This document shows, piece by piece, positions 1-64,000 of a stretch of 64,000 nucleotides of DNA. The stretch comes from Vulcanimicrobiota bacterium (GTDB taxonomy: Bacteria > Vulcanimicrobiota > Vulcanimicrobiia > Vulcanimicrobiales > Vulcanimicrobiaceae): assembly GCA_963777315.1 (NCBI GenBank), contig CAVZQC010000002.1, positions 416,001 to 480,000 of the forward strand, read 5' to 3'. The notes beneath the pieces are model-generated. The model did not search any database and had not been told where the DNA came from. It saw only the letters and a program-made list of their open reading frames with translations. The position numbers were made by a program, and so were the translations under genes. Positions within the stretch are counted from its first letter, which is position 1; each line of letters begins with the position of its first letter.

Positions 1-1102
1 CGGGGAGCCGGTCGAGCCCATTTGCGGCGACATGGGCGCATTTTGGATGCGTCTGCGCGCAGACAGTCAGCTGCGCTGGCTAGGGCCTGATAAGGGCGTC
101 ATGCAGATGGCCATCGCGGCGGTCGTGAACGCGGTATGGGACCTGTGCGCCAAACGGGCCGGCAAACCGCTGTGGAAGCTGCTGTCCGATCTGAGCCCGG
201 AGCGCATCGTCGAATTGGTCGATTTCCGCTATTTGACCGACGCTTTGTCCCCGGCAGAGGCGCTCGAACTGCTGCGTCGCAGCGCTGCGACGAGGGCGCA
301 GCGCGAAGCGGCACTATTGCAGAGCGGCTATCCAGCATACACCACCTCGGCGGGCTGGCTGGGCTACACGGACGAGCAGCTGCGGCAATCGTGCGTGCAG
401 GCTGCTCGAGCCGGATGGACGCAAGTGAAGATCAAGGTCGGCCGCGACATCGATCAAGACGCGCGCCGCTGCCGCATTGCGCGCGAAGCGATAGGCCCGC
501 AGCGCAAGTTGATGCTCGACGCCAATCAGCGCTGGAGCGTGCCGGAGGCGATCGCGAACGTGGCGCGCTTGCGCGAATGCGATCCGTGGTGGATAGAAGA
601 GCCCACGCACCCCGACGACGTGCTCGGGCATGCGCGCATCGCCCAGGCGATCGCTCCGATCCGGGTGGCTTGCGGCGAACATGCGCCCAATGCGATCGTT
701 TTCAAACAGCTCATGCAAAGCCGCGCGATCGGCATCTGCCAGATCGACGCCTGCCGCTCCGGCGGCGTGAACGACGCGATCGCTACGCTGCTGCTGGCGG
801 CAAAGTACGGCGTTCCGGTCTGTCCGCATACGGGCGGCGTGGGATTGTGCGAGCTCGCGCAGCACCTGTCGTTCTTCGACTATATCGCCGTGAGCGCGAG
901 TCTGGACGATCGCGTCATCGAGTACGTCGACAAACTGCACGAGCATTTCATCGATCCCGCGATCGTGCGCGGCGCGAATTACGTTGTGGCCTCGCGGCCC
1001 GGATTTAGTGCGGCCATTCGGCCCGAATCGATTGCGGAGTATCAATTTCCCGACGGGCGGGCTTGGCGGGGATCCGCGCACGGCAATTTCGTGTCCCGAT
1101 GA
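1..1102 (+). CDS. L-fuconate dehydratase-like enolase-superfamily protein (5' truncated by window)
   Basis: LRWLGPDKGV, YTTSAGWLGY, KIKVG, DANQ, WIEEP and GEH motifs; frame open from window start. Confidence 0.85.
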   Translation, partial: GEPVEPICGDMGAFWMRLRADSQLRWLGPDKGVMQMAIAAVVNAVWDLCAKRAGKPLWKLLSDLSPERIVELVDFRYLTDALSPAEALELLRRSAATRAQREAALLQSGYPAYTTSAGWLGYTDEQLRQSCVQAARAGWTQVKIKVGRDIDQDARRCRIAREAIGPQRKLMLDANQRWSVPEAIANVARLRECDPWWIEEPTHPDDVLGHARIAQAIAPIRVACGEHAPNAIVFKQLMQSRAIGICQIDACRSGGVNDAIATLLLAAKYGVPVCPHTGGVGLCELAQHLSFFDYIAVSASLDDRVIEYVDKLHEHFIDPAIVRGANYVVASRPGFSAAIRPESIAEYQFPDGRAWRGSAHGNFVSR

Positions 1103-1866
1103 GCGCCGGGGAATTCGCCGGTTTGGCAGCCGTCGTCACGGGCGGCGCTTCGGGCATCGGACTGGCGACGGCGCAGGTGCTGGCATCACGCGGTGCGCAG
1201 GTGGCCTCGCTGGACACTGCGCACGAACCCGCGCAAAGGTATCGGAACGGCATGCTGGCAATCGCGGCAGACGTTGCGCTTGCCTCGTCGGTGAGCGCGG
1301 CAATCGAAAGCGCCGTTCGCGAGTTCGGCCGGCTCGATATCGTGGTGAACAACGCGGGAATCGGCGCCGTGGGCAGCGTCGAGGACAACGAGGACGAGCA
1401 GTGGCAGCGCGTCTGGGACGTCAACGTCGTCGGCATGGTTCGCGTCACGCGCGCGGCGCTGCCGCACCTGCGCCGATCCGCGCACGCCAGCATCGTCAAC
1501 ACCGCCTCCATCGCCGCCTCCATCGCCGCCACGGCCGGCTTGCCCAAGCGCGCCCTGTACGCCGCGACCAAAGGCGCCGTGCTGGCATTGACGCTTGCGA
1601 TGGCGGCGGATCATTTGGCCGAGGGCGTTCGCGTGAATTGCGTGAACCCGGGAACGACCGATACGCCGTGGGTGGAGCGTCTGCTCGAAGCTTCCGAAGA
1701 TCCGGCTGCACAGCGGCGCGCGCTGCAAGCGCGTCAGCCGCTCGGGCGTCTGATTTCCGCGCAAGAAGTTGCGCATGCCATAGCCTATCTCGCATCTCCC
1801 ATGTCGTCGTCGACAACCGGTACGATACTGGCCGTAGACGGGGGAATGCAGGGTTTGCGCGTGTGA
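1099..1866 (+). CDS. SDR oxidoreductase (2-keto-3-deoxy-L-fuconate dehydrogenase-like)
   Basis: TGGASGIG, NNAG, YAATK; ATGA overlap with upstream gene. Confidence 0.85.
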   Translation: MSAGEFAGLAAVVTGGASGIGLATAQVLASRGAQVASLDTAHEPAQRYRNGMLAIAADVALASSVSAAIESAVREFGRLDIVVNNAGIGAVGSVEDNEDEQWQRVWDVNVVGMVRVTRAALPHLRRSAHASIVNTASIAASIAATAGLPKRALYAATKGAVLALTLAMAADHLAEGVRVNCVNPGTTDTPWVERLLEASEDPAAQRRALQARQPLGRLISAQEVAHAIAYLASPMSSSTTGTILAVDGGMQGLRV

Positions 1867-1879
1867 AGATGATCGCATC

Positions 1880-2920
1880 GTGAAACGAACCTGCGCACTT
1901 GCCGCCGGCGCCTTCGCAGTCGTCGCAATGACCGCTTGCGGCGGCGCGCACAATCACGCCTCGCAAAGATCGCAGAGCGCGGCGCCGCTTCGCATCGGCG
2001 TCGAACTGCCGTTGCTCACTTCGCCGTTTTGGCAAGCCTATAACGATTTTCTTCCGCTGTACGCGCAGCGCTACCGGCTCGCCCTTTTGCCGCCGTCGAA
2101 CGCAAACGGCGATACCGAAAAATTTCTCACCGACGTGCAGAATCTCATTACGAGCGGCGCGAACGGGCTGGTGCTTTCGCCCACCGACACCGCCGCGGTC
2201 GTTACGTCGATCGACCGCGCGGACGAACGCGGAATTCCGGTCGTGACCGTCGACGTCGCACCGGATCGCGGACGCGTGTTCATGGTGGTTCGCGCAGACA
2301 ACGCGGCGTACGGCCGCAAAGCGTGCGAGTACATCGGAGCCCGGGTGCACGCCGGCAACGTGGTGCAGATCGAAGGCGACCTCGCTTCGATCAACGGCCG
2401 CGACCGGACCGCGGCGTTCGATGCCTGCATGAAGGCGCGCTATCCGGCGCTTCGGGTGCTCGAGATCGCCGCGCAATGGGACGGCACCAAGGCCGCGCAA
2501 GGGCTGGAAACGCTGTTCGCCGCCAATCCCGACGTGCGCGCGATCTACATGCAGGCCGGCGGAGTCTATCTTTCGCCGACGCTCAGCTTCTTGCGGCGTC
2601 ACGGGGCCCTCGTCGCCGCCGGGAAGCCCGGCCATATCGTCATCGTTTCCAACGACGGCATTCCGCAAGAGCTCGACGCCATTCGCAGCGGCTGGATCGA
2701 TGCGACGGTTTCACAGCCGGCGGACGCGTACGCCAAGTACGGGCTGTACTACGTCAAAGCTGCCCTCGAGCACAAGTCGTTCGCGCCCGGGCCCACGGAC
2801 CACGGCAGCACGATCGTGCGTCTGTCCAGCGGCATGCTCGAGGACCAGCTGCCCGCACCAATCGTCACCAAAGCCAACGTCAACGACCGCGCGTTCTGGG
2901 GAAACGCGGCAGCGCGATAG
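1880..2920 (+). CDS. Sugar ABC transporter substrate-binding lipoprotein
   Basis: Lipobox-like MTAC; RbsB-like motifs GIPVVTVD, ADNAAYG, DATVSQP. Confidence 0.9.
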   Translation: MKRTCALAAGAFAVVAMTACGGAHNHASQRSQSAAPLRIGVELPLLTSPFWQAYNDFLPLYAQRYRLALLPPSNANGDTEKFLTDVQNLITSGANGLVLSPTDTAAVVTSIDRADERGIPVVTVDVAPDRGRVFMVVRADNAAYGRKACEYIGARVHAGNVVQIEGDLASINGRDRTAAFDACMKARYPALRVLEIAAQWDGTKAAQGLETLFAANPDVRAIYMQAGGVYLSPTLSFLRRHGALVAAGKPGHIVIVSNDGIPQELDAIRSGWIDATVSQPADAYAKYGLYYVKAALEHKSFAPGPTDHGSTIVRLSSGMLEDQLPAPIVTKANVNDRAFWGNAAAR

Positions 2921-2928
2921 GTTTGGGG

Positions 2929-4422
2929 ATGCAGCCAATTGCGGAAGCGATCGACGTCAGCAAGCGGTTCGCGAGTACGCTCGCGCTCGACCGCGCGAAC
3001 ATCGCGGTCATGCCCGGAGAACTGCACGCGCTCGTCGGCCGCAACGGTGCGGGCAAATCGACGCTCGTCGCGATTTTGACCGGATTGCTGCGGCCCGACG
3101 GCGGCCGCGTGCGACTGCACGGCGATCCGGCTCCCGCAATCGGCGACCGGCATGCCTGGGCCGCCAAAGTTGCCTGCGTCTACCAGCACTCGAAGATCGT
3201 TCCGCAGCTGTGCGTGGCGGAGAACATCTTCCTGAATCGCTACGGGCAAGGCGCGTTCATTTCGTGGCCGCGGCTGCGTTCGCGAGCTCGCGAGCTGCTG
3301 GCGGAATGGAACGTCCCCATCGACGCCGATGCGCCCGCGCACACGTTGTCGGTAGAGGAGCGCCAACTGATCGAGATCGTGCGCGCGCTTTCGTTCGGCG
3401 CGCGATTCGTGATCCTCGACGAACCGACCGCGCACCTGGAGCGCCGCGCGATCGAACGGCTCTTCGTGCATCTGCGCGCGCTACAGCGTGCCGGCGTAAC
3501 GATTCTGTTCATTTCGCACCATCTGCAGGAAGTCTACGACTTATGCGATGCGGTCACCGTCTTCCGCGACGCGCAGCGAATCTGCACGCGACGCGTCTGC
3601 GATCTTCCGCAGCAGGCGCTGATCGAAGCGATGACGGGCTCCGTTTCGCTTTCTCCGGCGCAAACCGCGCACGTCGATTCTCAGTTGCGCGCCGGCGAGC
3701 CTGCGCTGGAGGTCCACAGTTTGAACGCTCCGGGCATTCGCGACCTGCACGTGACGCTGTGGCCCGGCGAGATCGTCGGCCTAGCCGGTACGGGCGGCAG
3801 CGGCAAAACGATCGTCGCCGAAACGATTGCCGGTTTGCACAAAGCGCGCAGCGGAACCCTGCGCATCGACGGGCAGCCGGTTGCACCGGGCAGCGTACGC
3901 GCCGCTTTGCGCGCCGGCATCGGTATGGTGCCGCGCGATCGCCACGGGCAAGGCCTCGTCCTGGATCTGTCGCTTGCCGAAAACGCGACGATGACGATGG
4001 ACGATCGCCTGGGCTGGGGCGGCTTCATCGCACCGGCCGCGCGCCGGCGCGCCGCGCAGTCCGCGATAGCGAGGCTGGGTATCGTTTCCGCCGGCGCGGA
4101 CCGTCCGGTACGGGAGCTGTCCGGAGGCAATCAGCAAAAGGTCGTTTTCGCCCGAGCGCTCGCGCGAGAGCCTCGCGTGCTCATTTTGATGAATCCAACT
4201 GCCGGCATTGACGTGAAATCCAAGGAGGCGCTGCTGCGCGAAATCCATCGCGCGCGGCGCCGCGGCACCGCCGTGCTGATCGTCTCGGACGATCTCGACG
4301 ATTTGCGCGCATGCGATCGCGTCGTGGTGCTCGTCGAGGGATGCGTGCGCGCCGACATTCCCGCCGGATGGAACGATAACGCGCTGATCGCGCAGATCGA
4401 AGGCGTGGCCGCGCATGCGTGA
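2929..4422 (+). CDS. Sugar ABC transporter ATP-binding protein
   Basis: GRNGAGKST, ILDEPT, LSGGNQQK; two ABC domains. Confidence 0.92.
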   Translation: MQPIAEAIDVSKRFASTLALDRANIAVMPGELHALVGRNGAGKSTLVAILTGLLRPDGGRVRLHGDPAPAIGDRHAWAAKVACVYQHSKIVPQLCVAENIFLNRYGQGAFISWPRLRSRARELLAEWNVPIDADAPAHTLSVEERQLIEIVRALSFGARFVILDEPTAHLERRAIERLFVHLRALQRAGVTILFISHHLQEVYDLCDAVTVFRDAQRICTRRVCDLPQQALIEAMTGSVSLSPAQTAHVDSQLRAGEPALEVHSLNAPGIRDLHVTLWPGEIVGLAGTGGSGKTIVAETIAGLHKARSGTLRIDGQPVAPGSVRAALRAGIGMVPRDRHGQGLVLDLSLAENATMTMDDRLGWGGFIAPAARRRAAQSAIARLGIVSAGADRPVRELSGGNQQKVVFARALAREPRVLILMNPTAGIDVKSKEALLREIHRARRRGTAVLIVSDDLDDLRACDRVVVLVEGCVRADIPAGWNDNALIAQIEGVAAHA

Positions 4423-5413
4423 AGCGGCGGTTGCCGCGCGCGCCGGTTCGGCGCCGCGCCCGGCGTTGGTTCCGCTGCGTGAACTGGCACTTGTGCCCGC
4501 GCTGGGCATTTTGGTGCTGGTGGGCGCACTGTCCAATGCGCATTTTCTCGCGCCCGAAAATCTGATCGACATTTTGGGCGCCTCCTCGGCGCTCGCCCTC
4601 GTCGTGCTCGGTGAATCGCTGATTCTCATCACCGGCAAGTTCGATCTCTCGCTGGAGTCGACGGTCGGCATCGCGCCTGCGATCGGCGTGCTGCTGGTGG
4701 CGCCGCTCGTGGAGCGCGGCTGGGGCGTGGAAGCGCCCGCGTGGATCGGTTTGCTCGCGCTTTTTGCCGTCGGCGCGCTGATTGGCCTATTCAACGGCTT
4801 GCTCATCGTCAAGCTTCGCCTGAACGCGTTCATCGTGACGCTGGCGATGCTGATCGTCTTGCGCGGTTTGCTCGTCGGCTTAACGAAGGGCAACACGCTG
4901 TTCGCCGTGCCCGCTTCGTTCCTTTATCTCGGATCGCAGACGTGGCTTTTCGTCCCGGTATCGGTATGGCTGGCCGCAGCCGTGTTCGCTGCGGCGGCAT
5001 TCGTGCTGCGCTATCACCGCTACGGCCGCGCGCTGTACGCGATCGGCGGGAACGTCGAAGCGGCGCGCGCAGCGGGTATCGCGGTCGATCGCGTGACGTG
5101 GTGCGTGTTCGCGCTCGCCGGCGTGCTCGCAGCTGCAGCGGGACTGATTTTGGCCGGGCGGCTGGGAGCCGTCAGCGCGAACCAAGGCAACGGGATGATC
5201 TTTACCGTTTTTGCAGCCGCGGTGATCGGCGGGGTGAGTTTGGACGGCGGCCGCGGGACGGTATTCGGAGCGCTTACGGGCGTGCTGTTGCTGGGCGTGC
5301 TCGACGATTTGCTCACGCTCGCACAGGTGCAGACGTTTTGGATCCAAGCGATTTACGGCGCGATCATCCTGCTGGCGCTGATGCTGGCACGGATCGCGAC
5401 CGGAAAAGAGTGA
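4415..5413 (+). CDS. Sugar ABC transporter permease
   Basis: FDLS, GRALYAIGGN, AAVIGGVSL; hydrophobic. Confidence 0.92.
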   Translation: MREAAVAARAGSAPRPALVPLRELALVPALGILVLVGALSNAHFLAPENLIDILGASSALALVVLGESLILITGKFDLSLESTVGIAPAIGVLLVAPLVERGWGVEAPAWIGLLALFAVGALIGLFNGLLIVKLRLNAFIVTLAMLIVLRGLLVGLTKGNTLFAVPASFLYLGSQTWLFVPVSVWLAAAVFAAAAFVLRYHRYGRALYAIGGNVEAARAAGIAVDRVTWCVFALAGVLAAAAGLILAGRLGAVSANQGNGMIFTVFAAAVIGGVSLDGGRGTVFGALTGVLLLGVLDDLLTLAQVQTFWIQAIYGAIILLALMLARIATGKE

Positions 5414-5416
5414 GCG

Positions 5417-6319
5417 ATGATCGCGCCGCTGGGCTGCGGAGGAGCTCCGCTGGGCGGATTGTACGAGCCCGTTTCGGACGAATGTGCGCAGGCGACGCTC
5501 GAGGCCGCATGGCAGTGCGGGATCCGCTATTTCGACACGGCGCCGCTGTACGGTTTGGGTCTTTCGGAGCGCCGCCTGGGGAGGTTTCTGGCAGGCAAAC
5601 CACGCCATGCGTTTGCCGTTTCCACGAAAGTGGGCCGCGTGCTGGTCCCCGGACCGGACGGCGATTCTCGGCAGGCGCTTTTCGACTTCAGCGCGGACGG
5701 AATCCGCCGCGCGATTGAAAGCAGTCTGCAGCGCTTGGATCTCTCGTTCGTCGACATCGCGTTCATTCACGATCCGGACGCGCACGTCGATCAAGCCGTG
5801 CGCGAAGCGTTTCCGGCCGTCCGGCGGCTGCGCGACGAACGCATTGCCGGTGCCGTGGGCGTCGGCATGAATCAGTGGCAGGCTCCGGCGCGTTTCGTTC
5901 GCGAGTGCGATCCGGACGTCGTGATGATCGCCGGACGTTACACCTTGCTGGACCAAAGCGCCGGCGAAGAACTGCTCCCGCTGTGCGTCGAGCACGGCGT
6001 CGACGTTGCGGCGGCGGGCGCATTCAACAGCGGGATCCTCGCCCGGAGCGACCCGCGCGCAGGAGCGACGTACGACTACCATACGGCGCCGCCGCACATG
6101 CTCGAATCGGCTCGCCGCATCGCGGCGATTTGCGAAAGGCACGGCACGACGTTGGCCGCTGCGGCCATAGCTTTTCCGTTGAAACACCCGGCCGTTCGCA
6201 GCGTCGTGCTCGGTATGCGCTCGCCGGCCGAAGTTCGCGAGAACGTCGCATCGTTCCATAACCCGCCGCCGCAAGCGTTGTGGCTTGAACTCGCCGACGA
6301 GGGATTGATTCGCTGGTGA
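5417..6319 (+). CDS. Aldo/keto reductase (L-fucose/D-threo-aldose dehydrogenase-like)
   Basis: FDTAPLYGLGLSE, STKVGR, FIHDPD, AGRYTLL. Confidence 0.85.
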   Translation: MIAPLGCGGAPLGGLYEPVSDECAQATLEAAWQCGIRYFDTAPLYGLGLSERRLGRFLAGKPRHAFAVSTKVGRVLVPGPDGDSRQALFDFSADGIRRAIESSLQRLDLSFVDIAFIHDPDAHVDQAVREAFPAVRRLRDERIAGAVGVGMNQWQAPARFVRECDPDVVMIAGRYTLLDQSAGEELLPLCVEHGVDVAAAGAFNSGILARSDPRAGATYDYHTAPPHMLESARRIAAICERHGTTLAAAAIAFPLKHPAVRSVVLGMRSPAEVRENVASFHNPPPQALWLELADEGLIRW

Positions 6320-7164
6320 CGATCGTCGATGCGCATCACCATCTTTGGGATCCCGCAAAGCGGCGGTATCCGTGGATGAGCGACGATCTCGCGCCGATTC
6401 GCCGCGCGTTCACAATCGACGACCTTCGGGCTGCGTTACCCGTGCAGGTGCGCCAGACGATCCTCGTGCAGGCCGCGGCTTCGCTGGATGAAACGCGCGA
6501 GCTGCTGCGCGCCGCAAGCGGCTGCGAGCCGATAGCCGGCGTCGTCGGCTGGATCGATTTGACCGCCGACGGCGTTGCCGATTGCATCCGCGAACTGCAG
6601 AACTGCGAAGGGGGAGCGTACTTAGTCGCCATTCGCCATCAGGTGCACGACGAGCAAGATCCGGGCTGGCTCATGCGCGCCGACGTGCTGCGCGGACTGC
6701 ATGCCGTCGCCGACGCGGGCTTGGCCTTCGATCTCTTGATCCGCCCGCGAGAGTCGCCGGCGGCGCTGCAGGCCGCCCGGCGTCTTCCCGGACTGCAGTT
6801 CGTCGTCGATCACGGCGGTAAGCCCGACGTGGCGGGCGCCGCGTGGGAGCCGTGGAACTCGCATCTCCAGCAGTTGGCTGCGCTCGGCAACGCGGCGTGC
6901 AAATTGTCGGGTTTGATCACGCAGGCGTCGTGGAACGCATGGACGCCCGAGCAAATCATTCCGTACGCGCATAGGATTCTCGAGTTGTTCGGGCCGGCGC
7001 GCGTGCTGTTCGGATCGGACTGGCCGGTGTGTCTGCTGGCCGCCTCGTACGATCGCGTCGTCGATCTCGCGCAGCGTTGCGTTGCGCATCTCGCGCCGCC
7101 GGAACGTTCGGCGATATTTGCGGGCAACGCGCGGCGCATTTACCGATTGCCGCAGCCGGAATGA
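6316..7164 (+). CDS. Amidohydrolase (L-fucono-1,5-lactonase-like)
   Basis: DAHHHLW, VDHGGKP, CKLSGL, FGSDWPV. Confidence 0.85.
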   Translation: MTIVDAHHHLWDPAKRRYPWMSDDLAPIRRAFTIDDLRAALPVQVRQTILVQAAASLDETRELLRAASGCEPIAGVVGWIDLTADGVADCIRELQNCEGGAYLVAIRHQVHDEQDPGWLMRADVLRGLHAVADAGLAFDLLIRPRESPAALQAARRLPGLQFVVDHGGKPDVAGAAWEPWNSHLQQLAALGNAACKLSGLITQASWNAWTPEQIIPYAHRILELFGPARVLFGSDWPVCLLAASYDRVVDLAQRCVAHLAPPERSAIFAGNARRIYRLPQPE

Positions 7165-8255
7165 TGCCAGCTCCGGGTAGTTCGTATCGAACCGTCGACG
7201 AGCGCCGCCTCAAAACGTTCGTCCGCACATGCCTGGAGCGACTGGGCGTCGGAAGCGATAGCGCATCGCAAGTCGCGGACGTGCTGGTCGAAGCGGACGT
7301 ACGCGGCATCGAATCGCACGGCGTTGCGCGGTTGAACGCTTATTACGTCAGCCGCCTTCGATCGGGGACCATGAACGCCGACCCGCCTTACCGCATCGTG
7401 CGCGAAACGGACACTACCGTGCTCGTGGATGCCGGCAACGGCCTGGGACATCCCGCAGGCATACTGGCGATGCGCGCGGCGATCGAGAAGGCAAAAACTT
7501 TCGGCGTCGCGTTCGCCTGCGTGCGCAATTCCAACCATTACGGCATCGCAGCATACTACGCGATGATGGCGCTCGAACACGACATGATCGGGCTCTCGTC
7601 GACGAACTCGGTGCGTTACGCCGTACCGACGTTCGGACGCGATCTCATGCTGGGAACCAATCCGCTCGCGTTTGCCGTTCCGGCCGGCAGCGAGCCGGCA
7701 TTCGTTTTGGATTTTGCCACGACCACCGTGCCGCGCGGGCGATTGGAAGTGCACAAACGCAAGAATCTGCCGCTTGCGCCGGGCTGGGCGGTGGATTCGA
7801 ACGGCGTACCGACCGGCGATCCGCGCGCGGCGCTCGAGGGGGCGCTCTTGCCGCTGGGCGGCTTCGGCACGCAAGGCGGAGGACACAAGGGTTACGGGCT
7901 CGGACTGCTGGTCGACATTCTGTGCGGCGTTCTGAGCGGCGGCAGCTTCGGGCCGGACTTGGGATTGCCGTCCGCCGACGACAAGCGCGGCGCGGTTTCG
8001 CACTGGTTCGCAGCGATGCGCGTCGAAGCCATGCGCAACGTGGACGAATTCAAACGGGACATGGACCGCGAACTGCGCGCGTTCAAACACAGCGCGAGAG
8101 CGCCGGATCAGCCGCGAATCTACACAGCCGGCGAGATCGAAGACGAGCGCGCCCGCCGGCATCGCGCACACGGCGTGCCGCTGCACGTCAGCGTTTGGAG
8201 AGAACTGCAGGCTTTGGCGTGTGAACTGGACGTCGACTTCGAGGCTGCATGGTGA
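7161..8255 (+). CDS. Ldh_2 (malate/L-lactate/ureidoglycolate dehydrogenase) family oxidoreductase
   Basis: RGIESHGV, NSNHYG, GTNPLAFAVP, LDFATT, HKGYGL; ATGA overlap. Confidence 0.88.
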   Translation: MMPAPGSSYRTVDERRLKTFVRTCLERLGVGSDSASQVADVLVEADVRGIESHGVARLNAYYVSRLRSGTMNADPPYRIVRETDTTVLVDAGNGLGHPAGILAMRAAIEKAKTFGVAFACVRNSNHYGIAAYYAMMALEHDMIGLSSTNSVRYAVPTFGRDLMLGTNPLAFAVPAGSEPAFVLDFATTTVPRGRLEVHKRKNLPLAPGWAVDSNGVPTGDPRAALEGALLPLGGFGTQGGGHKGYGLGLLVDILCGVLSGGSFGPDLGLPSADDKRGAVSHWFAAMRVEAMRNVDEFKRDMDRELRAFKHSARAPDQPRIYTAGEIEDERARRHRAHGVPLHVSVWRELQALACELDVDFEAAW

Positions 8256-8974
8256 TCGCGCTGCTTGTATCGGCCGTTCTCGCTCAGACGAGCCCCGCGC
8301 CCGCGGCAACGCCGATCGGCAAAGTGCCGTGGCAGGCGGATGGGCGTCCGGCCGGCGAGATGCAGACGTACTGGCAGTCGCTGATGAAGCATCTTCACGA
8401 CCGGCCGATCCGCGTGCTGTTCGTGGGGGATTCCATTACGTATAACTACACGATGGGTCCCGGGCGTGCCGTTTACGACACGTACTTTGCGCCGCTGGGC
8501 GCGTTCAACGAAGGCGTTAGCGGCGACACCACGCAGAACACGCTCGCGTCGATCCAAGCCGGCGAACTGGACGGCATCGATCCGAAGGTCGTCTATCTCA
8601 TGATCGGCACCAACGACGTCCGCGATCGCTGGACGGGACCCGACATCGCCCGCGGCGTGGAAGCCGTGGTGGCCGCGATCCACGAGAAGCTGCCCAATGC
8701 GCGCATTTTGCTGCTCGACATATTTCCGCGCGGCCTGCAGCCGACTTCGCCCGATCGCATCGAAGTGGACCGCGCGAACGCGGCTCTTGACGCGTATGCG
8801 TTTGCGCCTTACGTGACGCGCTTGGACGTGAACGCGGCGTTTCTCAACGCCGACGGCACGCTAAAGTCGCAGCTCTTCGGGGATGAAACGCTGCACCCCA
8901 ATGCGCAGGGCTACGCAGCTATCGCTCCGGCGATCCGCACCGCGATCGACGCGATGCTCGCATCTTCTCCGTAA
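8249..8974 (+). CDS. Secreted SGNH/GDSL esterase
   Basis: Signal peptide; GDSIT, GVSGD, IGTND, DxLHPN. Confidence 0.85.
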   Translation: MVIALLVSAVLAQTSPAPAATPIGKVPWQADGRPAGEMQTYWQSLMKHLHDRPIRVLFVGDSITYNYTMGPGRAVYDTYFAPLGAFNEGVSGDTTQNTLASIQAGELDGIDPKVVYLMIGTNDVRDRWTGPDIARGVEAVVAAIHEKLPNARILLLDIFPRGLQPTSPDRIEVDRANAALDAYAFAPYVTRLDVNAAFLNADGTLKSQLFGDETLHPNAQGYAAIAPAIRTAIDAMLASSP

Positions 8975-8983
8975 CGCCGCCCC

Positions 8984-10087
8984 TTACGGAATCTGCGAGC
9001 ACGCGGGCACGGCGAGGCGTGTAAACGTGAGGTTTTCATAAGGCGTGAGCCGGCCGTTCTCGTATACGACGGCGACGACGTTGCCCGGCAGCGGCGCCAT
9101 AACCGCATACGCAGCGGGTCCCGCGTGAAGAATGCGCGATTGCGGCCAGGTCTTTCCGCCGTCGCAGCTGGTTCGAAGCGTCAGATTGCGCCGCTCTACG
9201 GCGTTCGCAGGGTTGACGAACAGCAGCGCATTACCATCGGCGATTTCATCTGCGTTTACGCCGGGATCCGGTAGGGCGGCATCCGGCCGCATCGGCCCAA
9301 AGGACCGGCCTCCATCGCGGGAAACCGCCAGGAAACGTAGGCGCAGCGTGTTGTGGCGCATGTTTTGCACGATGCTGCCGTCACGCAATTGCACCGCCTT
9401 GCTTTCGTTCACGTCGGTGCCGGCGAACGCGCCCATTCTCCAACTCGCACCATGGTCGTCGCTGTACGCGTCTGCCGCATGCGTTTTCCCGGTCGCATCC
9501 ATGACGACGTACGGCTGGATCAGCCGTCCGCTGCGCGTCTGAATCCCGTGGCCGGACGAAGCAAACAGCGCGCGCCAGACGGGGTTTTTAATCTGCCGAT
9601 TTAAATCCAACGGCTTGGACCAGGTTGCGGCGTCGTCGTCGCTCCACTGCACCATGGCGTGGACCGTGCGCGAGTCCAGCGCGTCGCTCGATCCCGGACG
9701 CGATTCAAAAAAGCCCACGCCCGGCGGACCGTAAGCGTAAAAGAGAAATATTCGGCCGGTGATGCGGTCGACGAGCAGGCTGGAATCACCCGTCCCGCCC
9801 GCAGGAAATGCTGCGGCGATGATCGGCGGACTCCAGGTCAGTCCGCCGTCGAGGCTGCGGCGCTGCGCGATGCGAATATCGTTGGGCAGATCGCGCGACG
9901 ATGAAATTCGTTCGTCGAAGGTTGCAATCAGCGTTCCTCGATTTGTCACTGCAAGCGCCGGAATGCGGTACGTGGGGACTGCGCCGGTCCCGCTTACGGC
10001 CAGAACGCGATCGATCCGCGCGTGCGCGGGCGCTCCACCGGCGAGCGCTGCGGCGGCGACCGCGATGCCGATGACGTTTTTGAGCAC
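8984..10087 (-). CDS. Sialidase (GH33)
   Basis: Signal peptide; YRIP motif; five Asp-boxes (SLDGGLTW, SDDDAATW, SDDHGASW, SRDGGRSF, SCDGGKTW). Confidence 0.9.
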   Translation of the reverse strand: MLKNVIGIAVAAAALAGGAPAHARIDRVLAVSGTGAVPTYRIPALAVTNRGTLIATFDERISSSRDLPNDIRIAQRRSLDGGLTWSPPIIAAAFPAGGTGDSSLLVDRITGRIFLFYAYGPPGVGFFESRPGSSDALDSRTVHAMVQWSDDDAATWSKPLDLNRQIKNPVWRALFASSGHGIQTRSGRLIQPYVVMDATGKTHAADAYSDDHGASWRMGAFAGTDVNESKAVQLRDGSIVQNMRHNTLRLRFLAVSRDGGRSFGPMRPDAALPDPGVNADEIADGNALLFVNPANAVERRNLTLRTSCDGGKTWPQSRILHAGPAAYAVMAPLPGNVVAVVYENGRLTPYENLTFTRLAVPACSQIP

Positions 10088-11904
10088 TATTCGGCAATCG
10101 GCGCGTACAATGGTTCGGTTCTGCCGCTGAGCCGGCGAACCGTGCGGTCCAGCAGGTCGAAAACCATCACCTCGTTGCGTCCGATCGTGAGAAACGGAGC
10201 CGGTACGTAGAGTGCGAACTGCGGGCCGATTTCCCAGAAGCGTCCCACGGGGTGACCGTTCACCCAGAGCAGACCCTTTCCGAGCATGCGAACGTCCAGA
10301 AACGTATCTGCAACGCGGCCGAGCGAAAAATACCCGCGGTAAAACGCCGGCGCGTCCGCCGGTTCGCCGCCGAATCGCAGTGCGGATAGCTCGCTCATCG
10401 GCAGCGTATAGACGTCCCAGCCGAGCAGCTCGACCCCGCCGAGCGTTGCGGACTTGGTAATCCCCTTGCGATCGTAGACGAACTGCTTGCCGTAATTCAA
10501 ACGTCCCGTATTCTCGACCAAAATGTCGAGTAGAGCCCCGCTTTTCGCCTCTATTTGCAGCGACCGTTCTCCCAGGCGACGGTCGAGCGTGCCGGCGCGC
10601 GTGCCGTCGATGAGGACGACTGCGTAGTCGCGCAACTCGTCGAGCGCCAGCGCGGCTTGCGTCGCGCGCGGAATGCGCGTTCGATACAAAATGTAGCCGT
10701 AGTTTTGGCCATACGCTTCCATGTTCCGCACGCGTTCGCTGTGCTGCGGCGCGCCGAACAAGCCGTGCATCGGTGCGGATTCAGTCAAAGTGAATTCGGG
10801 AATGCCGATGAGCTCAGGCGCGCGTGGCATGGGCGCAGGCTGCGTGCCGGTATGGCGCGCGATTGCTTTGCGAATGAGGAAGAACTTGGAACGCGGGCGT
10901 CCGGTTTCGTCGAGCGGCGCGTCGTAATCGTAGCTCGTCACGGTCGGCTGATACGGCGCGTCGCCGCCGTAGTTGGCGCCGTTCATGAACCAGTTCGTTC
11001 CGCCGTGGAACATATAGAGGTTGAACGACCCGTGCGCGAGCATCCATTCGACGCCGCGCACTTGCGCGGCGGCGTCGGTGACGTGGTGCGGCTCGCCCCA
11101 GTGGTCGAACCACCCCGGATAATACTCGCCGGCCATCACCGGATTGCCGGGGCGAAAACGCGCCAGCGCCGCAAAGTCCGATTGCGGATCGCCGATGCTT
11201 CCCGCCACGGGAAGCGCGGGCAACGAACCGGCGGGAAGTTCGGGAATGCCGTCGTCGGTGTAGTGGATGACGTCTTGAAAACCGGCATCCGTGACTGCGT
11301 CCAAGATTTCGTGCATGTACGCATGGTCGTCGCCGAACGACCCGTACTCGTTTTCGATCTGCACGGCGAGAACAGGACCACCGCGCGGCCATTGCAGCGC
11401 CGCCAATTCCTGTCCCAAACGATGAATCCAGCGCCGTGCGGGCTGCATGAAGCGCGGATCGCGCGTGCGGCACACCGTCTGCGGATCTTGCAGCAGCCAT
11501 GCCGGATACCCGCCGAACTCCCACTCCGCGCAAGCGTACGGCCCGGGCCGCAGGATCACGTGCAGTCCCAGGCGTTGCGCCGTTCGCACGAACGCCGCGA
11601 CGTCGTTCTGCCCGCTGAAATCGAAAGCGCCGGGCTGCGGTTCGTGCACGTTCCAAAACACGTACGTGCAAATGGTATTGAGCCCCATCGCCCGCGCCAT
11701 CCGCAGGCGATGCTCCCAGTACTGATGCGGCACGCGCGTGTAGTGCATCGAACCCGATATGAATTGGAAGGGCTTTTCGTCGAGCATGAACCTGCCGTTG
11801 GCAATGCGAATGCTGCGCGGCGCCGCCGCCAGCGACACCGGTGCGGACAGCGCCGCGAACTGTGCCGCGGCGATGGTGAGAAAGCGCTTGCGGACGATCG
11901 TCAT
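10087..11904 (-). CDS. Beta-galactosidase (GH35)
   Basis: SGSMHYTR, YVFWNVHEP, RPGPYACAEW, QIENEYG, EYYPGWFDHW, SYDYDAP; Tat-like RKRFL leader. Confidence 0.93.
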   Translation of the reverse strand: MTIVRKRFLTIAAAQFAALSAPVSLAAAPRSIRIANGRFMLDEKPFQFISGSMHYTRVPHQYWEHRLRMARAMGLNTICTYVFWNVHEPQPGAFDFSGQNDVAAFVRTAQRLGLHVILRPGPYACAEWEFGGYPAWLLQDPQTVCRTRDPRFMQPARRWIHRLGQELAALQWPRGGPVLAVQIENEYGSFGDDHAYMHEILDAVTDAGFQDVIHYTDDGIPELPAGSLPALPVAGSIGDPQSDFAALARFRPGNPVMAGEYYPGWFDHWGEPHHVTDAAAQVRGVEWMLAHGSFNLYMFHGGTNWFMNGANYGGDAPYQPTVTSYDYDAPLDETGRPRSKFFLIRKAIARHTGTQPAPMPRAPELIGIPEFTLTESAPMHGLFGAPQHSERVRNMEAYGQNYGYILYRTRIPRATQAALALDELRDYAVVLIDGTRAGTLDRRLGERSLQIEAKSGALLDILVENTGRLNYGKQFVYDRKGITKSATLGGVELLGWDVYTLPMSELSALRFGGEPADAPAFYRGYFSLGRVADTFLDVRMLGKGLLWVNGHPVGRFWEIGPQFALYVPAPFLTIGRNEVMVFDLLDRTVRRLSGRTEPLYAPIAE

Positions 11905-12013
11905 GTGAGCAAGGTACGTTGCAGCTGAGGAATCATCGTAGTGCTGTGCCGTTTGCCGTTCTACAAGGCGTGCCTGCGAGGCAGCCTCGCGTTTGTAGGG
12001 AAAGTTCGAAAAG

Positions 12014-14003
12014 ATGAATCGATCGCAGTTCGTTCGAGGCGCCGCCGCGAGCGCAGCGTCGTTTGCCGCACTCGGTGCGGGCGGGACGGCGTGGGCCGAC
12101 GCGGCCGGCGGGACGTTCTCCTTGGGAAATGCCGCCATCGACGCGACCTGGGCAATGCACGACGGCGCGCTCTCACTCACGCGCTTGCGCGCCGGTGCTC
12201 TCAAACGCGCAATTCCACTGCCGCGCGATCTCTTCAGCGTCGGGGCGGCGAACGGAACGATCGTTTCCGCGCGCGAGTTCCGAATAACGGGGGGTCCGGC
12301 GCACGAGGCGCTTACGGCCGGCGCGCATGCCGCGCGCTACGCCGAACGCATTCCCGGCCGCAAAATCAGCGTGGAACTCGCGCACCCCGGCGGCAAACTG
12401 CACGCGACTTGGAGCGCGATCCTGCGGGACGGCTCGCAGTATCTGCGCCAGCAGTTGGAGTTGCGAGCCGTCGGCGCAGAAGTGCAACTCGCGAGCGTTA
12501 TGCTGGTTGATTTTGCGCGTCTGCCGGATGCGTTCGTTCTAGGCAGCGTGGACGGCTCGCCGATTGCGTCGGCCAATCTCTATACGGCCATCGAGCATCC
12601 ATTCGCGAAAGCCCAAGCGATCGACGATCGCGCGAGCGCCTTCCTGCCGGTGCGCGTTCCGCTGCGTCCCGGCGTGCCGCTGATCGTGTCCAGCGTCATC
12701 GGCGTAACGGCGCCGGGCCGGCTGCGGCGCGATTTTCTGACCTACGTCGAACGCGAGCGCGCACACCCATACCGCACGTTCTTACACTACAACTCCTGGT
12801 ACGATCTCGGATACTTTACGCGTTACACGGCAGCGCAAGCGCTCGAGCGCATCCACGCGTTCGGAAGCGAGGCTCACGCAGCGGCGCGGCGTGCGCCTGG
12901 AATCGTTTCTGTTCGACGACGGGTGGGATGATCCGCAGCGGCTGTGGCATTTCAACGCAGAGTTTCCGCAGGGTTTTGCTCCGCTCGAGGCGGCGGCTTT
13001 GCAGTACGGTGCGCGGCCGGGCGCATGGCTCTCGCCGTGGGGCGGCTACGGCAAGCCGCGCGAACAGCGGCTCGCCAGCGCCAAAGCGCAAGGGTACGGC
13101 ATCAACGAGGACGGTTTGGCGTTGTCGGCTCCGAAATATTACGAGTATTTTGAAAGCGTGGTGACGCGATTCATCACGCGCGGCGGCGTCAATCAATTCA
13201 AGCTGGACGGCACCGGCAACGCGAGCAGCGTCTATCCCGGCAGCCGGTTCGGCAGCGACTTCGAGGCGGCAATTCATCTGATCGGCACGGCGCGCGCGCT
13301 CGAGCCCGACATCTACATCAATCTGACGACCGGCACGTACCCTTCGCCGTTCTGGCTGCGCTACTGCGACTCGATCTGGCGCGGCGGCGACGATCACAAC
13401 TTTTTCGGCGCGGGCTCGTACCGGCAGAGATGGATCACGTACCGTGACGCCGACACGTACGCGGGCGTCGTGACGCAAGGGCCGCTGTATCCGCTCAACG
13501 CGCTCATGCTGCACGGGATGATCTATGCCGCGTACGCCAAGCATTTGGACGCCGATCCGGACGGCGATTTTCGCGACGAGATCCGCTCCTACTTTGGAAC
13601 GGGGACGCAGCTGCAGGAGATGTATATAACGCCGGGCCTGCTCTCATCGGCGAACTGGGACGATCTCTCGCAATGTGCGAAGTGGTCCGCGCGCAACGCC
13701 GACGTGCTGCGCGACACGCATTGGATCGGCGGCGATCCCTACCGCCTGCAGATCTACGGCCACGCCGCGTGGTCCCCGCGAAAGGGAATCATCAGCTTGC
13801 GCAATCCCGCCGATCGCGTACAGGAAATCGCGCTCGACGTTGGACAGGCGTTCGAGTTGCCGCAAGGCGCTCCACGGCGGTACGCTGCACGATCCCCGTG
13901 GCAGCGGCAAGCGCCGCTCACGCTCACGGCCGGCGCATATCACGTCTTCACGCTGCGCCCGTTCGAAGTCCTGACGCTGGAAGCGCTTCCCGCCGGCGCG
14001 TAG
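12014..14003 (+). pseudogene. Tat-exported clan GH-D-like TIM-barrel protein ('enterotoxin'-annotated family), +1 frameshift near 12871 (possibly sequencing error)
   Basis: NRSQFV leader; HYNSWYD in the first frame, FDDGWDD, WLSPWGGY and FKLDG in the second; removing one G gives FGSELTQRRGVRLESFLFDDGW. Confidence 0.75.
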
Positions 14004-14007
14004 CCCG

Positions 14008-15795
14008 TCACTGCGATGCCATCAGTGCTTCCCCTTTGGTAGCGGCTTCGAAGTGCGCCTCGATCTCTTCCAAAGTCTTGCCTTTGGTTTCGGGCAGGAA
14101 GAACGTCGCGGTCACAAAGTAGATGACTGTGCATGCCGCAAACGCAAAGAACATCGTGGAGTAGCCGTACTTGCCGACCATGGGAAGAAACACTGCGGCG
14201 ATCACCGTCGACGTCCCGGTGTTGAGGAACAGCGCGATGCTCATGCCGTTGGAGCGGATGCGCGTGGGCATCAGTTCCGAAAGCGCCAGCCATACGCATA
14301 CGCCCGGGCCCACCGCGTAAAACGCCATGAACAAAAACAGCGTCAACGCCACGATCCATCCGTTCGCCTGACTTGGTACCGGGGCGATCAGGGCCGCATC
14401 GATCTTCAGCGGCGCGTTGCGGGAAGCGTCCAAACTCCCGAACGGGTCGGCAAAGAATGCCGCAACCTTGTTGGCCGGCAGCGAGCGCGTAATCTGAATC
14501 GGCAGCGCGGTTTGGTTGGAGCGCGCCACGTTGGTTACCGAGCGGAAGTCGCCGTAGGAGTAGATGATTTCCAAAGACTGCGCGTTGCCGGCGGTGCTTT
14601 TTCCTACGCTGCGCAGCAGTTTCTTGGCGGTCGCGGCATCGAACGTCAGCGAAACGCTTTGATTCGGGCGGACCATCGACTGTACGGCTTGCTTGACGTC
14701 GACTTGCGCGGACTGCGTGCGGTAAAACAGTATTCCCGTGCCGACGAGCGAGAGAATAATGCCCGCGCTGCCGAGCGAAAGCAGAAATTTTCTGCCTTTG
14801 CGGTCTACCAGCATGACGCCGATGATCGTTATCCCGAAATTGACGATGCTGAAGAACAGGCTCCCGATGTGCGCCTGATAGTCGGAAAGGCCGCCCTGCA
14901 AAAGAATCGTGGTGTTGTACCCGATGATCGAATTTATGCCGGTGAGTTGGTTGCAGGTCAGAATCACGCACGCCAGGATGAATGGGATGACGTACTTGCG
15001 GCGCAGGAGCGATTCTTTGATCTTCGTGCCGGACTTTTTCGCGCGCTCCGCGCTGCGGGTGTCCTCCATCGCCTGCAGTTCGTAGCCGGCCTGCTCTTGC
15101 GTGCGCGAGCGCAGAAGCGCGGCCAGCGCGGCGTCTTTCTTGCCGCGCCGGAACAACCAGCGCGGCGATTCCGAGACCACTGCGCTGCCAAGTACGAACA
15201 GTATGCCGGGCGGAAGCGAAACCCAGAACGTGTTGCGCCAGGCTTGATCTTTGAACGCAAAGATCTCCGCAGTGCTGCCGGTTTTCATCACGATGCCCAA
15301 ACGGTAGCTGAAATACAGCGTGATGAGCCCGGCCACCACGAAACCGAACGTGAGCATCCATTGAAACAGGCCCGTGCCTTTGCCGCGGTTCGATGCGCCC
15401 AGACACTCGGCCAGGTAAAGCGGGACCACCACGCCGATCAGCCCGGCGCTCATGCCTTGCAGCAGACGCCCGAACACCAGCGGCCCGAAGCCGTGCGCCA
15501 GCGCGATGAGCGGGATGCTCGCAACGAACATGAGCGCACTGAGAACCATCAGATTTCTGCGCCCGAACCAATCGGCCAAAGCACCCGCTATCAGACTGGA
15601 AATGACGCTGCCCAACAGCACCGCGGCAACGATGAACGAAAGCCGGCTGGGATCCAGACCCGAAGTCGCTTCCAAATACGGCAGCGCGCCCGCGATGATA
15701 CCGACGTCGATGCCGTACAGCAGGCCGCCAAGCCCGCTGACGGTCAGAAGAAGCCGGTTATAGCCTGCAATGGCATGCACTGTTCTGGGTTGCAT
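14008..15795 (-). CDS. Sugar porter family MFS transporter with large loop insertion
   Basis: YGIDVG, DWFGRR, ESPRWL, NQLTGIN, DRKGRK, PETKGKTLEEI. Confidence 0.92.
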   Translation of the reverse strand: MQPRTVHAIAGYNRLLLTVSGLGGLLYGIDVGIIAGALPYLEATSGLDPSRLSFIVAAVLLGSVISSLIAGALADWFGRRNLMVLSALMFVASIPLIALAHGFGPLVFGRLLQGMSAGLIGVVVPLYLAECLGASNRGKGTGLFQWMLTFGFVVAGLITLYFSYRLGIVMKTGSTAEIFAFKDQAWRNTFWVSLPPGILFVLGSAVVSESPRWLFRRGKKDAALAALLRSRTQEQAGYELQAMEDTRSAERAKKSGTKIKESLLRRKYVIPFILACVILTCNQLTGINSIIGYNTTILLQGGLSDYQAHIGSLFFSIVNFGITIIGVMLVDRKGRKFLLSLGSAGIILSLVGTGILFYRTQSAQVDVKQAVQSMVRPNQSVSLTFDAATAKKLLRSVGKSTAGNAQSLEIIYSYGDFRSVTNVARSNQTALPIQITRSLPANKVAAFFADPFGSLDASRNAPLKIDAALIAPVPSQANGWIVALTLFLFMAFYAVGPGVCVWLALSELMPTRIRSNGMSIALFLNTGTSTVIAAVFLPMVGKYGYSTMFFAFAACTVIYFVTATFFLPETKGKTLEEIEAHFEAATKGEALMASQ

Positions 15796-15902
15796 GAGAT
15801 GGCCCCCGAGTTTCCCGACGTCGTCCTCGCAGTCATCCGACATATCGAACGGCGATCCGCTGCGAGGAGCCTTGTGCTGCTGGCGAGAACGCGAAACATC
15901 CG

Positions 15903-17765
15903 ATGTTTCAATACCGCGCTTTAGCGGCCCTGGCGCTCGCTTTTGCCGTCTGCGCGCCCCGCGGCGCCGGCGCTCAAAATGCGCGCATTGCCGCCGACTC
16001 GCTGGGCATCATTCCGGCTCCGCGCTCGGTCGTCGCATACGCCGCGACGTACCGGCTTCCCCCGCACGTCGCTATAGCAGTCTCGACGCCGGACGAACGC
16101 AATGTGGCCGGCTTTGCGGTGACTTTTTTGCGGACACACGGCATCGATGCGACGGTTGCTCCAAACGGTTCCCCGGCAGCGTTGCGGCTGTCGTCGCGCG
16201 CCCACGATCGATCGCTGGGTCCCGAAGGGTACCGCCTGCGCGTAGACAGCAGCGGCATCGCGATTGCCGCCAATGCCGGCGCGGGTTTGTTCTACGGCCT
16301 GCAAACGTTCGAGCAACTTTTCGCGCCCGGCGGCGGCAATGCGATTCATCAGGTCGATATCAGCGATGCACCGTCGTACCCGTACCGCGGCATCCATCTG
16401 GACGTCGGGCGGCATTTCTTTGCCGTGCCGTTCGTCGAGAAATACATCGACTTGGCCGCGCGCTACAAGCTCAACGAATTTCACTGGCATTTGACCGAGG
16501 ATCAAGGCTGGCGCATCGAGATCAAAAAGTATCCGCGCTTGACGAGCGTCGCATCCTGCCGCGCCGGTACGATGATCGGCCACGACTTCAATTCCAACGA
16601 TCGCGTGCGCTATTGCGGCTATTACACGCAGGATCAAATCCAGCAAGTCGTTGCATACGCGAAGAAGCGCTACGTGAACATCGTCCCGGAGATCGAGATG
16701 CCGGGACATTCCGTCGAAGTCCTGGCCGCGTACCCGCAGCTGGCGTGCAAGCCCGGAGTCTATCACGTGCTGACGATATGGGGCGTTTCCAACGACATCG
16801 TCTGCCCATCCGAGCGCACGATCCGATTTTACGAAGACGTGTTGACCGAAGTCATGCGGCTTTTTCCCGGGCCGTACATTCATACCGGCGGCGACGAAGC
16901 GCCCAAAGACGTTTGGAACGGCAGCCCGCTGGTTCGGCGGCTCATGCGCGAGCATCATCTCAAGGATGCCGACGCCGTGCAGGGCTGGTTCGACACGCGC
17001 ATCGAGAACTTTTTGCGGGCGCACGGGCGGCGAATGATCGGCTGGGACGAGATCCTGCAAGGCAACGTCTCGCACAGCGCCATCGTGATGTCGTGGCGGG
17101 GCGTCGGCGGAGGCGCGGTGGCGGCAATGCGCGGCAACGACGTCATCATGTCGCCCGATCCGACGCTGTATTTCGATCATTCGCAGGGCGACCCGGCGTA
17201 CGAGCCGCTCAACATCGGCGGAATGACGACCTTGCGGGATGTATACGACTACGATCCCGGCATCGATGCGCTGCCCCCGGATAAGGCAAAACACATTTTG
17301 GGCGCGCAAGGCAATCTCTGGACCGAATATATTGCCACGCCGCAGCTCGCGCAGTACGAGCTGCTGCCGCGCATGCTTGCGCTGTCCGAACTGGTGTGGA
17401 CGCCGGTTGCACAAAAGGACTGGGACAGTTTCGTCGCGCGTACGCCCAATCACTACGCCCGCTTTGAATCCGAGGGCGTGCAATTTCGCATTCCGGATCC
17501 GACGGGCTTGCAAAAGACCGTCGCGAGCGGCCCGCACGCAACCGTGAAACTCGTGAGCCCGGTGCCCGGGGCAACGATGTATTACACCGTCGACGGCTCG
17601 ATGCCCACGCAAGCCTCGCCGCGCTATACGCAGCCGTTCACTCTCGATTTGAGTCCGGGCCAGTCCATCAACGTTCGCGTCATCACGGTCTTGCAGTCCG
17701 GGCGCGTGAGCGCGCCGGGGAGTGCGATATACGAACGCCCGGCCGCGAGCGCCACGGTACCGTAG
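15903..17765 (+). CDS. Beta-N-acetylhexosaminidase (GH20) with C-terminal Fn3-associated domain
   Basis: YRGIHLDVGRH, HWHLTEDQGWR, PEIEMPGH, HTGGDE, NLWTEY; YYTVDGSMPT. Confidence 0.94.
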   Translation: MFQYRALAALALAFAVCAPRGAGAQNARIAADSLGIIPAPRSVVAYAATYRLPPHVAIAVSTPDERNVAGFAVTFLRTHGIDATVAPNGSPAALRLSSRAHDRSLGPEGYRLRVDSSGIAIAANAGAGLFYGLQTFEQLFAPGGGNAIHQVDISDAPSYPYRGIHLDVGRHFFAVPFVEKYIDLAARYKLNEFHWHLTEDQGWRIEIKKYPRLTSVASCRAGTMIGHDFNSNDRVRYCGYYTQDQIQQVVAYAKKRYVNIVPEIEMPGHSVEVLAAYPQLACKPGVYHVLTIWGVSNDIVCPSERTIRFYEDVLTEVMRLFPGPYIHTGGDEAPKDVWNGSPLVRRLMREHHLKDADAVQGWFDTRIENFLRAHGRRMIGWDEILQGNVSHSAIVMSWRGVGGGAVAAMRGNDVIMSPDPTLYFDHSQGDPAYEPLNIGGMTTLRDVYDYDPGIDALPPDKAKHILGAQGNLWTEYIATPQLAQYELLPRMLALSELVWTPVAQKDWDSFVARTPNHYARFESEGVQFRIPDPTGLQKTVASGPHATVKLVSPVPGATMYYTVDGSMPTQASPRYTQPFTLDLSPGQSINVRVITVLQSGRVSAPGSAIYERPAASATVP

Positions 17766-17769
17766 CCGC

Positions 17770-20700
17770 ATGCGTTTGACGGCGATTGCAGCGACGTTGG
17801 CGGCGTCTGCTGCGCTGATGAATGCACCGGCATATTCGCAGACTGCCGCAGATCCCGTTGCGCTGGTCGATCCGTTCGTTGGAACGGCCGGCACGCAGGG
17901 CGTGGGGCTCATCGACGACTATCCGGGCGCCAGCGCGCCGTTCGGGATGCTGCAGTGGAGTCCGGACACGCCGACGCTTCCGCCCAGCGGCGGATATTTC
18001 TATCGCGACAAAGCGATCTCCGGATTCAGTTTGACGCATGTGTCCGGAGCGGGCTGTTTCATCTACGGCGACTTCGCCGTTCTTCCCACGCTGGGCGAGA
18101 TACGGAATCCGGGCAGCGCAACGCAGCCCTTTTTGCACGCCGGTGAAGCGGCATCGCCAGGCTATTACGCGGTTTCGCTCGGCGAGCCGGCGATTCGCAC
18201 GCGGATCGCGGTGACGCCGCGAACCGGAATCGCCGAATTCACGTTTCCCGCCGGCCCGCGCGCGAATCTGCTGATCGATACGGCTTCCGATCAGGCCGGC
18301 GTGACGGACGCGCGCTTTCACGTCGTCGGCCCCGATGAAGTCGCCGGTTCGGCGACCAGCGGCGGATTCTGCGGAATGCCCAACGTGTACACCGTGTATT
18401 TCGACATGCGCTTCGACCGGCCGTTCAGTTCGTACGGCACGTGGAAAGACGCCGCGACGACGCCGGGCGGCAGTACCGTGAGCGGACCGCACAGCGGCGG
18501 CTGGGTGACGTTCGATGCGACCGGCAATCCGACGGTGCGCGTGAAGGCCGCCGTGTCGTACGTCAGCGAACGCGCGGCGCGCGACAACCTCATTGCCGAG
18601 GCGACGAGTTGGAGCGTCGACCAGGTTCATGCGGCGACCGCATCGGCATGGCGTTCGTTGCTGGGTGAAGTGCGAATCTCCGGCGGAACACCGGCAGAGC
18701 AGCGTATGCTGTACACCTCGCTCTACCATGCCCTCCTTTCGCCTACGCTGTTTAGCGACGCGGACGGAGCGTACCGCGGTTTCGATGGGGGCGTGCATCG
18801 CGGCTTGGCGGGCCACGCCCAGTACGCCAACTTTTCGGGCTGGGACATCTATCGAACGCAGGTGCCGCTGATGGCGCTGCTCGCGCCGCGTCAAACCGGC
18901 GACATGATGGAGTCGCTGGTGCACGACGCGCAGCAGGGAGGATGGCTGCCGAAGTGGCCTGCGGCCGACGGGTACACCGGCGTTATGGGCGGCGATTCCG
19001 CGGACCCGATCATCGCGGCGGCGTACGCGTTCGGCGCGCGCGATTTCGATCGGATTGCAGCGCTGCGCGCCATGATCAAAAATGCCGACGACGCGCGCAG
19101 CGCGCTGGGGCAGCAATGGTTTCGGCCGCGGCCCGGATTGGCCGAATACCTGCAGCGCGGCTACGTGGTCAACAGTCATACGACGTCGGTTTCACCGGTA
19201 CCGAACGGCGCATCCGAGACGCTCGAATACGCGCTGGATGATTTTTCGATCGCGCAATTCGCGCACGATGTTTCCCGGCCCGGCGTTTATCGCAGATTCA
19301 TGCGCCGTTCGACGAACTGGGCGACGCTCTTCGACGAATCGACCGGCGCGATCGCGCCGCGCGACGCCGACGGCGCCTTCATGCGCACGCCGATCACGGC
19401 CAACGGGCAGAGCGGCTTTCAGGAAGGCAACTCGGCGCAATACACTTGGATGGTTCCACAGGCGCTCGGTTCGCTCGTGGCGGCGCTTGGCGGTACGCCG
19501 AACGCGCTCGGGCGTTTGGACGCGTTCTTCAGCAAGCTCGACGCCGGACAAGATCAGCCGTATGCCTGGTTCGGCAACGAACCCACGCTGGGATCGCCCT
19601 GGACCTATCTGTATGCGGGTGCGCCGTATCGCGCGCAAGCGGTGAACCGCGCGGTGATGCTGTCGCTGTATGCGCCGACGCCCGACGGCATTCCGGGCAA
19701 CGACGATCTCGGAACGATGAGCGCGTGGTGGGTTTGGAATGCACTCGGATTGTATCCGATCAACCCATCGGTTCCGGTGCTGCTGCTCGAAACGCCGTTA
19801 TTCTCCCATGTGACGATCGCCTCGCCGTCAGGGCGCCGGATAGACGTCGATGCGCCGGCGGCTTCCGACACCAATAAGTACCTGCAATCGTTGCGCGTGA
19901 ACGGTGCCGCGGCGAATCGGGCTTGGGTGGTTTTGCCGCAGCGCGGCACGCTTGCGCTGGACGAGGTCGCGGGCGCAACGCCCAACGTCGACTTCGGACG
20001 GTCACCGCAAGACGCGCCGCCGAATTACACGCCGGGCCTGCTGCATTTTCCGCCGTCCACGGCTGCCGGTTTAGGCGCCCCGGCACGTATGCTGGATCTG
20101 CCGCCGGGAACTTCCGCGCCGCTCGCCTTTACGGTTACGAATCTTCCGGGAGGAGCGGCCACGCAAGTCTCGTGGACCGCGCAGTCGCCGGCCAATCTCT
20201 CCGTCTCGCCCCCTCGCGGCCGCGCCGAGGTCGGCGCAGCCGCAGTGCCGGTGCAGACGATTGTTTCAGCGGCTGCATCGACGCTCTCGGGTTTGTATAA
20301 CGTTGTCCTGCGCGCGGTCGCGCGCAACGGCGCGCCGCTCGCGCATGCCGCGGCGGTCGTGCGCGTGGCGCGTGCCGGCCAAACGCTGCCTTTGGCGTAT
20401 GCCGCCAACTTCAGCGACGACACGATCGTACCGATCGATCTGCGCACGCACGCGTACGGCAACGCGATTCCCGTCGGCAATCGACCGGGGGACTTGGCCG
20501 TCGGTTCGGGCGGCGCGCGCGCGTACAGCGCAAATCAAGGCAGCAACGACGTGAGCGTCGTCGATACGGCCGCTCAAAAAACCGTGGCCGCGATCAAGGT
20601 CGGTAAAGTGCCGGCCGGAATCCGCCTAACGCCCGACGGCAAAGCGCTCTGGGTGACCAACTACGGCGATGGTACGGTACAGCGGATCGACACGGCAACA

Positions 20701-21262
20701 CTGCGCGCGGGCGCGCCGATTGCCGTCGGCTCACAGCCCGAGGAGCTCGCGATCGCGCCCGATGGTTCCCGGCTGTACGTGGCGGATCAAGGATCGAATC
20801 AGGTCTCCGTGCTCGACATTGCCGCCGGCAAGGTCATCGCAACGATCGGCGTGGGCGATCATCCGATCGGGATCGCCGTTTCACCCGACGGCAAGCGGAT
20901 CTACGTCAGCAACGCGGTCTCCAACGACGTGAGCGCGATCGATGCTTCGTCGCTGGCCGTTCTCGCGCGTATTCCGGTGGGCAAGGCCCCGCAAGGCATG
21001 GCGTTTTCGCCCGACGGCTCGCAGTCTGTACGTGGCCGACTCGGGCTCTTCGCAGGTGACGCCGATCGACGTGCGCGCCGACGCGGCGCGCGCGCCGATT
21101 GCCGTGGGCAACGGACCGTTCGACGTCGTCTTCAGCGCCGACGGAGGCACCGCATTCGTCACCGACACCGGCGACAACGAAGTGCTGACGATCGACGTGC
21201 GCACGCAAACGCCCGGCGTGTCGATACCGACCGGAAACTTCCCGATTGCAATCGCGCGGTGA
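17770..21262 (+). CDS. GH92 alpha-mannosidase fused to C-terminal YVTN beta-propeller; +1 frameshift near 21019-21025
   Basis: VDPFVGT, PFGMLQWSPDT, SGWDIYR, SETLEYA, FQEGN, GNEP, GNDDLGTMSAW; then repeated PDG..LYVxN/D...VSVID units that continue in the next frame. Confidence 0.88.
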
Positions 21263-21273
21263 CGCGAACCGCG

Positions 21274-22443
21274 CTAATACGTTCCCGCGAATGCCGGTGA
21301 AAGCGAAATATCGGCTTGCCCCGTTGCGCCGGTAAGCGTTGGAGTCTGCGAGGTGTTCGTCGGCGGTTCGGCTTCGAACTGCGGATAGTCGAAGGTGGCC
21401 GCGTACACTAAATACTGATCGCCCGATGTAATCGAGACGCCCGGATGCGACGTTTGGCAGCCGGAAACCAGTACCGTGCACACGCCTAAGGTATCCGGCA
21501 AAACGAACGTCAGCGTGCCCGTACCTTTCATCGGCGGGCTGGTAAAGTACAGTTTCGCGCCGACGTCGACGATATAGATCATCGTTTCGACGATGCGCGG
21601 ATCGCTTGGAACCGCAACGGTCGCCGTACCGCCTCCCTTACCGTCGGAAACGAACGTCGGCGCAGGCAGTGCAGGCAACGGCGTGATGCTCGTGAGCGTC
21701 GCACTTGCGGTAAAGCTTGGCGAACCCGCATTGGTTGTGGCCACGACGTCGGTCAGCGTGTATTGTCCGGTTGCCGGCGCTGCGTCAAAGGCCGTAAAGC
21801 CGGTCATGTATCCGGCGAAGCTGCTGAACTCGGTGCCGTCGTTAAAGAACGGCACCGCGGGCGGACCGACGATGTACGGCTGCGGCGGGACGCCCGGCAC
21901 GCCGGGCGGCACGGCGCCTGTAACGGGAATGGTCGCGACGTAGAACGGCTCGCCCCACGCGGGATTCGGACCGCTGGCCTGGCCGGGATAAAACGCCCCG
22001 TTGCCGTTGGTATCGTTGTTGAAGTCGGCCAGACCCGATGCGAAATCGCCGCCCACGCGGCCGAACGTCGTGAGCTGCGCCGGCAGCGGAAGATACGACT
22101 GCGGTAGTGCGGTGATCGAATGCGTCCCCGCGTCGGCACCCGAACCGCCGTCGCCGTTTCCTACGCCGAAGCTCGTCGCGGGCACGGTGAACCCTGAAGG
22201 CCCGGCAATCGACGGCGTATTGACCAGCGCCGCCGACAAGCCGTTGGTTTGCCGGAACGTCGAAACGACGTTCAAGCCCGTGGTGCCGTCGGGAAGCCGC
22301 GCAGTGCCTACAGCCAACTGAATTTTGCTGCTCTGCAGAGTCGTGCCGGGCGTTTGCGTCGGCGTAAATGATCTGCCGTTCGTCAGACCGCCGCACCCGC
22401 TCAGGAACGCGCCTGCAACAATGACCGCCGCTATTCGTTTCAT
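21274..22443 (-). CDS. Hypothetical lipoprotein downstream of TonB-dependent receptor
   Basis: Lipobox LSGC; SD GGAG; Gly/Pro/Thr-rich. Confidence 0.8.
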   Translation of the reverse strand: MKRIAAVIVAGAFLSGCGGLTNGRSFTPTQTPGTTLQSSKIQLAVGTARLPDGTTGLNVVSTFRQTNGLSAALVNTPSIAGPSGFTVPATSFGVGNGDGGSGADAGTHSITALPQSYLPLPAQLTTFGRVGGDFASGLADFNNDTNGNGAFYPGQASGPNPAWGEPFYVATIPVTGAVPPGVPGVPPQPYIVGPPAVPFFNDGTEFSSFAGYMTGFTAFDAAPATGQYTLTDVVATTNAGSPSFTASATLTSITPLPALPAPTFVSDGKGGGTATVAVPSDPRIVETMIYIVDVGAKLYFTSPPMKGTGTLTFVLPDTLGVCTVLVSGCQTSHPGVSITSGDQYLVYAATFDYPQFEAEPPTNTSQTPTLTGATGQADISLSPAFAGTY

Positions 22444-22452
22444 GCGCAGCTC

Positions 22453-25400
22453 CTAAATGTGAATGGTGTAATAAACGTAGAACGTGCGTCCGATCGCGTT
22501 GGGAACGTTGATGTACGCCCCGCGCCCGTTGACCGAACCGCCGGTAGTCTGACACGTTTGCCCCGCGGACGGGTTGGGCGTGCAGTTCGTGTTGTAGCCG
22601 GTGAGCGGGCCGCCGATGCCCGTCGCGACGGGTTGATAATTGCCGTTGAGCTTCATTCCGGCCGTGCCTTGATAGTATGAAGTGCTATTGAGAATGTTGA
22701 ACGGGCCGCCGCTGATGAGCCCGAAGTCGCCGATGGGATACGTCGGTCCCGAATACGCTTCGTTGAAGAGATTGTCGATCGTGAAGCCCACGGCGCCGAC
22801 GCCGATGGTCTTTTCCAAGGTCAGTTCCGCGACCAAGTTCGCATGGGAGAGCTGGCCTTGCGGCTGATTGGATTCCGGCGTGCCCAGCGTTGCTGCAACG
22901 TTGGGTTTGAACACCGATCCGGGGTTGGACGGATCGACGAACTGCGTGTTGCCGTTGCTGAGCACGTTGCCGTTAGTGGCGTTGACGTGCGGCACGACGT
23001 AGTTCACGCCGCCGTAGCTGAAGCTGGTCAGCAATCCGTCGCCGTACGGATAGCCGTCGTCGTAGTCCAACCGCATCTGGGCTCGCCAGCCCGAATGCGT
23101 GCGATACGATGCCGCCAGCGTCGAAGTGAACGGCGAAACGTATCCCACGCGGTAGAGCCCGCTGGCCGCCAGCGGATTGAGCAAGCCGTGAAACTCGTCG
23201 GCGTTGGGCACGTTCTGGCGCACGTTATTGTACGTTGCCGAGATCTGGCCCGAAAGTCCGTACGGGTTTTCTTTGGTGAGGTAGAACTCCAGGCCGTCGG
23301 CGATTTCGAGCCCGTCGTTGGTCGGGATTGAATAGAGATAGTTTGCCACGCTGCCGTTCGGACTGATTATGACCGTGTTGAACAGCGTGCGCTGCGGAAC
23401 TTTCTCGGTGATGTCCAGATCGTAGGCTCTACGCGTCCAGCCGGTAAGCTTGACCGAAACGTTGTGCGGGAACAGATGCGAATACGACACGTCGAAGTTG
23501 CTGTACGTCACCGGTTTGAGCGGCGCGACGGGATTGCCGAAGTCGCCGTTCTGAACCGACCAGTACAACTGCTCCTGATACGATTGGCACGGCACGTTGT
23601 ATCCGGTAAAGCCGCAGTCCACCGGAATCCCGTGCGTCCCGTAATAGTCGTTCGGATCGGTGCTTCTAAAGACGCCGCCGTTGTAGTTGTAGACGTGCGT
23701 AACGGCGTACATGCCCGGATTCAAATAGGGCGCAAGGCCCGCGAACTGGCTGCCGTAGTCGAACGGCGGAGCGTAGTCGCTGGCCTGGCCTTCGGGGAAT
23801 CTCGCGGTGCGTCCGTAGGAAAAGCGAACGGCGTCGTTTGCCCCGATTTGGTAAGACGCCGCGAAGCGCGGTTCGGGAACGACGGGATTGGTTTGGTCTT
23901 TGGTCAGCGGCAGAAATACCGCTTTCGGGCAGTTTCCCGGCCCGACCGGCTTACCGTTGACGAATGCGCCCGTTTCGCCGTCCGGCAATACGCCGGGCGA
24001 AGGCGTCGCATACGCGACCGGGATGTAGTACGAGGTGCAGTCGGGCAGTCTGTCCATACGGCGGCAAGTGATACCGGTGATTTTCGATGCGCACGCCGGC
24101 GTCGATTTTCAAGCGCTGGTTGGGCGTCCACGAGTCGCCCACGCTGTAGTCGAACGACGAGCCGGTGATGCGCGTGCCCGCGCCGCCGGGAATCAGTTTG
24201 AGCGTGCCGGTCGGACCCGTAATGTTCAGCGCCTTGTACAGATGCCCGCAGTAACTGTTGCCGCTGGGATCCGATCCGAGCGGGCAGTTCGGATCGCTGG
24301 GCGAGATGAAGTCGTACAGCTCGCCGCTGCTGACTCCAAACGCCGGCACGATGTTGAAGAGCTCGTCGTTGGGGAACAGACCCTCGTTGAGCGGACGCTC
24401 GCGCAAGGTGTGCACGTTCAGACGCAGCAAGTTCTTTTCGCTCAGCTGCTTGGTCATCCCGGCGTTGAACTCCGCGTTGTAGCCGCCGATGACGCGGTAG
24501 AGCGCCGAGTTCGGACTGTCCGACGTCGTCGCGCCGTTGGTCGTGTCCGCCCCGGCATAGATGTACGTCGACGAATCCGGATTCCACGTGAACTGCAGCT
24601 TCGAACCGTTCGATATTCCGTGTTCAGAGTATTCGGGACTGCCGCCCAAGAGTTGGTACGTTTGCGTTTGGCCTGGTGAAAACACGAGCAAGCTTTGAAT
24701 CTGCTGCACGGTCAGTCCGTGCGGATTGCCGTTGAAGTCCACGACGCCGGCATAGCCTGCTCCGTTCGGATAATTGCCGGGCCCGGCGGCGAAGGCGTTA
24801 ATCTGATTTGGGTCGCACGAAAAATAGCACAGGTTTCTCGACAACGCGTCGCCGTAGCCGCCGTCGGTTTCGTGCAGGCCGGTGTTGATCAGCAACTGCA
24901 GTCCGAACTTGTCGTTGCGCCCCCACTTGTACACGGTGTTGCTGAGCAGCTCGCGATCCGTCAGATACATCGGAAAATTCTCGACCCCGATGTCGTTGGC
25001 GTTGTCGGTCCAGTACGTTCCGCCGTAGCGTGGCGCGTCGTTATGGGCGGTATAGCTCAGGTACTCAGACCAGCGCCCGTTGGGCGTTGCGATGCCGTAT
25101 CCGAAGTCGGCCGAATGGAAGAAACCCGGGCCGCCGACCCCGAGCGCCGCGTCCGCCGTTCCGGGATACGTGCCGCGGCGCGCCGTTACGTTGACCGTTC
25201 CGACGCCGGAGTTGCCGAAGGTTTCGTTCTCGCTGCCCGGGCTGAGCTGAACCGAAGCCAGGCCGAAGGCCGGAAAGTTGAAGCCGTTGATGTTGCGCTG
25301 GGTGTACGGATCCGTGTAGTTCATGCCTTCGAACTCGTAGTCGACGTTGTTCGTGCGGCCGCCGCGGATTGTCGGGTAATTGCCCGAGCTGTACTGCACG

Positions 25401-25900
25401 CCCGGCAGCGCCGTGAGCAGACTTTTCTCGCTGATGTTCAGCGGGCTGCCTTGAATCGTGCTGATTTGCGCAGGCGTCACGGTGTAGGTGTCCGCGGTTT
25501 GATGCGGTTGGAACGCCCCGCCTGCCGAGCGCACGCGCACCTCAGCGATCGTCTTGAGCGACCGGCGCATCTGCACGTTCACGGTCGAAACTTGGTCGGG
25601 GGCGACGTTCACGCCCGTTTCGGAAACCGGCTCGTAGTCGCGGATTTGAAAGCTGAGCGCATACGTGTCGGAGCTTACTCCCGCCATTGCGTAAAAGCCG
25701 CGAGCGTCCGTCACGGCGCGGTACGTTCCGCTGGGCGATACGGCCGCAACCGCAACGTCGGCCAGCGCTTTGCCCGAGGATGCGTCCGTCACGACGCCGG
25801 AGATCGTTCCAACGGTGCTGGCTGCCGCCGGAGCGCACATTTGGACGAGAAATGCCAAGCCCAGCAGTATGCCTAAAAGGCCCCGGACACGTCGGTTCAT
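22453..25900 (-). CDS. TonB-dependent receptor with N-terminal carboxypeptidase-regulatory-like domain; +1 frameshift near 24049
   Basis: Signal peptide, GTISGVVTD...TDARGFY, plug LPGV..IRGG, barrel strands, DNLFN, C-terminal TFYVYYTIHI; SD GGAGG. Confidence 0.85.
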
Positions 25901-26015
25901 CGTTTCGCCCTCCGCAAGCAGGCCGACGGCTACGTCAGCCGCCTAACACTACGTCGCGAGAGTGCCCAGCCCTGCAAACATCGGATGAAAGCACGCGCCG
26001 CAAAAAAAGTCGGAA

Positions 26016-27320
26016 TCAGTCGAGAATCAGCCGGCGGATCCCCCGCTGCGCCAGGTATGCGCGCTCGCCGGCTCGGCTGCGTAAAACGATCTGAGGACGC
26101 GCGCCCCGCTCGATGAGCTGCATGTAGCGAGCCAGCAGATCGTCCGAGCCTCGATCGGCCGAGATGACCAGCGCTTCGGGGCGGGGCAGCACCGCGGGCG
26201 GGTGCGCGTCGAACTCGCGGATGACCTCGCGAAACGCGCGCCCCAGCGGTTTGATCTTGCGGTCGTTGGTGTACAGGCCGAGATCGTATTCAAGTGCGTT
26301 GAACCCGGTGAATCGCCGGTTGACGTCGTGCGAGCACCACCACGTGATTCCGAAAACGTGGGCGCATGAAGCCGCGTTGCGAATCGAGGCTTGCGCCCAC
26401 TGCGGTATCAGGGCTTCATTCATCCACTGCTTGGAGCAGCCGTCTTCCTCTATCCAGAGCGTACGCGTACCGTGCGGCGAAAACGCCTGCATGTACTGCA
26501 GCAAAAATTCCGCGTAATGCTCGGCCGCCGCGCTGAGCGGGCCGTACGTTTTGTAGATCGGTCCGAATCCCGCCCACGGATGCACGCAGCTCGCCGCACC
26601 CGCGCGAGTGAGCGCCGCGCGCGTGAACCCTTGCGCCCGGCCGGCTTCATACGGCCATTTGTCCACGCCGTTGACGTGCAATTTCCCGGGCGCAAGGCGC
26701 TCGCAATCTGAGAGCAGCGACTCCATCCACGCATCGCCCTGCTGCGGCGTGTACTCGACTTTGAGCGGCTGGGTGAACCAATAAATCTCGTTGGCGATGT
26801 CGAAGCCCAGAAAGCGCCGATGGCCGCCGATGCGCTGCGCGAGCGCCGAAAACAAGCGCTTCTGCGCGTCGATCAAACGGGGGTCGACGATGAAATTGCC
26901 GATGCGCCCGTCCTGGTTGTCGATCAAAAACGGCGGAACGAAGAGAAAGCCGCTGAGCTGTCCGTCGAGCACGGTGACTTCGACGTCGAGCTCGGCTGCA
27001 TCCGCGTCGTCCAGGAGCATTCCCAGATGTTCGATCGGTTCGCTGCGGACGGCCGCGGCATTGGGTTGGAACACCGGCCAGAGCAGCTGAATGCGGATGT
27101 GATCCGCCTCGAGCGCGGCGATGTCGGCAAGGTCGCGGCGAATCGAGTCGCGATCCCAGTCGCCCCAGCTGTACCACCAATTCTTGGTCGGCACGTAGTT
27201 CACGCCGAAGCGTACCCGCCGTCGCGACGCCCGCGTTGCCCCCGCCGCCGGCAAGCCGGCTGCAAGCGCCGCCCCGGACGCGCCTGCGATGAACTGCGCG
27301 CGCGTGGTCGAGCGCTTCAT
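26016..27320 (-). CDS. GH5 glycoside hydrolase (resembles GH5_18 beta-mannosidases), Tat leader
   Basis: TRAQFI leader; FGVNYVP..WW.SW, DHIRI..LWP.FQPN, IANE, WIEE, TWWCSHD, LEYDLGL. Confidence 0.8.
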   Translation of the reverse strand: MKRSTTRAQFIAGASGAALAAGLPAAGATRASRRRVRFGVNYVPTKNWWYSWGDWDRDSIRRDLADIAALEADHIRIQLLWPVFQPNAAAVRSEPIEHLGMLLDDADAAELDVEVTVLDGQLSGFLFVPPFLIDNQDGRIGNFIVDPRLIDAQKRLFSALAQRIGGHRRFLGFDIANEIYWFTQPLKVEYTPQQGDAWMESLLSDCERLAPGKLHVNGVDKWPYEAGRAQGFTRAALTRAGAASCVHPWAGFGPIYKTYGPLSAAAEHYAEFLLQYMQAFSPHGTRTLWIEEDGCSKQWMNEALIPQWAQASIRNAASCAHVFGITWWCSHDVNRRFTGFNALEYDLGLYTNDRKIKPLGRAFREVIREFDAHPPAVLPRPEALVISADRGSDDLLARYMQLIERGARPQIVLRSRAGERAYLAQRGIRRLILD

Positions 27321-27364
27321 CGGACCAGGGGTTCTGCGGCGGTGCGGTATAAACATCCGACGAT

Positions 27365-28060
27365 TTGAGCGCGCCGGCGACCTTGGAAGTCATCGTCACG
27401 ACCGCAGCGGAGGCGCTGGCCGCGCAGCAATACGGAGCATCGCGCGTCGAACTGGTGGCGCATCCCGAGCGAGGAGGGCTCTCGCCGCAGCTGGGCGTCG
27501 TTCGCGCGGTTCTGGGGGCGGTCCGAATTCCGGTGCATGCCATGCTGCGTCCGCACGACCGCGGTTTCGTCTACGACGCGGCAGACCGGCGCCTGATGCG
27601 GCGCTGCGCCGCCGGTTTGGCACAAGCCGGCGTGCAGGGCATCGTGTTCGGTGCACTCGATTCCGCAGGCACGATCGACACGGAGTGTTTGAGCGAGATC
27701 GTCGACGCCGCCGCCGGCGTGCAGATGACGTTCCACCGCGCGTTCGACTTGTGCGCGCATCCAATCGACGCGTTCGAACGCCTGGCGAAATTCCCGTTGG
27801 TGACGCGAGTGCTGAGCGCGGGGTGCGCGCCCGACGCGTGGAGCGGGCGGGAATTGCTGCGCGAGCTGGTTACTCGCACGACGCCGGCGGTGTTGGCCGG
27901 CGGCGGCATAAACGCTGAAAATGCCGCCGCGTTGACGGCCTTTACGGGAGTTCGTGAAATTCACGTGGGCAGCGGCGCGCGGACTGCGGGAAGCATCGAT
28001 CCCCAAAAAATCGCGCGCCTCGCGCGTATCGTGCGCGCCGGCCGGCCGGTCAGCCCTTGA
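27365..28060 (+). CDS. cutC: CutC family protein
   Basis: GASRVEL, GGLSP, MLRP..GFVY, GIVFGAL, TFHRAFD, LAGGGI. Confidence 0.9.
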   Translation: MSAPATLEVIVTTAAEALAAQQYGASRVELVAHPERGGLSPQLGVVRAVLGAVRIPVHAMLRPHDRGFVYDAADRRLMRRCAAGLAQAGVQGIVFGALDSAGTIDTECLSEIVDAAAGVQMTFHRAFDLCAHPIDAFERLAKFPLVTRVLSAGCAPDAWSGRELLRELVTRTTPAVLAGGGINAENAAALTAFTGVREIHVGSGARTAGSIDPQKIARLARIVRAGRPVSP

Positions 28061-29240
28061 ACTGCGGGATGCAGCGCTCCATCTGTGCGAGCGCGTAATC
28101 GATGTCGTCCAGTGAAGCGGCGTACGAAAACCGCAGATAGCCTTTGCCCGCGGCCCCGAACGCCGAGCCGCCCAGACACGCAACGCCGCCGTCCTGCAGC
28201 AAAAACGCCGCCAGCGCCTTGTCGTCCGACGTAATCTTTTTGACGTTGGGAAAAGCGTAAAACGCGCCTTCAGGCATCGTGCACGACATGCCGGCAATGC
28301 GGTTGAGCCCGTTCACGAGCCTGTCGCGGCGTTCGCGAAACGTGCGGTTCATGCGCTGCACCGGCTCGTCCGTGCCCAGCAGCGCGGCAACGCCTGCATG
28401 CTGAACGAAGACCGGCGTGCACGAGAACGTGTTGTTGTTGAACAGCGTAACGGTTTGCGCCAGCTGCGCGGGCATGATCGCATAGCCCAGGCGCCATCCC
28501 GTCATCGCGTACGCTTTGGAAAACCCGTCGACGACGATCGTGCGTTCGCGCATGCCCGGAATCGTGACGATCGACGCGAACTCGCTTTCGTAAAAGTTGC
28601 GGCTGTAAATTTCGTCGGCGATGACCAGGAAGTCGTGTTTTTGCGCCATCTGCGCGATGCGTTCGAGATCGCTTTTGATGAGGACGCCGCCGGTGGGATT
28701 GTGCGGTGAATTGATCATGATCGCCCGCGTTTTATCGGAAACGCGACGTTCGAGCTCGTCCAGATCCATCCGCCAGTCTTTCTCTTCGTGCAGAGGAATC
28801 GGCGTGACGTGCGCGCCCAGATAACTCGCGCATGAAGCGTAGGCCGGATACGCGGGGTCGAAATAGACGAACTCGTCTCCCGGGTTGAGAATCGCGCTCA
28901 GGATATTCCAGATAATCGGCTTGGCGCCGGGCGCGACGACCACGTTCTCGATCGAAAACGGTTCGACTCCGCGGAATTTGGCGGCGTAATTCGCAATCAC
29001 TTCGCGAAGAGCCGGCAGCCCCGCCGACGCGGAATAATGCGTGTTGTTGTCGCGAATCGACGCGATGCCCGCTTCTTTGATGTGATCGGGCGTATCGAAA
29101 TCAGGCTCGCCGATCTCCATGTGAACCACGCGCGTGCCGCGCGCTTCCAGCGCCTTCGCGCGAGCCAGGACTTCGAACGCGCTCTCGGATCCCAGTCGCG
29201 AGACCGCGTCGGCACTTGCGAAGAGCTTGGTAGCGAGCAT
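28050..29240 (-). CDS. PLP-dependent class I aminotransferase (aspartate aminotransferase-like)
   Basis: IGEPDFDTP, NSPHNPTG, DEIY, GFSKAYAMTGWRLG, GAFYAF. Confidence 0.93.
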   Translation of the reverse strand: MLATKLFASADAVSRLGSESAFEVLARAKALEARGTRVVHMEIGEPDFDTPDHIKEAGIASIRDNNTHYSASAGLPALREVIANYAAKFRGVEPFSIENVVVAPGAKPIIWNILSAILNPGDEFVYFDPAYPAYASCASYLGAHVTPIPLHEEKDWRMDLDELERRVSDKTRAIMINSPHNPTGGVLIKSDLERIAQMAQKHDFLVIADEIYSRNFYESEFASIVTIPGMRERTIVVDGFSKAYAMTGWRLGYAIMPAQLAQTVTLFNNNTFSCTPVFVQHAGVAALLGTDEPVQRMNRTFRERRDRLVNGLNRIAGMSCTMPEGAFYAFPNVKKITSDDKALAAFLLQDGGVACLGGSAFGAAGKGYLRFSYAASLDDIDYALAQMERCIPQFKG

Positions 29241-29315
29241 CAACTGTAAACCTTTCGGTAGCGGGACAACGGAGTCAAGGGGCCGTTTGGCCTGCGGCGA
29301 AGTCCCGACCAACTC

Positions 29316-32300
29316 ATGCGCACCCTGTCTGATGTGTTTACGCCGGGATCGCCGACGCTGCCGGAAGGACTTCGAACCCTCGTCGTTTCGCCCGAGCGCG
29401 AGTTGGAACCTGGGATGACGGTGCGCGCAACGTTCACGTTCCGCAACCAAGGCGGCGCGCCGGCGACGGGCGTGCGCGTACGTTTCAACCTTCCCGACGG
29501 TTTGGTCTACCTGGTGGGCACCGGGCAGCTCGACGGCGCGGTCGTGGACGACGAACACGGCAACTCGCCCTTGCTGGCTCGCGCGGGCGCGGACATCGGC
29601 GATCTCGCGCCCGGTGAGGAGCGCCGGATCGAAGTCGCTTATAGCGTAGCGGGTGCGATCGAGAACGGCTCCGCCGTCGAGCTGCAGGCTGCCGTGGCCG
29701 CATTCGAGCTCGCGCCCGTCGGCTCGAACATCGTACGGCTGATTGCCCACAGCCGGCCGGCGCTGGACAATGCGCTGACCAACGTTGCCATCGAGTCCCG
29801 TCAGCACGAAGCGCGCGCGGGCGGCGAAGCGACGATCGCCGTTCGGGTGCACAACGCCGGCGAATCCAGCGCGCACGATCTGGTCGTCGTCGCTCCGGTT
29901 CCCGAATACACTGCATACGTTGCGAATTCCGCGCGCGTGAACGGCCGTGAGATCGAACGCGATCTGCTCGCGCCCTTCGATCGCGTGCACGCACCGGTGA
30001 TCGCCGCGACGCTCCCGGCCAGCGCGACGGTTACGCTGCAGTATCGCGTTCGCATCGACGATCCGATCGCCGACGGCACCGCCATCGCAGCGCGCGCGCA
30101 GGTCGCCTGCCAAGAAACGCAGGCCATCGATTTACAAGCCGCGACGCTGGTCGTGCGTGCGCGTGCGGATTTCGACGACGACGGTACGAACTTTTCGATC
30201 GAACCATCCTCGGACGTCGCTCCCGGCTCGCCCGTAACGCTGCGGCTGCGCGCGTACAACGCCGGAACGACGACGGCCGCCGGCGTCACCGTGACGCTCG
30301 CTTTGCCCGAAGGACTCATTCCCGTGCGCGGCGGCATTCGCATCGACGGACAGCCCGTGCGCGAACGAAAAGGCGGCGCGCAGATCTACGACTTGGGCTC
30401 GCTGAGCGCGCGCGAAAGCGCCGAATTCCTCGCGCAGGCAACGGTCGGCTCGCCCCTTGCGGACGCAACCCAGCTGCCGGTGCGCGCGACCCTTCGCTGG
30501 GAAGTGCCGGACGGGGGCGATCAGCCGGCGGAACGCGTCTTCGAACGCACCGTTGCGGTTCGATCGCAGCCCCACTTGAACGCGCGCCGCAACCGCGTCG
30601 AACGCGTCGGTACGCTAATCGTGCGTCCCGGCGAGGAATGTGAAGCAACTCTTACGCTGTCCAACGACGGAAGCGCGACGGCCGCCGACGCCGTGTTGCA
30701 TCTGCGCGTGGATCCGGCGCTCGACGACGTTCGCGTGCTGGACAAAACGGCCAAACTGGACGTCGACAACGACTCGGTCGAACTGGGCGCCCTGGAACCC
30801 TATTCCACGCGAAAGCTGACCGTGCGCGTCCGCGTGCGCACGCCCTATGCCGATCGCAGCGAGCTTCGGCTGGGTGCGAGCGTCCATACGCAGGAACTGG
30901 GTGAAACGCAACTGGGCGATGCCGTTTGGCGGATCGATTCGCATCCGGCGTTTTCGGCGCAGAGCTCCGGTTTGAGTTTGGTGCAAGACGACGTGTTTCG
31001 GCCCAATCAGCTCGTTGACGTGTTCGTGCGTCTGCGCAATGAGGGAACGGACGCGGCCCAAAACGTGCGGCTCCGGCTCTACGTTTCGCCCGAAGCGCGA
31101 CTGGAGAGCGTCGAAGGCGCGACGCGCGAGCGTTCCACGCTCGTGTTCGGCGAACTCGCGCCGGGCGGGAAGGCCGAAGCGCGTCTAGGTGTGCGTCTGC
31201 TGCGCAGTTTGGCCAAAACGCATCCCGTAACGATCGAAGCGGTGCTCAGCGCCGATGCGATGCTTCCGGTGCAGCTCAGCCCGCTGGCGGTGGTGACGAC
31301 CGCCGAGCCCAGCTTTGCAATCGGCACGCTGCGCAGCGAGCCCGAAGAGATCGTCGACGCCGGCGAAGAGATCGAGTTCATTCTGCACGTGCGCAACAGC
31401 GGCGACGGGCCGGCGCGCCGCGCGAAGATCTGCGCCGATACGCTGGATTCGCTCATCTACATTCCCAACTCCACCGCGGTAAACGATCTGCCGGTGCGCG
31501 ACGTGGGCTCGCAATCGCCGTTGACGAGCGAGCGCGGACTGGTCATGAGCGACGTGGATCCCGGGGTCGAAGCCACGATCCGCTGGCGCGAGGTCGTCAG
31601 CAACGCCGCGGGTTCGGGCGAAACGATCGTGCGGGAAGCGCGCATCACCTACGACGGCGATCGTATCGACCGGATCGCGGCGCATGAAGTCAAAGTGCGC
31701 TGCGCACCGGCCTTCGCCAACACGATAGCCGGCTTGCCGTTCGGGTTGGACGGCATGCTCGGGCCCGCGTTCGGCACGCACCAGCGGGCGCTAAGCGGAA
31801 GCGATTTCGTCGAACTGCCGCCCGCGACCCCAGTGACCGCAGCCGAGCCGCCTGCACGCGCGGTGCTCTCGCTTGCGGCCGGGAACGGCAACGGCCACGC
31901 GCAGATCGATGCCGAAGCCCACGAGCAGTATGCAAACGGTGCCGGAAACGTTCACATGCTGGTCGCGTTCGACCGCGACCGGCTCGAACGCACGCTGCGC
32001 TTTCTGTCCGAAGCGCGCTTTACCGGTTTGGTAACGCATTTGTTTGCCATTCGGGCGTTTTTCCCCGACGCGATCGGCTCGACCGCCGAAAGCGCATTAC
32101 ATGAAGTTCGCGAAACGCTGCGCGAAACGCTCGACCGGCTGTTCATCAAGCTGCGTTTGCCCAACTACGTGATCGCTCCGCGCGATCTCGAAAGCGCGTC
32201 CGCGCGTGCGGCGCTCGAAGCGCTGCTGGGATGCGTGGCGAGCAATGAGCCGGCTCCGCAGCTGGCTGGGTCGGTGATTCTCTCGGGCGCCGGCGACGAG

Positions 32301-32561
32301 AGCGAACTGCGCGCGCTGCGCGACAGGCTTTCCGAAGCTCCGCTCGCGACGGCGCTGCCGTGGGCGGCTTTGGCGCGCCTTTTGCCCGCCGACGGCGAAG
32401 GGTTGAGCCACTATCGCGAGATGCTGGTGAGCGCGCTGGACGAACTCGTGTCGTCGGACGAAACGGCGTTCGTCGACGCGCTGCAGCGGCGCCGGTACTC
32501 CGTGCTCGACGCGGCGCTCGACGTGGTGCGCGCGCAACTGGCCAACACCGCGCACGCATGA
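29316..32561 (+). CDS. Large DUF11-like repeat protein A (6 Ig-like repeats plus helical C-terminal domain)
   Basis: Six PG(E)..h.h.h.hxNxG...A..h units; no signal peptide. Confidence 0.85.
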   Translation: MRTLSDVFTPGSPTLPEGLRTLVVSPERELEPGMTVRATFTFRNQGGAPATGVRVRFNLPDGLVYLVGTGQLDGAVVDDEHGNSPLLARAGADIGDLAPGEERRIEVAYSVAGAIENGSAVELQAAVAAFELAPVGSNIVRLIAHSRPALDNALTNVAIESRQHEARAGGEATIAVRVHNAGESSAHDLVVVAPVPEYTAYVANSARVNGREIERDLLAPFDRVHAPVIAATLPASATVTLQYRVRIDDPIADGTAIAARAQVACQETQAIDLQAATLVVRARADFDDDGTNFSIEPSSDVAPGSPVTLRLRAYNAGTTTAAGVTVTLALPEGLIPVRGGIRIDGQPVRERKGGAQIYDLGSLSARESAEFLAQATVGSPLADATQLPVRATLRWEVPDGGDQPAERVFERTVAVRSQPHLNARRNRVERVGTLIVRPGEECEATLTLSNDGSATAADAVLHLRVDPALDDVRVLDKTAKLDVDNDSVELGALEPYSTRKLTVRVRVRTPYADRSELRLGASVHTQELGETQLGDAVWRIDSHPAFSAQSSGLSLVQDDVFRPNQLVDVFVRLRNEGTDAAQNVRLRLYVSPEARLESVEGATRERSTLVFGELAPGGKAEARLGVRLLRSLAKTHPVTIEAVLSADAMLPVQLSPLAVVTTAEPSFAIGTLRSEPEEIVDAGEEIEFILHVRNSGDGPARRAKICADTLDSLIYIPNSTAVNDLPVRDVGSQSPLTSERGLVMSDVDPGVEATIRWREVVSNAAGSGETIVREARITYDGDRIDRIAAHEVKVRCAPAFANTIAGLPFGLDGMLGPAFGTHQRALSGSDFVELPPATPVTAAEPPARAVLSLAAGNGNGHAQIDAEAHEQYANGAGNVHMLVAFDRDRLERTLRFLSEARFTGLVTHLFAIRAFFPDAIGSTAESALHEVRETLRETLDRLFIKLRLPNYVIAPRDLESASARAALEALLGCVASNEPAPQLAGSVILSGAGDESELRALRDRLSEAPLATALPWAALARLLPADGEGLSHYREMLVSALDELVSSDETAFVDALQRRRYSVLDAALDVVRAQLANTAHA

Positions 32562-32962
32562 CTTGGGTGTTCGTCGCGCTGGCGGTCGTATTCGCGGTCG
32601 GAATCGCTCTTGGCATCTACGCCTGGCGCGCGCCGCGCGCGCACGATCCGGCTCCTGCGCCGGCGCCGCAAGTCGAGCCCTGGAGCGCAACGACCGACTG
32701 GACTGCGCAAGCGGGCGCGGAATTTGCCGGTCTGTCCGAGTCGGCCCGCTGCGATCTGATCTTTGCGGTGAGCGATCTGCAGGACGATCGTTCGCACCAG
32801 CTGTTGTCGCATGCGCTGGACGATCCGTCCGATGCCGTGGCGCTGGCGGCGGCACATGCTCTGGCGCGGCGCGGTTCGGCAGCCGCCGTGAGTGAATACG
32901 CGCAGCGACGTCCCGGCGAGCGCTCCGAACGCATCGTGCAGACGCTCGCGCTGCTCGAATAG
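32558..32962 (+). CDS. Small protein B: N-terminal TM plus HEAT-like helices
   Basis: ATGA overlap; WVFVALAVVFAVGIALGIYAW; LSHALDDPSDAVALAAAHAL. Confidence 0.8.
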   Translation: MTWVFVALAVVFAVGIALGIYAWRAPRAHDPAPAPAPQVEPWSATTDWTAQAGAEFAGLSESARCDLIFAVSDLQDDRSHQLLSHALDDPSDAVALAAAHALARRGSAAAVSEYAQRRPGERSERIVQTLALLE

Positions 32963-32963
32963 C

Positions 32964-35900
32964 ATGGCAGCTCAGGATCGCTCCTCGACCGGTGCGCTGA
33001 CGGGCGTATTCGCTCCGGGCTCCCAGCCGCTGCCGGAAACGCTGCGCACGCTAGTTCTTGCGCCGCGCCGTACCGTTTCGCCGGGCGAGGTGATTCGCGC
33101 GGAGTTCGCGTTTTCCAATTTAGGGGGCGCCGCCGCTACGGGCGTACGCGTGCGGTTCGCCAATCCGTCCGGCGCAGCGTACGTCGAAGGAAGCGACACG
33201 GTCGACGAAGCTCCGCTGGCCGACGAGGTACTGGTGGCGAACACCGGTGCGTCGCTGGGCGATCTGCCGCCCGGCGCACAGCGCCGCGTCGCATGCAGTT
33301 TCCGAGTCGGCGAACGTATCGAGGACGGCTCCGAATTGCTGTTTCAAGCCGCGCTCGTTACCGATCAGACCGCCGTGGTGGCCTCGAACGTCGAGCGGCT
33401 TTCCGTTCGCAGCGAACCCCAGCTGCAGAATACTTCGACGCTGGTGACGATTGCGTCCAAAGATCGGCCCAAGCCCGACGACGTCATTCTCGTTCGCGCA
33501 ACGATTGCTAATACGGGCTCGTCGAGCGCGCACGACGTTCTCGCGCTGCTGCCCGTGCCGCAGCATACGCGCTACGTTGCGCGCAGTGCGCGCGTTGCAG
33601 GGCGCGCGCTGATCGATTCCGGCGACGAGCCCTTCGACTATGCCTCCGAGCACGTCGTCGCCGCGCGCTTAGCGCCGGGGCAATCGGTGCACTTGGAGTA
33701 CCAGGCGCGGATCGATTCACCGCTTGCGGACGGTACGCGCATCAAAGTCAGCGGAGCGGTTTCCGCGCGCGAAGTCGGCGAGTTCGACGTACAGTCCGCC
33801 GAAATCGTCGTTTCTTCACCGGCGGACTTTGCCAACGACGAGACTGCGCTCACGATATTTTGCGACGACGTCGTTTCTCCCGGAACGCGAGTGCCGATCT
33901 CCGTGCGCGCGGTGAACGCGGGCACGGGCGATGCGCAAAACGTGTCGATTGGAATCGAACTGCCGGCCGGCATAGCATATACTCCCGGCTCGGCGCACTT
34001 GGACGGACAGCCCGTCAGCGACGAAACATTCGCGGGCGGTACGTTTTCGCTGGGCGCGGTGCCGGCAGGGCGCGCGGTCGACGTCGGTATCTCCGGCATC
34101 GTGGTACTCCAGCACAGCCAGGAACAGCCCATTACGGCGACGCTGCGCTGGAAGGGCCCGGCGGGGGAAACCGGACGCGCCGAGCGCCGCTTTGCGCGCA
34201 CGTTGCGCGTTCGAGTTAGTTCGCGCTTTACCCGTGCGCGTAACTATTTGGAAGTCGATCGCAGCGGCGTTGCCTCGCGTGAAGACGTAACGTTCAGCGC
34301 GCGCGTCTTCAACGATGGAACCGCACCCGAGACCGACGTGCGCATGCGCGTGATCCCCAGCGCGTTTTTGGAGAATATTCGCATAGCCGAATCGGTGGAA
34401 GAGCCGGCGCCGTACGTCGAACCGTTCGTGCTGGGCGTACTGCAGCCGCAAGCGCAGCGAACGTTCACCATTCAAGCGCGCGTCGCCTCGCCCGTTCCCG
34501 ACCGCACGCAGGTTGCGCTCGGGGCAGTGCTCGAGTTTGCGTCCGGCACGTTCGATTTGGGCGTCGCCAACGTGATCGTGCGATCGCGTCCTCACGTCGT
34601 TGCCGGCGCGTGTACGTGGCTGTGCGAGCAGCCCGAACCTCTGCGCCCGGGGCAAACGCACGAGCTGACGATCCGCTTCACCAACGACGGTTCTGACATG
34701 CTGCGGGACGCGCGGCTGGATTTGCTGATGCCGCCCGAATTGGTTCTCGAACGCGCGCAGAACGCGCGCCGCGACGGATCCGCGCTGCTTTTCGGCGACA
34801 TCGCTGCGGAAACGACGCACGAGGCGCGCGTCGGTTTGCGCTTAGCCAGGCCACCGAAACGCGAGCGAAGCCTTACGATCGAAGGAACGCTGTCGGGACG
34901 CGGGATCAGCCCGGTGCAGTTCGATCCGCTCGAAATCGCCACGTTTGCCGAGCCGGAATTCGGACGGGACGCTCAACTGCGGTCCAGTCCCATCGAGAGC
35001 ATCAATGCGGGCGAACGCATCGCGTACGAGGTGCAGATGCGCAACAGCGGCGACGGTCCGGCCGACAGCCTCATCATACGCGCGGTGCCCTCGAATCTGG
35101 CCGTGTACGTTCCGGGCACGACGCAGCTCAACGGCGTGACGATACCCGACGATTTGGGCACGTCGCAGCTGTGGTCGCAGCGCGGTCTGGCGCTCACCGA
35201 CGTGAATCCCGACGTCGAGCTGCGAGTGCGATGGGAGATGCTCGTCATCTCTCCGATTGCCGCCGGAACGCCGATCGATACGCGCGTCGTCCTCGAGTGG
35301 GACGGCAACCATTCGGCGGCGCTGACGGCGCCGACGCTGCACGTATTCTCCGCACCGTCGCTCGCGGCCGGAACCACCGGCACGCCCATTTCCGTCGCGC
35401 AGCTGCTGCCGGTTCTTGAAACGCCCGCGCGCGAATCTATCGTCGCGCCGGTAGCTCCACCGGCCGCACAGCGCGTGCATGAGCCTCCCATTATCGCAGA
35501 GCCCGAGCTCGCAGAGCCCGAGCTCAGAGAACCCGAGCTCAGAGAACCCGAGCCCGCGGAACCCGAGCTCGCAGAGCCCGAACTCGCAGAGCCCGAGCTC
35601 GCTCACGAGTCACCGGTTGTCGCACAGCCCGAGAAAGAAGAGCCGGAACCCGAGCTCGCGCAAGAGCCGCTGGTCGCCGAAGAACCCGAACGAGAAGAAC
35701 CCGAGCTCGCGCAAGAGCCGCCGGTTGTCGAAGAACCCGAGCGAGAAGAGGCCGAGCTGGCGCAAGCGCCGCGCGTTGTCGAAGAACCCGAGATCGCAGA
35801 GCCGGAAATCGCTGGAGAAGAGCAAGTTTTCGAAGGGCCGGAAATCGTGCAGATGCCGCCGGTTTTCGATGAGCCGCTCATTGCACAGCCCCCTGCGGTT

Positions 35901-36644
35901 GCAACGGCGATGGCGCCGGTCCCGTCAGAACCGCCGGCCACGCCGGAAGCGGGCCAAGACGCCGCGCATGCGACGCTGTATTACGATTATTCTCCCGACC
36001 AACTCGCTCGAACGATCCGTACGCTGGAGCGAACCGACGCCGGCGGCCTCATTGCGCATATCTTCGCCGCGCGCGCGCTCTTGCCCAACGCGCTGGCGGG
36101 AGCCGATCCCAAAACTGCGCAGACGATGGAGAATGCGGCGATCGCGCTGCGAGCTCCGCTGGATCGCTTTTTCGTGCGGCTGCGCATGCCGCGTCTTGCC
36201 GTTACGGCCAAAGATTTGGAAGACCGCGAGAGCCGCTCGGCATTGCGCGCATTGGTCGACGCTGCGATCGGGGCGCAGCCTTTTGCCGCGGAGCAGCGCG
36301 GTTCCGGCGTCGTACGGTTATTGGGCGCGCTCGATCCGAACGTGCTGCGCGAGCGCATGCCGGAACTTGAATCGGCGCCGTTGGGGTCGGTCTTACCATG
36401 GAGCATCAACGCACAGCTGCTCGGCACGCGAATCGAGTACGACGGTTCCGCGGACGAGCCGGGCAGCAGCGAAGTATTGGGCATGTACCGCAACGAGCTC
36501 ATCGACGTCTTCAACGTGCTTGAAACCCTTCCGCTGCCGGAGTTTCATCGCGTCCTGAGCTCGAGCGTCAATCGAACGCTCGACGATGCACTAGGCGCGG
36601 TGCTCGATGCGTTGCGCACGGCCGCTCACGTTGTCGCCGGTTAG
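32964..36644 (+). CDS. Large DUF11-like repeat protein A' (paralogue of A, with E/P-rich linker)
   Basis: Collinear with A (LRTLV..P, ATGVRVRF, SAHD, RNSGDGPA, LDR.F..LR.P). Confidence 0.85.
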   Translation: MAAQDRSSTGALTGVFAPGSQPLPETLRTLVLAPRRTVSPGEVIRAEFAFSNLGGAAATGVRVRFANPSGAAYVEGSDTVDEAPLADEVLVANTGASLGDLPPGAQRRVACSFRVGERIEDGSELLFQAALVTDQTAVVASNVERLSVRSEPQLQNTSTLVTIASKDRPKPDDVILVRATIANTGSSSAHDVLALLPVPQHTRYVARSARVAGRALIDSGDEPFDYASEHVVAARLAPGQSVHLEYQARIDSPLADGTRIKVSGAVSAREVGEFDVQSAEIVVSSPADFANDETALTIFCDDVVSPGTRVPISVRAVNAGTGDAQNVSIGIELPAGIAYTPGSAHLDGQPVSDETFAGGTFSLGAVPAGRAVDVGISGIVVLQHSQEQPITATLRWKGPAGETGRAERRFARTLRVRVSSRFTRARNYLEVDRSGVASREDVTFSARVFNDGTAPETDVRMRVIPSAFLENIRIAESVEEPAPYVEPFVLGVLQPQAQRTFTIQARVASPVPDRTQVALGAVLEFASGTFDLGVANVIVRSRPHVVAGACTWLCEQPEPLRPGQTHELTIRFTNDGSDMLRDARLDLLMPPELVLERAQNARRDGSALLFGDIAAETTHEARVGLRLARPPKRERSLTIEGTLSGRGISPVQFDPLEIATFAEPEFGRDAQLRSSPIESINAGERIAYEVQMRNSGDGPADSLIIRAVPSNLAVYVPGTTQLNGVTIPDDLGTSQLWSQRGLALTDVNPDVELRVRWEMLVISPIAAGTPIDTRVVLEWDGNHSAALTAPTLHVFSAPSLAAGTTGTPISVAQLLPVLETPARESIVAPVAPPAAQRVHEPPIIAEPELAEPELREPELREPEPAEPELAEPELAEPELAHESPVVAQPEKEEPEPELAQEPLVAEEPEREEPELAQEPPVVEEPEREEAELAQAPRVVEEPEIAEPEIAGEEQVFEGPEIVQMPPVFDEPLIAQPPAVATAMAPVPSEPPATPEAGQDAAHATLYYDYSPDQLARTIRTLERTDAGGLIAHIFAARALLPNALAGADPKTAQTMENAAIALRAPLDRFFVRLRMPRLAVTAKDLEDRESRSALRALVDAAIGAQPFAAEQRGSGVVRLLGALDPNVLRERMPELESAPLGSVLPWSINAQLLGTRIEYDGSADEPGSSEVLGMYRNELIDVFNVLETLPLPEFHRVLSSSVNRTLDDALGAVLDALRTAAHVVAG
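35496..35600 (+). repeat. 7 x 15-bp coding tandem repeat (AEPEL-type)
   Basis: gcagagcccgagctc and variants. Confidence 0.9.
35646..35792 (+). repeat. About 3 x 51-bp coding tandem repeat (EPELAQEPxVxEEPERE)
   Basis: Units start at 35646, 35697 and 35748. Confidence 0.85.
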
Positions 36645-36933
36645 TTGGGACGTCGCCATCGGTCTGGCCTTCGTGGTCGGATTACTGCTGCTGGGAATCA
36701 GTGCCTCGATGCTGCGAACAATCCGCTCGAGCGATCATGCCGGAAACGGTGCTCAGTGGCCGCAACTCGTCGATGAAGAACTCACCGGGGCCGGCAAATC
36801 GCTGCGGTTGGACATCGTCGAACGCTTGAGCTTAGTGGACAATGGCTGGAGCCGCGGAATTTTGGAGCGTGCGCGTACGCAGGAACGGGATCCCGACGTG
36901 CGCGCCGTGATCGACAAGGCGCTTTCGACTTAA
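36631..36933 (+). CDS. Small protein B' (TM plus HEAT-like), paralogue of B; start uncertain
   Basis: VAIGLAFVVGLLLLGI TM; shares W....E..G.....R.D pattern with B. Confidence 0.7.
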   Translation: MSPVSWDVAIGLAFVVGLLLLGISASMLRTIRSSDHAGNGAQWPQLVDEELTGAGKSLRLDIVERLSLVDNGWSRGILERARTQERDPDVRAVIDKALST

Positions 36934-37754
36934 CGAAACAGCGCGTTGAGTTCGGAATGCGAGATGCGATCCGCGATACGTTCGAACGTTCCGTCTTTGT
37001 GTATTCCGCGCGCAAAATTGCGAAAAGCTGCCAGCGCGACTCCAATCGTCGCTGAACCCAGGCTCACGCGTGCGACGCCGAGTTTGCGCAGTCGCGAGAG
37101 CGGCGGCGTCGCGGCTCCCGCTAGGACGTTGAGCGGACCCTCGATGCGCTCGGCCAGCGCAGCGATCGTTTTTTCATCGGTTACGCCCGGTACGAACGCG
37201 CAGGCGGCACCGGCTTGCAAAAAGGCGTTCGCGCGCGCAATCGCTTCTTCCAACCGCCATTCATCGTTATCGCCCGCTTCGGCGAGAAAAACGTCCGTGC
37301 GCGCGTTGACGACCAGCGGTACGCCCATCTCATCGCCGGCGGCAACGATGGCCGCGATGCGGCGGCATTGCAGCTCCCGATCGATCAGCGGCAGTCGTTC
37401 GCGCGAGGCATCCTCGAAATTCAATCCCACGGCGCCCGCATGGACGGCGCCGCGCGCCGTGAGCGCCGCGGCCTCCACGCTGCTGCCGTAGCCGGATTCC
37501 AGATCGGCCGATACCGGAACGTCCACGGCGGCCGCGATGCTGCGCACGCCTTCGAGCATTTTTTCTCGCGGGATGTGCTCGCCGTCGGCAAACCCTGCGG
37601 AAAACGCCACGCCGGCGCTCGTGGTCGCTACGGCGGAAAAGCCCAGTTCCTCGACGATCCGCGCGCTGACGGCGTCCCACGCGTTGACCAAAACGAGCGG
37701 CTCGCCGGGCTTGTGCATTGCGCGCAGTTCCCGAGCTTTCTCCGCTTGCTTCAT
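36930..37754 (-). CDS. Isocitrate lyase/PEP mutase family protein
   Basis: NAWDAVSAR, ATTSAGVA, ADLESGYG, GLNFED, NARTD; SD GGAGG. Confidence 0.9.
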   Translation of the reverse strand: MKQAEKARELRAMHKPGEPLVLVNAWDAVSARIVEELGFSAVATTSAGVAFSAGFADGEHIPREKMLEGVRSIAAAVDVPVSADLESGYGSSVEAAALTARGAVHAGAVGLNFEDASRERLPLIDRELQCRRIAAIVAAGDEMGVPLVVNARTDVFLAEAGDNDEWRLEEAIARANAFLQAGAACAFVPGVTDEKTIAALAERIEGPLNVLAGAATPPLSRLRKLGVARVSLGSATIGVALAAFRNFARGIHKDGTFERIADRISHSELNALFR

Positions 37755-38037
37755 GCGCAGATGTCCTCCATTCTAACAAGAGCCGTTTCGCGACGGCTGC
37801 TCTTCGCTCCGTCTGTGCCGTTCGTGCATGAGATTCGCAACCTCGTCGGAATACAACGAAGTCTATAGCGCAGCATTGGTCTGGCCAATTTGGAAAGTAT
37901 AATGTGACGACTCGTGTTGTCGCGCCTTCAGGTGGGGGCCTATCCCAAGGGCGATCCATAAGGAGTCGAGCTGCCGACGAAACTGCAACGTCTCGGAACG
38001 TCTCGGTGTCATTCAAGAACGCGGTCGATTCAGAGCG

Positions 38038-38465
38038 CTAAGAACGTGGGAGCACCTGCACGAAATAATGAACGATACGGCACGATACGCATCGTTCTTT
38101 GAACTTCGGTAGTTTGAGTTCAATGCTCGCGCTCGCCCTACCCATTCTCCGAGCAACAAACGCCTCTGCGTGATCCCCGTCGGCATTCATTCCTTCGATG
38201 CGACAAAAGGGCATCTTGGCATTGGCGGAACAATTGAGGTCACGCCGAAGATCTCGGCGATCAATTTGACGAATACCGATTCTGTGAAGTGCATCACCTG
38301 ACTCGCTAACGGCTGCGCCGGCGTCGTACAGTGGCAGCAGTACGATATCGCCGATCCTTAGAGTGGTCGTCTGTTCGGGTAGCGCTACAACGGTTGACGC
38401 TATCGCGACTTGTCTGCTTACAGAAAGGAGCAGAACACACGCCGTCGCTGCGGTTAACGTTTCAT
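38038..38465 (-). pseudogene. Hypothetical secreted protein, probable single-base deletion just after start
   Basis: GGAG SD plus ATG AAA CGT TAA; adding one base gives MK(R/T)LTAATACVLLL...AIA, a signal peptide in frame with the 38038 ORF. Confidence 0.45.
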
Positions 38466-39081
38466 TAAGAACTCCAATCGGGCCCGAACCCCACATAGTT
38501 TTCTCCACCTCGTCCTCCGAACTTCAAACGACCCGAACGCCGCGGGTATTCATCTGCGGATCCGGCCAAAGGAGCTTGGATTAGGCGACCGTGAGTCTGA
38601 GCGGCTTGGGTGCTTGTGAAGTATATCCGGGTGTAGGCGCATGCAAACGTTACCTGTGCAAACTCCTCAGGCGACGCCGAATCTAGTTTGTTCCACCCTC
38701 TTGCATTTAACGGAATATGAGGGCGCACTGCAGCCCGATGATCTATTTCGGATTGACGTCCGGCTTTGTAGAGGCGAGGGGCTCTGGACCGCCACTTCGT
38801 AAAGTGGCCACCGCTAGCTCGGCGTTTGGGCGCCGTACCGCTCGCGCAGTTTGGATGAATTGAGACACATCCTATACCGAGGAAGTTCGGACCAATGTAG
38901 AAAGCGGCCTCAGGGCGACGGCAAGAGACGCGCGGCGCCCTGTAGAGGAGCGTCTAAGAGCTGGGACCCGCAGTTCGACAGCGCGCTAAGCGGTGACTCC
39001 GATCCACCGAAGGCGCAGCAACCCTCAGAAGGAGCGTATGTTGGAACGATGTACTCGACCGTTCTATTTGAAAGAGCCGTA

Positions 39082-39477
39082 ATGCGCGATAAGAGTCTTG
39101 TTTCATCGATTATTGCTTTTAGAGCGCTAAATTTTCTGGTTGAGCGTTTTGCGCTAAAGCTCAGCAGCGAAAGTTTAACCGTCCTTGCAGGTGAAATGGA
39201 GCCGGCGGCTGGCCATCCCGCCGGCGATCCCGCTCTATGGGAAACCTGGAAAGATCTTTGGGGCACGCAATCATTACGAAGTGAAGAAGAAGCATCAAAA
39301 GTTGCTGCTGGCTTCATGCTTCGCGAAGGAGACTGGGGAAGCGACGACGCGCATCTCATTATAGCGCAAAAGCTCAAAGAATGCGAAAACGATTGCGATG
39401 TGCGGGACGAGTGGGGCTACGCGTTAGACAAATCAAGGAATCTAGCGGATGCGCGAGTTTGGAATCCAACCGAGTGA
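39082..39477 (+). CDS. Orphan immunity-like hypothetical protein
   Basis: TAATG start; small acidic Trp-rich helical protein with AF.AL..L.E...GDPALWETW; AT-richer codons. Confidence 0.5.
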   Translation: MRDKSLVSSIIAFRALNFLVERFALKLSSESLTVLAGEMEPAAGHPAGDPALWETWKDLWGTQSLRSEEEASKVAAGFMLREGDWGSDDAHLIIAQKLKECENDCDVRDEWGYALDKSRNLADARVWNPTE

Positions 39478-39518
39478 ATTTGATCCCGATTCCGTGGATG
39501 CTTCCCGCTTGGTCGGAG

Positions 39519-39829
39519 TGAAGCTCGCCCGCTTTCGTGGACATTTCCGTTTCGGCGGAAAAGGGTGCTGAGCCTTACCCGTTTCGTAGATCGAGAACGA
39601 TCCGTGGAAAAACCGGCTTGTGAGCTATTTCGATGTATATCTGCTGAAGTTGCCCGGCTTCCGTGGATAGCTTGGATTGGAAAGTTCTGCCGCGGTTTCC
39701 CGCTCAAAGACCGCCGGCGGTATCGCATCTTAGCCGGAACTCTAGGAGGTAGGCTCGACGATGTTTCTTGGCCATTGGTGGCCCCTTCTCCGAAAGTTGA
39801 AAGTGTCCACGCGATCCAAGTCAGCTTCA
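39519..39829 (-). mobile_element. Internally deleted IS3-family element (MITE-like)
   Basis: Imperfect terminal IRs TGAAGCT...CGTGGACA at both ends; SD plus ATG at 39775 encoding MAKKHRRAYLLEFR (OrfA-like N-terminus), then degenerate. Confidence 0.65.
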
Positions 39830-39881
39830 GACCGCGAAAAATCGGTCGTTGATTTCGAATCTCAAGCGTATAGGAACGACC

Positions 39882-41750
39882 TCAGGATCCGGATGCCTTC
39901 TTGTTGAAATACTCGACCATAATCTCGCGCGCGATCGGCGCAGCCACCTGCGCGCCGTAACCGCCGGAGCGATCGACGAACACCGCCATCGCGATCTTGG
40001 CATGCTTTGCCGGCGCGTACGCGACGAACCAGGTAGTATTCGGCCCGGAACCGCCCGCCGTTTCGGCCGTGCCCGTTTTGCCGCCGAACGGCAAACCATC
40101 TATCGCAAGCCCATACGCTGTTCCCCACGGCTGCGTTACCTGATCCATGCCCGCGCGCACCGCTTTGAGCGCTTCTTGCGTCACCGCGACGTGCCGGATG
40201 ATTTGCGCACCGAACGTCTTGACGATGCGGCCGTTGCGATCCCGGATCTGTCCGACGATTTGTGGCTTGTAGAGCGTACCGCCGTTGACTACAGCCGATT
40301 CCACGTTGGCCATCTGCAGCGGCGTGGCTTGCAGCGCTCCCTGGCCAATCGCTAAACTGCACACGTCCGACGGTTCCAACGGAAGGCCCGCGACTTTGAG
40401 CATCCACGCGTTCGTCGGGTAATTGCCGGCGAATTCACCCGGAAGGTCGATGCCGGTCTTTTGCCCGATGCCGAACGAACGCGCGTATTTGCGCAGCCGC
40501 TCGTTCCCGAGGCGATATCCCATTTGATAGAAGTATCCGTCCGACGAAGCGGCCAGCGCGTGGACGAACTGGGTGGTGCCCAAGCCGCCCGAGGCGATGT
40601 CTTCGAATTCCGCGCCGTAGCAATTCCACGCGCCGCTGTCGTACACGTTCTCGTTCACCTTGACCACGCCCGAACTGATGGCGGCGGATCCCGTGACCAT
40701 TTTGAACGTCGAACCCGTCGGCGTAGCCGCTTCGATCGCTCGGTTGAACAGCGGCTGCGACGGATCGAGCAGGTAATGCGCTACCTTCTTGTTGTCGTCG
40801 GATGCAAAGGCGTTGGGATCGAATCCCGGATAGCTGGCCAGGGCGAGCACTTTGCCAGACCACGGATCCAAAATGGCGACCGCCCCGCTCACTTGGCGTT
40901 TTCCGCCGGTCCAGCTGTGAATGCCGTTTGCCAGCGCGCGTTCCGTAATCGCCTGCAGGCGCCAATCCAAATTGAGGATCAAGCTGTCGCCCGCGGCCGG
41001 TTGTTTGGACGGCAGCTTGATGCCGGGAACGACTTGGTTTTGCGAATCGACGACGATGCGCTGGCCGCCCGGATCGCCGCGCAGATACCGATCGTATTGA
41101 TATTCGATGCCGTCCTTGCCGATCACGTCGTTCATCGAATAGCCCTGACTGCGCCGCTTTTTGTATTCGTCCGGCGTGATTTGACCCACGTAACCGAAGA
41201 CGGCTGAGCCCAGCGAACCGTGCGGATAATCGCGCACGGCCTGCACCTCTAAGTCGACGCCGGGCAAATCGTTGAGTATTTCCGACAGCCGGCTCACCTT
41301 CGCAACGGGAATGTCCGTAGCCAAAATCACCGGGCCGTACGGCTCGTATGCGGCGACTTGCTCGAACGACGTATAGTTTACGCCGTGATGGTGCAGCAGC
41401 TGATCGCGCAGCTTGCGTGCGGGCACGCCGATCGTTCCGGCAACGGTGTCGAGCTCGGCGCGAATGTCTCTGACCTCGGAGGGAATAAGCGCGACGACGA
41501 ACGACGGACGGCTGCGAACCACCACGTTGCCGTTGCGATCGTAGATTAACCCGCGGGGCGCAGCGACGGGAATCAGCCGCACTTGATTGGCTTGCGCGGC
41601 GGCGCGATACTCTTGACCGTGGACGAGCTGCACTTGGACCAGTCTTGCGACCAGCGCGATCAGCGCCAGGACGAACGCCACGACGAAAACCGCGATCCGC
41701 GGCGTTGAATACTGCCACGGCACGGGCCGGCTTTGCCGGCCGGTCTTCAT
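39882..41750 (-). CDS. mrdA: Penicillin-binding protein 2
   Basis: APRGLIYDRNG, GKDGIE, STFK, SSD, KTG; follows mreCD. Confidence 0.95.
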   Translation of the reverse strand: MKTGRQSRPVPWQYSTPRIAVFVVAFVLALIALVARLVQVQLVHGQEYRAAAQANQVRLIPVAAPRGLIYDRNGNVVVRSRPSFVVALIPSEVRDIRAELDTVAGTIGVPARKLRDQLLHHHGVNYTSFEQVAAYEPYGPVILATDIPVAKVSRLSEILNDLPGVDLEVQAVRDYPHGSLGSAVFGYVGQITPDEYKKRRSQGYSMNDVIGKDGIEYQYDRYLRGDPGGQRIVVDSQNQVVPGIKLPSKQPAAGDSLILNLDWRLQAITERALANGIHSWTGGKRQVSGAVAILDPWSGKVLALASYPGFDPNAFASDDNKKVAHYLLDPSQPLFNRAIEAATPTGSTFKMVTGSAAISSGVVKVNENVYDSGAWNCYGAEFEDIASGGLGTTQFVHALAASSDGYFYQMGYRLGNERLRKYARSFGIGQKTGIDLPGEFAGNYPTNAWMLKVAGLPLEPSDVCSLAIGQGALQATPLQMANVESAVVNGGTLYKPQIVGQIRDRNGRIVKTFGAQIIRHVAVTQEALKAVRAGMDQVTQPWGTAYGLAIDGLPFGGKTGTAETAGGSGPNTTWFVAYAPAKHAKIAMAVFVDRSGGYGAQVAAPIAREIMVEYFNKKASGS

Positions 41751-42277
41751 GCCGGAACGCGCGCTTGGAACCGGCGCGCGACCGCCATCGCGGCGCACAC
41801 GAGCAACGCGTTCAACAACGCCGTCCACAGCGCTTGATGAAAGTGCAGACGCGCGTAACCCGCCGGGTAGCCTTGGAGCGCCATGACGATCCAAAAGACC
41901 AAGCGCCGCAGCAGCGTTGCCGCAAAAACCACTCCCGCGGCCACCGGGATGGAGTCGGCGAAAAACCAGCGCGAGAGCGTGCTTGCGAATGCAGCGGCGA
42001 GCATCGTGGAAATCGTCCAGGCTGCGCCGGTTGCGCCGAGCGCGTCTTCGCACAGTCCCGCGATGAGACCGAAGATCGCCGCGCTGCGCAGCTCCGCGCG
42101 CGATGCATACCATACCACCACGACCAGCACGATGCTGGGCCGCGCATCCCGAAAGCTGAAATAGTGCAGCGCTTCTATCTGCACGAGCAGCCCGATCGCC
42201 AACAGCGCGCCGGCCATCCACCACGCGGGTCCGGAAAACGGCGCTTGCGCAGGGCCGGTGCGCGTGTTCACGCGCAC
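41747..42277 (-). CDS. mreD: Rod shape-determining protein MreD (start approximate)
   Basis: RPSIVL, FGLIAGLCEDAL; hydrophobic; between mreC and mrdA. Confidence 0.85.
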   Translation of the reverse strand: MRVNTRTGPAQAPFSGPAWWMAGALLAIGLLVQIEALHYFSFRDARPSIVLVVVVWYASRAELRSAAIFGLIAGLCEDALGATGAAWTISTMLAAAFASTLSRWFFADSIPVAAGVVFAATLLRRLVFWIVMALQGYPAGYARLHFHQALWTALLNALLVCAAMAVARRFQARVPA

Positions 42278-42290
42278 GCCGGTCGGTTCG

Positions 42291-43097
42291 CTACTTCGGA
42301 ATGACGACAACGCGATCGAGGGTCGAGAAATCGACGGCGGGTTTGACGACGGCGGTTTGATATAGGCTGGAGTCGCTGCGCTGAACTTGCACGATAGTGC
42401 CGATTACGGCGCCCGAGTGAAACGAGCGCGCTTCGCCCGTAACGACCCGGTCGCCCGCGCGCAGGGGCGCGTCCTGCGACACGTAGTCGAGCCGAACGCT
42501 GCTTTCGTTGCCTTTGGCCACTCCCCAGTAGCGGCCGCGCTGCACGACGGCCGGAATCGTGCTCGCGAAATCCGTAATCAGCGCGACGGTGCTGACCAAG
42601 GGACCCGCCTCCACGACGCGTCCGACGACGCCCGCAGCGGCCAATACGCCGTCGTCGCGGTCGACGCCGTTGCGCGTGCCTTTGTCAATCGTGACGCTTT
42701 GAATGCCGCCTTCGGGCGGAAACCCAATCACTCTGGCTTGGACGGCGCGCGGGTATTCCGCCACTGCCGGCGCGATCGCCACCTGGGCGCGATAGGCTGC
42801 GACCAGTTCACTCAGCCGCGCATTTTCCTGTTCCAACAGCCGGTTGCGGCGGGCGAGCTGCGCGTTGCTGTGCTCCAGTGCCGGTATGCCGGCGGCGGCC
42901 TGCCCGCCTGCCCGTACCGCATTTATTCCGGTCGAAACGACTTCTTCGAAGGCCAGGCTCATCGAGCCGATTGTTGCGGTGAACGGGCTGGCCATACCGG
43001 TCCGGGCAGCGCCTACTTGAACGAGCGCGACCAACGCCGTCACGATGATTATGCTTATCACCGCAAAAAGTTTGCGCTCGTCCCGATATGTGAAAAT
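42291..43097 (-). CDS. mreC: Rod shape-determining protein MreC (start ATT 43097 or GTG 43061)
   Basis: TM, coiled coil LEQENARL, TIDKG, GVVGRV, GDRVVT, VKPAVDF. Confidence 0.9.
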   Translation of the reverse strand: MFTYRDERKLFAVISIIIVTALVALVQVGAARTGMASPFTATIGSMSLAFEEVVSTGINAVRAGGQAAAGIPALEHSNAQLARRNRLLEQENARLSELVAAYRAQVAIAPAVAEYPRAVQARVIGFPPEGGIQSVTIDKGTRNGVDRDDGVLAAAGVVGRVVEAGPLVSTVALITDFASTIPAVVQRGRYWGVAKGNESSVRLDYVSQDAPLRAGDRVVTGEARSFHSGAVIGTIVQVQRSDSSLYQTAVVKPAVDFSTLDRVVVIPK

Positions 43098-43102
43098 GGC
43101 CT

Positions 43103-43708
43103 CTACCCCGATGGCTGCCTGCGCGTGCGGCCTTCATTCGTTATCGGCAGCGCGAATCCCAACCCCCGAAGCGTTCGTGCAAAGCGACCCAGCGGAAAGC
43201 CCATGACGGTGTAAAAATCGCCGTCGACGCGCTCGACCAACGTCGCCCCGAAGCCTTGAATGCCGTATGCCCCCGCCTTGTCCATCGGTTCGCCGCCGGC
43301 GGCGTACGCCTCGATTTCGTCGTCCCCGAGTGCGAAAAACGTCACGTTCGTGCTTTCACATTCTTCAATGCGTTCGTGCCTGTGCGGCAATGCGATCGCG
43401 AATGCCGTGTGCACCACATGCGATCGTCCCGACAGATCGCGCAGCATCCGCCGTGCATCGGCCGCATCGCGTGGTTTATTGTAGGCAACGCCGTCGCGAT
43501 CGACCACCGTGTCCGCCGCAACGACGGGCTCACGCACGCCCAGCCGCTGCGCCACTTCGGCGCACTTGTGCCGCGCGTGTACGATCGCCAGCTCGCGCGG
43601 AGAAAGTCCGGGATGATCCGGCTCAGCGTAGCGGCTGGGCTCGACTCGAACGTCCAAGTGCAGCGAGCGCAGCAGTTCCAAACGGCGCGGCGATGCCGAC
43701 GCGAGCAC
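43103..43708 (-). CDS. maf: Maf family nucleotide pyrophosphatase
   Basis: LASASPRR, AADTVV, KP, DKAGAYGIQ, VMGFP. Confidence 0.93.
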   Translation of the reverse strand: MLASASPRRLELLRSLHLDVRVEPSRYAEPDHPGLSPRELAIVHARHKCAEVAQRLGVREPVVAADTVVDRDGVAYNKPRDAADARRMLRDLSGRSHVVHTAFAIALPHRHERIEECESTNVTFFALGDDEIEAYAAGGEPMDKAGAYGIQGFGATLVERVDGDFYTVMGFPLGRFARTLRGLGFALPITNEGRTRRQPSG

Positions 43709-43712
43709 GATG

Positions 43713-44114
43713 CTATTGATAACGACGGCCGTCGACCTCGATGTAGCCGGATCTATGGCGGCCGCGCGGATCGCGATGCGTCCAATGAATGACGTCGTCG
43801 TCGCATTCGTATTGCCCGCGAAGACGCACCGAATCGCCCGTCTGCAAAGGGACGGGGCCCGTGATGTCGACGTTGTCTTCGACTAGGATCGTGCGCCCGC
43901 CGGTGCGCAGCAAAAACCCCTCGTGCATGCCGCTGCGTGAATCGCGCGTGCCCAGCACGCGCGCCACCACTCCGGTCGATTGCACTTCGACGTGCGAAGC
44001 GCCGTTCGCGCACGCCGACGCTGCTTGCGTAAGACTGCCGGGCTGCGGCACGGCACAGGCGCTGCACGCGGCCAACGCCAGTGCGGCAGCGACGTTACGA
44101 ATTCGCGAAGCCAT
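43713..44114 (-). CDS. DUF3465-like lipoprotein
   Basis: Lipobox LAAC; HEGF, GQYE, IHWTHRDP...GYIEVDG. Confidence 0.75.
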   Translation of the reverse strand: MASRIRNVAAALALAACSACAVPQPGSLTQAASACANGASHVEVQSTGVVARVLGTRDSRSGMHEGFLLRTGGRTILVEDNVDITGPVPLQTGDSVRLRGQYECDDDVIHWTHRDPRGRHRSGYIEVDGRRYQ

Positions 44115-44703
44115 AGAGCTGCTGCGCGACGACGTACTGCCAGACCGATTCGGGCACCAAATACCGTACGGATCGCCCTTGCGCGAGCAGCGTTCGCACC
44201 AGCGTCGCGCTCTCGGGCATCTCGGGCAGATTCAACGTTTTTACGCGCGAGCGCAACAGCGCAGGGACCGCTGCCAGCACGCGCGCGACGGCCTCGCTGC
44301 TGGTTCCCGCGCGCGGTGCGATCACGAACGCGTCGAGCGATTCGAGCACCTCCTCAAAGCGTACCCAGGCGTTGCTTGCCAGCGAATCGGCGCCGGTGAT
44401 GAACGTGAGTTCGGCGCCCGGGTATTTCACTGCAATCTTCGGCAGCAGATCGGCGGTGTACCCCGTGGCCTGCTCCTGCAGATCGGTATCGTCGAGAGTA
44501 AAATTCGCATTCGATGCGATCGCGCCGCGAATCATCGCGCAGCGATGTTCGGGAGAAGCTTCGGGTTTGATGCGATAGTGCACGCTGCTGGTGGGAACGA
44601 ACAGCACGCGATCGAGCCGCTCGATGATGCGCGCCGATTCGGCCACGAACAAGTGAATGTTGTGGATCGGATCGAACGTGCCGCCGAAGATTCCCAGCCT
44701 CAA
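44095..44703 (-). CDS. nadD: Nicotinate-nucleotide adenylyltransferase
   Basis: TTGA overlap with obg; GIFGGTFDPIH, FITGADS, SATLVR, YLVP. Confidence 0.92.
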   Translation of the reverse strand: MRLGIFGGTFDPIHNIHLFVAESARIIERLDRVLFVPTSSVHYRIKPEASPEHRCAMIRGAIASNANFTLDDTDLQEQATGYTADLLPKIAVKYPGAELTFITGADSLASNAWVRFEEVLESLDAFVIAPRAGTSSEAVARVLAAVPALLRSRVKTLNLPEMPESATLVRTLLAQGRSVRYLVPESVWQYVVAQQLYGFANS

Positions 44704-45962
44704 CTGTACGTGAACTCGTACGGGCCGATGCGCACCGTGTCGCCCTCGCCGGCGCCCATGGCGCGCAACTTCTTGTCGACTCCCATCTTGGCCAGAATCT
44801 GCTCGAAGCGCGCAAGTCCCTCGTCGGAGTCGAAATTCGTCATTGCGGCTAGGCGCTCGACCCGCTCCCCGCTGATGACGAATATGCGATCGTGTTGGGA
44901 GATGGTGAACGGCTCGCTGGGACGCAGCACGATGTGCGCGGGCTGCGGCGCAGCGATTTGCGGCATCGGAGCTGCGGCTATGGCGCGCGATACGGCGTAT
45001 ACCAGTTCGCGCAGGCCGCGGCCGGTCGCCGAACTGATCCCCAGCACCTGCGGAAACTCTTTGCCAAGCGCGTCCAGCCGCTCTTGCGCATCGGTAAGAT
45101 CGAGCTTTGAAAGAACCAACAGCGTCGGTTTGAGCGGCAGCTGCGCGTTCCATGCCGCCAGTTCGCGCTCGATCGTCGCCTTGTCGACACGGATTTCTTC
45201 GAGGGACTTCGAGCCGTCGAGCAGATGAACGAGCACGCGAGTTCGCTCGACGTGGCGCAAGAACTGATCGCCCAAACCTGCGCCCGAGTGCGCGCCTTCG
45301 ATCAGACCCGGAACGTCCACCATCACGAACGATTCTTCGTCCGAAACGCGTACCACGCCGAGTTGCGGCTCCAATGTCGTGAAGGGGTAATCCGCTATTT
45401 TCGGCCGCGCGGCCGAAACCGCCGCCAGCAGCGTGGACTTGCCGGCGTTCGGCAATCCGACGATGCCGCAGTCGGCCAGCAGACGCAATTCCAGCCGCAG
45501 CGAACAGTGCTCGCCCGGCTCGCCCTTTTCCGCAAAGCGGGGCGCCTGACGCGTGCTGGTGGCGAAGTGCTGGTTGCCCAGGCCACCGCGTCCGCCCCGC
45601 GCGGCCAAAACGCGGTCGCCGTTCCCGGCAAGATCGCTCAAGAACCCTTCGGACTGCCCTTCGACGGTCCGGAAAACGAGCGTTCCCACCGGAACCGCGA
45701 TCGTTAAATCCCCACCCGCGCGTCCGGTTTTGTTGGAGGTGCCGCCCGGCTTGCCGGAATCGGCCGCGAACCGGCGTTTGAAGCGGAACTCGACTAGGGT
45801 CGAAAGTTCGGAGTCTGCCTGGAGATAGACGCTGCCGCCATGGCCGCCGTCACCGCCCGCCGGGCCGCCCTTGGGGACATACTTTTCGCGCCGCCACGCC
45901 ACCGCGCCGTCGCCTCCGCTGCCCGCGGAGACCGAAATGAGCGCTTCGTCTATGAACTGCAG
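44700..45962 (-). CDS. obgE: GTPase Obg (apparent CTG start)
   Basis: QFIDEA..GGDG, RREKYVP.GGP.GGDGG, GLPNAGKST, KIADYPFTT, DVPGLIEGA, C-terminal OCT domain. Confidence 0.95.
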   Translation of the reverse strand: MQFIDEALISVSAGSGGDGAVAWRREKYVPKGGPAGGDGGHGGSVYLQADSELSTLVEFRFKRRFAADSGKPGGTSNKTGRAGGDLTIAVPVGTLVFRTVEGQSEGFLSDLAGNGDRVLAARGGRGGLGNQHFATSTRQAPRFAEKGEPGEHCSLRLELRLLADCGIVGLPNAGKSTLLAAVSAARPKIADYPFTTLEPQLGVVRVSDEESFVMVDVPGLIEGAHSGAGLGDQFLRHVERTRVLVHLLDGSKSLEEIRVDKATIERELAAWNAQLPLKPTLLVLSKLDLTDAQERLDALGKEFPQVLGISSATGRGLRELVYAVSRAIAAAPMPQIAAPQPAHIVLRPSEPFTISQHDRIFVISGERVERLAAMTNFDSDEGLARFEQILAKMGVDKKLRAMGAGEGDTVRIGPYEFTYS

Positions 45963-45979
45963 GGGCGCGCGCGCTCCTC

Positions 45980-46007
45980 AAAACAGAAAGAGGACCCCGA
46001 GGTCCTC
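45980..46007 (-). terminator. Intrinsic terminator between rpmA and obgE
   Basis: GAGGACC-TCGG-GGTCCTC followed by TTTCTGTTTT on the minus strand. Confidence 0.7.
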
Positions 46008-46029
46008 CATAGCGCTGTCCCCGAGAGCG

Positions 46030-46308
46030 TCAGGCGGCCGGGCGTACGTGCACGTGCTTGCGGTTGCGGTGCGTGGCGAATTCGACGATGCCGTCGCTGA
46101 GCGCGAAGAGCGTGTGGTCGGTGCCGATGCCGACGTTCCGGCCGGGGTAGAACTGCGTTCCCCGCTGGCGGATGATGATATTGCCGGCGATGACCTGCTG
46201 GCCGCCGAACTTCTTGACCCCCAGCCGCTGGGCGTTCGAGTCGCGGCCGTTGCGGGATGAACCGGCGCCCTTTTTGGACGCGAAAAGCTGAAGATCGAAC
46301 AGGAACAT
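46030..46308 (-). CDS. rpmA: 50S ribosomal protein L27 with N-terminal extension
   Basis: [39 protein letters not shown]. Confidence 0.97.
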
Positions 46309-46317
46309 AGCGGCGCT

Positions 46318-46347
46318 ACTATAGCAGAGCGCTGCCGCAGGCGTCAA
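46318..46347 (-). promoter_or_regulatory. Sigma70-type promoter of rpmA
   Basis: TTGACG-N18-TATAGT with extended TG; 9 nt from ATG. Confidence 0.7.
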
Positions 46348-46359
46348 ATTTCCGAATCA

Positions 46360-47130
46360 CTACCGAAGGACCACCCGTTCCTTACGCATCGCCGCCAGTA
46401 CGGCGGAGGCAAAATCGCCGATCCTCCACTGCCCGCGCACTCGAAGGCGGGTCATCTCCAGGCGGTTCTCGGGCGGCAGCACGTACGCGCTGTCCGTGGT
46501 TACGCCCAGCGCGACGTCGGCGCGATTCACCAACGTCAACGTCTCACGCGTAAAGCGCCCGGACGGGTACGCATAGGAATCGACCGGCGCGTGAAGATCC
46601 GCCCGTAGCCTTTCCACGGAGTCCTCGATTTCAAAACGCTGCTGCGCCGGCGTCATCTGCGAAAGGTCGTCGTGATACACGCCGTGCGCCGCTACGTCCA
46701 GATGCTGTGCGAGCATGGCCCGCAGCTGCGCCCACGTCAGATGATGCGGCCGGCCCAGCTCGCCCGTGACGACGTAGAAGGTAGCGCTGTCGCCGTACTG
46801 CCGCAGCAGCGGAACGGCATACCGGAACTGGTCCGCGTAGCCGTCGTCAAACGTCAGAACGACCGCTCGATCCAGCGGTTCACGCCGCTCGAGCCGCCGG
46901 TCGAGATCCGCCATGCTGATGACGGCGATTCCGCGGCGCTTGAAGTAGTCCAGCTGCGCGCGCAGCTGGTGCGGATTGACGGTCAGTTCGCGCGCCAAAG
47001 CGCCGGCGGGGCGATCGACGTCGATGCGGTGGTACATCAGGATCGGCGGAGGCACGAACGTGGCGGGCAGCGCGGCTGCGGGCCCCGGCAAGGCTGCAAG
47101 CAGGATCGGCAAAAGGACGGCAAGCGCCAT
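46360..47130 (-). CDS. Secreted polysaccharide deacetylase (CE4)
   Basis: PILMYHRI, LTFDDGY, AHGVYH, AYPSG. Confidence 0.9.
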   Translation of the reverse strand: MALAVLLPILLAALPGPAAALPATFVPPPILMYHRIDVDRPAGALARELTVNPHQLRAQLDYFKRRGIAVISMADLDRRLERREPLDRAVVLTFDDGYADQFRYAVPLLRQYGDSATFYVVTGELGRPHHLTWAQLRAMLAQHLDVAAHGVYHDDLSQMTPAQQRFEIEDSVERLRADLHAPVDSYAYPSGRFTRETLTLVNRADVALGVTTDSAYVLPPENRLEMTRLRVRGQWRIGDFASAVLAAMRKERVVLR

Positions 47131-47184
47131 GGCGTTCTTTTCGCAAGAGGGTCCGGGTTGGACCCGCCGTAACACAGGGACGTT

Positions 47185-48453
47185 TTGGATGCTTCGACGT
47201 ACTGGGGCCCCGCCAAACGCCGGGTGGTCGTAACGGGCCTGGGTGCGGTGACGCCGCTGGGCAATACCAAGGACGAATTCTGGCGCAGGCTCGTGTCCGG
47301 CGAGAGCGGCGTGGGGCCGATTACCGTCTTCGACACCACCGACTTCTCGACGCGGTTTGCCGCAGAGGTCAAGGGATTCGACCCCGAAGCGCTCGTGGGC
47401 AAACGCGAGTCCAAGCGCATGGATCGGTTCTCCCAATTCGCGGTCGTCGCAGCAAAAGAAGCGATCGACAATTCCGGTTTGAATCTGGCGCAGCCCGGCT
47501 TACTCGAGAGCAGCGGGGCGATCATCGCCACCGGCATCGGCGGTATTCTCACGTTCTGGCAGAGCTCGGAAAAAGCCAAAAAGGACGGGACCTGGTCCAA
47601 GGTCACGCCGTTCTTCATTCCTATGCTGATGGCCAATGCTGCGTCGGCGCAAATATCGATGGCGTACGGTTTGCGCGGTCCGGTGTTTGCCGTATCCAGC
47701 GCGTGCGCGAGCGGCAACGACGCGATCTGTACCGCGTACAACTACATCGCGGCCGGTCTGACGCCGATGATGGTGGCCGGCGGAAGCGAGGCCACGATTT
47801 CGCCGCTGGCGGTCGGCGGCTTTTGCTCGATGAAAGCGATGTCGACACGAAATGACGACGTGCAGCACGCGAGCCGTCCGTTCGACAAAGAACGCGATGG
47901 TTTCGTGCTGGGCGAAGGCGCGGGAATCGTCGTGCTCGAGGACTACGAGCATGCCGATGCGCGAGGCGCGCGGATCTACTGCGAGCTCTACGGCTACGGC
48001 CAATCCGCAGACGCGTATAATTTAGTGGCGCCCGATCCGGACAGCAGGGGCGTGGAGCTGGCCTTGGGGCGCGCTCTGACGCACGCTCGCGTAAGCGCAT
48101 CGGACGTGGATTACATCAACGCGCACGGCACGTCGACTCCGCAAGGCGACGTAGCCGAATCGCAGGCGATACAGCGCGTCTTCGGGGCCGAAACGAAAGT
48201 CGCGGTGAGTTCCACCAAATCGATGCACGGCCACGCTTTGGGAGCGGCGGGCGGCATCGAGGGAGTTGCGACCGTGCTGGCCGTTCACCAGGACGTAATG
48301 CCGCCCACCATCAATTACGAAGTTCCCGATCCCGAATGCCAGCTCGACTACGTGCCGAACATTGCGCGAAAAGCTCCGGTGAACGTTGCGCTCTCCAACT
48401 CGTTCGGATTCGGCGGCCACAATAGCGTCCTGGTCTTCGGCAGACTTCGCTGA
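47185..48453 (+). CDS. fabF: 3-oxoacyl-ACP synthase II
   Basis: VVVTGLG, SACASG, GEGAG, NAHGTST, SSTKSMHGH, NSFGFGG. Confidence 0.95.
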   Translation: MDASTYWGPAKRRVVVTGLGAVTPLGNTKDEFWRRLVSGESGVGPITVFDTTDFSTRFAAEVKGFDPEALVGKRESKRMDRFSQFAVVAAKEAIDNSGLNLAQPGLLESSGAIIATGIGGILTFWQSSEKAKKDGTWSKVTPFFIPMLMANAASAQISMAYGLRGPVFAVSSACASGNDAICTAYNYIAAGLTPMMVAGGSEATISPLAVGGFCSMKAMSTRNDDVQHASRPFDKERDGFVLGEGAGIVVLEDYEHADARGARIYCELYGYGQSADAYNLVAPDPDSRGVELALGRALTHARVSASDVDYINAHGTSTPQGDVAESQAIQRVFGAETKVAVSSTKSMHGHALGAAGGIEGVATVLAVHQDVMPPTINYEVPDPECQLDYVPNIARKAPVNVALSNSFGFGGHNSVLVFGRLR

Positions 48454-48457
48454 GAGC

Positions 48458-49159
48458 ATGGCCGGCGAACAGCGGCGGCGCCGGTTGCGCGTCTTGCTCG
48501 ACCTTGCGGATGCCGCCGGTATGCAGACCGACCGGATCGAAGCGGCATTCGTGCACGAAAGCGCCGCCAAAGAGCAGCATATCGCCTCGAACGGACGTCT
48601 GGAATTTTTGGGCGACGCGGTATTGGGCCTGGTCGTGGCGAGGTGGCTGTACCAAACATATCCGCATGAGAAAGAAGGCACGCTGGCCAAACGCAAGGCC
48701 GCGATCGTTAGCGACTCGGCCATCGCGAGCAGCGCGCGACGACTGGGCTTCGGCGACCTGGTGCAGCTGGGCATCGGAGAGCGCTCGCACGGAGGAGCCG
48801 AGCGCACGTCCACGCTCGCGGACGCGTTCGAGGCCTTCATTGCGGTGCTGTTCCTCGAGCACGGTTTCGAAACCGCGCAGCGTTTCCTCGAGCGCGAGCA
48901 TGTGGCCAACGTCGATCACGAGCATGCCGCGCTCGCCGATCCCAAAACGCAGCTGCAAGAATTCACGCAGGCCCATTTGGCCTGCACGCCGGTGTACCGC
49001 GAGCACGCGCAGGGACCCGCGCATTTGCGAACGTTCACTTCGACGGTAGCGGTCGGCGGCGAAACGCTCGGAAGCGGCAGCGGGCCGTCGAAGAAAGCGG
49101 CTCAGCAGAACGCCGCCGCACAGGCTTTGCGCAGCCTGCAGGATCGTTCATCGCCGTGA
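48458..49159 (+). CDS. rnc: Ribonuclease III
   Basis: RLEFLGDAVL, ADAFEA, dsRBD DPKTQLQE...SKKAAQQ. Confidence 0.95.
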   Translation: MAGEQRRRRLRVLLDLADAAGMQTDRIEAAFVHESAAKEQHIASNGRLEFLGDAVLGLVVARWLYQTYPHEKEGTLAKRKAAIVSDSAIASSARRLGFGDLVQLGIGERSHGGAERTSTLADAFEAFIAVLFLEHGFETAQRFLEREHVANVDHEHAALADPKTQLQEFTQAHLACTPVYREHAQGPAHLRTFTSTVAVGGETLGSGSGPSKKAAQQNAAAQALRSLQDRSSP

Positions 49160-49216
49160 ACCTGCCGGACTCACTAGGAGCGCGCCGCACCGGCGCCGCA
49201 CCATTTGGAACGGCTC

Positions 49217-52200
49217 ATGCACCTTAAACGCATCAAGACGTTCGGCTTTAAGACGTTCGCCGACCCCACGACGCTGGAGTTCGGCGAGGGCATCACCGCG
49301 ATCGTCGGACCGAACGGTTCGGGCAAGTCGAATCTCATCGACGCGTTCCGCTGGGTGCTCGGAGAGCAGAGCAGCAAGAGCTTGCGATCCGGTAAAATGG
49401 AAGACGTCATCTTCGCCGGCAACGAGAAACGCAAACCACTGGGCCTGTCCGAAGTGTCGATTACGTTCGACAACGCGGACCGTACGCTGCCGACGGATTT
49501 CAGCGAAGTCGAGATAACGCGCCGCGCCTATCGCGCGGGAGAAATAGAATATTACATCAACCGCGGCCAGTGCCGGCTGCGGGATATCCTGGACTTGCTC
49601 GTGGGCACCGGTCTGGGTCCGGGATCGTATTCGATCGTTTCCCAAGGGCAGATCGATGCGATCCTTGCCAGCAAGCCGGTGGACCGGCGCGCGCTTTTCG
49701 AAGAAACGGCGGGCATCAATAGATTCTTAGCGCGCAAGAACGAATCGATGCGCCGGCTCGAGCAGACCGAGCAAAATGCGATCCGGATAAACGATCTGAT
49801 CGCCGAACTGGACCGGCGCATCCCCGAGCTCGACACGCAGGTGCGCCGCGCAAAACGCTACCGCAAGTTGGCCGCGCGCGTGCGCGACCTGGAAATACTT
49901 TCGTACGTTCGCGCGGGCGCGTCCCGGCGCCGGGAGCGCGAAACGCTGCTCGCGCAGCTGGATCGCAACGAGGAAGCGCGCAGCGCTGCTGCGGCCAAAG
50001 CGGCCTCGCTGTCCGCGCGCCTAGCGGATACGCGCACTTGCGCGTACCGGCAGGAGCTCGCAGCCGAAGAGCTGCGCACGCAAAGCCAGGCCGTCCGCAG
50101 CGAACTTTCGGCCAAGGAAGCCGACTATGCGGGGGCGCTGGCTCGCCGCGAAGCGCTCGAAGCGCAGAACACCCAAACCTCGCAGGATGCGCAGCGCGTC
50201 GCGCGCGAGCGTGAGGAACTGCAGCGGACGATCGCCGAATTGGAAGCACGCATCGAGCCGTTGCAAAGCCGGCTCGCGCAGGCCCGCGAAAGCGAGCTGC
50301 AAGCCCAAGCGGCATTGGCGGATGCCCGCGGGCGGCTGGAAAGCATCTTCACGCAACTGCGCGAGGTCGAGTCTGCAGCTTCGGCGGTTGCGGCGCGAAA
50401 AGCCGAGCGTCGCGTGCAGAGCGAAAACGCGCGCGCTGAAGCCGAGCGGCTCGAAAGCGAAACTCACGCGGCAATCGCGCGGGCCGAGCAGCTGCAGATC
50501 GATGCCGGAGCTGCCGCGCAGCGGTTCGCGCAGCGGGAAGCGGAGCTCGCGCGCCTAGAAGACCAATCGCTGCGCACGCGAGCGCAGATGGAGGAGCGTG
50601 ACCGCGAACTCGCGCGCGCGCAATCCGAACTTGCCCGGGCGACGAACGAACATCGCGAGCATTTCAGCCAAGTCGCCGCGGCTCAATCGCGGCTGCACAC
50701 GATCGAGGAGCTCGAAAACGCGCTCGAAGGTCACGTGCCCGGCACGCGCGCGATCGTGGAAGCGTGGCAGCGCGCAGAACTGCACGGCATAGAAGGCATC
50801 GTTTCAAACCTGATCGCCACGGACGAGCAGTACGCCCGCGCGATGGACGTGGCGTTCGGCGCTCGCCTGTCCAACATCGTCACGCTCACCTCCGAGGATG
50901 CCGAGCGCGCCGTCAACTATTTGACGAACAAAGAGCTCGGACGCGCGACCTTTTTGCCGCTGGACACGCTGCGCGACCGAGCCGGCAAAGAACTCTCCCC
51001 CGAATTGCGCGGCGTGCCCGGAGTGATAGGCTACGCTCACACGCTGGTTCGCACGCAGGCGCAGTACGAGTCGATCGTGCGCTTCTTGGTCGGCGCCGTT
51101 TTGATCGTCGACACGCTTGCCACCGGCATCGTTCTTGCGCGCAGCCGCGGCCTGCGCGACACGATCGTCACGCTTTCCGGCGAGCAAATCACCGGCGGCG
51201 GGGCGATCACCGGCGGACGCCATCAACGCGAGCGATCGATCCTGTCGCGACGCGCGCAGGCCCGCACGCTGCGCGAACGACTCGAGGACATGCGCGAGCA
51301 GCTCAAACGGTTCGAAGCTGCGGTCGATGCGGCGACGGCGGCGGCGCAGCAAGCAGCTCGCGCGAAAGAGGACGCGGTGCAGTCTTTGGGCGCAGCCGAA
51401 ATCACGCTGACCGAGGTCCGCGCCGAGATGCTGGCCGTGAACGTCGAGGCCGAACGCATGCAAGAGGAGCTGCAAACGGTTCGCGCGAGCGGTGCAGACC
51501 TGCGCGAACGCGCCCGGCAGGCGCGTCGCCGAGAGCAAGACCTGCAGGGTGCGGCCCCAGAGGAAATGCAAAGCGACGACGACCGCGAGCGGCTCGAACG
51601 CGAATTGGTTCAGGCACGCGACGCAATTGCGCATGCCGAGCGTTTGCAAACGCAGGCTGCGGCCAGCGCGGGCGATCTGCGTGAACGCAGCGCCGCATTG
51701 ACGGCCGAGCGCGACGGCGCGCTCGCGCGTTTAGGGATCATCGATCAAGACACCGAGCGCGCCGGTGCTGCGCGCGAACGCATGGCAGCGGAGATCGCCG
51801 GTTTGGCGGAGCGGACGCGTGATGCCCAGCGCGAGCTGGAAGCGCTGCGCGAGCGGCTCCAAGGCGCGGACGCGGCTTTCGCAGCTGCGCGCCGCGAGCG
51901 TGAGGCGCTCACCGACGAGACCACGCAATTGGAATCGCTCGCGCGGTCCGCGGAGCTCGAAGAGCGCGAAGCGCAAGCCGGGGGAGAGCGTCACCGCACA
52001 CGGCTAGCCGAGATTGAAGCGGAACTGGGCATGCTCGTTGCGCAATTCGCGCAAAATCCCGCGACCGATCCGGAATGCCGCGAAGTCGAAGAACGCTACC
52101 GCGATCAGCCTCAAGAAGTCACCGGCGATCTGCCTCGTTTGCGCGAGGATCTGGGTCGCCTCTCCAACGTGAACCTCAATGCCGAGGCCGATCGCGAAGA

Positions 52201-52786
52201 ACTCGAGGCACGCCGAGCTTTCCTCAACGAACAGCTCGACGATCTCTCCAAAGCCCGTCAGACGCTCCTGCAGTCGATTCGCGAGATCGAAGAGCAGACC
52301 CAGGCGCGGTTCAACGAAACGTTCGAGCAAGTGTCGCGCGCGTTCAGCGACATGTACGCCAAGCTGTTCGCCGGCGGCCAAGCCAGAATGTGGCAGACCA
52401 ATCCCGAGAACCTCTCCGAAACCGGCATCGAAATTTCGGTGCAGCCGCCCGGGAAAAAATCCATGCCGCTGCCCGCGCTTTCAGGCGGCGAGCGGGCAAT
52501 GACGGCCGCAGCGCTCATCTTCGCGCTCATCAAAGTGCGGCCGTCCCCGTTTTATCTGCTCGACGAAGTCGACGCCGCGCTCGACGATGCGAACGTGGAG
52601 CGCTTCTCGAACATGGTGCGCGAAGTCGCCGGGGGTTCGCAGATGATCATCGTCACGCACAACAAGCAGACGATGGAATTGGCGGACCGGATGTACGGCG
52701 TTACGATGGGCGAGGCCGGCGTGAGTTCGGTCATTTCCGCCGAGCTGTCGCGCGCCGATCGCCCGCGGGAACCGGCGATTGCCTGA
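49217..52786 (+). CDS. smc: Chromosome segregation protein SMC
   Basis: GFKTF, GPNGSGKSN, hinge GRATFLPL, LSGGE, LDEVDAALD. Confidence 0.97.
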   Translation: MHLKRIKTFGFKTFADPTTLEFGEGITAIVGPNGSGKSNLIDAFRWVLGEQSSKSLRSGKMEDVIFAGNEKRKPLGLSEVSITFDNADRTLPTDFSEVEITRRAYRAGEIEYYINRGQCRLRDILDLLVGTGLGPGSYSIVSQGQIDAILASKPVDRRALFEETAGINRFLARKNESMRRLEQTEQNAIRINDLIAELDRRIPELDTQVRRAKRYRKLAARVRDLEILSYVRAGASRRRERETLLAQLDRNEEARSAAAAKAASLSARLADTRTCAYRQELAAEELRTQSQAVRSELSAKEADYAGALARREALEAQNTQTSQDAQRVAREREELQRTIAELEARIEPLQSRLAQARESELQAQAALADARGRLESIFTQLREVESAASAVAARKAERRVQSENARAEAERLESETHAAIARAEQLQIDAGAAAQRFAQREAELARLEDQSLRTRAQMEERDRELARAQSELARATNEHREHFSQVAAAQSRLHTIEELENALEGHVPGTRAIVEAWQRAELHGIEGIVSNLIATDEQYARAMDVAFGARLSNIVTLTSEDAERAVNYLTNKELGRATFLPLDTLRDRAGKELSPELRGVPGVIGYAHTLVRTQAQYESIVRFLVGAVLIVDTLATGIVLARSRGLRDTIVTLSGEQITGGGAITGGRHQRERSILSRRAQARTLRERLEDMREQLKRFEAAVDAATAAAQQAARAKEDAVQSLGAAEITLTEVRAEMLAVNVEAERMQEELQTVRASGADLRERARQARRREQDLQGAAPEEMQSDDDRERLERELVQARDAIAHAERLQTQAAASAGDLRERSAALTAERDGALARLGIIDQDTERAGAARERMAAEIAGLAERTRDAQRELEALRERLQGADAAFAAARREREALTDETTQLESLARSAELEEREAQAGGERHRTRLAEIEAELGMLVAQFAQNPATDPECREVEERYRDQPQEVTGDLPRLREDLGRLSNVNLNAEADREELEARRAFLNEQLDDLSKARQTLLQSIREIEEQTQARFNETFEQVSRAFSDMYAKLFAGGQARMWQTNPENLSETGIEISVQPPGKKSMPLPALSGGERAMTAAALIFALIKVRPSPFYLLDEVDAALDDANVERFSNMVREVAGGSQMIIVTHNKQTMELADRMYGVTMGEAGVSSVISAELSRADRPREPAIA

Positions 52787-54341
52787 GGCGGCGCTTTTTT
52801 CGCTGACGGACAAGACCGGCGCGGAAGAGATAGCGCGCGCGCTCGCCCAGCGCGGCACGGCGATCTATGCCACCGGCGGCACGCGAGCGTTCTTGCAAGA
52901 GCACGGCGTTCCAACGCACGACGTGCAGGAGCTCACCGGATTTCCACCGCTGTTCGGCGGGCGAGTCAAAACGCTGCATCCCAAAGTCTTCGGAGCCATC
53001 CTTTACGATCGCAACGATCCCGCCCATCACGACCAAGCGGAAACTTACGTCATCGCCGATCTGCGCGTGCTCGTAGTCAACCTCTATCCGTTCGAGTCGA
53101 CGGTCGCAGCGCAGGGCGTTACGCCCGCTCAGGCGATGGAACAGATCGACGTGGGCGGCGTTGCGCTGCTTCGCGCGGGCGCGAAGAACTTCGAGCACGT
53201 GACGGTGCTCAGCCATCCCAGCCAGTACGCTGCGTTTCGCGCTGCTCTCCCCCAAGGAGGTTTGGACGTGCACGCGCGCCGGCGTCTTGCCGTGGCCGCA
53301 TTCGAGCGCACGGCAGAATATGATGCGGCGATCGCGCACTATTTGGCCGCCCGCGGCGAACTGCTGCCGAGCGAGCTTCCCGGCGCCCTGACGCTGACGA
53401 TGCCGCTGGCGCAGCCGCTGCGCTACGGCGAAAACCCGCAATTGCGGGCGGCATTCTATTTGCGCCGCGGACGGAATCTGCCCGAGCAATTGCACGGCAA
53501 GGCGCTTTCGTACAACAACCTGCTCGATCTGGATGCGACACTTCGTCTGCTCTCACGCGCGCCGCTGGGCGCGCAGATCGGCTCGCAGCCCGAGCGCTTC
53601 GTACGCGCCGCGATCGTCAAGCACACCGTTCCATGCGGCGTGGCGCAGCGTTCGAGTGTGGCCAAAGCGGTCTGCGATGCGCTCGAGGCGGATCCGATCT
53701 CGGCTTTCGGCGGCATCGTCGCGGTCGATGCGCCGATCGATGGGGAAACCGCGCGCGTGCTTTCGCCGTTTTTTTTGGAGATCGTCGCAGCGCCGGGTTT
53801 CGATGCCGATGCTCTGGAGGTACTGCAGGCAAAAAAAAACTTGCGGATCATGCGCTATCCCGCCGATTTGCCCGACCGCCTGCAGGGCGAGCTGCAGCTG
53901 CGCAGTGCGCTGGGCGGCGTGCTTGCCGAAGAAGAAGACCGGCGCTTTGCATCCGAATCGTGGCGCGTGGTCGGCAAACGCCTGCCGCTCGCGCAGGAGT
54001 GGCACGATCTGGCGTTCGCGTGGGACGTCGTTCGTCACGTCAAGAGCAACGGCGTCGTCATCGCCAAGGGCGGCGCGACTCGGGGAATCTGCGCGGGGCA
54101 AACCAACCGCGTGAGCGCCGTGAAGATCGCCGGCGCGCGTGCGGGCGAGCATGCCGCAGGCGCGGCCTGTGCCAGCGACGGCTTTTTCCCGTTTCCCGAC
54201 GGTCTGGAAGCGGCGGCGCAGGCCGGCTGCAGTGCAATCATCGCGCCCGAAGGTTCGGTGCGCGATCGGGAAGTGATCGCCGCGGCGGATCGCTGCAACG
54301 TTTCGCTGGTTTTTTCCACGCATCGATATTTTTTGCATTAG
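52779..54341 (+). CDS. purH: Bifunctional AICAR transformylase/IMP cyclohydrolase
   Basis: GRVKTLHP, IDVGG, LRYGENP, SYNN, KSNG, ASDGFFPF, GS.RD, RYFLH. Confidence 0.95.
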   Translation: MPEAALFSLTDKTGAEEIARALAQRGTAIYATGGTRAFLQEHGVPTHDVQELTGFPPLFGGRVKTLHPKVFGAILYDRNDPAHHDQAETYVIADLRVLVVNLYPFESTVAAQGVTPAQAMEQIDVGGVALLRAGAKNFEHVTVLSHPSQYAAFRAALPQGGLDVHARRRLAVAAFERTAEYDAAIAHYLAARGELLPSELPGALTLTMPLAQPLRYGENPQLRAAFYLRRGRNLPEQLHGKALSYNNLLDLDATLRLLSRAPLGAQIGSQPERFVRAAIVKHTVPCGVAQRSSVAKAVCDALEADPISAFGGIVAVDAPIDGETARVLSPFFLEIVAAPGFDADALEVLQAKKNLRIMRYPADLPDRLQGELQLRSALGGVLAEEEDRRFASESWRVVGKRLPLAQEWHDLAFAWDVVRHVKSNGVVIAKGGATRGICAGQTNRVSAVKIAGARAGEHAAGAACASDGFFPFPDGLEAAAQAGCSAIIAPEGSVRDREVIAAADRCNVSLVFSTHRYFLH

Positions 54342-54357
54342 AATTTTTTGCACTAGA
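54328..54357 (+). repeat. 15-bp tandem duplication of purH 3' end
   Basis: attttttgcattaga / attttttgcactaga. Confidence 0.8.
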
Positions 54358-54370
54358 ACGGAGGCAAGCG

Positions 54371-54763
54371 ATGCCGCGGTATCTTCACACTTCGATCTTC
54401 GTCGACGATATGCAGCAATCGATCGACTTTTACACCGGGAAGCTGGGCCTGCGCCTGCTCGATGGACCGTTCCACTATCCGGGCAACGCCGACATGGCGT
54501 TTGTCGGCGCGGACTGGAACGCCTACATCGAACTCGTCTACGATCTGGAAGCGCATCCGCCGTACGAAACGGGAAATCGCTACGAGCATTTAGCGATTGA
54601 AGTGGAGGGCGACCTGGCAGCCTATGTCGCGCGACTAAAAGCTGCGGGCGTCAAAGTCCTGCAGGACGTCAAACGCTCGCCGGGTGGTACTCGCGCCATT
54701 GCGTTCGTCCAAGATCCCAACGGCATTCCCGTCGAACTGCTCGAACCGCGGTCGGAACACTAG
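54371..54763 (+). CDS. VOC family protein (glyoxalase I-like)
   Basis: SD GGAGG; YLHT..V.D...SIDFY, IEL, HLAI, FVQDPNG..EL. Confidence 0.9.
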   Translation: MPRYLHTSIFVDDMQQSIDFYTGKLGLRLLDGPFHYPGNADMAFVGADWNAYIELVYDLEAHPPYETGNRYEHLAIEVEGDLAAYVARLKAAGVKVLQDVKRSPGGTRAIAFVQDPNGIPVELLEPRSEH

Positions 54764-55833
54764 CGGTAAACGAACGGATCGGCGGGCGGCGCGATGCGCT
54801 CGATCCGCCGCACGTGCAGACGTAAGCCGTCCGGCGCCTGCACGAGAACGCCTTGCGCGCGAATCCATCCGCGCAGCCACGGTGCGCTGCGTTCCAGGCG
54901 CACGACCACGGGCGCAGCGTCCGCACGACAGCAGGTGATTGCAAAGCGCACCAGCGTAGTGGCGCTGCCGGTTTGGGTAGCCAGTCCGGTAAAGTCCATC
55001 GGCTCGCCGGCGAAGGCCTGGTCGAGTGAGGTTTCCGTCGCGTGATATTGGGGCGGCGGCGCGCACAGTATAACGCCGGCCAGCATGATCGCGGGCGCGA
55101 TGCGCAATCGGATCGATCGGCGGTCGCGATACTTGCACGCAAAGGACGCACATGCAATCGCGCAGGGCCATAGAGCTGCGGCAATGGCCGGATGCACCAG
55201 CCCTGCGCCGCCGCGCGCAGCGGCCAGAGCGCAGGCCAAGGCCGCGATCATGTATCCCAGCGCATCGTGCAGACCGGCGCCGTCGTTTGCAGAGCGCGTC
55301 CAGACTCGAAGATCCGCGATGCCGGCAACGCACAAAAAGCCCGCCGCCGTTGCCGGGAGCGTGCCGCGCATTGCGGCAGCCAATCCTATCGTTCCTAAAC
55401 CACACGGCGCGAGAAAGAATCCAGCAACGGCGCCTGCGGCAAACGCCGTGCCGGATGACGTCCGTGCGGCAAGCAGCACGCTTGCGAGTAGCGCAGCGAC
55501 GCCGCCGATGCACGCCGGAACGGTCAGCGCCGACAATTGCGAGAGGACCGATGTTTCCCGGTGCTCGCAGAGCCGCGTTCGCGCAGCAATCCGCTCGACG
55601 ATGAGTGCTGCGGCAAACCTTGCGCCTGCGATAAACGGTCCGAAGATCAGCACCGTCGCCGCGGCGGCCGGAAGTGAACGCGCAGACGGTCCCGCCCCAC
55701 ACCCGCATCCCAGGTACGGGACCATCCACGGGCTCTGCCGTAGCGGCATGCGTGCGAGCACCGCTGCGGCAACAACGAACGGCGCACTTTCGAGCAGCGT
55801 CGCTGCCGACGTAACCAGCCACGCCGTGACCAC
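54760..55833 (-). CDS. Membrane protein: permease-like N-terminus fused to DUF1980 (YcgQ)-like C-terminus
   Basis: LLESAPF, GCGC, APC; RFAITCCRADA, W...QG, PADPFVY; start GTG inferred. Confidence 0.7.
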   Translation of the reverse strand: MVTAWLVTSAATLLESAPFVVAAAVLARMPLRQSPWMVPYLGCGCGAGPSARSLPAAAATVLIFGPFIAGARFAAALIVERIAARTRLCEHRETSVLSQLSALTVPACIGGVAALLASVLLAARTSSGTAFAAGAVAGFFLAPCGLGTIGLAAAMRGTLPATAAGFLCVAGIADLRVWTRSANDGAGLHDALGYMIAALACALAAARGGAGLVHPAIAAALWPCAIACASFACKYRDRRSIRLRIAPAIMLAGVILCAPPPQYHATETSLDQAFAGEPMDFTGLATQTGSATTLVRFAITCCRADAAPVVVRLERSAPWLRGWIRAQGVLVQAPDGLRLHVRRIERIAPPADPFVYR

Positions 55834-55892
55834 GCCGCATCCATCACACGCAATGTCCCGTTTCACTAGGGCGTAGGCGTTTGTGTATGCTG

Positions 55893-55919
55893 TGAAACAA
55901 AAGTTGTAGGTCGGCCGTA
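55893..55919 (+). promoter_or_regulatory. ECF sigma-type promoter
   Basis: TGAAAC-N17-CGTA. Confidence 0.55.
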
Positions 55920-55987
55920 TAAGGCGGTGTAGAGTAACCGATGGAACGCGAAAGCGCTCCACAACCAACGATAAAGGATTTATTACC

Positions 55988-56155
55988 GTGAAACCCGCTG
56001 CGAAGCCGCAAGCGAAAACTGAAAAACCTGAGCAAGCCCCGCGTCCGACGATCGCGCTGCAGAACGTCATCGTCACCGCGCCGGATACTGCCGCATTCAG
56101 CGGATGGGGTCCGAAGGTCGCCGGCGCCGGGAGCATCGTCAAAAACTGGAATTGA
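55988..56155 (+). CDS. 55-aa small protein (below ORF-track cutoff)
   Basis: SD AAAGGA plus GTG; MKPAAKPQAKTEKPEQAPRPTIALQNVIVTAPDTAAFSGWGPKVAGAGSIVKNWN. Confidence 0.65.
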   Translation: MKPAAKPQAKTEKPEQAPRPTIALQNVIVTAPDTAAFSGWGPKVAGAGSIVKNWN

Positions 56156-56168
56156 GCGAGATTTAAGG

Positions 56169-56306
56169 TTTCATCCGTATGATTCGACCTGCGGATGGAA
56201 AATGGGCACAGTCGTCCTCCACCGACGTGCCCATTCGACACCCTACCTCGTAGAGTGCAGCAAGACGGGTTGGCGATGACTCCACCATCGCCAACCCAAT
56301 TTTTTT
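56169..56306 (+). ncRNA. Candidate structured sRNA/3'UTR with C-rich loops ending in an intrinsic terminator
   Basis: Hairpins 56169-56200, 56201-56235 (loop UCCUCCAC), weak 56239-56257, 56267-56297 (12 bp, loop ACUCCAC) plus U-run. Confidence 0.6.
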
Positions 56307-57281
56307 CAGCTCACGTACGGTTCGTACGGCAGAACCGGCTCGAGGATGCGATTGACTTCATCGAAAACCGCAGAATCGAGACTCAGATCGCCGGCGCTCA
56401 CGTTATCCTCAACATGTTCGACTTTCGTCGCACCGACGATGACGCTCGTGACGGCCGGCTGGCGCAAACACCACGCCAGTGCGAGTTGAGCGAGCGAACA
56501 GCCGGACTGCTCCGCCAATGGTTTGAGTTGCCCGACGGCATCGAGCACCGGCTGAGTGAAGTAATCTTCCATCATGTCCGCTCCGCTGCCGGCTGCGCGC
56601 GTTCCGGCCGGTGGGCGTTTGACGTCCGTGTATTTGCCGGTAAGGATGCCCATGGCGAGCGGCGACCAGACGACGTTGCCCAAGCCGTATGCCGCGCACG
56701 TTGGAAGCACGCGCTGCTCGATGCGCCGCCAAAGCGCGCTGTACTGCGGCTGATTGCTCACCGGCACTGCCCATCCGCGCGCACGGCATAGCGTGACCGC
56801 GCCGGCGATTTGATCCGCGTTCCACTCCGAAACGCCCCAGTAGAGAATCTTGCCTGCCCGCACGAAGTCGTTCATGATCTCGCAGATCTCTTCCAGCGGC
56901 GTTTGCGTGTCGTAACGGTGACATTGATACAGATCGACGTACTCTACCCGAAGCCGGCGCAGCGAATGATGGAGCTGGTCGCGAACGTGCTTGCGCGATA
57001 GGCCGCGTTCGGTAACGGAATCGCCCATCGGAAAATAGACCTTCGTTGCCAGAACGAGCGCATCGCGGTTCAAGTCTTTGAGAATCGGGCCCAACACCTC
57101 TTCGGCCGCGCCGCGGGCGTAGACATTCGCGGTGTCGATGAAGTTCACGCCGCGTTCCCACGCGCGCATCACGCAATCGCGGGCAGTCTGCGCGCCGACG
57201 TTGCCGCCGTAAGTCAGCCAAGATCCCAAACCCACTACGGAGAGCTCGAAGGCCGGAGTGTCCCAGACTGCGGTACTGCAC
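56306..57281 (-). CDS. Aldo/keto reductase (Kv-beta-like); +1 frameshift near 57250
   Basis: MQYRSLGHSGL in one frame, LSVVGLGSWLT, DTANVY, ATKV, GLSRKH in the next. Confidence 0.88.
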
Positions 57282-57291
57282 GAAAAACCCC

Positions 57292-58131
57292 CTAAGGTAC
57301 GACGATATTTACGGCCTGCGGAAGCACGCGGAACGTTGCCGGCGTCATGCCGGCGGGTTCGCCGTCGCCTGCGATGTGGTGCGCGCGGCGAGTGCGAATT
57401 GTGAACGAGGTTGCACGCCGCGTGCGCAAGCCCTTTCCCGTGGTCGGATCGCGCCGAGCGATCCGGCTTATCAGGGCGATCCCTTGCAGCCAGTTCTGCA
57501 CCTCGATGCTGTACAGGTCGAGCAATCCGTCGTCGATTGCGGCGTCCCGGCGTTCGAAGATGCCGCCGAAGCGCGCGTTGTTGGCAACGGTAAGCTGCAC
57601 GCTGTGAAAGATTTCCGTCGTTCCGCCGTACTGCAGCTCCACTCTGAACGGCCGCGCTTGCGCCAACGATTGCAAGGTCGTTGAAATGACTCCGAGCGCG
57701 CCGAAGCGGCGCTTGACCGAAGTCGTTTGCCGCCGGGCGACCCGCGTGGAGAGCCCAACGCTGGCTTCATTGACGAAATAGACGCCGTTTACGGTGCCCA
57801 CGTCGATGCATCGCGTTCGTCCGGCTGCAATGGCGGCGCATGCATCGCCGACGTTCGCGGGCACGCCGAGCGTCTTGGCAAGATCGTTGAACGTACCCAG
57901 CGGCACGATCCCCAGCGGTACTTTGCGCGCTATCGCTAACGGTATCGTGCGCACGACCGTTCCGTCACCGCCTGCGGCAACGACTACGTCGAAATCTGGG
58001 CCTTCAAGGCTGCCTCGGCTATCGATTCCGGCAAACGCGAGCGTGCGGCGCACCAGATCCGCGTCCCGAGCGCCGTATCGCGATTTTTCATTGACGATCA
58101 GAAGGGCCCGCACTTCCGGCTCTTTGCCCAT
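57292..58131 (-). CDS. YegS/BmrU family lipid kinase
   Basis: IVN.KS, GGDGT, PLGTFNDLA, NEASVG, DDGLLD, DGE. Confidence 0.9.
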   Translation of the reverse strand: MGKEPEVRALLIVNEKSRYGARDADLVRRTLAFAGIDSRGSLEGPDFDVVVAAGGDGTVVRTIPLAIARKVPLGIVPLGTFNDLAKTLGVPANVGDACAAIAAGRTRCIDVGTVNGVYFVNEASVGLSTRVARRQTTSVKRRFGALGVISTTLQSLAQARPFRVELQYGGTTEIFHSVQLTVANNARFGGIFERRDAAIDDGLLDLYSIEVQNWLQGIALISRIARRDPTTGKGLRTRRATSFTIRTRRAHHIAGDGEPAGMTPATFRVLPQAVNIVVP

Positions 58132-58152
58132 CCAATGCCGCCGTCAAGACGG

Positions 58153-58929
58153 CTAGCCGAAAGCTGCTTCGCGCTCGAGATTCGGGAGAATGCTCATGCC
58201 GTTGAGCCGAATGTAGCCCAGCGTTTCGTAGAGATCGGATTGACGATCGAAATGGTCGAGCAGCTGCGCGATGCGGGGATGCATCGCGCGGTGCGCCAGC
58301 ACGTAACCGCAGGTCCACAGGTCGTAAGCGCCGCGCAAAACGCTTTCGTTTTGCGGCCCTACGCCGTCTATCGACAGCAGAGTGACGTCTAAGCCGCGAG
58401 CCGCGGGCAGCGCGACGTAAGCAATCGCACCGGGTACGCGCTGCACGGCCAGTGCCGCCGACCGGTTGCAGCCGGCGGTTTTCGCCCTCGCGACGGACTG
58501 GTTGCAAAGCACCTTTTGCTCGACGATGCTGCGCACTCCCGAAGAAGTGTCGCGGTTCACCAGCACGATGGGGAGATCGGAGCCTCCCAGTTGCGACCAG
58601 TTGCTCGCGCGGCCCAGCAGCACGCGACCCAATTGCGCTCGCGTGAGTGCCCTCACGCCGGATTGCGGATGGGCGATGAACGCAATCGAAAAAGCGGCAA
58701 TCGGGTACGAGATCGCATCGCGAGCCGAATCGTCGAACTGCACGTCGGTGAACGCAGCGTCGATCGATCCGTTGAGCACGTCGGCCACGCCGTGCCACGA
58801 ACCTTCACCGCGCACGGATATTTCCAACCCTTCAGGGCGGTCGACCAATTCGGCCAGTCCGCGTACCGCCAGGGGCGCCATAGCCGTGGAACCGCCGAGC
58901 GTTATGCGGCTGTGTTTGATCGAAAGCAT
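58153..58929 (-). CDS. PstS-like substrate-binding-domain protein without signal peptide
   Basis: GGSTAMAPL, GS..G, NWSQLGG, R...SG.R, PGAIAY. Confidence 0.8.
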   Translation of the reverse strand: MLSIKHSRITLGGSTAMAPLAVRGLAELVDRPEGLEISVRGEGSWHGVADVLNGSIDAAFTDVQFDDSARDAISYPIAAFSIAFIAHPQSGVRALTRAQLGRVLLGRASNWSQLGGSDLPIVLVNRDTSSGVRSIVEQKVLCNQSVARAKTAGCNRSAALAVQRVPGAIAYVALPAARGLDVTLLSIDGVGPQNESVLRGAYDLWTCGYVLAHRAMHPRIAQLLDHFDRQSDLYETLGYIRLNGMSILPNLEREAAFG

Positions 58930-59041
58930 GCCCTGACTATCACGCACGATGGTCAAGAAATGGTCGGCGCTGCACGTCGCCGGCTTGATGCTTTCTTGAC
59001 GATGCCCTGCGAGAATGAGCCGGTGCCGCATAGCGAGCGGC

Positions 59042-59386
59042 ATGAAAGAGGATACCGACGTGCTGTGCATCTCGCCCTTTGCGCATCAGATCGTTCGCCT
59101 GTCCGGCGATCTGGATTTTGCGTCTCGAGCAGCGACCGAGCGCTCCCTGCGCGATGCGGACGCCGACGTCGTCGTGCTTGATCTGACCGACGTGCGCTAT
59201 TTGGACGCGGGCGCCTTAGGCTGTTTCGTCGGGTTGAAAAAGCGTCTGCGCGAACGCGGACGCTTGGGAATCGTGCGCGTCGTCGCCCCGGATCTCAAAT
59301 TGCGCCGCCTGTTTGCGATCACCGGCCTCGCGCGAGTGTTCGACGTGTGCGAATCGCTGGACAAGCTCTCTTCGGCTGCATCGTAA
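59042..59386 (+). CDS. STAS domain protein (anti-anti-sigma-like)
   Basis: LSGDLD, VLDLTDVRYLDAGALG, RLFAITGL..VF. Confidence 0.85.
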   Translation: MKEDTDVLCISPFAHQIVRLSGDLDFASRAATERSLRDADADVVVLDLTDVRYLDAGALGCFVGLKKRLRERGRLGIVRVVAPDLKLRRLFAITGLARVFDVCESLDKLSSAAS

Positions 59387-59390
59387 GCAC

Positions 59391-59573
59391 ATGTTCGGAG
59401 CGACAGGGCATCCTTACCACATTCAGGCATTTGCATTTTTCGCATCGTTGATTCCGTTCGTCGCTTTATTCGCGGTCATGATTGCCTCTACGCATTTTGG
59501 GCGTCGCGGCGCCGCGCGGCAGTCTGCGATCGAAAGGCCGTGTGACGATCTAAAGCAACGGCGCCCCGCGTGA
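59391..59573 (+). CDS. Possible small single-TM protein
   Basis: ATG 4 nt after STAS stop; AFAFFASLIPFVALFAVMIA followed by basic tail. Confidence 0.35.
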   Translation: MFGATGHPYHIQAFAFFASLIPFVALFAVMIASTHFGRRGAARQSAIERPCDDLKQRRPA

Positions 59574-59590
59574 GCGAATAACGCTCGCGA

Positions 59591-60760
59591 ATGGAAGGAC
59601 TGCAACTGGGCGTCGCGACGGTGGTGGGTCTGCTGGCCGTTGCCATGGTCGTGGGAATACTTGCAGAGCGCTTGCGCATACCGTACAGCGTCGCGCTGCT
59701 GCTCGCATCGGTTCCCTTTCAGATCCGTGCCGCCCAAACGCACTTTGCGCCCTCCCTGCTGTTCGTGTTTTTGCCGGCTCTGGTCTTCGAGGCGGCTTGG
59801 AACGTCGACCGTTCCGCCTTGCTGCGGCATTGGTTCGCAGTTGCCGTGCTGGCGCTTCCGGGCGTCATCATCACGGCGCTTTTTACCGGCGCGGGCCTGT
59901 ATGCGGCCGGACTGCTTCCGCTGCATCCCGCATTGCTGCTGGGCGCCATACTTGCCGCTACGGATCCAATTGCCGTGATACCCGTATTGCGCCGTGCGTC
60001 CGTGCCGGCCAATCTTGCAGCGGTCATCGAAGGCGAATCGCTCTTCAACGACGGGGTCGCGATCGTCTTGTACGGCGTGTTTGTGGCGATGATGGTAGCG
60101 CGTTCCAGCCTTGCGCCGTTGCCCATTGCAGCGCACGCGCTGACCGTTTCGATCGCCGGCGCGGGAATCGGCGTTGCATGCGCGCTGCTGGCAGCTGCGG
60201 CACTGCTCGGGACGCGCAACGTATTGCTGAAAATCGTCGCCACCATAGTAGCGGGCTACGGCGCTTACCTCATCGCGGACCGGCTCAATTTTTCCGGCAT
60301 CTTCGCGGCGGTCGCGGCCGGCATTGCCTTGCAGCGATTCGAGCGCGATCCCGCTACGGGAGAAAACGACGACGCGGTCACGTTTTTTTGGGGAGCGCTC
60401 GCCTTCGTCGCGAACTCGCTGGTGTTTTTGCTGATGGGGCTGCGCATAGAGCTCGCGCGCCTAGCGCACAGCGCTCTTCTCATCGTGCTGACCCTTGCCC
60501 TTATTGCGGCGGCTCGGGTGTTTCTGTCGTACGTGGTGCTTCCGCTGGCCGGCGCGGTAAAACGACGGGCCTGGCAGCACGCAATTGCGTTATCGGGAAT
60601 GCGAGGCGCGCTCTCCGTCGCGCTCGTACTGGCGCTCCCGCCGAGCCTGGCTCACCGCAGCGACTTGGTCGAAGCGGTCTACGGGACGGTCCTCATCAGT
60701 CTGGTGGTACAGGGCTTGGCCGTTGGGCCGGTCCTTCGCCGGTTGGCGCTGCAGAAGTGA
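59591..60760 (+). CDS. CPA1 Na+/H+ antiporter
   Basis: FLPALVFEA, ATDPIAV, EGESLFND, GMRGALS. Confidence 0.92.
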   Translation: MEGLQLGVATVVGLLAVAMVVGILAERLRIPYSVALLLASVPFQIRAAQTHFAPSLLFVFLPALVFEAAWNVDRSALLRHWFAVAVLALPGVIITALFTGAGLYAAGLLPLHPALLLGAILAATDPIAVIPVLRRASVPANLAAVIEGESLFNDGVAIVLYGVFVAMMVARSSLAPLPIAAHALTVSIAGAGIGVACALLAAAALLGTRNVLLKIVATIVAGYGAYLIADRLNFSGIFAAVAAGIALQRFERDPATGENDDAVTFFWGALAFVANSLVFLLMGLRIELARLAHSALLIVLTLALIAAARVFLSYVVLPLAGAVKRRAWQHAIALSGMRGALSVALVLALPPSLAHRSDLVEAVYGTVLISLVVQGLAVGPVLRRLALQK

Positions 60761-60781
60761 ACCGCGCCATGCGGCGCGTGA

Positions 60782-61132
60782 CTACGCGGGCGTCCCGCTG
60801 TCTTGCTTCGATGACGCCGCGGGCTTGTGCTCGAGCGCTTCATCGAGCGTTTCAAAAACCGTAAAGCGCTCCTCCAACCCGGCAATCTCCAGCAAATGCC
60901 GCTGAAACGGGTCGGGCACGACCAGCAGGGGTTCGGCCAGCCCGCGAGTGCTTCGCAGGTTGGCCAACCGGACCAGCGCACCCAAAAAAGATGCGTCGAA
61001 ATAGCGCACGGCTTCCAGGTTGACGATGGCGCACTCTGCTTCGTCCGCGGCAGCGAGTTCCGCGGCGGCCTGCTTTGCCTTGTAAACGTCAAACTCGCCG
61101 TCGAGGTTAACGACGGACGGCGGAATGTCCAT
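60782..61132 (-). CDS. STAS domain protein
   Basis: LDGEFDV, VNLEAVRYFDASFLG, LEIAGL..F. Confidence 0.85.
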   Translation of the reverse strand: MDIPPSVVNLDGEFDVYKAKQAAAELAAADEAECAIVNLEAVRYFDASFLGALVRLANLRSTRGLAEPLLVVPDPFQRHLLEIAGLEERFTVFETLDEALEHKPAASSKQDSGTPA

Positions 61133-61279
61133 GATTCATTATATCATCGGCGGCCAAGATTGGTTGCACAGCGAGCAGTTGACGGTCTCTGGACTTTGCG
61201 CCGGTATCGTTGCCCCATGGGGCTCTATCCATCTCCAATCCGGGAAACCGTTGCCGATGCGGCGCAGTATTCCGGTGCG

Positions 61280-61957
61280 ATGCGCATCTTGATCGTCGAA
61301 GACGACCGGGACATCTCCCAGCCTTTGGCCGGAGATTTGCGTCGCCAGCGCCACGTCGTCGACGTCGCAGAGGACGGCCCCGCGGGCTTGGCCTACGGTG
61401 AAAGCAGCGTGTACGACGTCGTCCTGCTCGACGTGATGCTGCCCGGAATGGACGGTTTGGAGATTTGCCGCCGCCTGCGTTGCGCGAAAATCGATTCGAT
61501 GATTCTGATGCTGACGGCCAGGGACACGGTCGAGGACAAAGTCAGGGCGTTGGACGCGGGCGCGGACGACTATCTGGTCAAGCCCTTCGATCTGTCGGAG
61601 CTTTCGGCCCGAGTCCGGGCACTGGGACGGCGCGCCGCCGAGGATCGCGATCCCGTCATCGAGCAGGCCGGCCTGAGGCTCGATCCGCGCAAACGGTCGG
61701 TAACCTTCGCAGGCCAAGCCGTGGCGCTCACTCCAACCGAGTTTGCGATCCTCGAAACCCTCATGCGCAATCCGTCGCAAATTTTCACCCGGTCGATGCT
61801 GCTCGACAAAGTTGCGTCGTTCGACAGCAACACCGCGGACAGCGCCATAAAAACGCACATAACGAACATCAGGCGCAAAGTCCGCGCCGCCGGCGCCCGG
61901 CGCGACGTCGTGGCGAACGTCTATGGCGCCGGCTACCGGCTCGCAGCGGCGAACTAG
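61280..61957 (+). CDS. OmpR-family response regulator
   Basis: ILIVEDD, LLDVMLPGMDG, GADDYLVKPF, LTPTEF, VYGAGY. Confidence 0.95.
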   Translation: MRILIVEDDRDISQPLAGDLRRQRHVVDVAEDGPAGLAYGESSVYDVVLLDVMLPGMDGLEICRRLRCAKIDSMILMLTARDTVEDKVRALDAGADDYLVKPFDLSELSARVRALGRRAAEDRDPVIEQAGLRLDPRKRSVTFAGQAVALTPTEFAILETLMRNPSQIFTRSMLLDKVASFDSNTADSAIKTHITNIRRKVRAAGARRDVVANVYGAGYRLAAAN

Positions 61958-63215
61958 CCGGGAAACGGCGGTCCCGCGCGGCCTGGAGCGCCGCCTTTTC
62001 GTTTCGTACTTTTTGGTTTTCGCGCTGCTGCTGCTGGGGTTCACGCTCGCCATCCATTTTTCGTTCGACTCGAGCCTGGAATCCCAGATGGCCGCGCGGC
62101 TGGAGATACTGCTGTCGGTCGGGGCGCGCAGCGTACGCATCGAAGGCGGCAATCCCGTCGCGATCAAACATAGTCTGTCGGCGACGGCGCTGCTCGCCCG
62201 CGGCGAAGGGCTGCAATGGTTCGACCGCAGCGGAAGTTTGGTCGGGTCCGAAGGCCTGGTTCCGGCGCAAAAGCGTCTGACCACGTTTTCTGAAGCATTC
62301 TATCAAGTCAGTGCGGCGCAAGTGTTGCGAACGCGCACGAAAGAGCTGATCGATCCGCGCACGGGCGCCGTCGTCGGTTGGGTTCGAGCAGCACAGGACG
62401 TCGGACAGATCCGCAGCGATGCGTGGCACTTGGACGTGATACTCATCATCGGCGGCCTGTTCACGCTGGCTGCGAGCGCGCTGGGCGGCAGGTACCTTCA
62501 GGTCGGATCCGTCAGACCGATTCGCACCAGCTACGAACGGCTGCAGGAGTTCAGCGCAAATGCTTCACACGAACTGCGCGGCCCCATCACGGTGATGAAC
62601 AGCAATGCCGATGCGGCCTTGCGCGACGACGCCGGAATGCGGACGGCCGATCGCGATCGGTTCGCGGCGATATCGCAGGCGGCAAAACAGATGCGCCGCC
62701 TGACCGACGATCTGCTCTTGCTGGCTCGAGCCGATCGCTCGATCGAACGCGAGCTGTTCGTCGTCGATCTTGCGAGTTTGATCGACACCGTCGTTCGGCT
62801 CTACCGGCCGGCTTTCGATAAGCAAAACGTCCTGCTCGCGAGCCGCACGCAAAGCGGCATCCGGGCATACGGGAACCCGGACCAAATCGAGCGCATCATC
62901 GGCAATCTGCTCGAGAACGCGTTGCGCTACACGCCGGTAGGGGGCAGCGTGGAGGTCCAGGCCTCCCAAGACCGCAGGGGCGTGAGCGTACGCGTACGCG
63001 ATACGGGCATAGGAATCGACAAAGATCAACTGGACCGCATATTCGATCGGTTCTGGCGGGTTCAAACCGCGCGGCACCGCGCGGACGGAACCGGACTGGG
63101 ACTGCCGATCGCGCGCGCTTTGGCGCGCAGGCACGGCGGCGACGTAACCGTATCGAGCCGGTTAGGTCATGGCAGCGAATTCATCGTGACGTTTCCCGAC
63201 AGGCCGCCGACCTAG
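61923..63215 (+). CDS. Sensor histidine kinase
   Basis: Two TMs; ASHELRGP, NLLENA, DTGIG, GTGLGL. Confidence 0.93.
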   Translation: MAPATGSQRRTSRETAVPRGLERRLFVSYFLVFALLLLGFTLAIHFSFDSSLESQMAARLEILLSVGARSVRIEGGNPVAIKHSLSATALLARGEGLQWFDRSGSLVGSEGLVPAQKRLTTFSEAFYQVSAAQVLRTRTKELIDPRTGAVVGWVRAAQDVGQIRSDAWHLDVILIIGGLFTLAASALGGRYLQVGSVRPIRTSYERLQEFSANASHELRGPITVMNSNADAALRDDAGMRTADRDRFAAISQAAKQMRRLTDDLLLLARADRSIERELFVVDLASLIDTVVRLYRPAFDKQNVLLASRTQSGIRAYGNPDQIERIIGNLLENALRYTPVGGSVEVQASQDRRGVSVRVRDTGIGIDKDQLDRIFDRFWRVQTARHRADGTGLGLPIARALARRHGGDVTVSSRLGHGSEFIVTFPDRPPT

Positions 63216-63241
63216 TGTCCCGAGCCTCCCGAGCGGGACAG

Positions 63242-63685
63242 TTATTTCGTGATGTGTATGCCGTTCGGGCAGTAGGCCATGTGCACGGCGTGCGGCACGT
63301 AGTACGCGTGAACGTCATAGTGCGGAATGGGATAGCCTTCATGGCCGTGCGGTTCGAATTCGACGTCGACGTGATCGATCTGATAGCCCGGCAGCGGCTT
63401 GAGCATGTCTTCAAAGCTTTTTCCCTGCACGAAATCCTGTTGATCGATCATGATTTCGGTGAACACCGGCTTGCCGTTATAGGTGCCGTATATCGGCCCG
63501 ACCGGCAGATCCTTTGGGTTGGCCCAGTGATCGCCCATGCCGGCGACGCACGGCGAAACCAGCACGGCGTCGGCGGGTATTCCCGCCGGATGCACTTTGG
63601 GCTGCGGCGGCAATTGCATCGGTGCAGCGGCGCCGGCCAGACACGCCGACAGAAAAAGTGCCGCCGTAATAACGATTCGTTTCAT
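63242..63685 (-). CDS. Secreted His-rich DUF5602/TTHB210-like protein
   Basis: SD AAAGGA; signal peptide; CVAGMGDHW, DHVD, PHGHEGY..PHYDVH. Confidence 0.7.
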   Translation of the reverse strand: MKRIVITAALFLSACLAGAAAPMQLPPQPKVHPAGIPADAVLVSPCVAGMGDHWANPKDLPVGPIYGTYNGKPVFTEIMIDQQDFVQGKSFEDMLKPLPGYQIDHVDVEFEPHGHEGYPIPHYDVHAYYVPHAVHMAYCPNGIHITK

Positions 63686-63806
63686 ACATGTTCCTTTTTC
63701 GGTAGTCACCGGTTGGAGAACCGAGCGGCTCGGTTTTCAAGTACGCCGGTCGTACCCCTTTCAGCTCAGACGACATATCGAGCGGAGCGCAGTATTTTAA
63801 TCCAAA

Positions 63807-63829
63807 ACCAAGCACCTGCTTGGTAGAAT
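63807..63829 (+). promoter_or_regulatory. Palindromic operator abutting an extended -10
   Basis: ACCAAGCA-CC-TGCTTGGT overlapping TGn-TAGAAT. Confidence 0.55.
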
Positions 63830-63896
63830 TTCGCGGCGGTCCTCGTCTGCTCACCGGAGAAGTCGATACCATGCGCGAGGAGTGCGTTCAAGCGCG

Positions 63897-64000
63897 ATGA
63901 CCACGTTGCTTCTTCGCAAGGCGGCATTTTTGGCAACGTTCGACGACGCGGGCTGCACCTACCAAGACGCTGCCGTCCTCATTCGCGACAACGTCATCGA
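63897..64000 (+). CDS. Amidohydrolase N-terminus (8-oxoguanine/SAH deaminase-like), truncated by window
   Basis: MTTLLLRKAAFLATFDDAG...DAAVLIRDNVI; upstream GAGGAG. Confidence 0.55.
   Translation, partial: MTTLLLRKAAFLATFDDAGCTYQDAAVLIRDNVI

Follow-up and report, generated by a model that had tools for sequence, protein, structure and literature searches.

Tandem Ig domains of the DUF11/CLIPPER type (PF01345, TIGR01451) are known from fibrillar adhesins, and according to the accessible part of one study such repeats mostly build adhesin stalks, although some DUF11 domains are without the isopeptide triad (PMC12617251). DUF11 arrays also serve as rods or spacers of variable repeat number in spore-appendage and hook-filament proteins such as C. 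taeniosporum CRD/P29, F-Anchor-3 and L. aerophila GhlA; in the accessible parts of these reports the proteins end up extracellular or on the spore, GhlA is described as being without a signal peptide, and neither a TM-HEAT partner nor a C-domain comparable to that reported below is mentioned. The polar landmark proteins FimV/HubP, as far as the accessible text goes, are single polypeptides with periplasmic LysM and Ig-like domains and a C-terminal TPR (PMC12918733).

The stretch of DNA analysed here (the window; 64,000 nucleotides from a Vulcanimicrobiota soil bacterium) was found to contain four co-directional genes in the order A-B-A'-B' (29316..36933, + strand). The gene coordinates confirmed the arrangement proposed in a first-pass annotation, in which two giant proteins are each paired with a small TM-HEAT protein (Table 1). 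An in-frame ATG at 36607 is an alternative start for B'. In 22 of the 35 loci inspected the divergent aminotransferase gene was a conserved neighbour of A, and a promoter and terminator scan of the locus gave signal at chance level.

Table 1. Positions of the four genes, their parts and the flanking genes in the window.
Feature	Position	Strand	Description
Class I aminotransferase gene	28050..29240	-	Divergent flank, outside the unit
Gene A	29316..32561	+	1081 aa: N-terminal peptide, six DUF11/CLIPPER-type Ig domains, linker, C-domain
N-terminal peptide of A	29322..29375	+	Residues 3-20; modelled as disordered in the monomer
Six Ig domains of A	29376-29747, 29781-30158, 30189-30560, 30594-30935, 30969-31298, 31326-31700	+	Without isopeptide Lys and Asn
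Disordered linker of A	31710..31910	+	Residues 799-865; from the model of A
C-domain of A	31947..32555	+	~205 aa, two strands and ten helices
Gene B	32558..32962	+	134 aa; ATGA overlap with A
TM of B	~32561-32623	+	Followed by a Pro/Ala linker
HEAT-like module of B	~32699-32959	+	Predicted cytoplasmic
Gene A'	32964..36644	+	1226 aa; collinear paralogue of A; 1 base past the B stop
Linker of A'	35484..35964	+	Acidic, proline-rich: 30% Glu+Asp, 21% Pro, 11 EPE[LIP] units
C-domain of A'	35988..36641	+	Homologous to the C-domain of A
Gene B'	36631..36933	+	100 aa from a TTG start; overlaps A' by 14 nt
PrpB/PEP-mutase-like gene	36930..37754	-	Convergent flank, closes the operon, outside the unit

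Pairwise comparison bore out that A and A' are collinear paralogues (36.5% identity across 854 columns and, separately, 29.7% in the C-terminal part). The six DUF11-like repeats and the flexible linker claimed previously were recovered both by profile scores (PF01345, 109.9 bits for A and 76.9 bits for A' at a Pfam gathering cut-off of 24.6; TIGR01451, 85.9 and 72 at a cut-off of 24) and by a structure model of A, which contained six beta-sandwiches (residues 21-144, 156-281, 292-415, 427-540, 552-661, and 671-795). These all-beta domains, modelled with pLDDT mostly 85-95, agree with an Ig-like beta-sandwich of seven to nine strands, whereas residues 1-19 and 799-865 were disordered. As in DUF11/CLIPPER adhesins, the domains are arranged as beads on a string, with no fixed inter-domain geometry (pTM 0.38), and the earlier idea of a coat found no support in this model. 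Across the versions of the protein 0, 1, 3 or 6 Ig domains were counted, and the A-type linker ranged from 13 to 270 aa across 46 homologues. The N-terminal peptide (residues 3-20) was the best-conserved segment of the A family (0.75) and is a candidate binding motif. Ig rods of the ciliary central apparatus, also cytoplasmic Ig-like chains, were the top Foldseek matches of the full A model, but TM-scores of at most 0.2 and identities of 10-15% reflect a generic fold with no sign of kinship.

The C-domain was shown to be shared by A and A', and both motifs quoted in the first-pass annotation occur in each of them; its description as helical and ~190 aa long had to be amended, since the confident structure model (pLDDT 95.8) contained two beta-strands besides the helices over ~205 aa. 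That it lies outside known families was upheld: no Pfam family matched, sequence searches of the PDB gave nothing significant, an Atlas search gave no match, Foldseek gave none at E 0.001, and the best structural match among 48,161 chains reached Z 4.7, although a match this weak is no proof that the fold is new. This 205-residue domain, confidently modelled and without a clear structural relative, is a good target for structure determination whatever its function.

The 19-residue hydropathy maximum of B was 2.64, compared to 1.54 for A and 1.43 for A', and B' reached 2.65 in a 17-residue window. Against HEAT_2 (PF13646) B scored 21.4 bits (E 3e-4), under the cut-off of 27.7, while long B forms scored 31.6 and 35.6 bits, and B' had no HEAT match in Pfam. 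B and B' are homologous to each other, as had been noted, but rather than plain paralogues they correspond to complementary halves of a longer form: B matched the 200-aa long form in its C-terminal half (97.2%), and B', consisting of a TM helix and one HEAT-like module, matched its N-terminal module (98.2%). In the genome of the window the pair would have been tandemly duplicated and an ancestral two-module B divided between B and B'. No longer fused forms of B' were detected among 8000 scored candidates, which is weak evidence. An apparent A-B fusion (P0022) was set aside because its sequence looks frameshift-ridden.

Hydropathy and N-terminus reading agreed with the first-pass annotation that neither A nor A' has a signal peptide or TM for export, and no signal-peptide-like N-terminus was seen by eye in 73 library matches of at least 500 aa, some of which are fragments. 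The repeat regions were given export probabilities of 0.12 (A) and 0.27 (A') compared to 0.97-0.99 for a surface-type DUF11 control, by a classifier trained on the genome of the window with heuristic labels (cross-validated AUC 0.92). Glu+Arg contents of 16.6% and 14.9% are cytoplasm-like, an indirect sign of location, such values being reached by just 4% and 9% of the exported set. With sites located from one control repeat, two further control repeats aligning imperfectly, no more than 6 of 46 sequences had, in any one repeat, a Lys up to two residues from the isopeptide site, and no more than 3 of 46 had the Asn; the Lys-Asp-Asn triad of CLIPPER domains was not found. A and A' thereby differ from DUF11/CLIPPER adhesins in export signal, isopeptide residues and composition, in the absence of any adhesive or cell-surface sorting domain (Pfam, NCBIfam), and in their new C-domain and obligate TM-HEAT partner. 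More Lys/Arg were found after the TM than before it in 162 of 163 B-type proteins with a TM, and this charge bias predicts that B has its N-terminus outside and its HEAT module inside. Because A has no signal peptide, has lost the isopeptide residues and has a cytoplasm-like composition, it is predicted to remain in the cytoplasm. These sequence features favour the membrane-tethered cytoplasmic location proposed before, and A-B is probably a cytoplasmic pair anchored by B.

The same data bear on whether A is instead exported, perhaps via a pilus/secretin machine and with no signal peptide, to form a surface fibre or adhesin, with the C-domain as export or anchor signal and B as membrane chaperone or receptor. 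The prevailing use of DUF11 repeats in adhesin stalks agrees with this, as do, in the accessible parts of the sources, the occurrence of DUF11 proteins as parts of spore appendages (PMC5749712, PMC12357932) and of 49 DUF11 domains in a hook filament protein that has no signal peptide but an N-terminal hydrophobic stretch (PMC13319060); the place of a related gene beside pilQ (see below) would fit a substrate too. However, in addition to the composition, lost residues and missing adhesive domains of A and A', no transporter is conserved beside A-B and the soluble part of B is predicted to be inside, which makes a surface fibre decidedly unlikely.

The A-B pair was found confined to one order of Vulcanimicrobiota, in 222 of 401 genomes of the phylum. 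In relatives the B genes are linked to A, as anticipated in the first-pass annotation: the gene encoding the C-domain was followed by a small gene in 46/46 loci, starting -14 to +38 nt from its stop, and in 44 of these the small product had an N-terminal hydrophobic stretch at the start picked. In the genus g34 both were lost together (B was found in all 20 A-positive genomes and in none of 13 A-negative ones). A heteromer of all four proteins, claimed previously, was not supported as the functional unit, because many genomes carry a single A-B pair and A' forms one lineage-restricted clade in a quick tree (66 rows; the G019 row was left out). The unit is A-B, and the four-gene form is a lineage duplication.

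The main functional clue came from pilus operons of relatives and is not visible from the window alone. In 16 genomes, none of which has a canonical A, a gene X was found to encode a homologous C-domain (hhalign 98.3%, E 1.4e-14, 201 columns) without an Ig rod, followed by a gene Y that is a homologue of the long form of B (97.1%, 138 columns), although Y did not match window-type B directly (1.4%). The C-domain of a one-Ig paralogue is probably also kin to that of A (weak profile, 28.6%, E 6e-4). X and Y belong to a type IVa pilus operon in the order pilB-T-C-A-D-M-N-O-P-Q-X-Y-pilT2-GGDEF, where their position, after pilQ and ahead of the gene for a second PilT-family ATPase, is fixed (pilQ-X adjacent in 15/16 genomes, X-Y-pilT2 in 14/16, the remainder being broken by contig ends). 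Neither matched a pilus family in Pfam or NCBIfam, and this pilus-operon form of the C-domain/TM-HEAT pair is new here. X scored 0.69 exported in the composition test. A conjugative element (G026) showed the order pilB-T-C-?-D-M/N-O-Q-GGDEF-HD-GYP-A-B-prepilin-motif gene, the A start overlapping the HD-GYP stop; this plasmid-type pair was present on a single contig (1 of 201 genomes), and no further copies were found in PLSDB, two metagenome scans or 200 more class genomes. Because the X genomes probably form one clade, the pilus link amounts to about two independent events. Encoding within a pil operon is thus true of X-Y and the plasmid A-B, but not of the A-B of the window: in its genome and most relatives A-B is far from the pil operon, which in the former ends at pilQ without X-Y. 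Literature searches, covering few subscription papers, retrieved nothing on DUF11 in Eremiobacterota, nothing on the A-B pair by title or abstract start, and nothing related on type IV pili with HEAT repeat, pilQ or polar.

The versions of the pair in pilus clusters suggest an undescribed internal scaffold for surface appendages, and we tentatively favour the possibility that A and B make up a cytoplasmic scaffold in two pieces, tethered to the membrane, by which such machinery, chiefly type IV pili, is positioned or regulated. The C-domain of A is predicted to dock on the HEAT module of B, because the genes are strictly coupled and these are the sole two parts kept in every version. Invariant residues of the two parts are His908, Tyr1033 and Arg1034 in A and a Trp, an Arg and a Leu in the module of B. 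This pair would be the working core and, judging from gene order in relatives, may touch the motor side of the pilus (PilT/PilB/PilM) or nearby c-di-GMP enzymes. The Ig chain, whose length varies, would extend into the cytoplasm as a flexible spacer or docking rod, and the conserved peptide at the N-terminus might bind another partner or another A.

Several observations weigh against a pilus role of this kind. In g34, none of 80 genomes had pilT and none of 33 had flagellin, but the C-domain was kept in 35/80, mostly as full-length frames. Outside g34, 147 genomes had both A and pilT, 34 A only, 23 pilT only and 12 neither, a weak association (odds ratio 2.3, p 0.07) among kin that are not independent. 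A strict dependence of A on pilT was rejected, 69 of 216 A-positive family genomes having no pilT match (35 of these g34), and 11 pilT-positive family genomes had neither A nor X. In other families of the phylum pilT was present in 99/99 genomes and the C-domain in 0/99; therefore, pili do not need the C-domain. Since X is without the Ig rod, the pilus link may hold for X-Y alone. All five g34 genomes inspected, with or without A, keep a secretin and paired T2SSF genes, which may encode Tad pili; a PilM search of 33 g34 genomes gave no match but had no positive control and was not used as evidence.

The persistence of A-B in g34 would also be expected if it were a general cytoplasmic membrane scaffold (serving the cell pole, cell shape or internal membranes) that is not specially linked to pili, X-Y being a derived copy recruited in one clade. 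The ancestral locus faces, in roughly half of the cases examined (mrdA-like gene in 18 of 35), the end of a maf-mreB-mreC-mreD-mrdA cluster, X is sister in the quick tree to a six-Ig protein outside any pil operon, and a cultured relative has vesicular internal membranes according to the accessible text of PMC9758169. On the other hand, the mre genes are convergent with A-B, not co-transcribed, and several paralogues lie elsewhere; X-Y replaces A-B in the 16 genomes instead of being added to it; and loss is commonest in the non-motile g34 (45/80 without a match), where loss of the whole pair also disfavours an essential shape role. We regard a general scaffold as somewhat unlikely.

The GGDEF genes near the pilus-associated copies raise the question of whether A-B is a localised c-di-GMP hub that tethers diguanylate cyclases and phosphodiesterases at the membrane, pili being one output. 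Besides the GGDEF gene that closes the X-Y operon and the GGDEF and HD-GYP genes preceding A on the conjugative element, GGDEF genes adjoin the pair or lie at most two genes off in four other loci, and the GGDEF protein encoded beside the crp-linked paralogues aligns with that of the conjugative element over most of its length (34%, E 1e-43). The main locus, including that of the window, has no GGDEF neighbour, however, the X-operon GGDEF is of a different subfamily, and GGDEF genes are common in these genomes. Such a hub appears improbable.

With respect to a scaffold for type IV pili, A-B may work like FimV/HubP, by analogy only, as they are unrelated and share no domain. The likeness, as far as the accessible text of PMC12918733 goes, would lie in a membrane anchor, a long acidic unstructured cytoplasmic region, a compact helical binding module and a tie to type IV pili and c-di-GMP. 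The combination of TM and long acidic region is reached only with A and B taken together (TM in B, acidic linker in A'). In contrast to FimV/HubP, A-B consists of two proteins without a periplasmic domain, with a HEAT module and an unrelated C-domain. A, B, A' and B' had no FimV or LysM match in Pfam or NCBIfam. To our knowledge, little is known of pilus placement and regulation outside Proteobacteria, for which the A-B pair is a concrete candidate that can be tested in a cultured strain; if this is true, an extracellular adhesin domain has been redeployed as a cytoplasmic rod. The sole cultured member of the phylum moves toward light using type IV pili, as stated in the accessible part of PMC9758169.

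A broader reading, which we consider unlikely, is an undescribed, order-wide cytoplasmic appendage skeleton, in which a new-fold domain docked on a membrane HEAT anchor is reused in at least three contexts: in the operons of type IVa pili, next to an ExeA-like ATPase within the flagellar filament island, and as the terminus of a six-Ig rod. Such rods, built from an adhesin stalk domain that now faces inward, would link up head to tail via the conserved peptide at their N-terminus and form a lattice beneath the membrane as a marker of the pole. It is highly improbable that the C-domain belongs with defence-system modules, e.g., ABC-three-component C-terminal domains: by its language-model features X is similar to clusters that bear the labels CTD1, CTD7 or Cap4 (scores 0.94-0.96), but PADLOC families were matched by 0 of 9 proteins (E 0.1), and the A-B locus, set among housekeeping genes, is stable and inherited vertically.

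The four closely packed genes (29316 through 36933) recognized in the first-pass annotation were confirmed as real, flanked by a divergent aminotransferase gene on one side and a convergent PrpB-like gene on the other. The giants A and A' were indeed collinear paralogues (36.5% identity over 854 columns, 29.7% in the C-terminal part), and both surpassed the DUF11 and TIGR01451 cut-offs. The six DUF11-like repeats proposed for A appeared as six confident Ig domains in a structure model made from 46 sequences (pLDDT 85.4, pTM 0.38), in which the N-terminus and linker were disordered, the C-domain was present and the inter-domain geometry was not fixed. As claimed, neither giant has a signal peptide or TM (highest hydrophobic stretch ≤1.54); B and B' each contain one N-terminal hydrophobic stretch. 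Elsewhere in the window, overlapping ORFs of 649 and 534 aa (22453-25900, minus strand) resemble a single TonB-dependent-receptor-like gene broken by a frameshift, and the region 38001-40000, between the PrpB-like gene and mrdA, has 54% GC compared to about 64%, is without a clear gene and is a possible insertion.

Genes of the A-B-A'-B' locus (window positions) and the one-Ig paralogue of the same genome (G000, contig C4)
Feature	Position	Strand	Basis or setting	Remark
A	29316-32561	+	gene call	
B	32558-32962	+	gene call	
A'	32964-36644	+	gene call	
B'	36631-36933	+	gene call	
One-Ig paralogue	G000:C4:775506-776884 (L066)		flagellar filament + glycosylation island	frameshifted here, intact in many relatives

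The proposed four-gene synteny held in part: the order was unbroken in the window and eight other loci and interrupted in two, and 11 loci hold a single pair, so the unit is A-B. Coupling of a TM-HEAT gene to each giant was retained for 46/46 C-domain genes in the loci examined (L042, a duplicate of L038, left out); the small gene begins -14 to +38 nt from the stop of the C-domain gene in all 46, and for 44 of them the start codon chosen gives a product with a hydrophobic N-terminal segment. Within genus g34 of the family, B was found in 20/20 genomes with A and 0/13 without A, a tally covering 33 of its 80 genomes. The A' sequences formed one clade in a quick tree (11 rows, support 99), and B was homologous to B' by profiles made from these same sequences. 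A 200-aa B, occurring in the sister family and some genera, aligned with B' in its N-terminal module (98.2%) and with B in its C-terminal part (97.2%). The main locus was stable among 35 loci (aminotransferase gene in 22, mrdA-like gene in 18), and a defence role for the pair is highly improbable. In one genome, small antitoxin-like and PIN-like genes sit between B and A' (L026:10450-11175, G018). In genus g13 the main locus encodes an A of 550 aa, with roughly three Ig domains, and a B of 85 aa (L044:7756-9411, L060:8402-10087). Four loci (L057-L059, L062) hold shortened divergent A-B paralogues, all with a crp gene opposite; three are convergent with tig-clpP-clpX, and in two a GGDEF gene lies beyond crp.

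The A-B pair is real and undescribed. Its Ig and HEAT parts are of known kinds; no family or paper matching the C-domain, the A-B pairing or the pilus-operon form was found in Pfam/NCBIfam and the literature. No Pfam family was found for the C-domain, and its confident model (pLDDT 95.8, pTM 0.92) gave no clear match in structure comparison. The profile matched 222/401 phylum genomes: 216/296 in the family, 5/5 in the sister family and this genome, with 0/99 in other families. Named relatives are Candidatus Baltobacteraceae, assigned to Vulcanimicrobiaceae, Vulcanimicrobiota. A search of 1.84 billion representatives at E 0.001 gave 273 clusters. Nearly every full-length protein among the 150 matches listed has the domain at its C-terminal end or close to it. 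Genomes flagged as unpublished (G019, G036, G225, G244, G255, G271, G346, G360, G371, G410) were counted in the tallies of C-domain, pilT, A/pilT association, X profile and one-Ig paralogue, and G019 is one row in the locus layout, A-B coupling, B/B' homology, neighbour and composition/topology sets; no claim depends solely on them.

Indirect lines drawn from sequence bear on cellular location. In adhesins, CLIPPER domains have an isopeptide triad of Lys, Asp and Asn, absent from some DUF11 domains (PMC12617251); here, nearly all of the 46 sequences lacked the Lys and Asn in every repeat. With 121 exported-looking and 844 cytoplasmic-looking proteins of this genome as its training set, a composition classifier gave export scores of 0.12 (A) and 0.27 (A') for the repeat regions, compared to 0.97-0.99 for a relative's surface-type DUF11 protein. 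A TM was predicted in 163/165 B-type proteins, and Lys/Arg were in excess after it in 162/163, a lopsided comparison as few residues lie upstream. Since the positively charged side of a TM is cytoplasmic (positive-inside rule), the HEAT part of B-type proteins is predicted to be cytoplasmic. A non-classically exported fibre is an unlikely reading; DUF11 structures that lack a signal peptide and end outside the cell do exist (PMC5749712, PMC12357932, PMC13319060).

The weakest C-domain matches supplied the hint at function. Among five genomes with such matches (E 1e-5 to 1e-8), four carry the domain in a gene of 360-510 aa, X, directly 3' of the secretin gene (201 columns aligned with the C-domain of A, 98.3%); the next gene, Y, encodes a TM-HEAT protein matching the 200-aa B (97.1%). 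An X profile matched 27 of 401 genomes. Of these matches 16 were true X, 10 were weak cross-hits and one was a six-Ig sister form. The operon order is pilB-pilT-pilC-pilA-pilD-pilM-pilN-pilO-pilP-pilQ-X-Y-pilT2-GGDEF, with pilQ-X adjacent in 15/16 and X-Y-pilT2 in 14/16, the remaining cases being cut by contig ends. Pfam/NCBIfam support pilB, both pilT, pilC, pilA, pilD, pilM, pilQ and, weakly, pilN; pilO and pilP are presumed from position and the usual gene order. Canonical A was found in 0/16 X genomes, and X-Y and A-B therefore look like alternatives. In one X genome (L073:683-7891, G182), about 1 kb separates the end of the pil operon from the aminotransferase gene that elsewhere flanks A, which was not so in four other X genomes checked. 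The six-Ig sister of X (L068:1550-2920, G275) is followed by a TM-less partner, which has a long coiled-coil-like stretch rich in Glu, Ala and Arg and ends in a HEAT-like module.

A 62-kb contig (G026:C76; L040, L063-L065) encodes an entire type IVa pilus operon along with c-di-GMP enzymes and an A-B pair; with relaxase-, coupling-protein- and VirB-like genes recognized by eye, it looks like a conjugative element. Within the pilus operon its full A (1110 aa) and B come after GGDEF and HD-GYP genes, and the start codon of A overlaps the stop codon of the HD-GYP gene. That the pair serves as a c-di-GMP hub is improbable. The one-Ig paralogue, whose C-domain is weakly linked to that of A, was matched in 77/151 family genomes. 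It is preceded by an AAA_22 ATPase (TIGR03015-like but below cut-off) of putative ExeA/MshM type, and the two adjoin flagellin-, fliD- and fliS-like genes in 7/7 loci read.

Several findings speak against a pure pilus role. In this genome pilQ is the last gene of the pil operon. Genus g34 has pilT in 0/80 and flagellin in 0/33 genomes, and still has A in 35/80. Outside g34 the A/pilT association was weak (odds ratio 2.3, p 0.07, with kin not independent), and other families of the phylum have pilT in 99/99 genomes and the C-domain in none. The genomes with X probably belong to a single clade, so that the pilus link would come down to about two events. The A-B pair is therefore accessory and not a core pilus part. 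The absence of pilT and flagellin matches sets g34 apart from most of the phylum; it has kept a secretin and paired T2SSF genes in 5/5 genomes. This genome's own pil operon has a sigma-factor-like gene between pilC and the pilin gene (G000:C4:437315-438058). Tad-like clusters occur at three other places in the genome (C2 near 395 and 640 kb, C4 near 734 kb).

We tentatively propose that A-B may be a membrane-anchored scaffold organizing pilus motors or adjacent c-di-GMP enzymes; its binding, location and function are inferred. Most likely, B would tether A to the cytoplasmic side of the membrane with the HEAT module touching the C-domain, this core would organize the motors or nearby enzymes, and the Ig chain of 0 to 6 domains would act as a spacer or docking rod. 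A general membrane or pole scaffold is a less probable reading. The nearest analogue in function is FimV/HubP, with no domain in common (PMC12918733). Residues 3-20 of A are the most conserved in the protein (0.75) yet disordered in the monomer model, as expected of a candidate binding motif.

Follow-up and report, generated by a model that had tools for sequence, protein, structure and literature searches.

Layout of the locus and its promoter region

The window, that is, the whole 64,000-nt stretch of DNA that was analyzed, contains a unit on its forward strand. As listed in Table 1, the promoter, hairpins, Shine-Dalgarno sequence, 55-amino-acid (aa) open reading frame (ORF), and terminator of the original prediction were all present in the sequence. 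We regard it as virtually certain that they form a real, conserved, and previously unannotated unit of the Vulcanimicrobiota (Eremiobacterota). Among the titled loci with a relative, 29 of 35 belonged to Vulcanimicrobiota, Eremiobacterota, Baltobacteraceae, or a taxon within these, and one of 35 was titled otherwise. The genomes are related, and the counts given below are thus not independent.

Table 1. Features of the unit and its convergent neighbor (positions within the window)
Feature	Position	Strand	Evidence or remark
Candidate ECF (SigW-like) promoter, TGAAAC-N17-CGTA	55893-55919	+	TGAAAC 55893-55898, CGTA 55916-55919
Second, σA-like −10 hexamer, TAGAGT	55930-55935	+	TAnnnT here in 53/63 promoters; putative role
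5′ hairpin, GAAA loop	55942-55961	+	Folds here; probable 5′ stabilizer
Shine-Dalgarno-like AAAGGA	55973-55978	+	9 nt before GTG at 55988
55-aa ORF	55988-56155	+	Homologues, codon usage
AU-rich stretch 5′ of HP1, candidate RNase E site	56160-56171	+	Mean AU fraction 0.81; putative cleavage
HP1, conserved basal stem (UUUCAUC/GAUG), variable top	56169-56201	+	Covariation, G-U pairs
HP2, loop UCCUCCAC at 56215-56222	56203-56234	+	All 12 pairs change on both sides
Near-invariant single-stranded linker, CUCGUAGAGUGCAGCAA	56247-56263	+	Candidate seed or protein site
Intrinsic terminator, loop ACUCCAC at 56279-56285	56267-56306	+	Terminator scan
Convergent aldo-keto reductase, neighbor outside the unit	56306-57235	−	Pfam PF00248

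In the terminator scan, the terminator hairpin spans positions 56267-56297 and its U-run reaches 56306. A hairpin of varying sequence occupies the position of the 5′ hairpin in relatives, as judged by eye. The 16S tail encoded in this genome reads CACCTCCTTT. The convergent aldo-keto reductase gene was kept at 42 of 48 loci, and the divergent permease gene seen beside the unit here occurred at 1 of 48. This permease (54760-55860, minus strand) adjoins the unit in this genome only, and its C-terminal part matches DUF1980_C/TIGR03943 weakly. The usual upstream gene in relatives encodes a DUF5916/CBM9 protein or a winged-helix/TPR regulator. A minus-strand ORF at 56163-56294 was discarded, as its frame was not conserved on inspection.

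We compared the promoters of the relatives. TG[AC]AACAA was found in 63 of 71 loci and was then used as the alignment anchor; because of this use, its conservation is partly by construction. GTA lay 18 nt downstream of TGAAAC in 59 of 63 promoters and TA at +14/15 was kept in 61-62 of them, whereas the full CGTA was kept in 15. The predicted TGAAAC-N17-CGTA promoter stands as ECF-like, without general conservation of the C of its CGTA box. In Bacillus subtilis, CGTA is tied to σW, the promoters of which read TGAAAC ... CGTA in the passages cited (PMC5758882). The promoter here shares these two boxes, and the ECF gene of this genome scores best on the SigW model, albeit at 138 bits against a cut-off of 209; it differs in that the −10 C is not conserved and in its extra conserved TA and TGTAnnnT boxes. 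This SigW-like ECF gene has TGAAAC-N17-CGTA upstream, and a DUF4097/DUF6249 operon divergent from it has the N16 form of the motif. The σW-type arrangement, in which a motif is common to the unit and to the promoter of its presumed cognate ECF gene, was thus found in this genome. In this genome, the motif lies upstream of four predicted genes at the N17 spacing and of at most one at each other spacing, a thin enrichment.

On this evidence, ECF control of the unit is likely, and the ECF-like promoter suggests that the unit would be induced by stress. Alternatively, (G)TA, which recurs at an interval of 11-12 nt, may mark the site of a winged-helix regulator. The σA-like −10 hexamer would place the transcript start at the 5′ hairpin.

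The peptide family and its gene contexts

The 55-aa peptide has a variable N-terminal half, a P-x-I-S/T-x-x-R-V-I segment, an FxGWGP[K/R]V motif (FSGWGP, encoded at 56096-56113), and a C-terminal WN. Matches were found in 12 of 61 genomes, this one included (E ≤ 1e-6). A profile search returned 62 matches, 45 of which were short proteins; the remaining 17, long repeat proteins as judged by length and one sequence read, were left out. Residues F, G, W, and G of the motif were invariant and P was nearly so. All four codons occurred at each Gly and at the Pro of the motif (69 loci), and this synonymous variation indicates that selection acts on the protein. The ORF of the original prediction is thus conserved at the protein level.

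The motif, in the form FxGWG[P/V][K/R]Φ and with Pro-to-Val variants, defines an unannotated multi-copy family, and copies that share a locus carry between 2 and 13 residues after it. A back-translated pattern of the motif was found in 33 of 41 genomes, against two matches for the reversed control, and all 30 loci fetched from this search were short ORFs. With a stop-anchored pattern, 188 of 301 phylum genomes matched. Besides this genome, they comprise 187 of the 231 relatives within the class, and none of the 69 genomes from outside the class matched; the control gave zero matches, and 3 of the 150 matches listed end in TGG without a stop. The 55-aa ORF had no family in Pfam or NCBIfam, the ESM Atlas gave no usable match for either peptide, and a PDB sequence search with the peptide returned ClpA alone (E ~0.8). 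AlphaFold2 gave no confident fold (pLDDT 65, pTM 0.20). In viral contigs, tblastn detected no relative, and a pattern search gave one match there. GWGP also occurs in ComX of Bacillus licheniformis, according to the part of PMC5385187 cited here, which we take as coincidence. A type I toxin-antitoxin system was rejected, as the peptide is hydrophilic and the minus strand has neither a terminator nor a sigma70-type promoter site.

Unpublished genomes contributed to some of these data. G028, G019, G021, and G029 (loci L007, L008/L069, L010, and L011) are included in the peptide alignment and locus counts; G019, G059, and G048 in the ytrA-leader counts and alignment; and G008 in the set of fetched loci and the tally of 61 copies described below. 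Unpublished genomes are also within the genome tallies for the peptide, the RNA model, the motif patterns, and the winged-helix/TPR regulator. The RNA alignments are free of them, and no conclusion depends on them alone.

Two paralogues were identified in this genome, one heading a ytrA-like GntR operon and the other heading msrA. The former (C2:562652-562767, plus strand; L048:4652-4767) is an FxGWGPKI ORF situated 12 nt before the ytrA-like GntR gene. Its promoter contains TTGACA and a GTACTAG/CTAGTAC inverted repeat, and the same leader occurs across the class; we know of no established inducing signal of ytrA. A copy of this leader lies within a few kb of the locus in several genomes and ~90 kb away in this one. 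The msrA paralogue (C4:~639753-639857, plus strand; L049) is an FxGWGPR ORF whose promoter carries a TAACTAA/TTAGTT inverted repeat. An FxGWGP leader opens the operon that runs divergently from the SigW-like ECF gene in at least four other genera (L245, L250, L251, and L253). The leader recurs at L327, followed by the same gene as in these operons, and is absent from this place in the present genome. A sister family (L017, L018, L206, and L268) has two motif ORFs per locus, one of them ending in FGGWGVRI. Of 131 relatives within the class, 75 have a match to the winged-helix/TPR regulator (E ≤ 1e-60), compared with none of 69 others; because several peptide-bearing genera had no match, it is only a candidate partner.

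Sixty-one other (non-class-A) copies were then considered together. In 27 of them, ytrA begins 2-23 nt after the ORF, in 22 a different gene follows, and in 12 no co-oriented gene was detected downstream. The motif is kept with neither an RNA-model match nor a co-oriented downstream gene at L014, L020, L331, L332, L334, L335, and L336. Some copies at the locus of the present unit are likewise retained with short tails and are not matched by the RNA model. Judged by these sequence matches, the peptide family is class-wide and occurs mostly without the RNA. The conservation of stand-alone copies, the variable tails, and the Val variant favor action of the peptide in trans, which appears fairly likely, and the tight spacing before ytrA keeps a role in cis alive.

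Such a role, which we consider doubtful, would be that of a ribosome-arrest or leader peptide: a pause on FxGWGP or at the stop codon would control reinitiation at ytrA and other downstream genes, and at this locus the paused ribosome would shield the 3′ RNA or position its cleavage. The distances to ytrA agree with this, as do the 45 of 61 copies that stop two codons after Pro/Val, the stop-to-HP1 distance of 13 nt in 36 of 58 loci, and the Gly-Pro ending, which RAGP shares. Known arrest peptides, as described in the passages of PMC10987492 cited here, also have just a C-terminal motif in common across varied contexts. By contrast, Val replaces Pro in some ytrA leaders and other copies, the tail length varies among same-locus copies, and the stand-alone copies retain the motif. 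Furthermore, the proteome shows no depletion of GWGP (3 observed versus 3.7 expected; small numbers and approximate gene calls), whereas RAGP and RAPP are depleted relative to composition, ~3-fold (11 versus 36 expected) and ~10-fold (2 versus 23), respectively, again with small numbers.

The 3′ RNA

The segment at 56160-56306 is predicted to fold as HP1, HP2, a weakly folded linker, and the terminator (z = −6.75; 0 of 200 shuffles as stable). The RNA alignment comprised 38 of the 40 loci with HP1 and linker, from 53 distinct loci, two loci with an extra hairpin being excluded. At L037 and L067, an extra hairpin lies between HP2 and the linker and begins with a partial copy of an HP2 arm. Conserved loops on varying stems had been proposed as a check, and covariation was indeed found: in the structure derived with RNAalifold, both partners vary in 20 of 24 pairs (38 sequences), and 92.5% of cells pair. 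The corresponding share is 78.1% after shuffling (0 of 500) and no more than 51.5% in slid controls. Because the structure was derived from the same, related sequences, these values are strong support rather than a probability.

Nothing else in the RNA alignment is as well conserved as the linker, which was absent from the earlier description; its columns are invariant and unpaired in the consensus (38 sequences), and it was present in 60 of 70 distinct loci of this type. Every one of these 60 loci carries at least one CUCCAC, located in HP2 only (33 loci), in both HP2 and the terminator (25 loci), or in the terminator only (2 loci, which have lost the HP2 copy). Counted by place, the motif occurs on the 5′ side of the linker in 58 of these 60 loci and in the terminator loop in 27 of 60. 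Four of the 10 linker-less loci retain a CUCCAC, and the HP1 loop has none. The pair of CUCCAC loops that was first noticed is present in this genome but is not a rule of the family. TGAAAC, the promoter box, has its complement in the HP1 basal stem (56169-56174), and CGTA and TAGAGT both occur within the linker; a promoter mimic is conceivable. The linker itself was rejected as a −10 box, having no conserved −35 by inspection and reading GAGAGT in one genus.

The plus strand, on which the RNA had been placed, is favored by the consensus fold (−25.9 on plus versus −18.3 on minus, where HP1 is largely lost) and by the G-U pairs of HP1 (69 versus 7 in 56 loci). HP1 is more stable on plus in 50 of 56 loci, and the whole-segment minimum free energy (MFE) favors plus in 17 of 40 loci and minus in 23.

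No Rfam match was found across the locus at E ≤ 10, and 13 loci of relatives gave three weak matches far below gathering scores, in line with the prediction of a new RNA. 6C RNA and RNAIII, further analogues, were compared with the unit through Rfam alone. The covariance model detected one copy each in 15 of 151 class genomes, all of one family and all at the peptide locus. An exact linker search returned 117 metagenome and viral loci, 34 with the ORF upstream; the others, among the matches listed, were without hairpins or incomplete. At L330 (G091), the linker is kept with a partial tandem duplicate, with no hairpins or terminator, just 5′ of another gene, which we take to be PhzF-like. The RNA thus occurs in part of one family and the peptide throughout the class; therefore, the RNA was probably gained later than the peptide family, as judged from this distribution. 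Together, the covarying RNA and the coding ORF bear out the proposal of a new small-protein and 3′-RNA module.

The genome encodes Hfq, RNase E/G, and RNase J. Features of 3′-UTR-derived sRNAs dependent on Hfq and RNase E were found here, namely Hfq and RNase E themselves, an intrinsic terminator, and an AU-rich candidate cut site. A conserved unpaired stretch just 5′ of the terminator and an anti-SD-like loop are typical of base-pairing sRNAs. Target scans, for which our own approximate gene calls (2655 genes) were used and which miss short or imperfect seeds, gave nothing above background: the strongest duplex between the seed and a start region (−27.2) was inside the range of eight shuffled seeds (−20.2 to −27.5), and perfect 12-nt complements in 26 genomes numbered five non-self versus eight control matches, none conserved. 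The top linker duplex, upstream of a DUF5916/CBM9 gene, was dropped because it was not conserved, and a DUF4188 gene with a good site was dropped because it occurs in 3 of 35 genomes. GTGGAG was not enriched among SD variants in this genome, and GTGGAG-SD genes were not clearly richer in signal peptides (7 of 28 versus 110 of 567, by a crude heuristic). No anti-SD target was found, and repeated anti-SD loops are not what defines the RNA; as a candidate for the seed, the invariant linker is preferable. Overall, we incline toward a base-pairing sRNA.

An alternative, which we rate as rather unlikely, is that the 3′ RNA serves as a protein-binding decoy or a cis stability element, with the linker and the loop as protein sites. 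The searches without a complementary target, the sequence conservation of the HP1 basal stem, and the survival of the L330 linker without hairpins are what it would lead one to expect. The unpaired conserved linker 5′ of the terminator, the anti-SD-like loop, and a genome with Hfq and RNase E speak for base pairing, and short or imperfect seeds would escape the scans.

Interpretation and comparison with known systems

The explanation that we prefer, at about an even chance, is a dual-output stress transcript yielding a trans-acting motif peptide and a 3′ sRNA. The SigW-like ECF promoter and the second, σA-like −10 would drive an RNA of ~365 nt ending at the intrinsic terminator. The peptide, presumably disordered, would act in trans by docking via FxGWG[P/V][K/R]Φ on a protein specific to the lineage; the first candidates for this partner are the linked winged-helix/TPR regulator and YtrA. 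By cutting the AU-rich site 3′ of the stop codon, RNase E could free a ~140-nt sRNA or a ~60-nt linker-plus-terminator piece. The invariant linker and a CUCCAC loop of this RNA would base-pair with mRNAs, probably assisted by Hfq. Several points count against this transcript model: no target was found, a co-oriented gene follows 49 of the 61 non-class-A copies, which fits cis action equally, the plus-strand MFE is favored in a minority of loci, L330 has the linker without hairpins, and the promoter enrichment is thin. More tentatively, it is possible that the peptides integrate signals across the class as the first ORFs of unrelated stress regulons with one shared cytoplasmic partner, or that they are a portable arrest motif. 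The SigW-like ECF, YtrA, msrA-regulator, and other regulons would then each yield the same docking peptide, and the transcript of one lineage would also have gained an sRNA arm.

A RiPP precursor, composed of a leader and an FxGWGP core with its enzyme encoded elsewhere, is improbable, as had been supposed. The variable N-terminal half, the conserved Trp-containing core, and the several dispersed copies would suit it, and the genome has 12 radical SAM matches over the cut-off and two PqqD-like proteins. Nevertheless, the inspected copies have no recurrent neighbor of the maturase, protease, or exporter type, and copies take the first-ORF position in regulatory operons. One copy is near a YcaO-like ORF, but a search of this 90%-complete genome detected no YcaO. 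Of the two PqqD-like genes, one belongs to a separate, lasso-like cluster and the second is without an evident cluster. The lasso-peptide-like cluster (C4:902952-907732, minus strand) contains a PqqD-like protein, and its other ORFs presumably encode kinase-like, glycosyltransferase, B2-like, and nucleotidyltransferase-like proteins. Least probable is a functional minus-strand RNA whose GGA loops form a CsrA sponge: CsrA is encoded, the minus-strand loops read GUGGAG(GA), and the whole-segment MFE leans to that strand, but the consensus fold and G-U pairs oppose it, and csrA lies between fliW and flagellin, an arrangement of the protein-partner type of control.

Under the preferred reading, the unit represents a candidate regulatory sRNA family together with a class-defining microprotein family. 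Neither was found described for this soil phylum in the open-licence literature, of which supplementary tables of uORFs or RNA motifs could hold a description. The unit has a small-protein and 3′ sRNA design, and the class-wide microprotein family may be its more novel part. As the peptide is located ahead of ytrA, ECF, and msrA operons, the idea of a common peptide signal and that of a new arrest motif are both directly testable.

The arrest peptides SecM (RAGP), ApdA/ApdP (RAPP), the RQH family, and PepNL are short upstream ORFs in varied contexts, according to the cited portions of PMC10987492 and PMC11890864. As far as those portions go, the present family resembles them in sharing only a C-terminal motif, in its varied gene contexts, and in the Gly-Pro ending. 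Unlike them, it has no Arg at −3, its Pro can be Val, none was seen upstream of sec/yidC, and many copies are without a downstream gene. It is not a RAPP/RAGP-type arrest peptide by motif, GWG[P/V] differing from R-x-[GP]-P with its essential Pro. In B. subtilis, YtrG, described in the cited part of PMC13729164 as a monotopic membrane protein, is encoded by a small ORF that is first in the ytrA operon. One paralogue class here occupies the same place, but the peptides have no hydrophobic membrane segment by inspection, and the likeness noted is one of position.

The closest layout is that of CcaF1 (DUF1127)-CcsR1-4 in Rhodobacter sphaeroides, which comprises an alternative-sigma promoter, a small protein, 3′-UTR-derived hairpin RNAs, and a terminator; CcsR1 is cut by RNase E at GUUUCC, and cuckoo RNAs are defined by a CCUCCUCCC motif in each hairpin loop, all as given in the cited parts of PMC8034643 and PMC4615179. 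To that extent, the unit shares the layout, the C-rich anti-SD-like loops, and 2-4 adjacent hairpins with variable stems, and GUUUCA at HP1 resembles the CcsR1 site. The loop here reads (UC)CUCCAC instead of CCUCCUCCC and is missing from HP1, the invariant linker is extra, each genome has one RNA copy, and the phylum is different. The peptide has no DUF1127 match and occurs mostly without the RNA, and DUF1127 (PF06568) was not found in this 90%-complete genome. A cuckoo RNA is thus rejected by loop motif, DUF1127, and Rfam. Of the DUF1127-cuckoo analogy first drawn, the layout holds, but not the tie between peptide and RNA. The module is analogous, not homologous, to CcaF1-CcsR, and a small protein joined to a C-rich-loop RNA in a unit unrelated to cuckoo/CcsR suggests convergent design.
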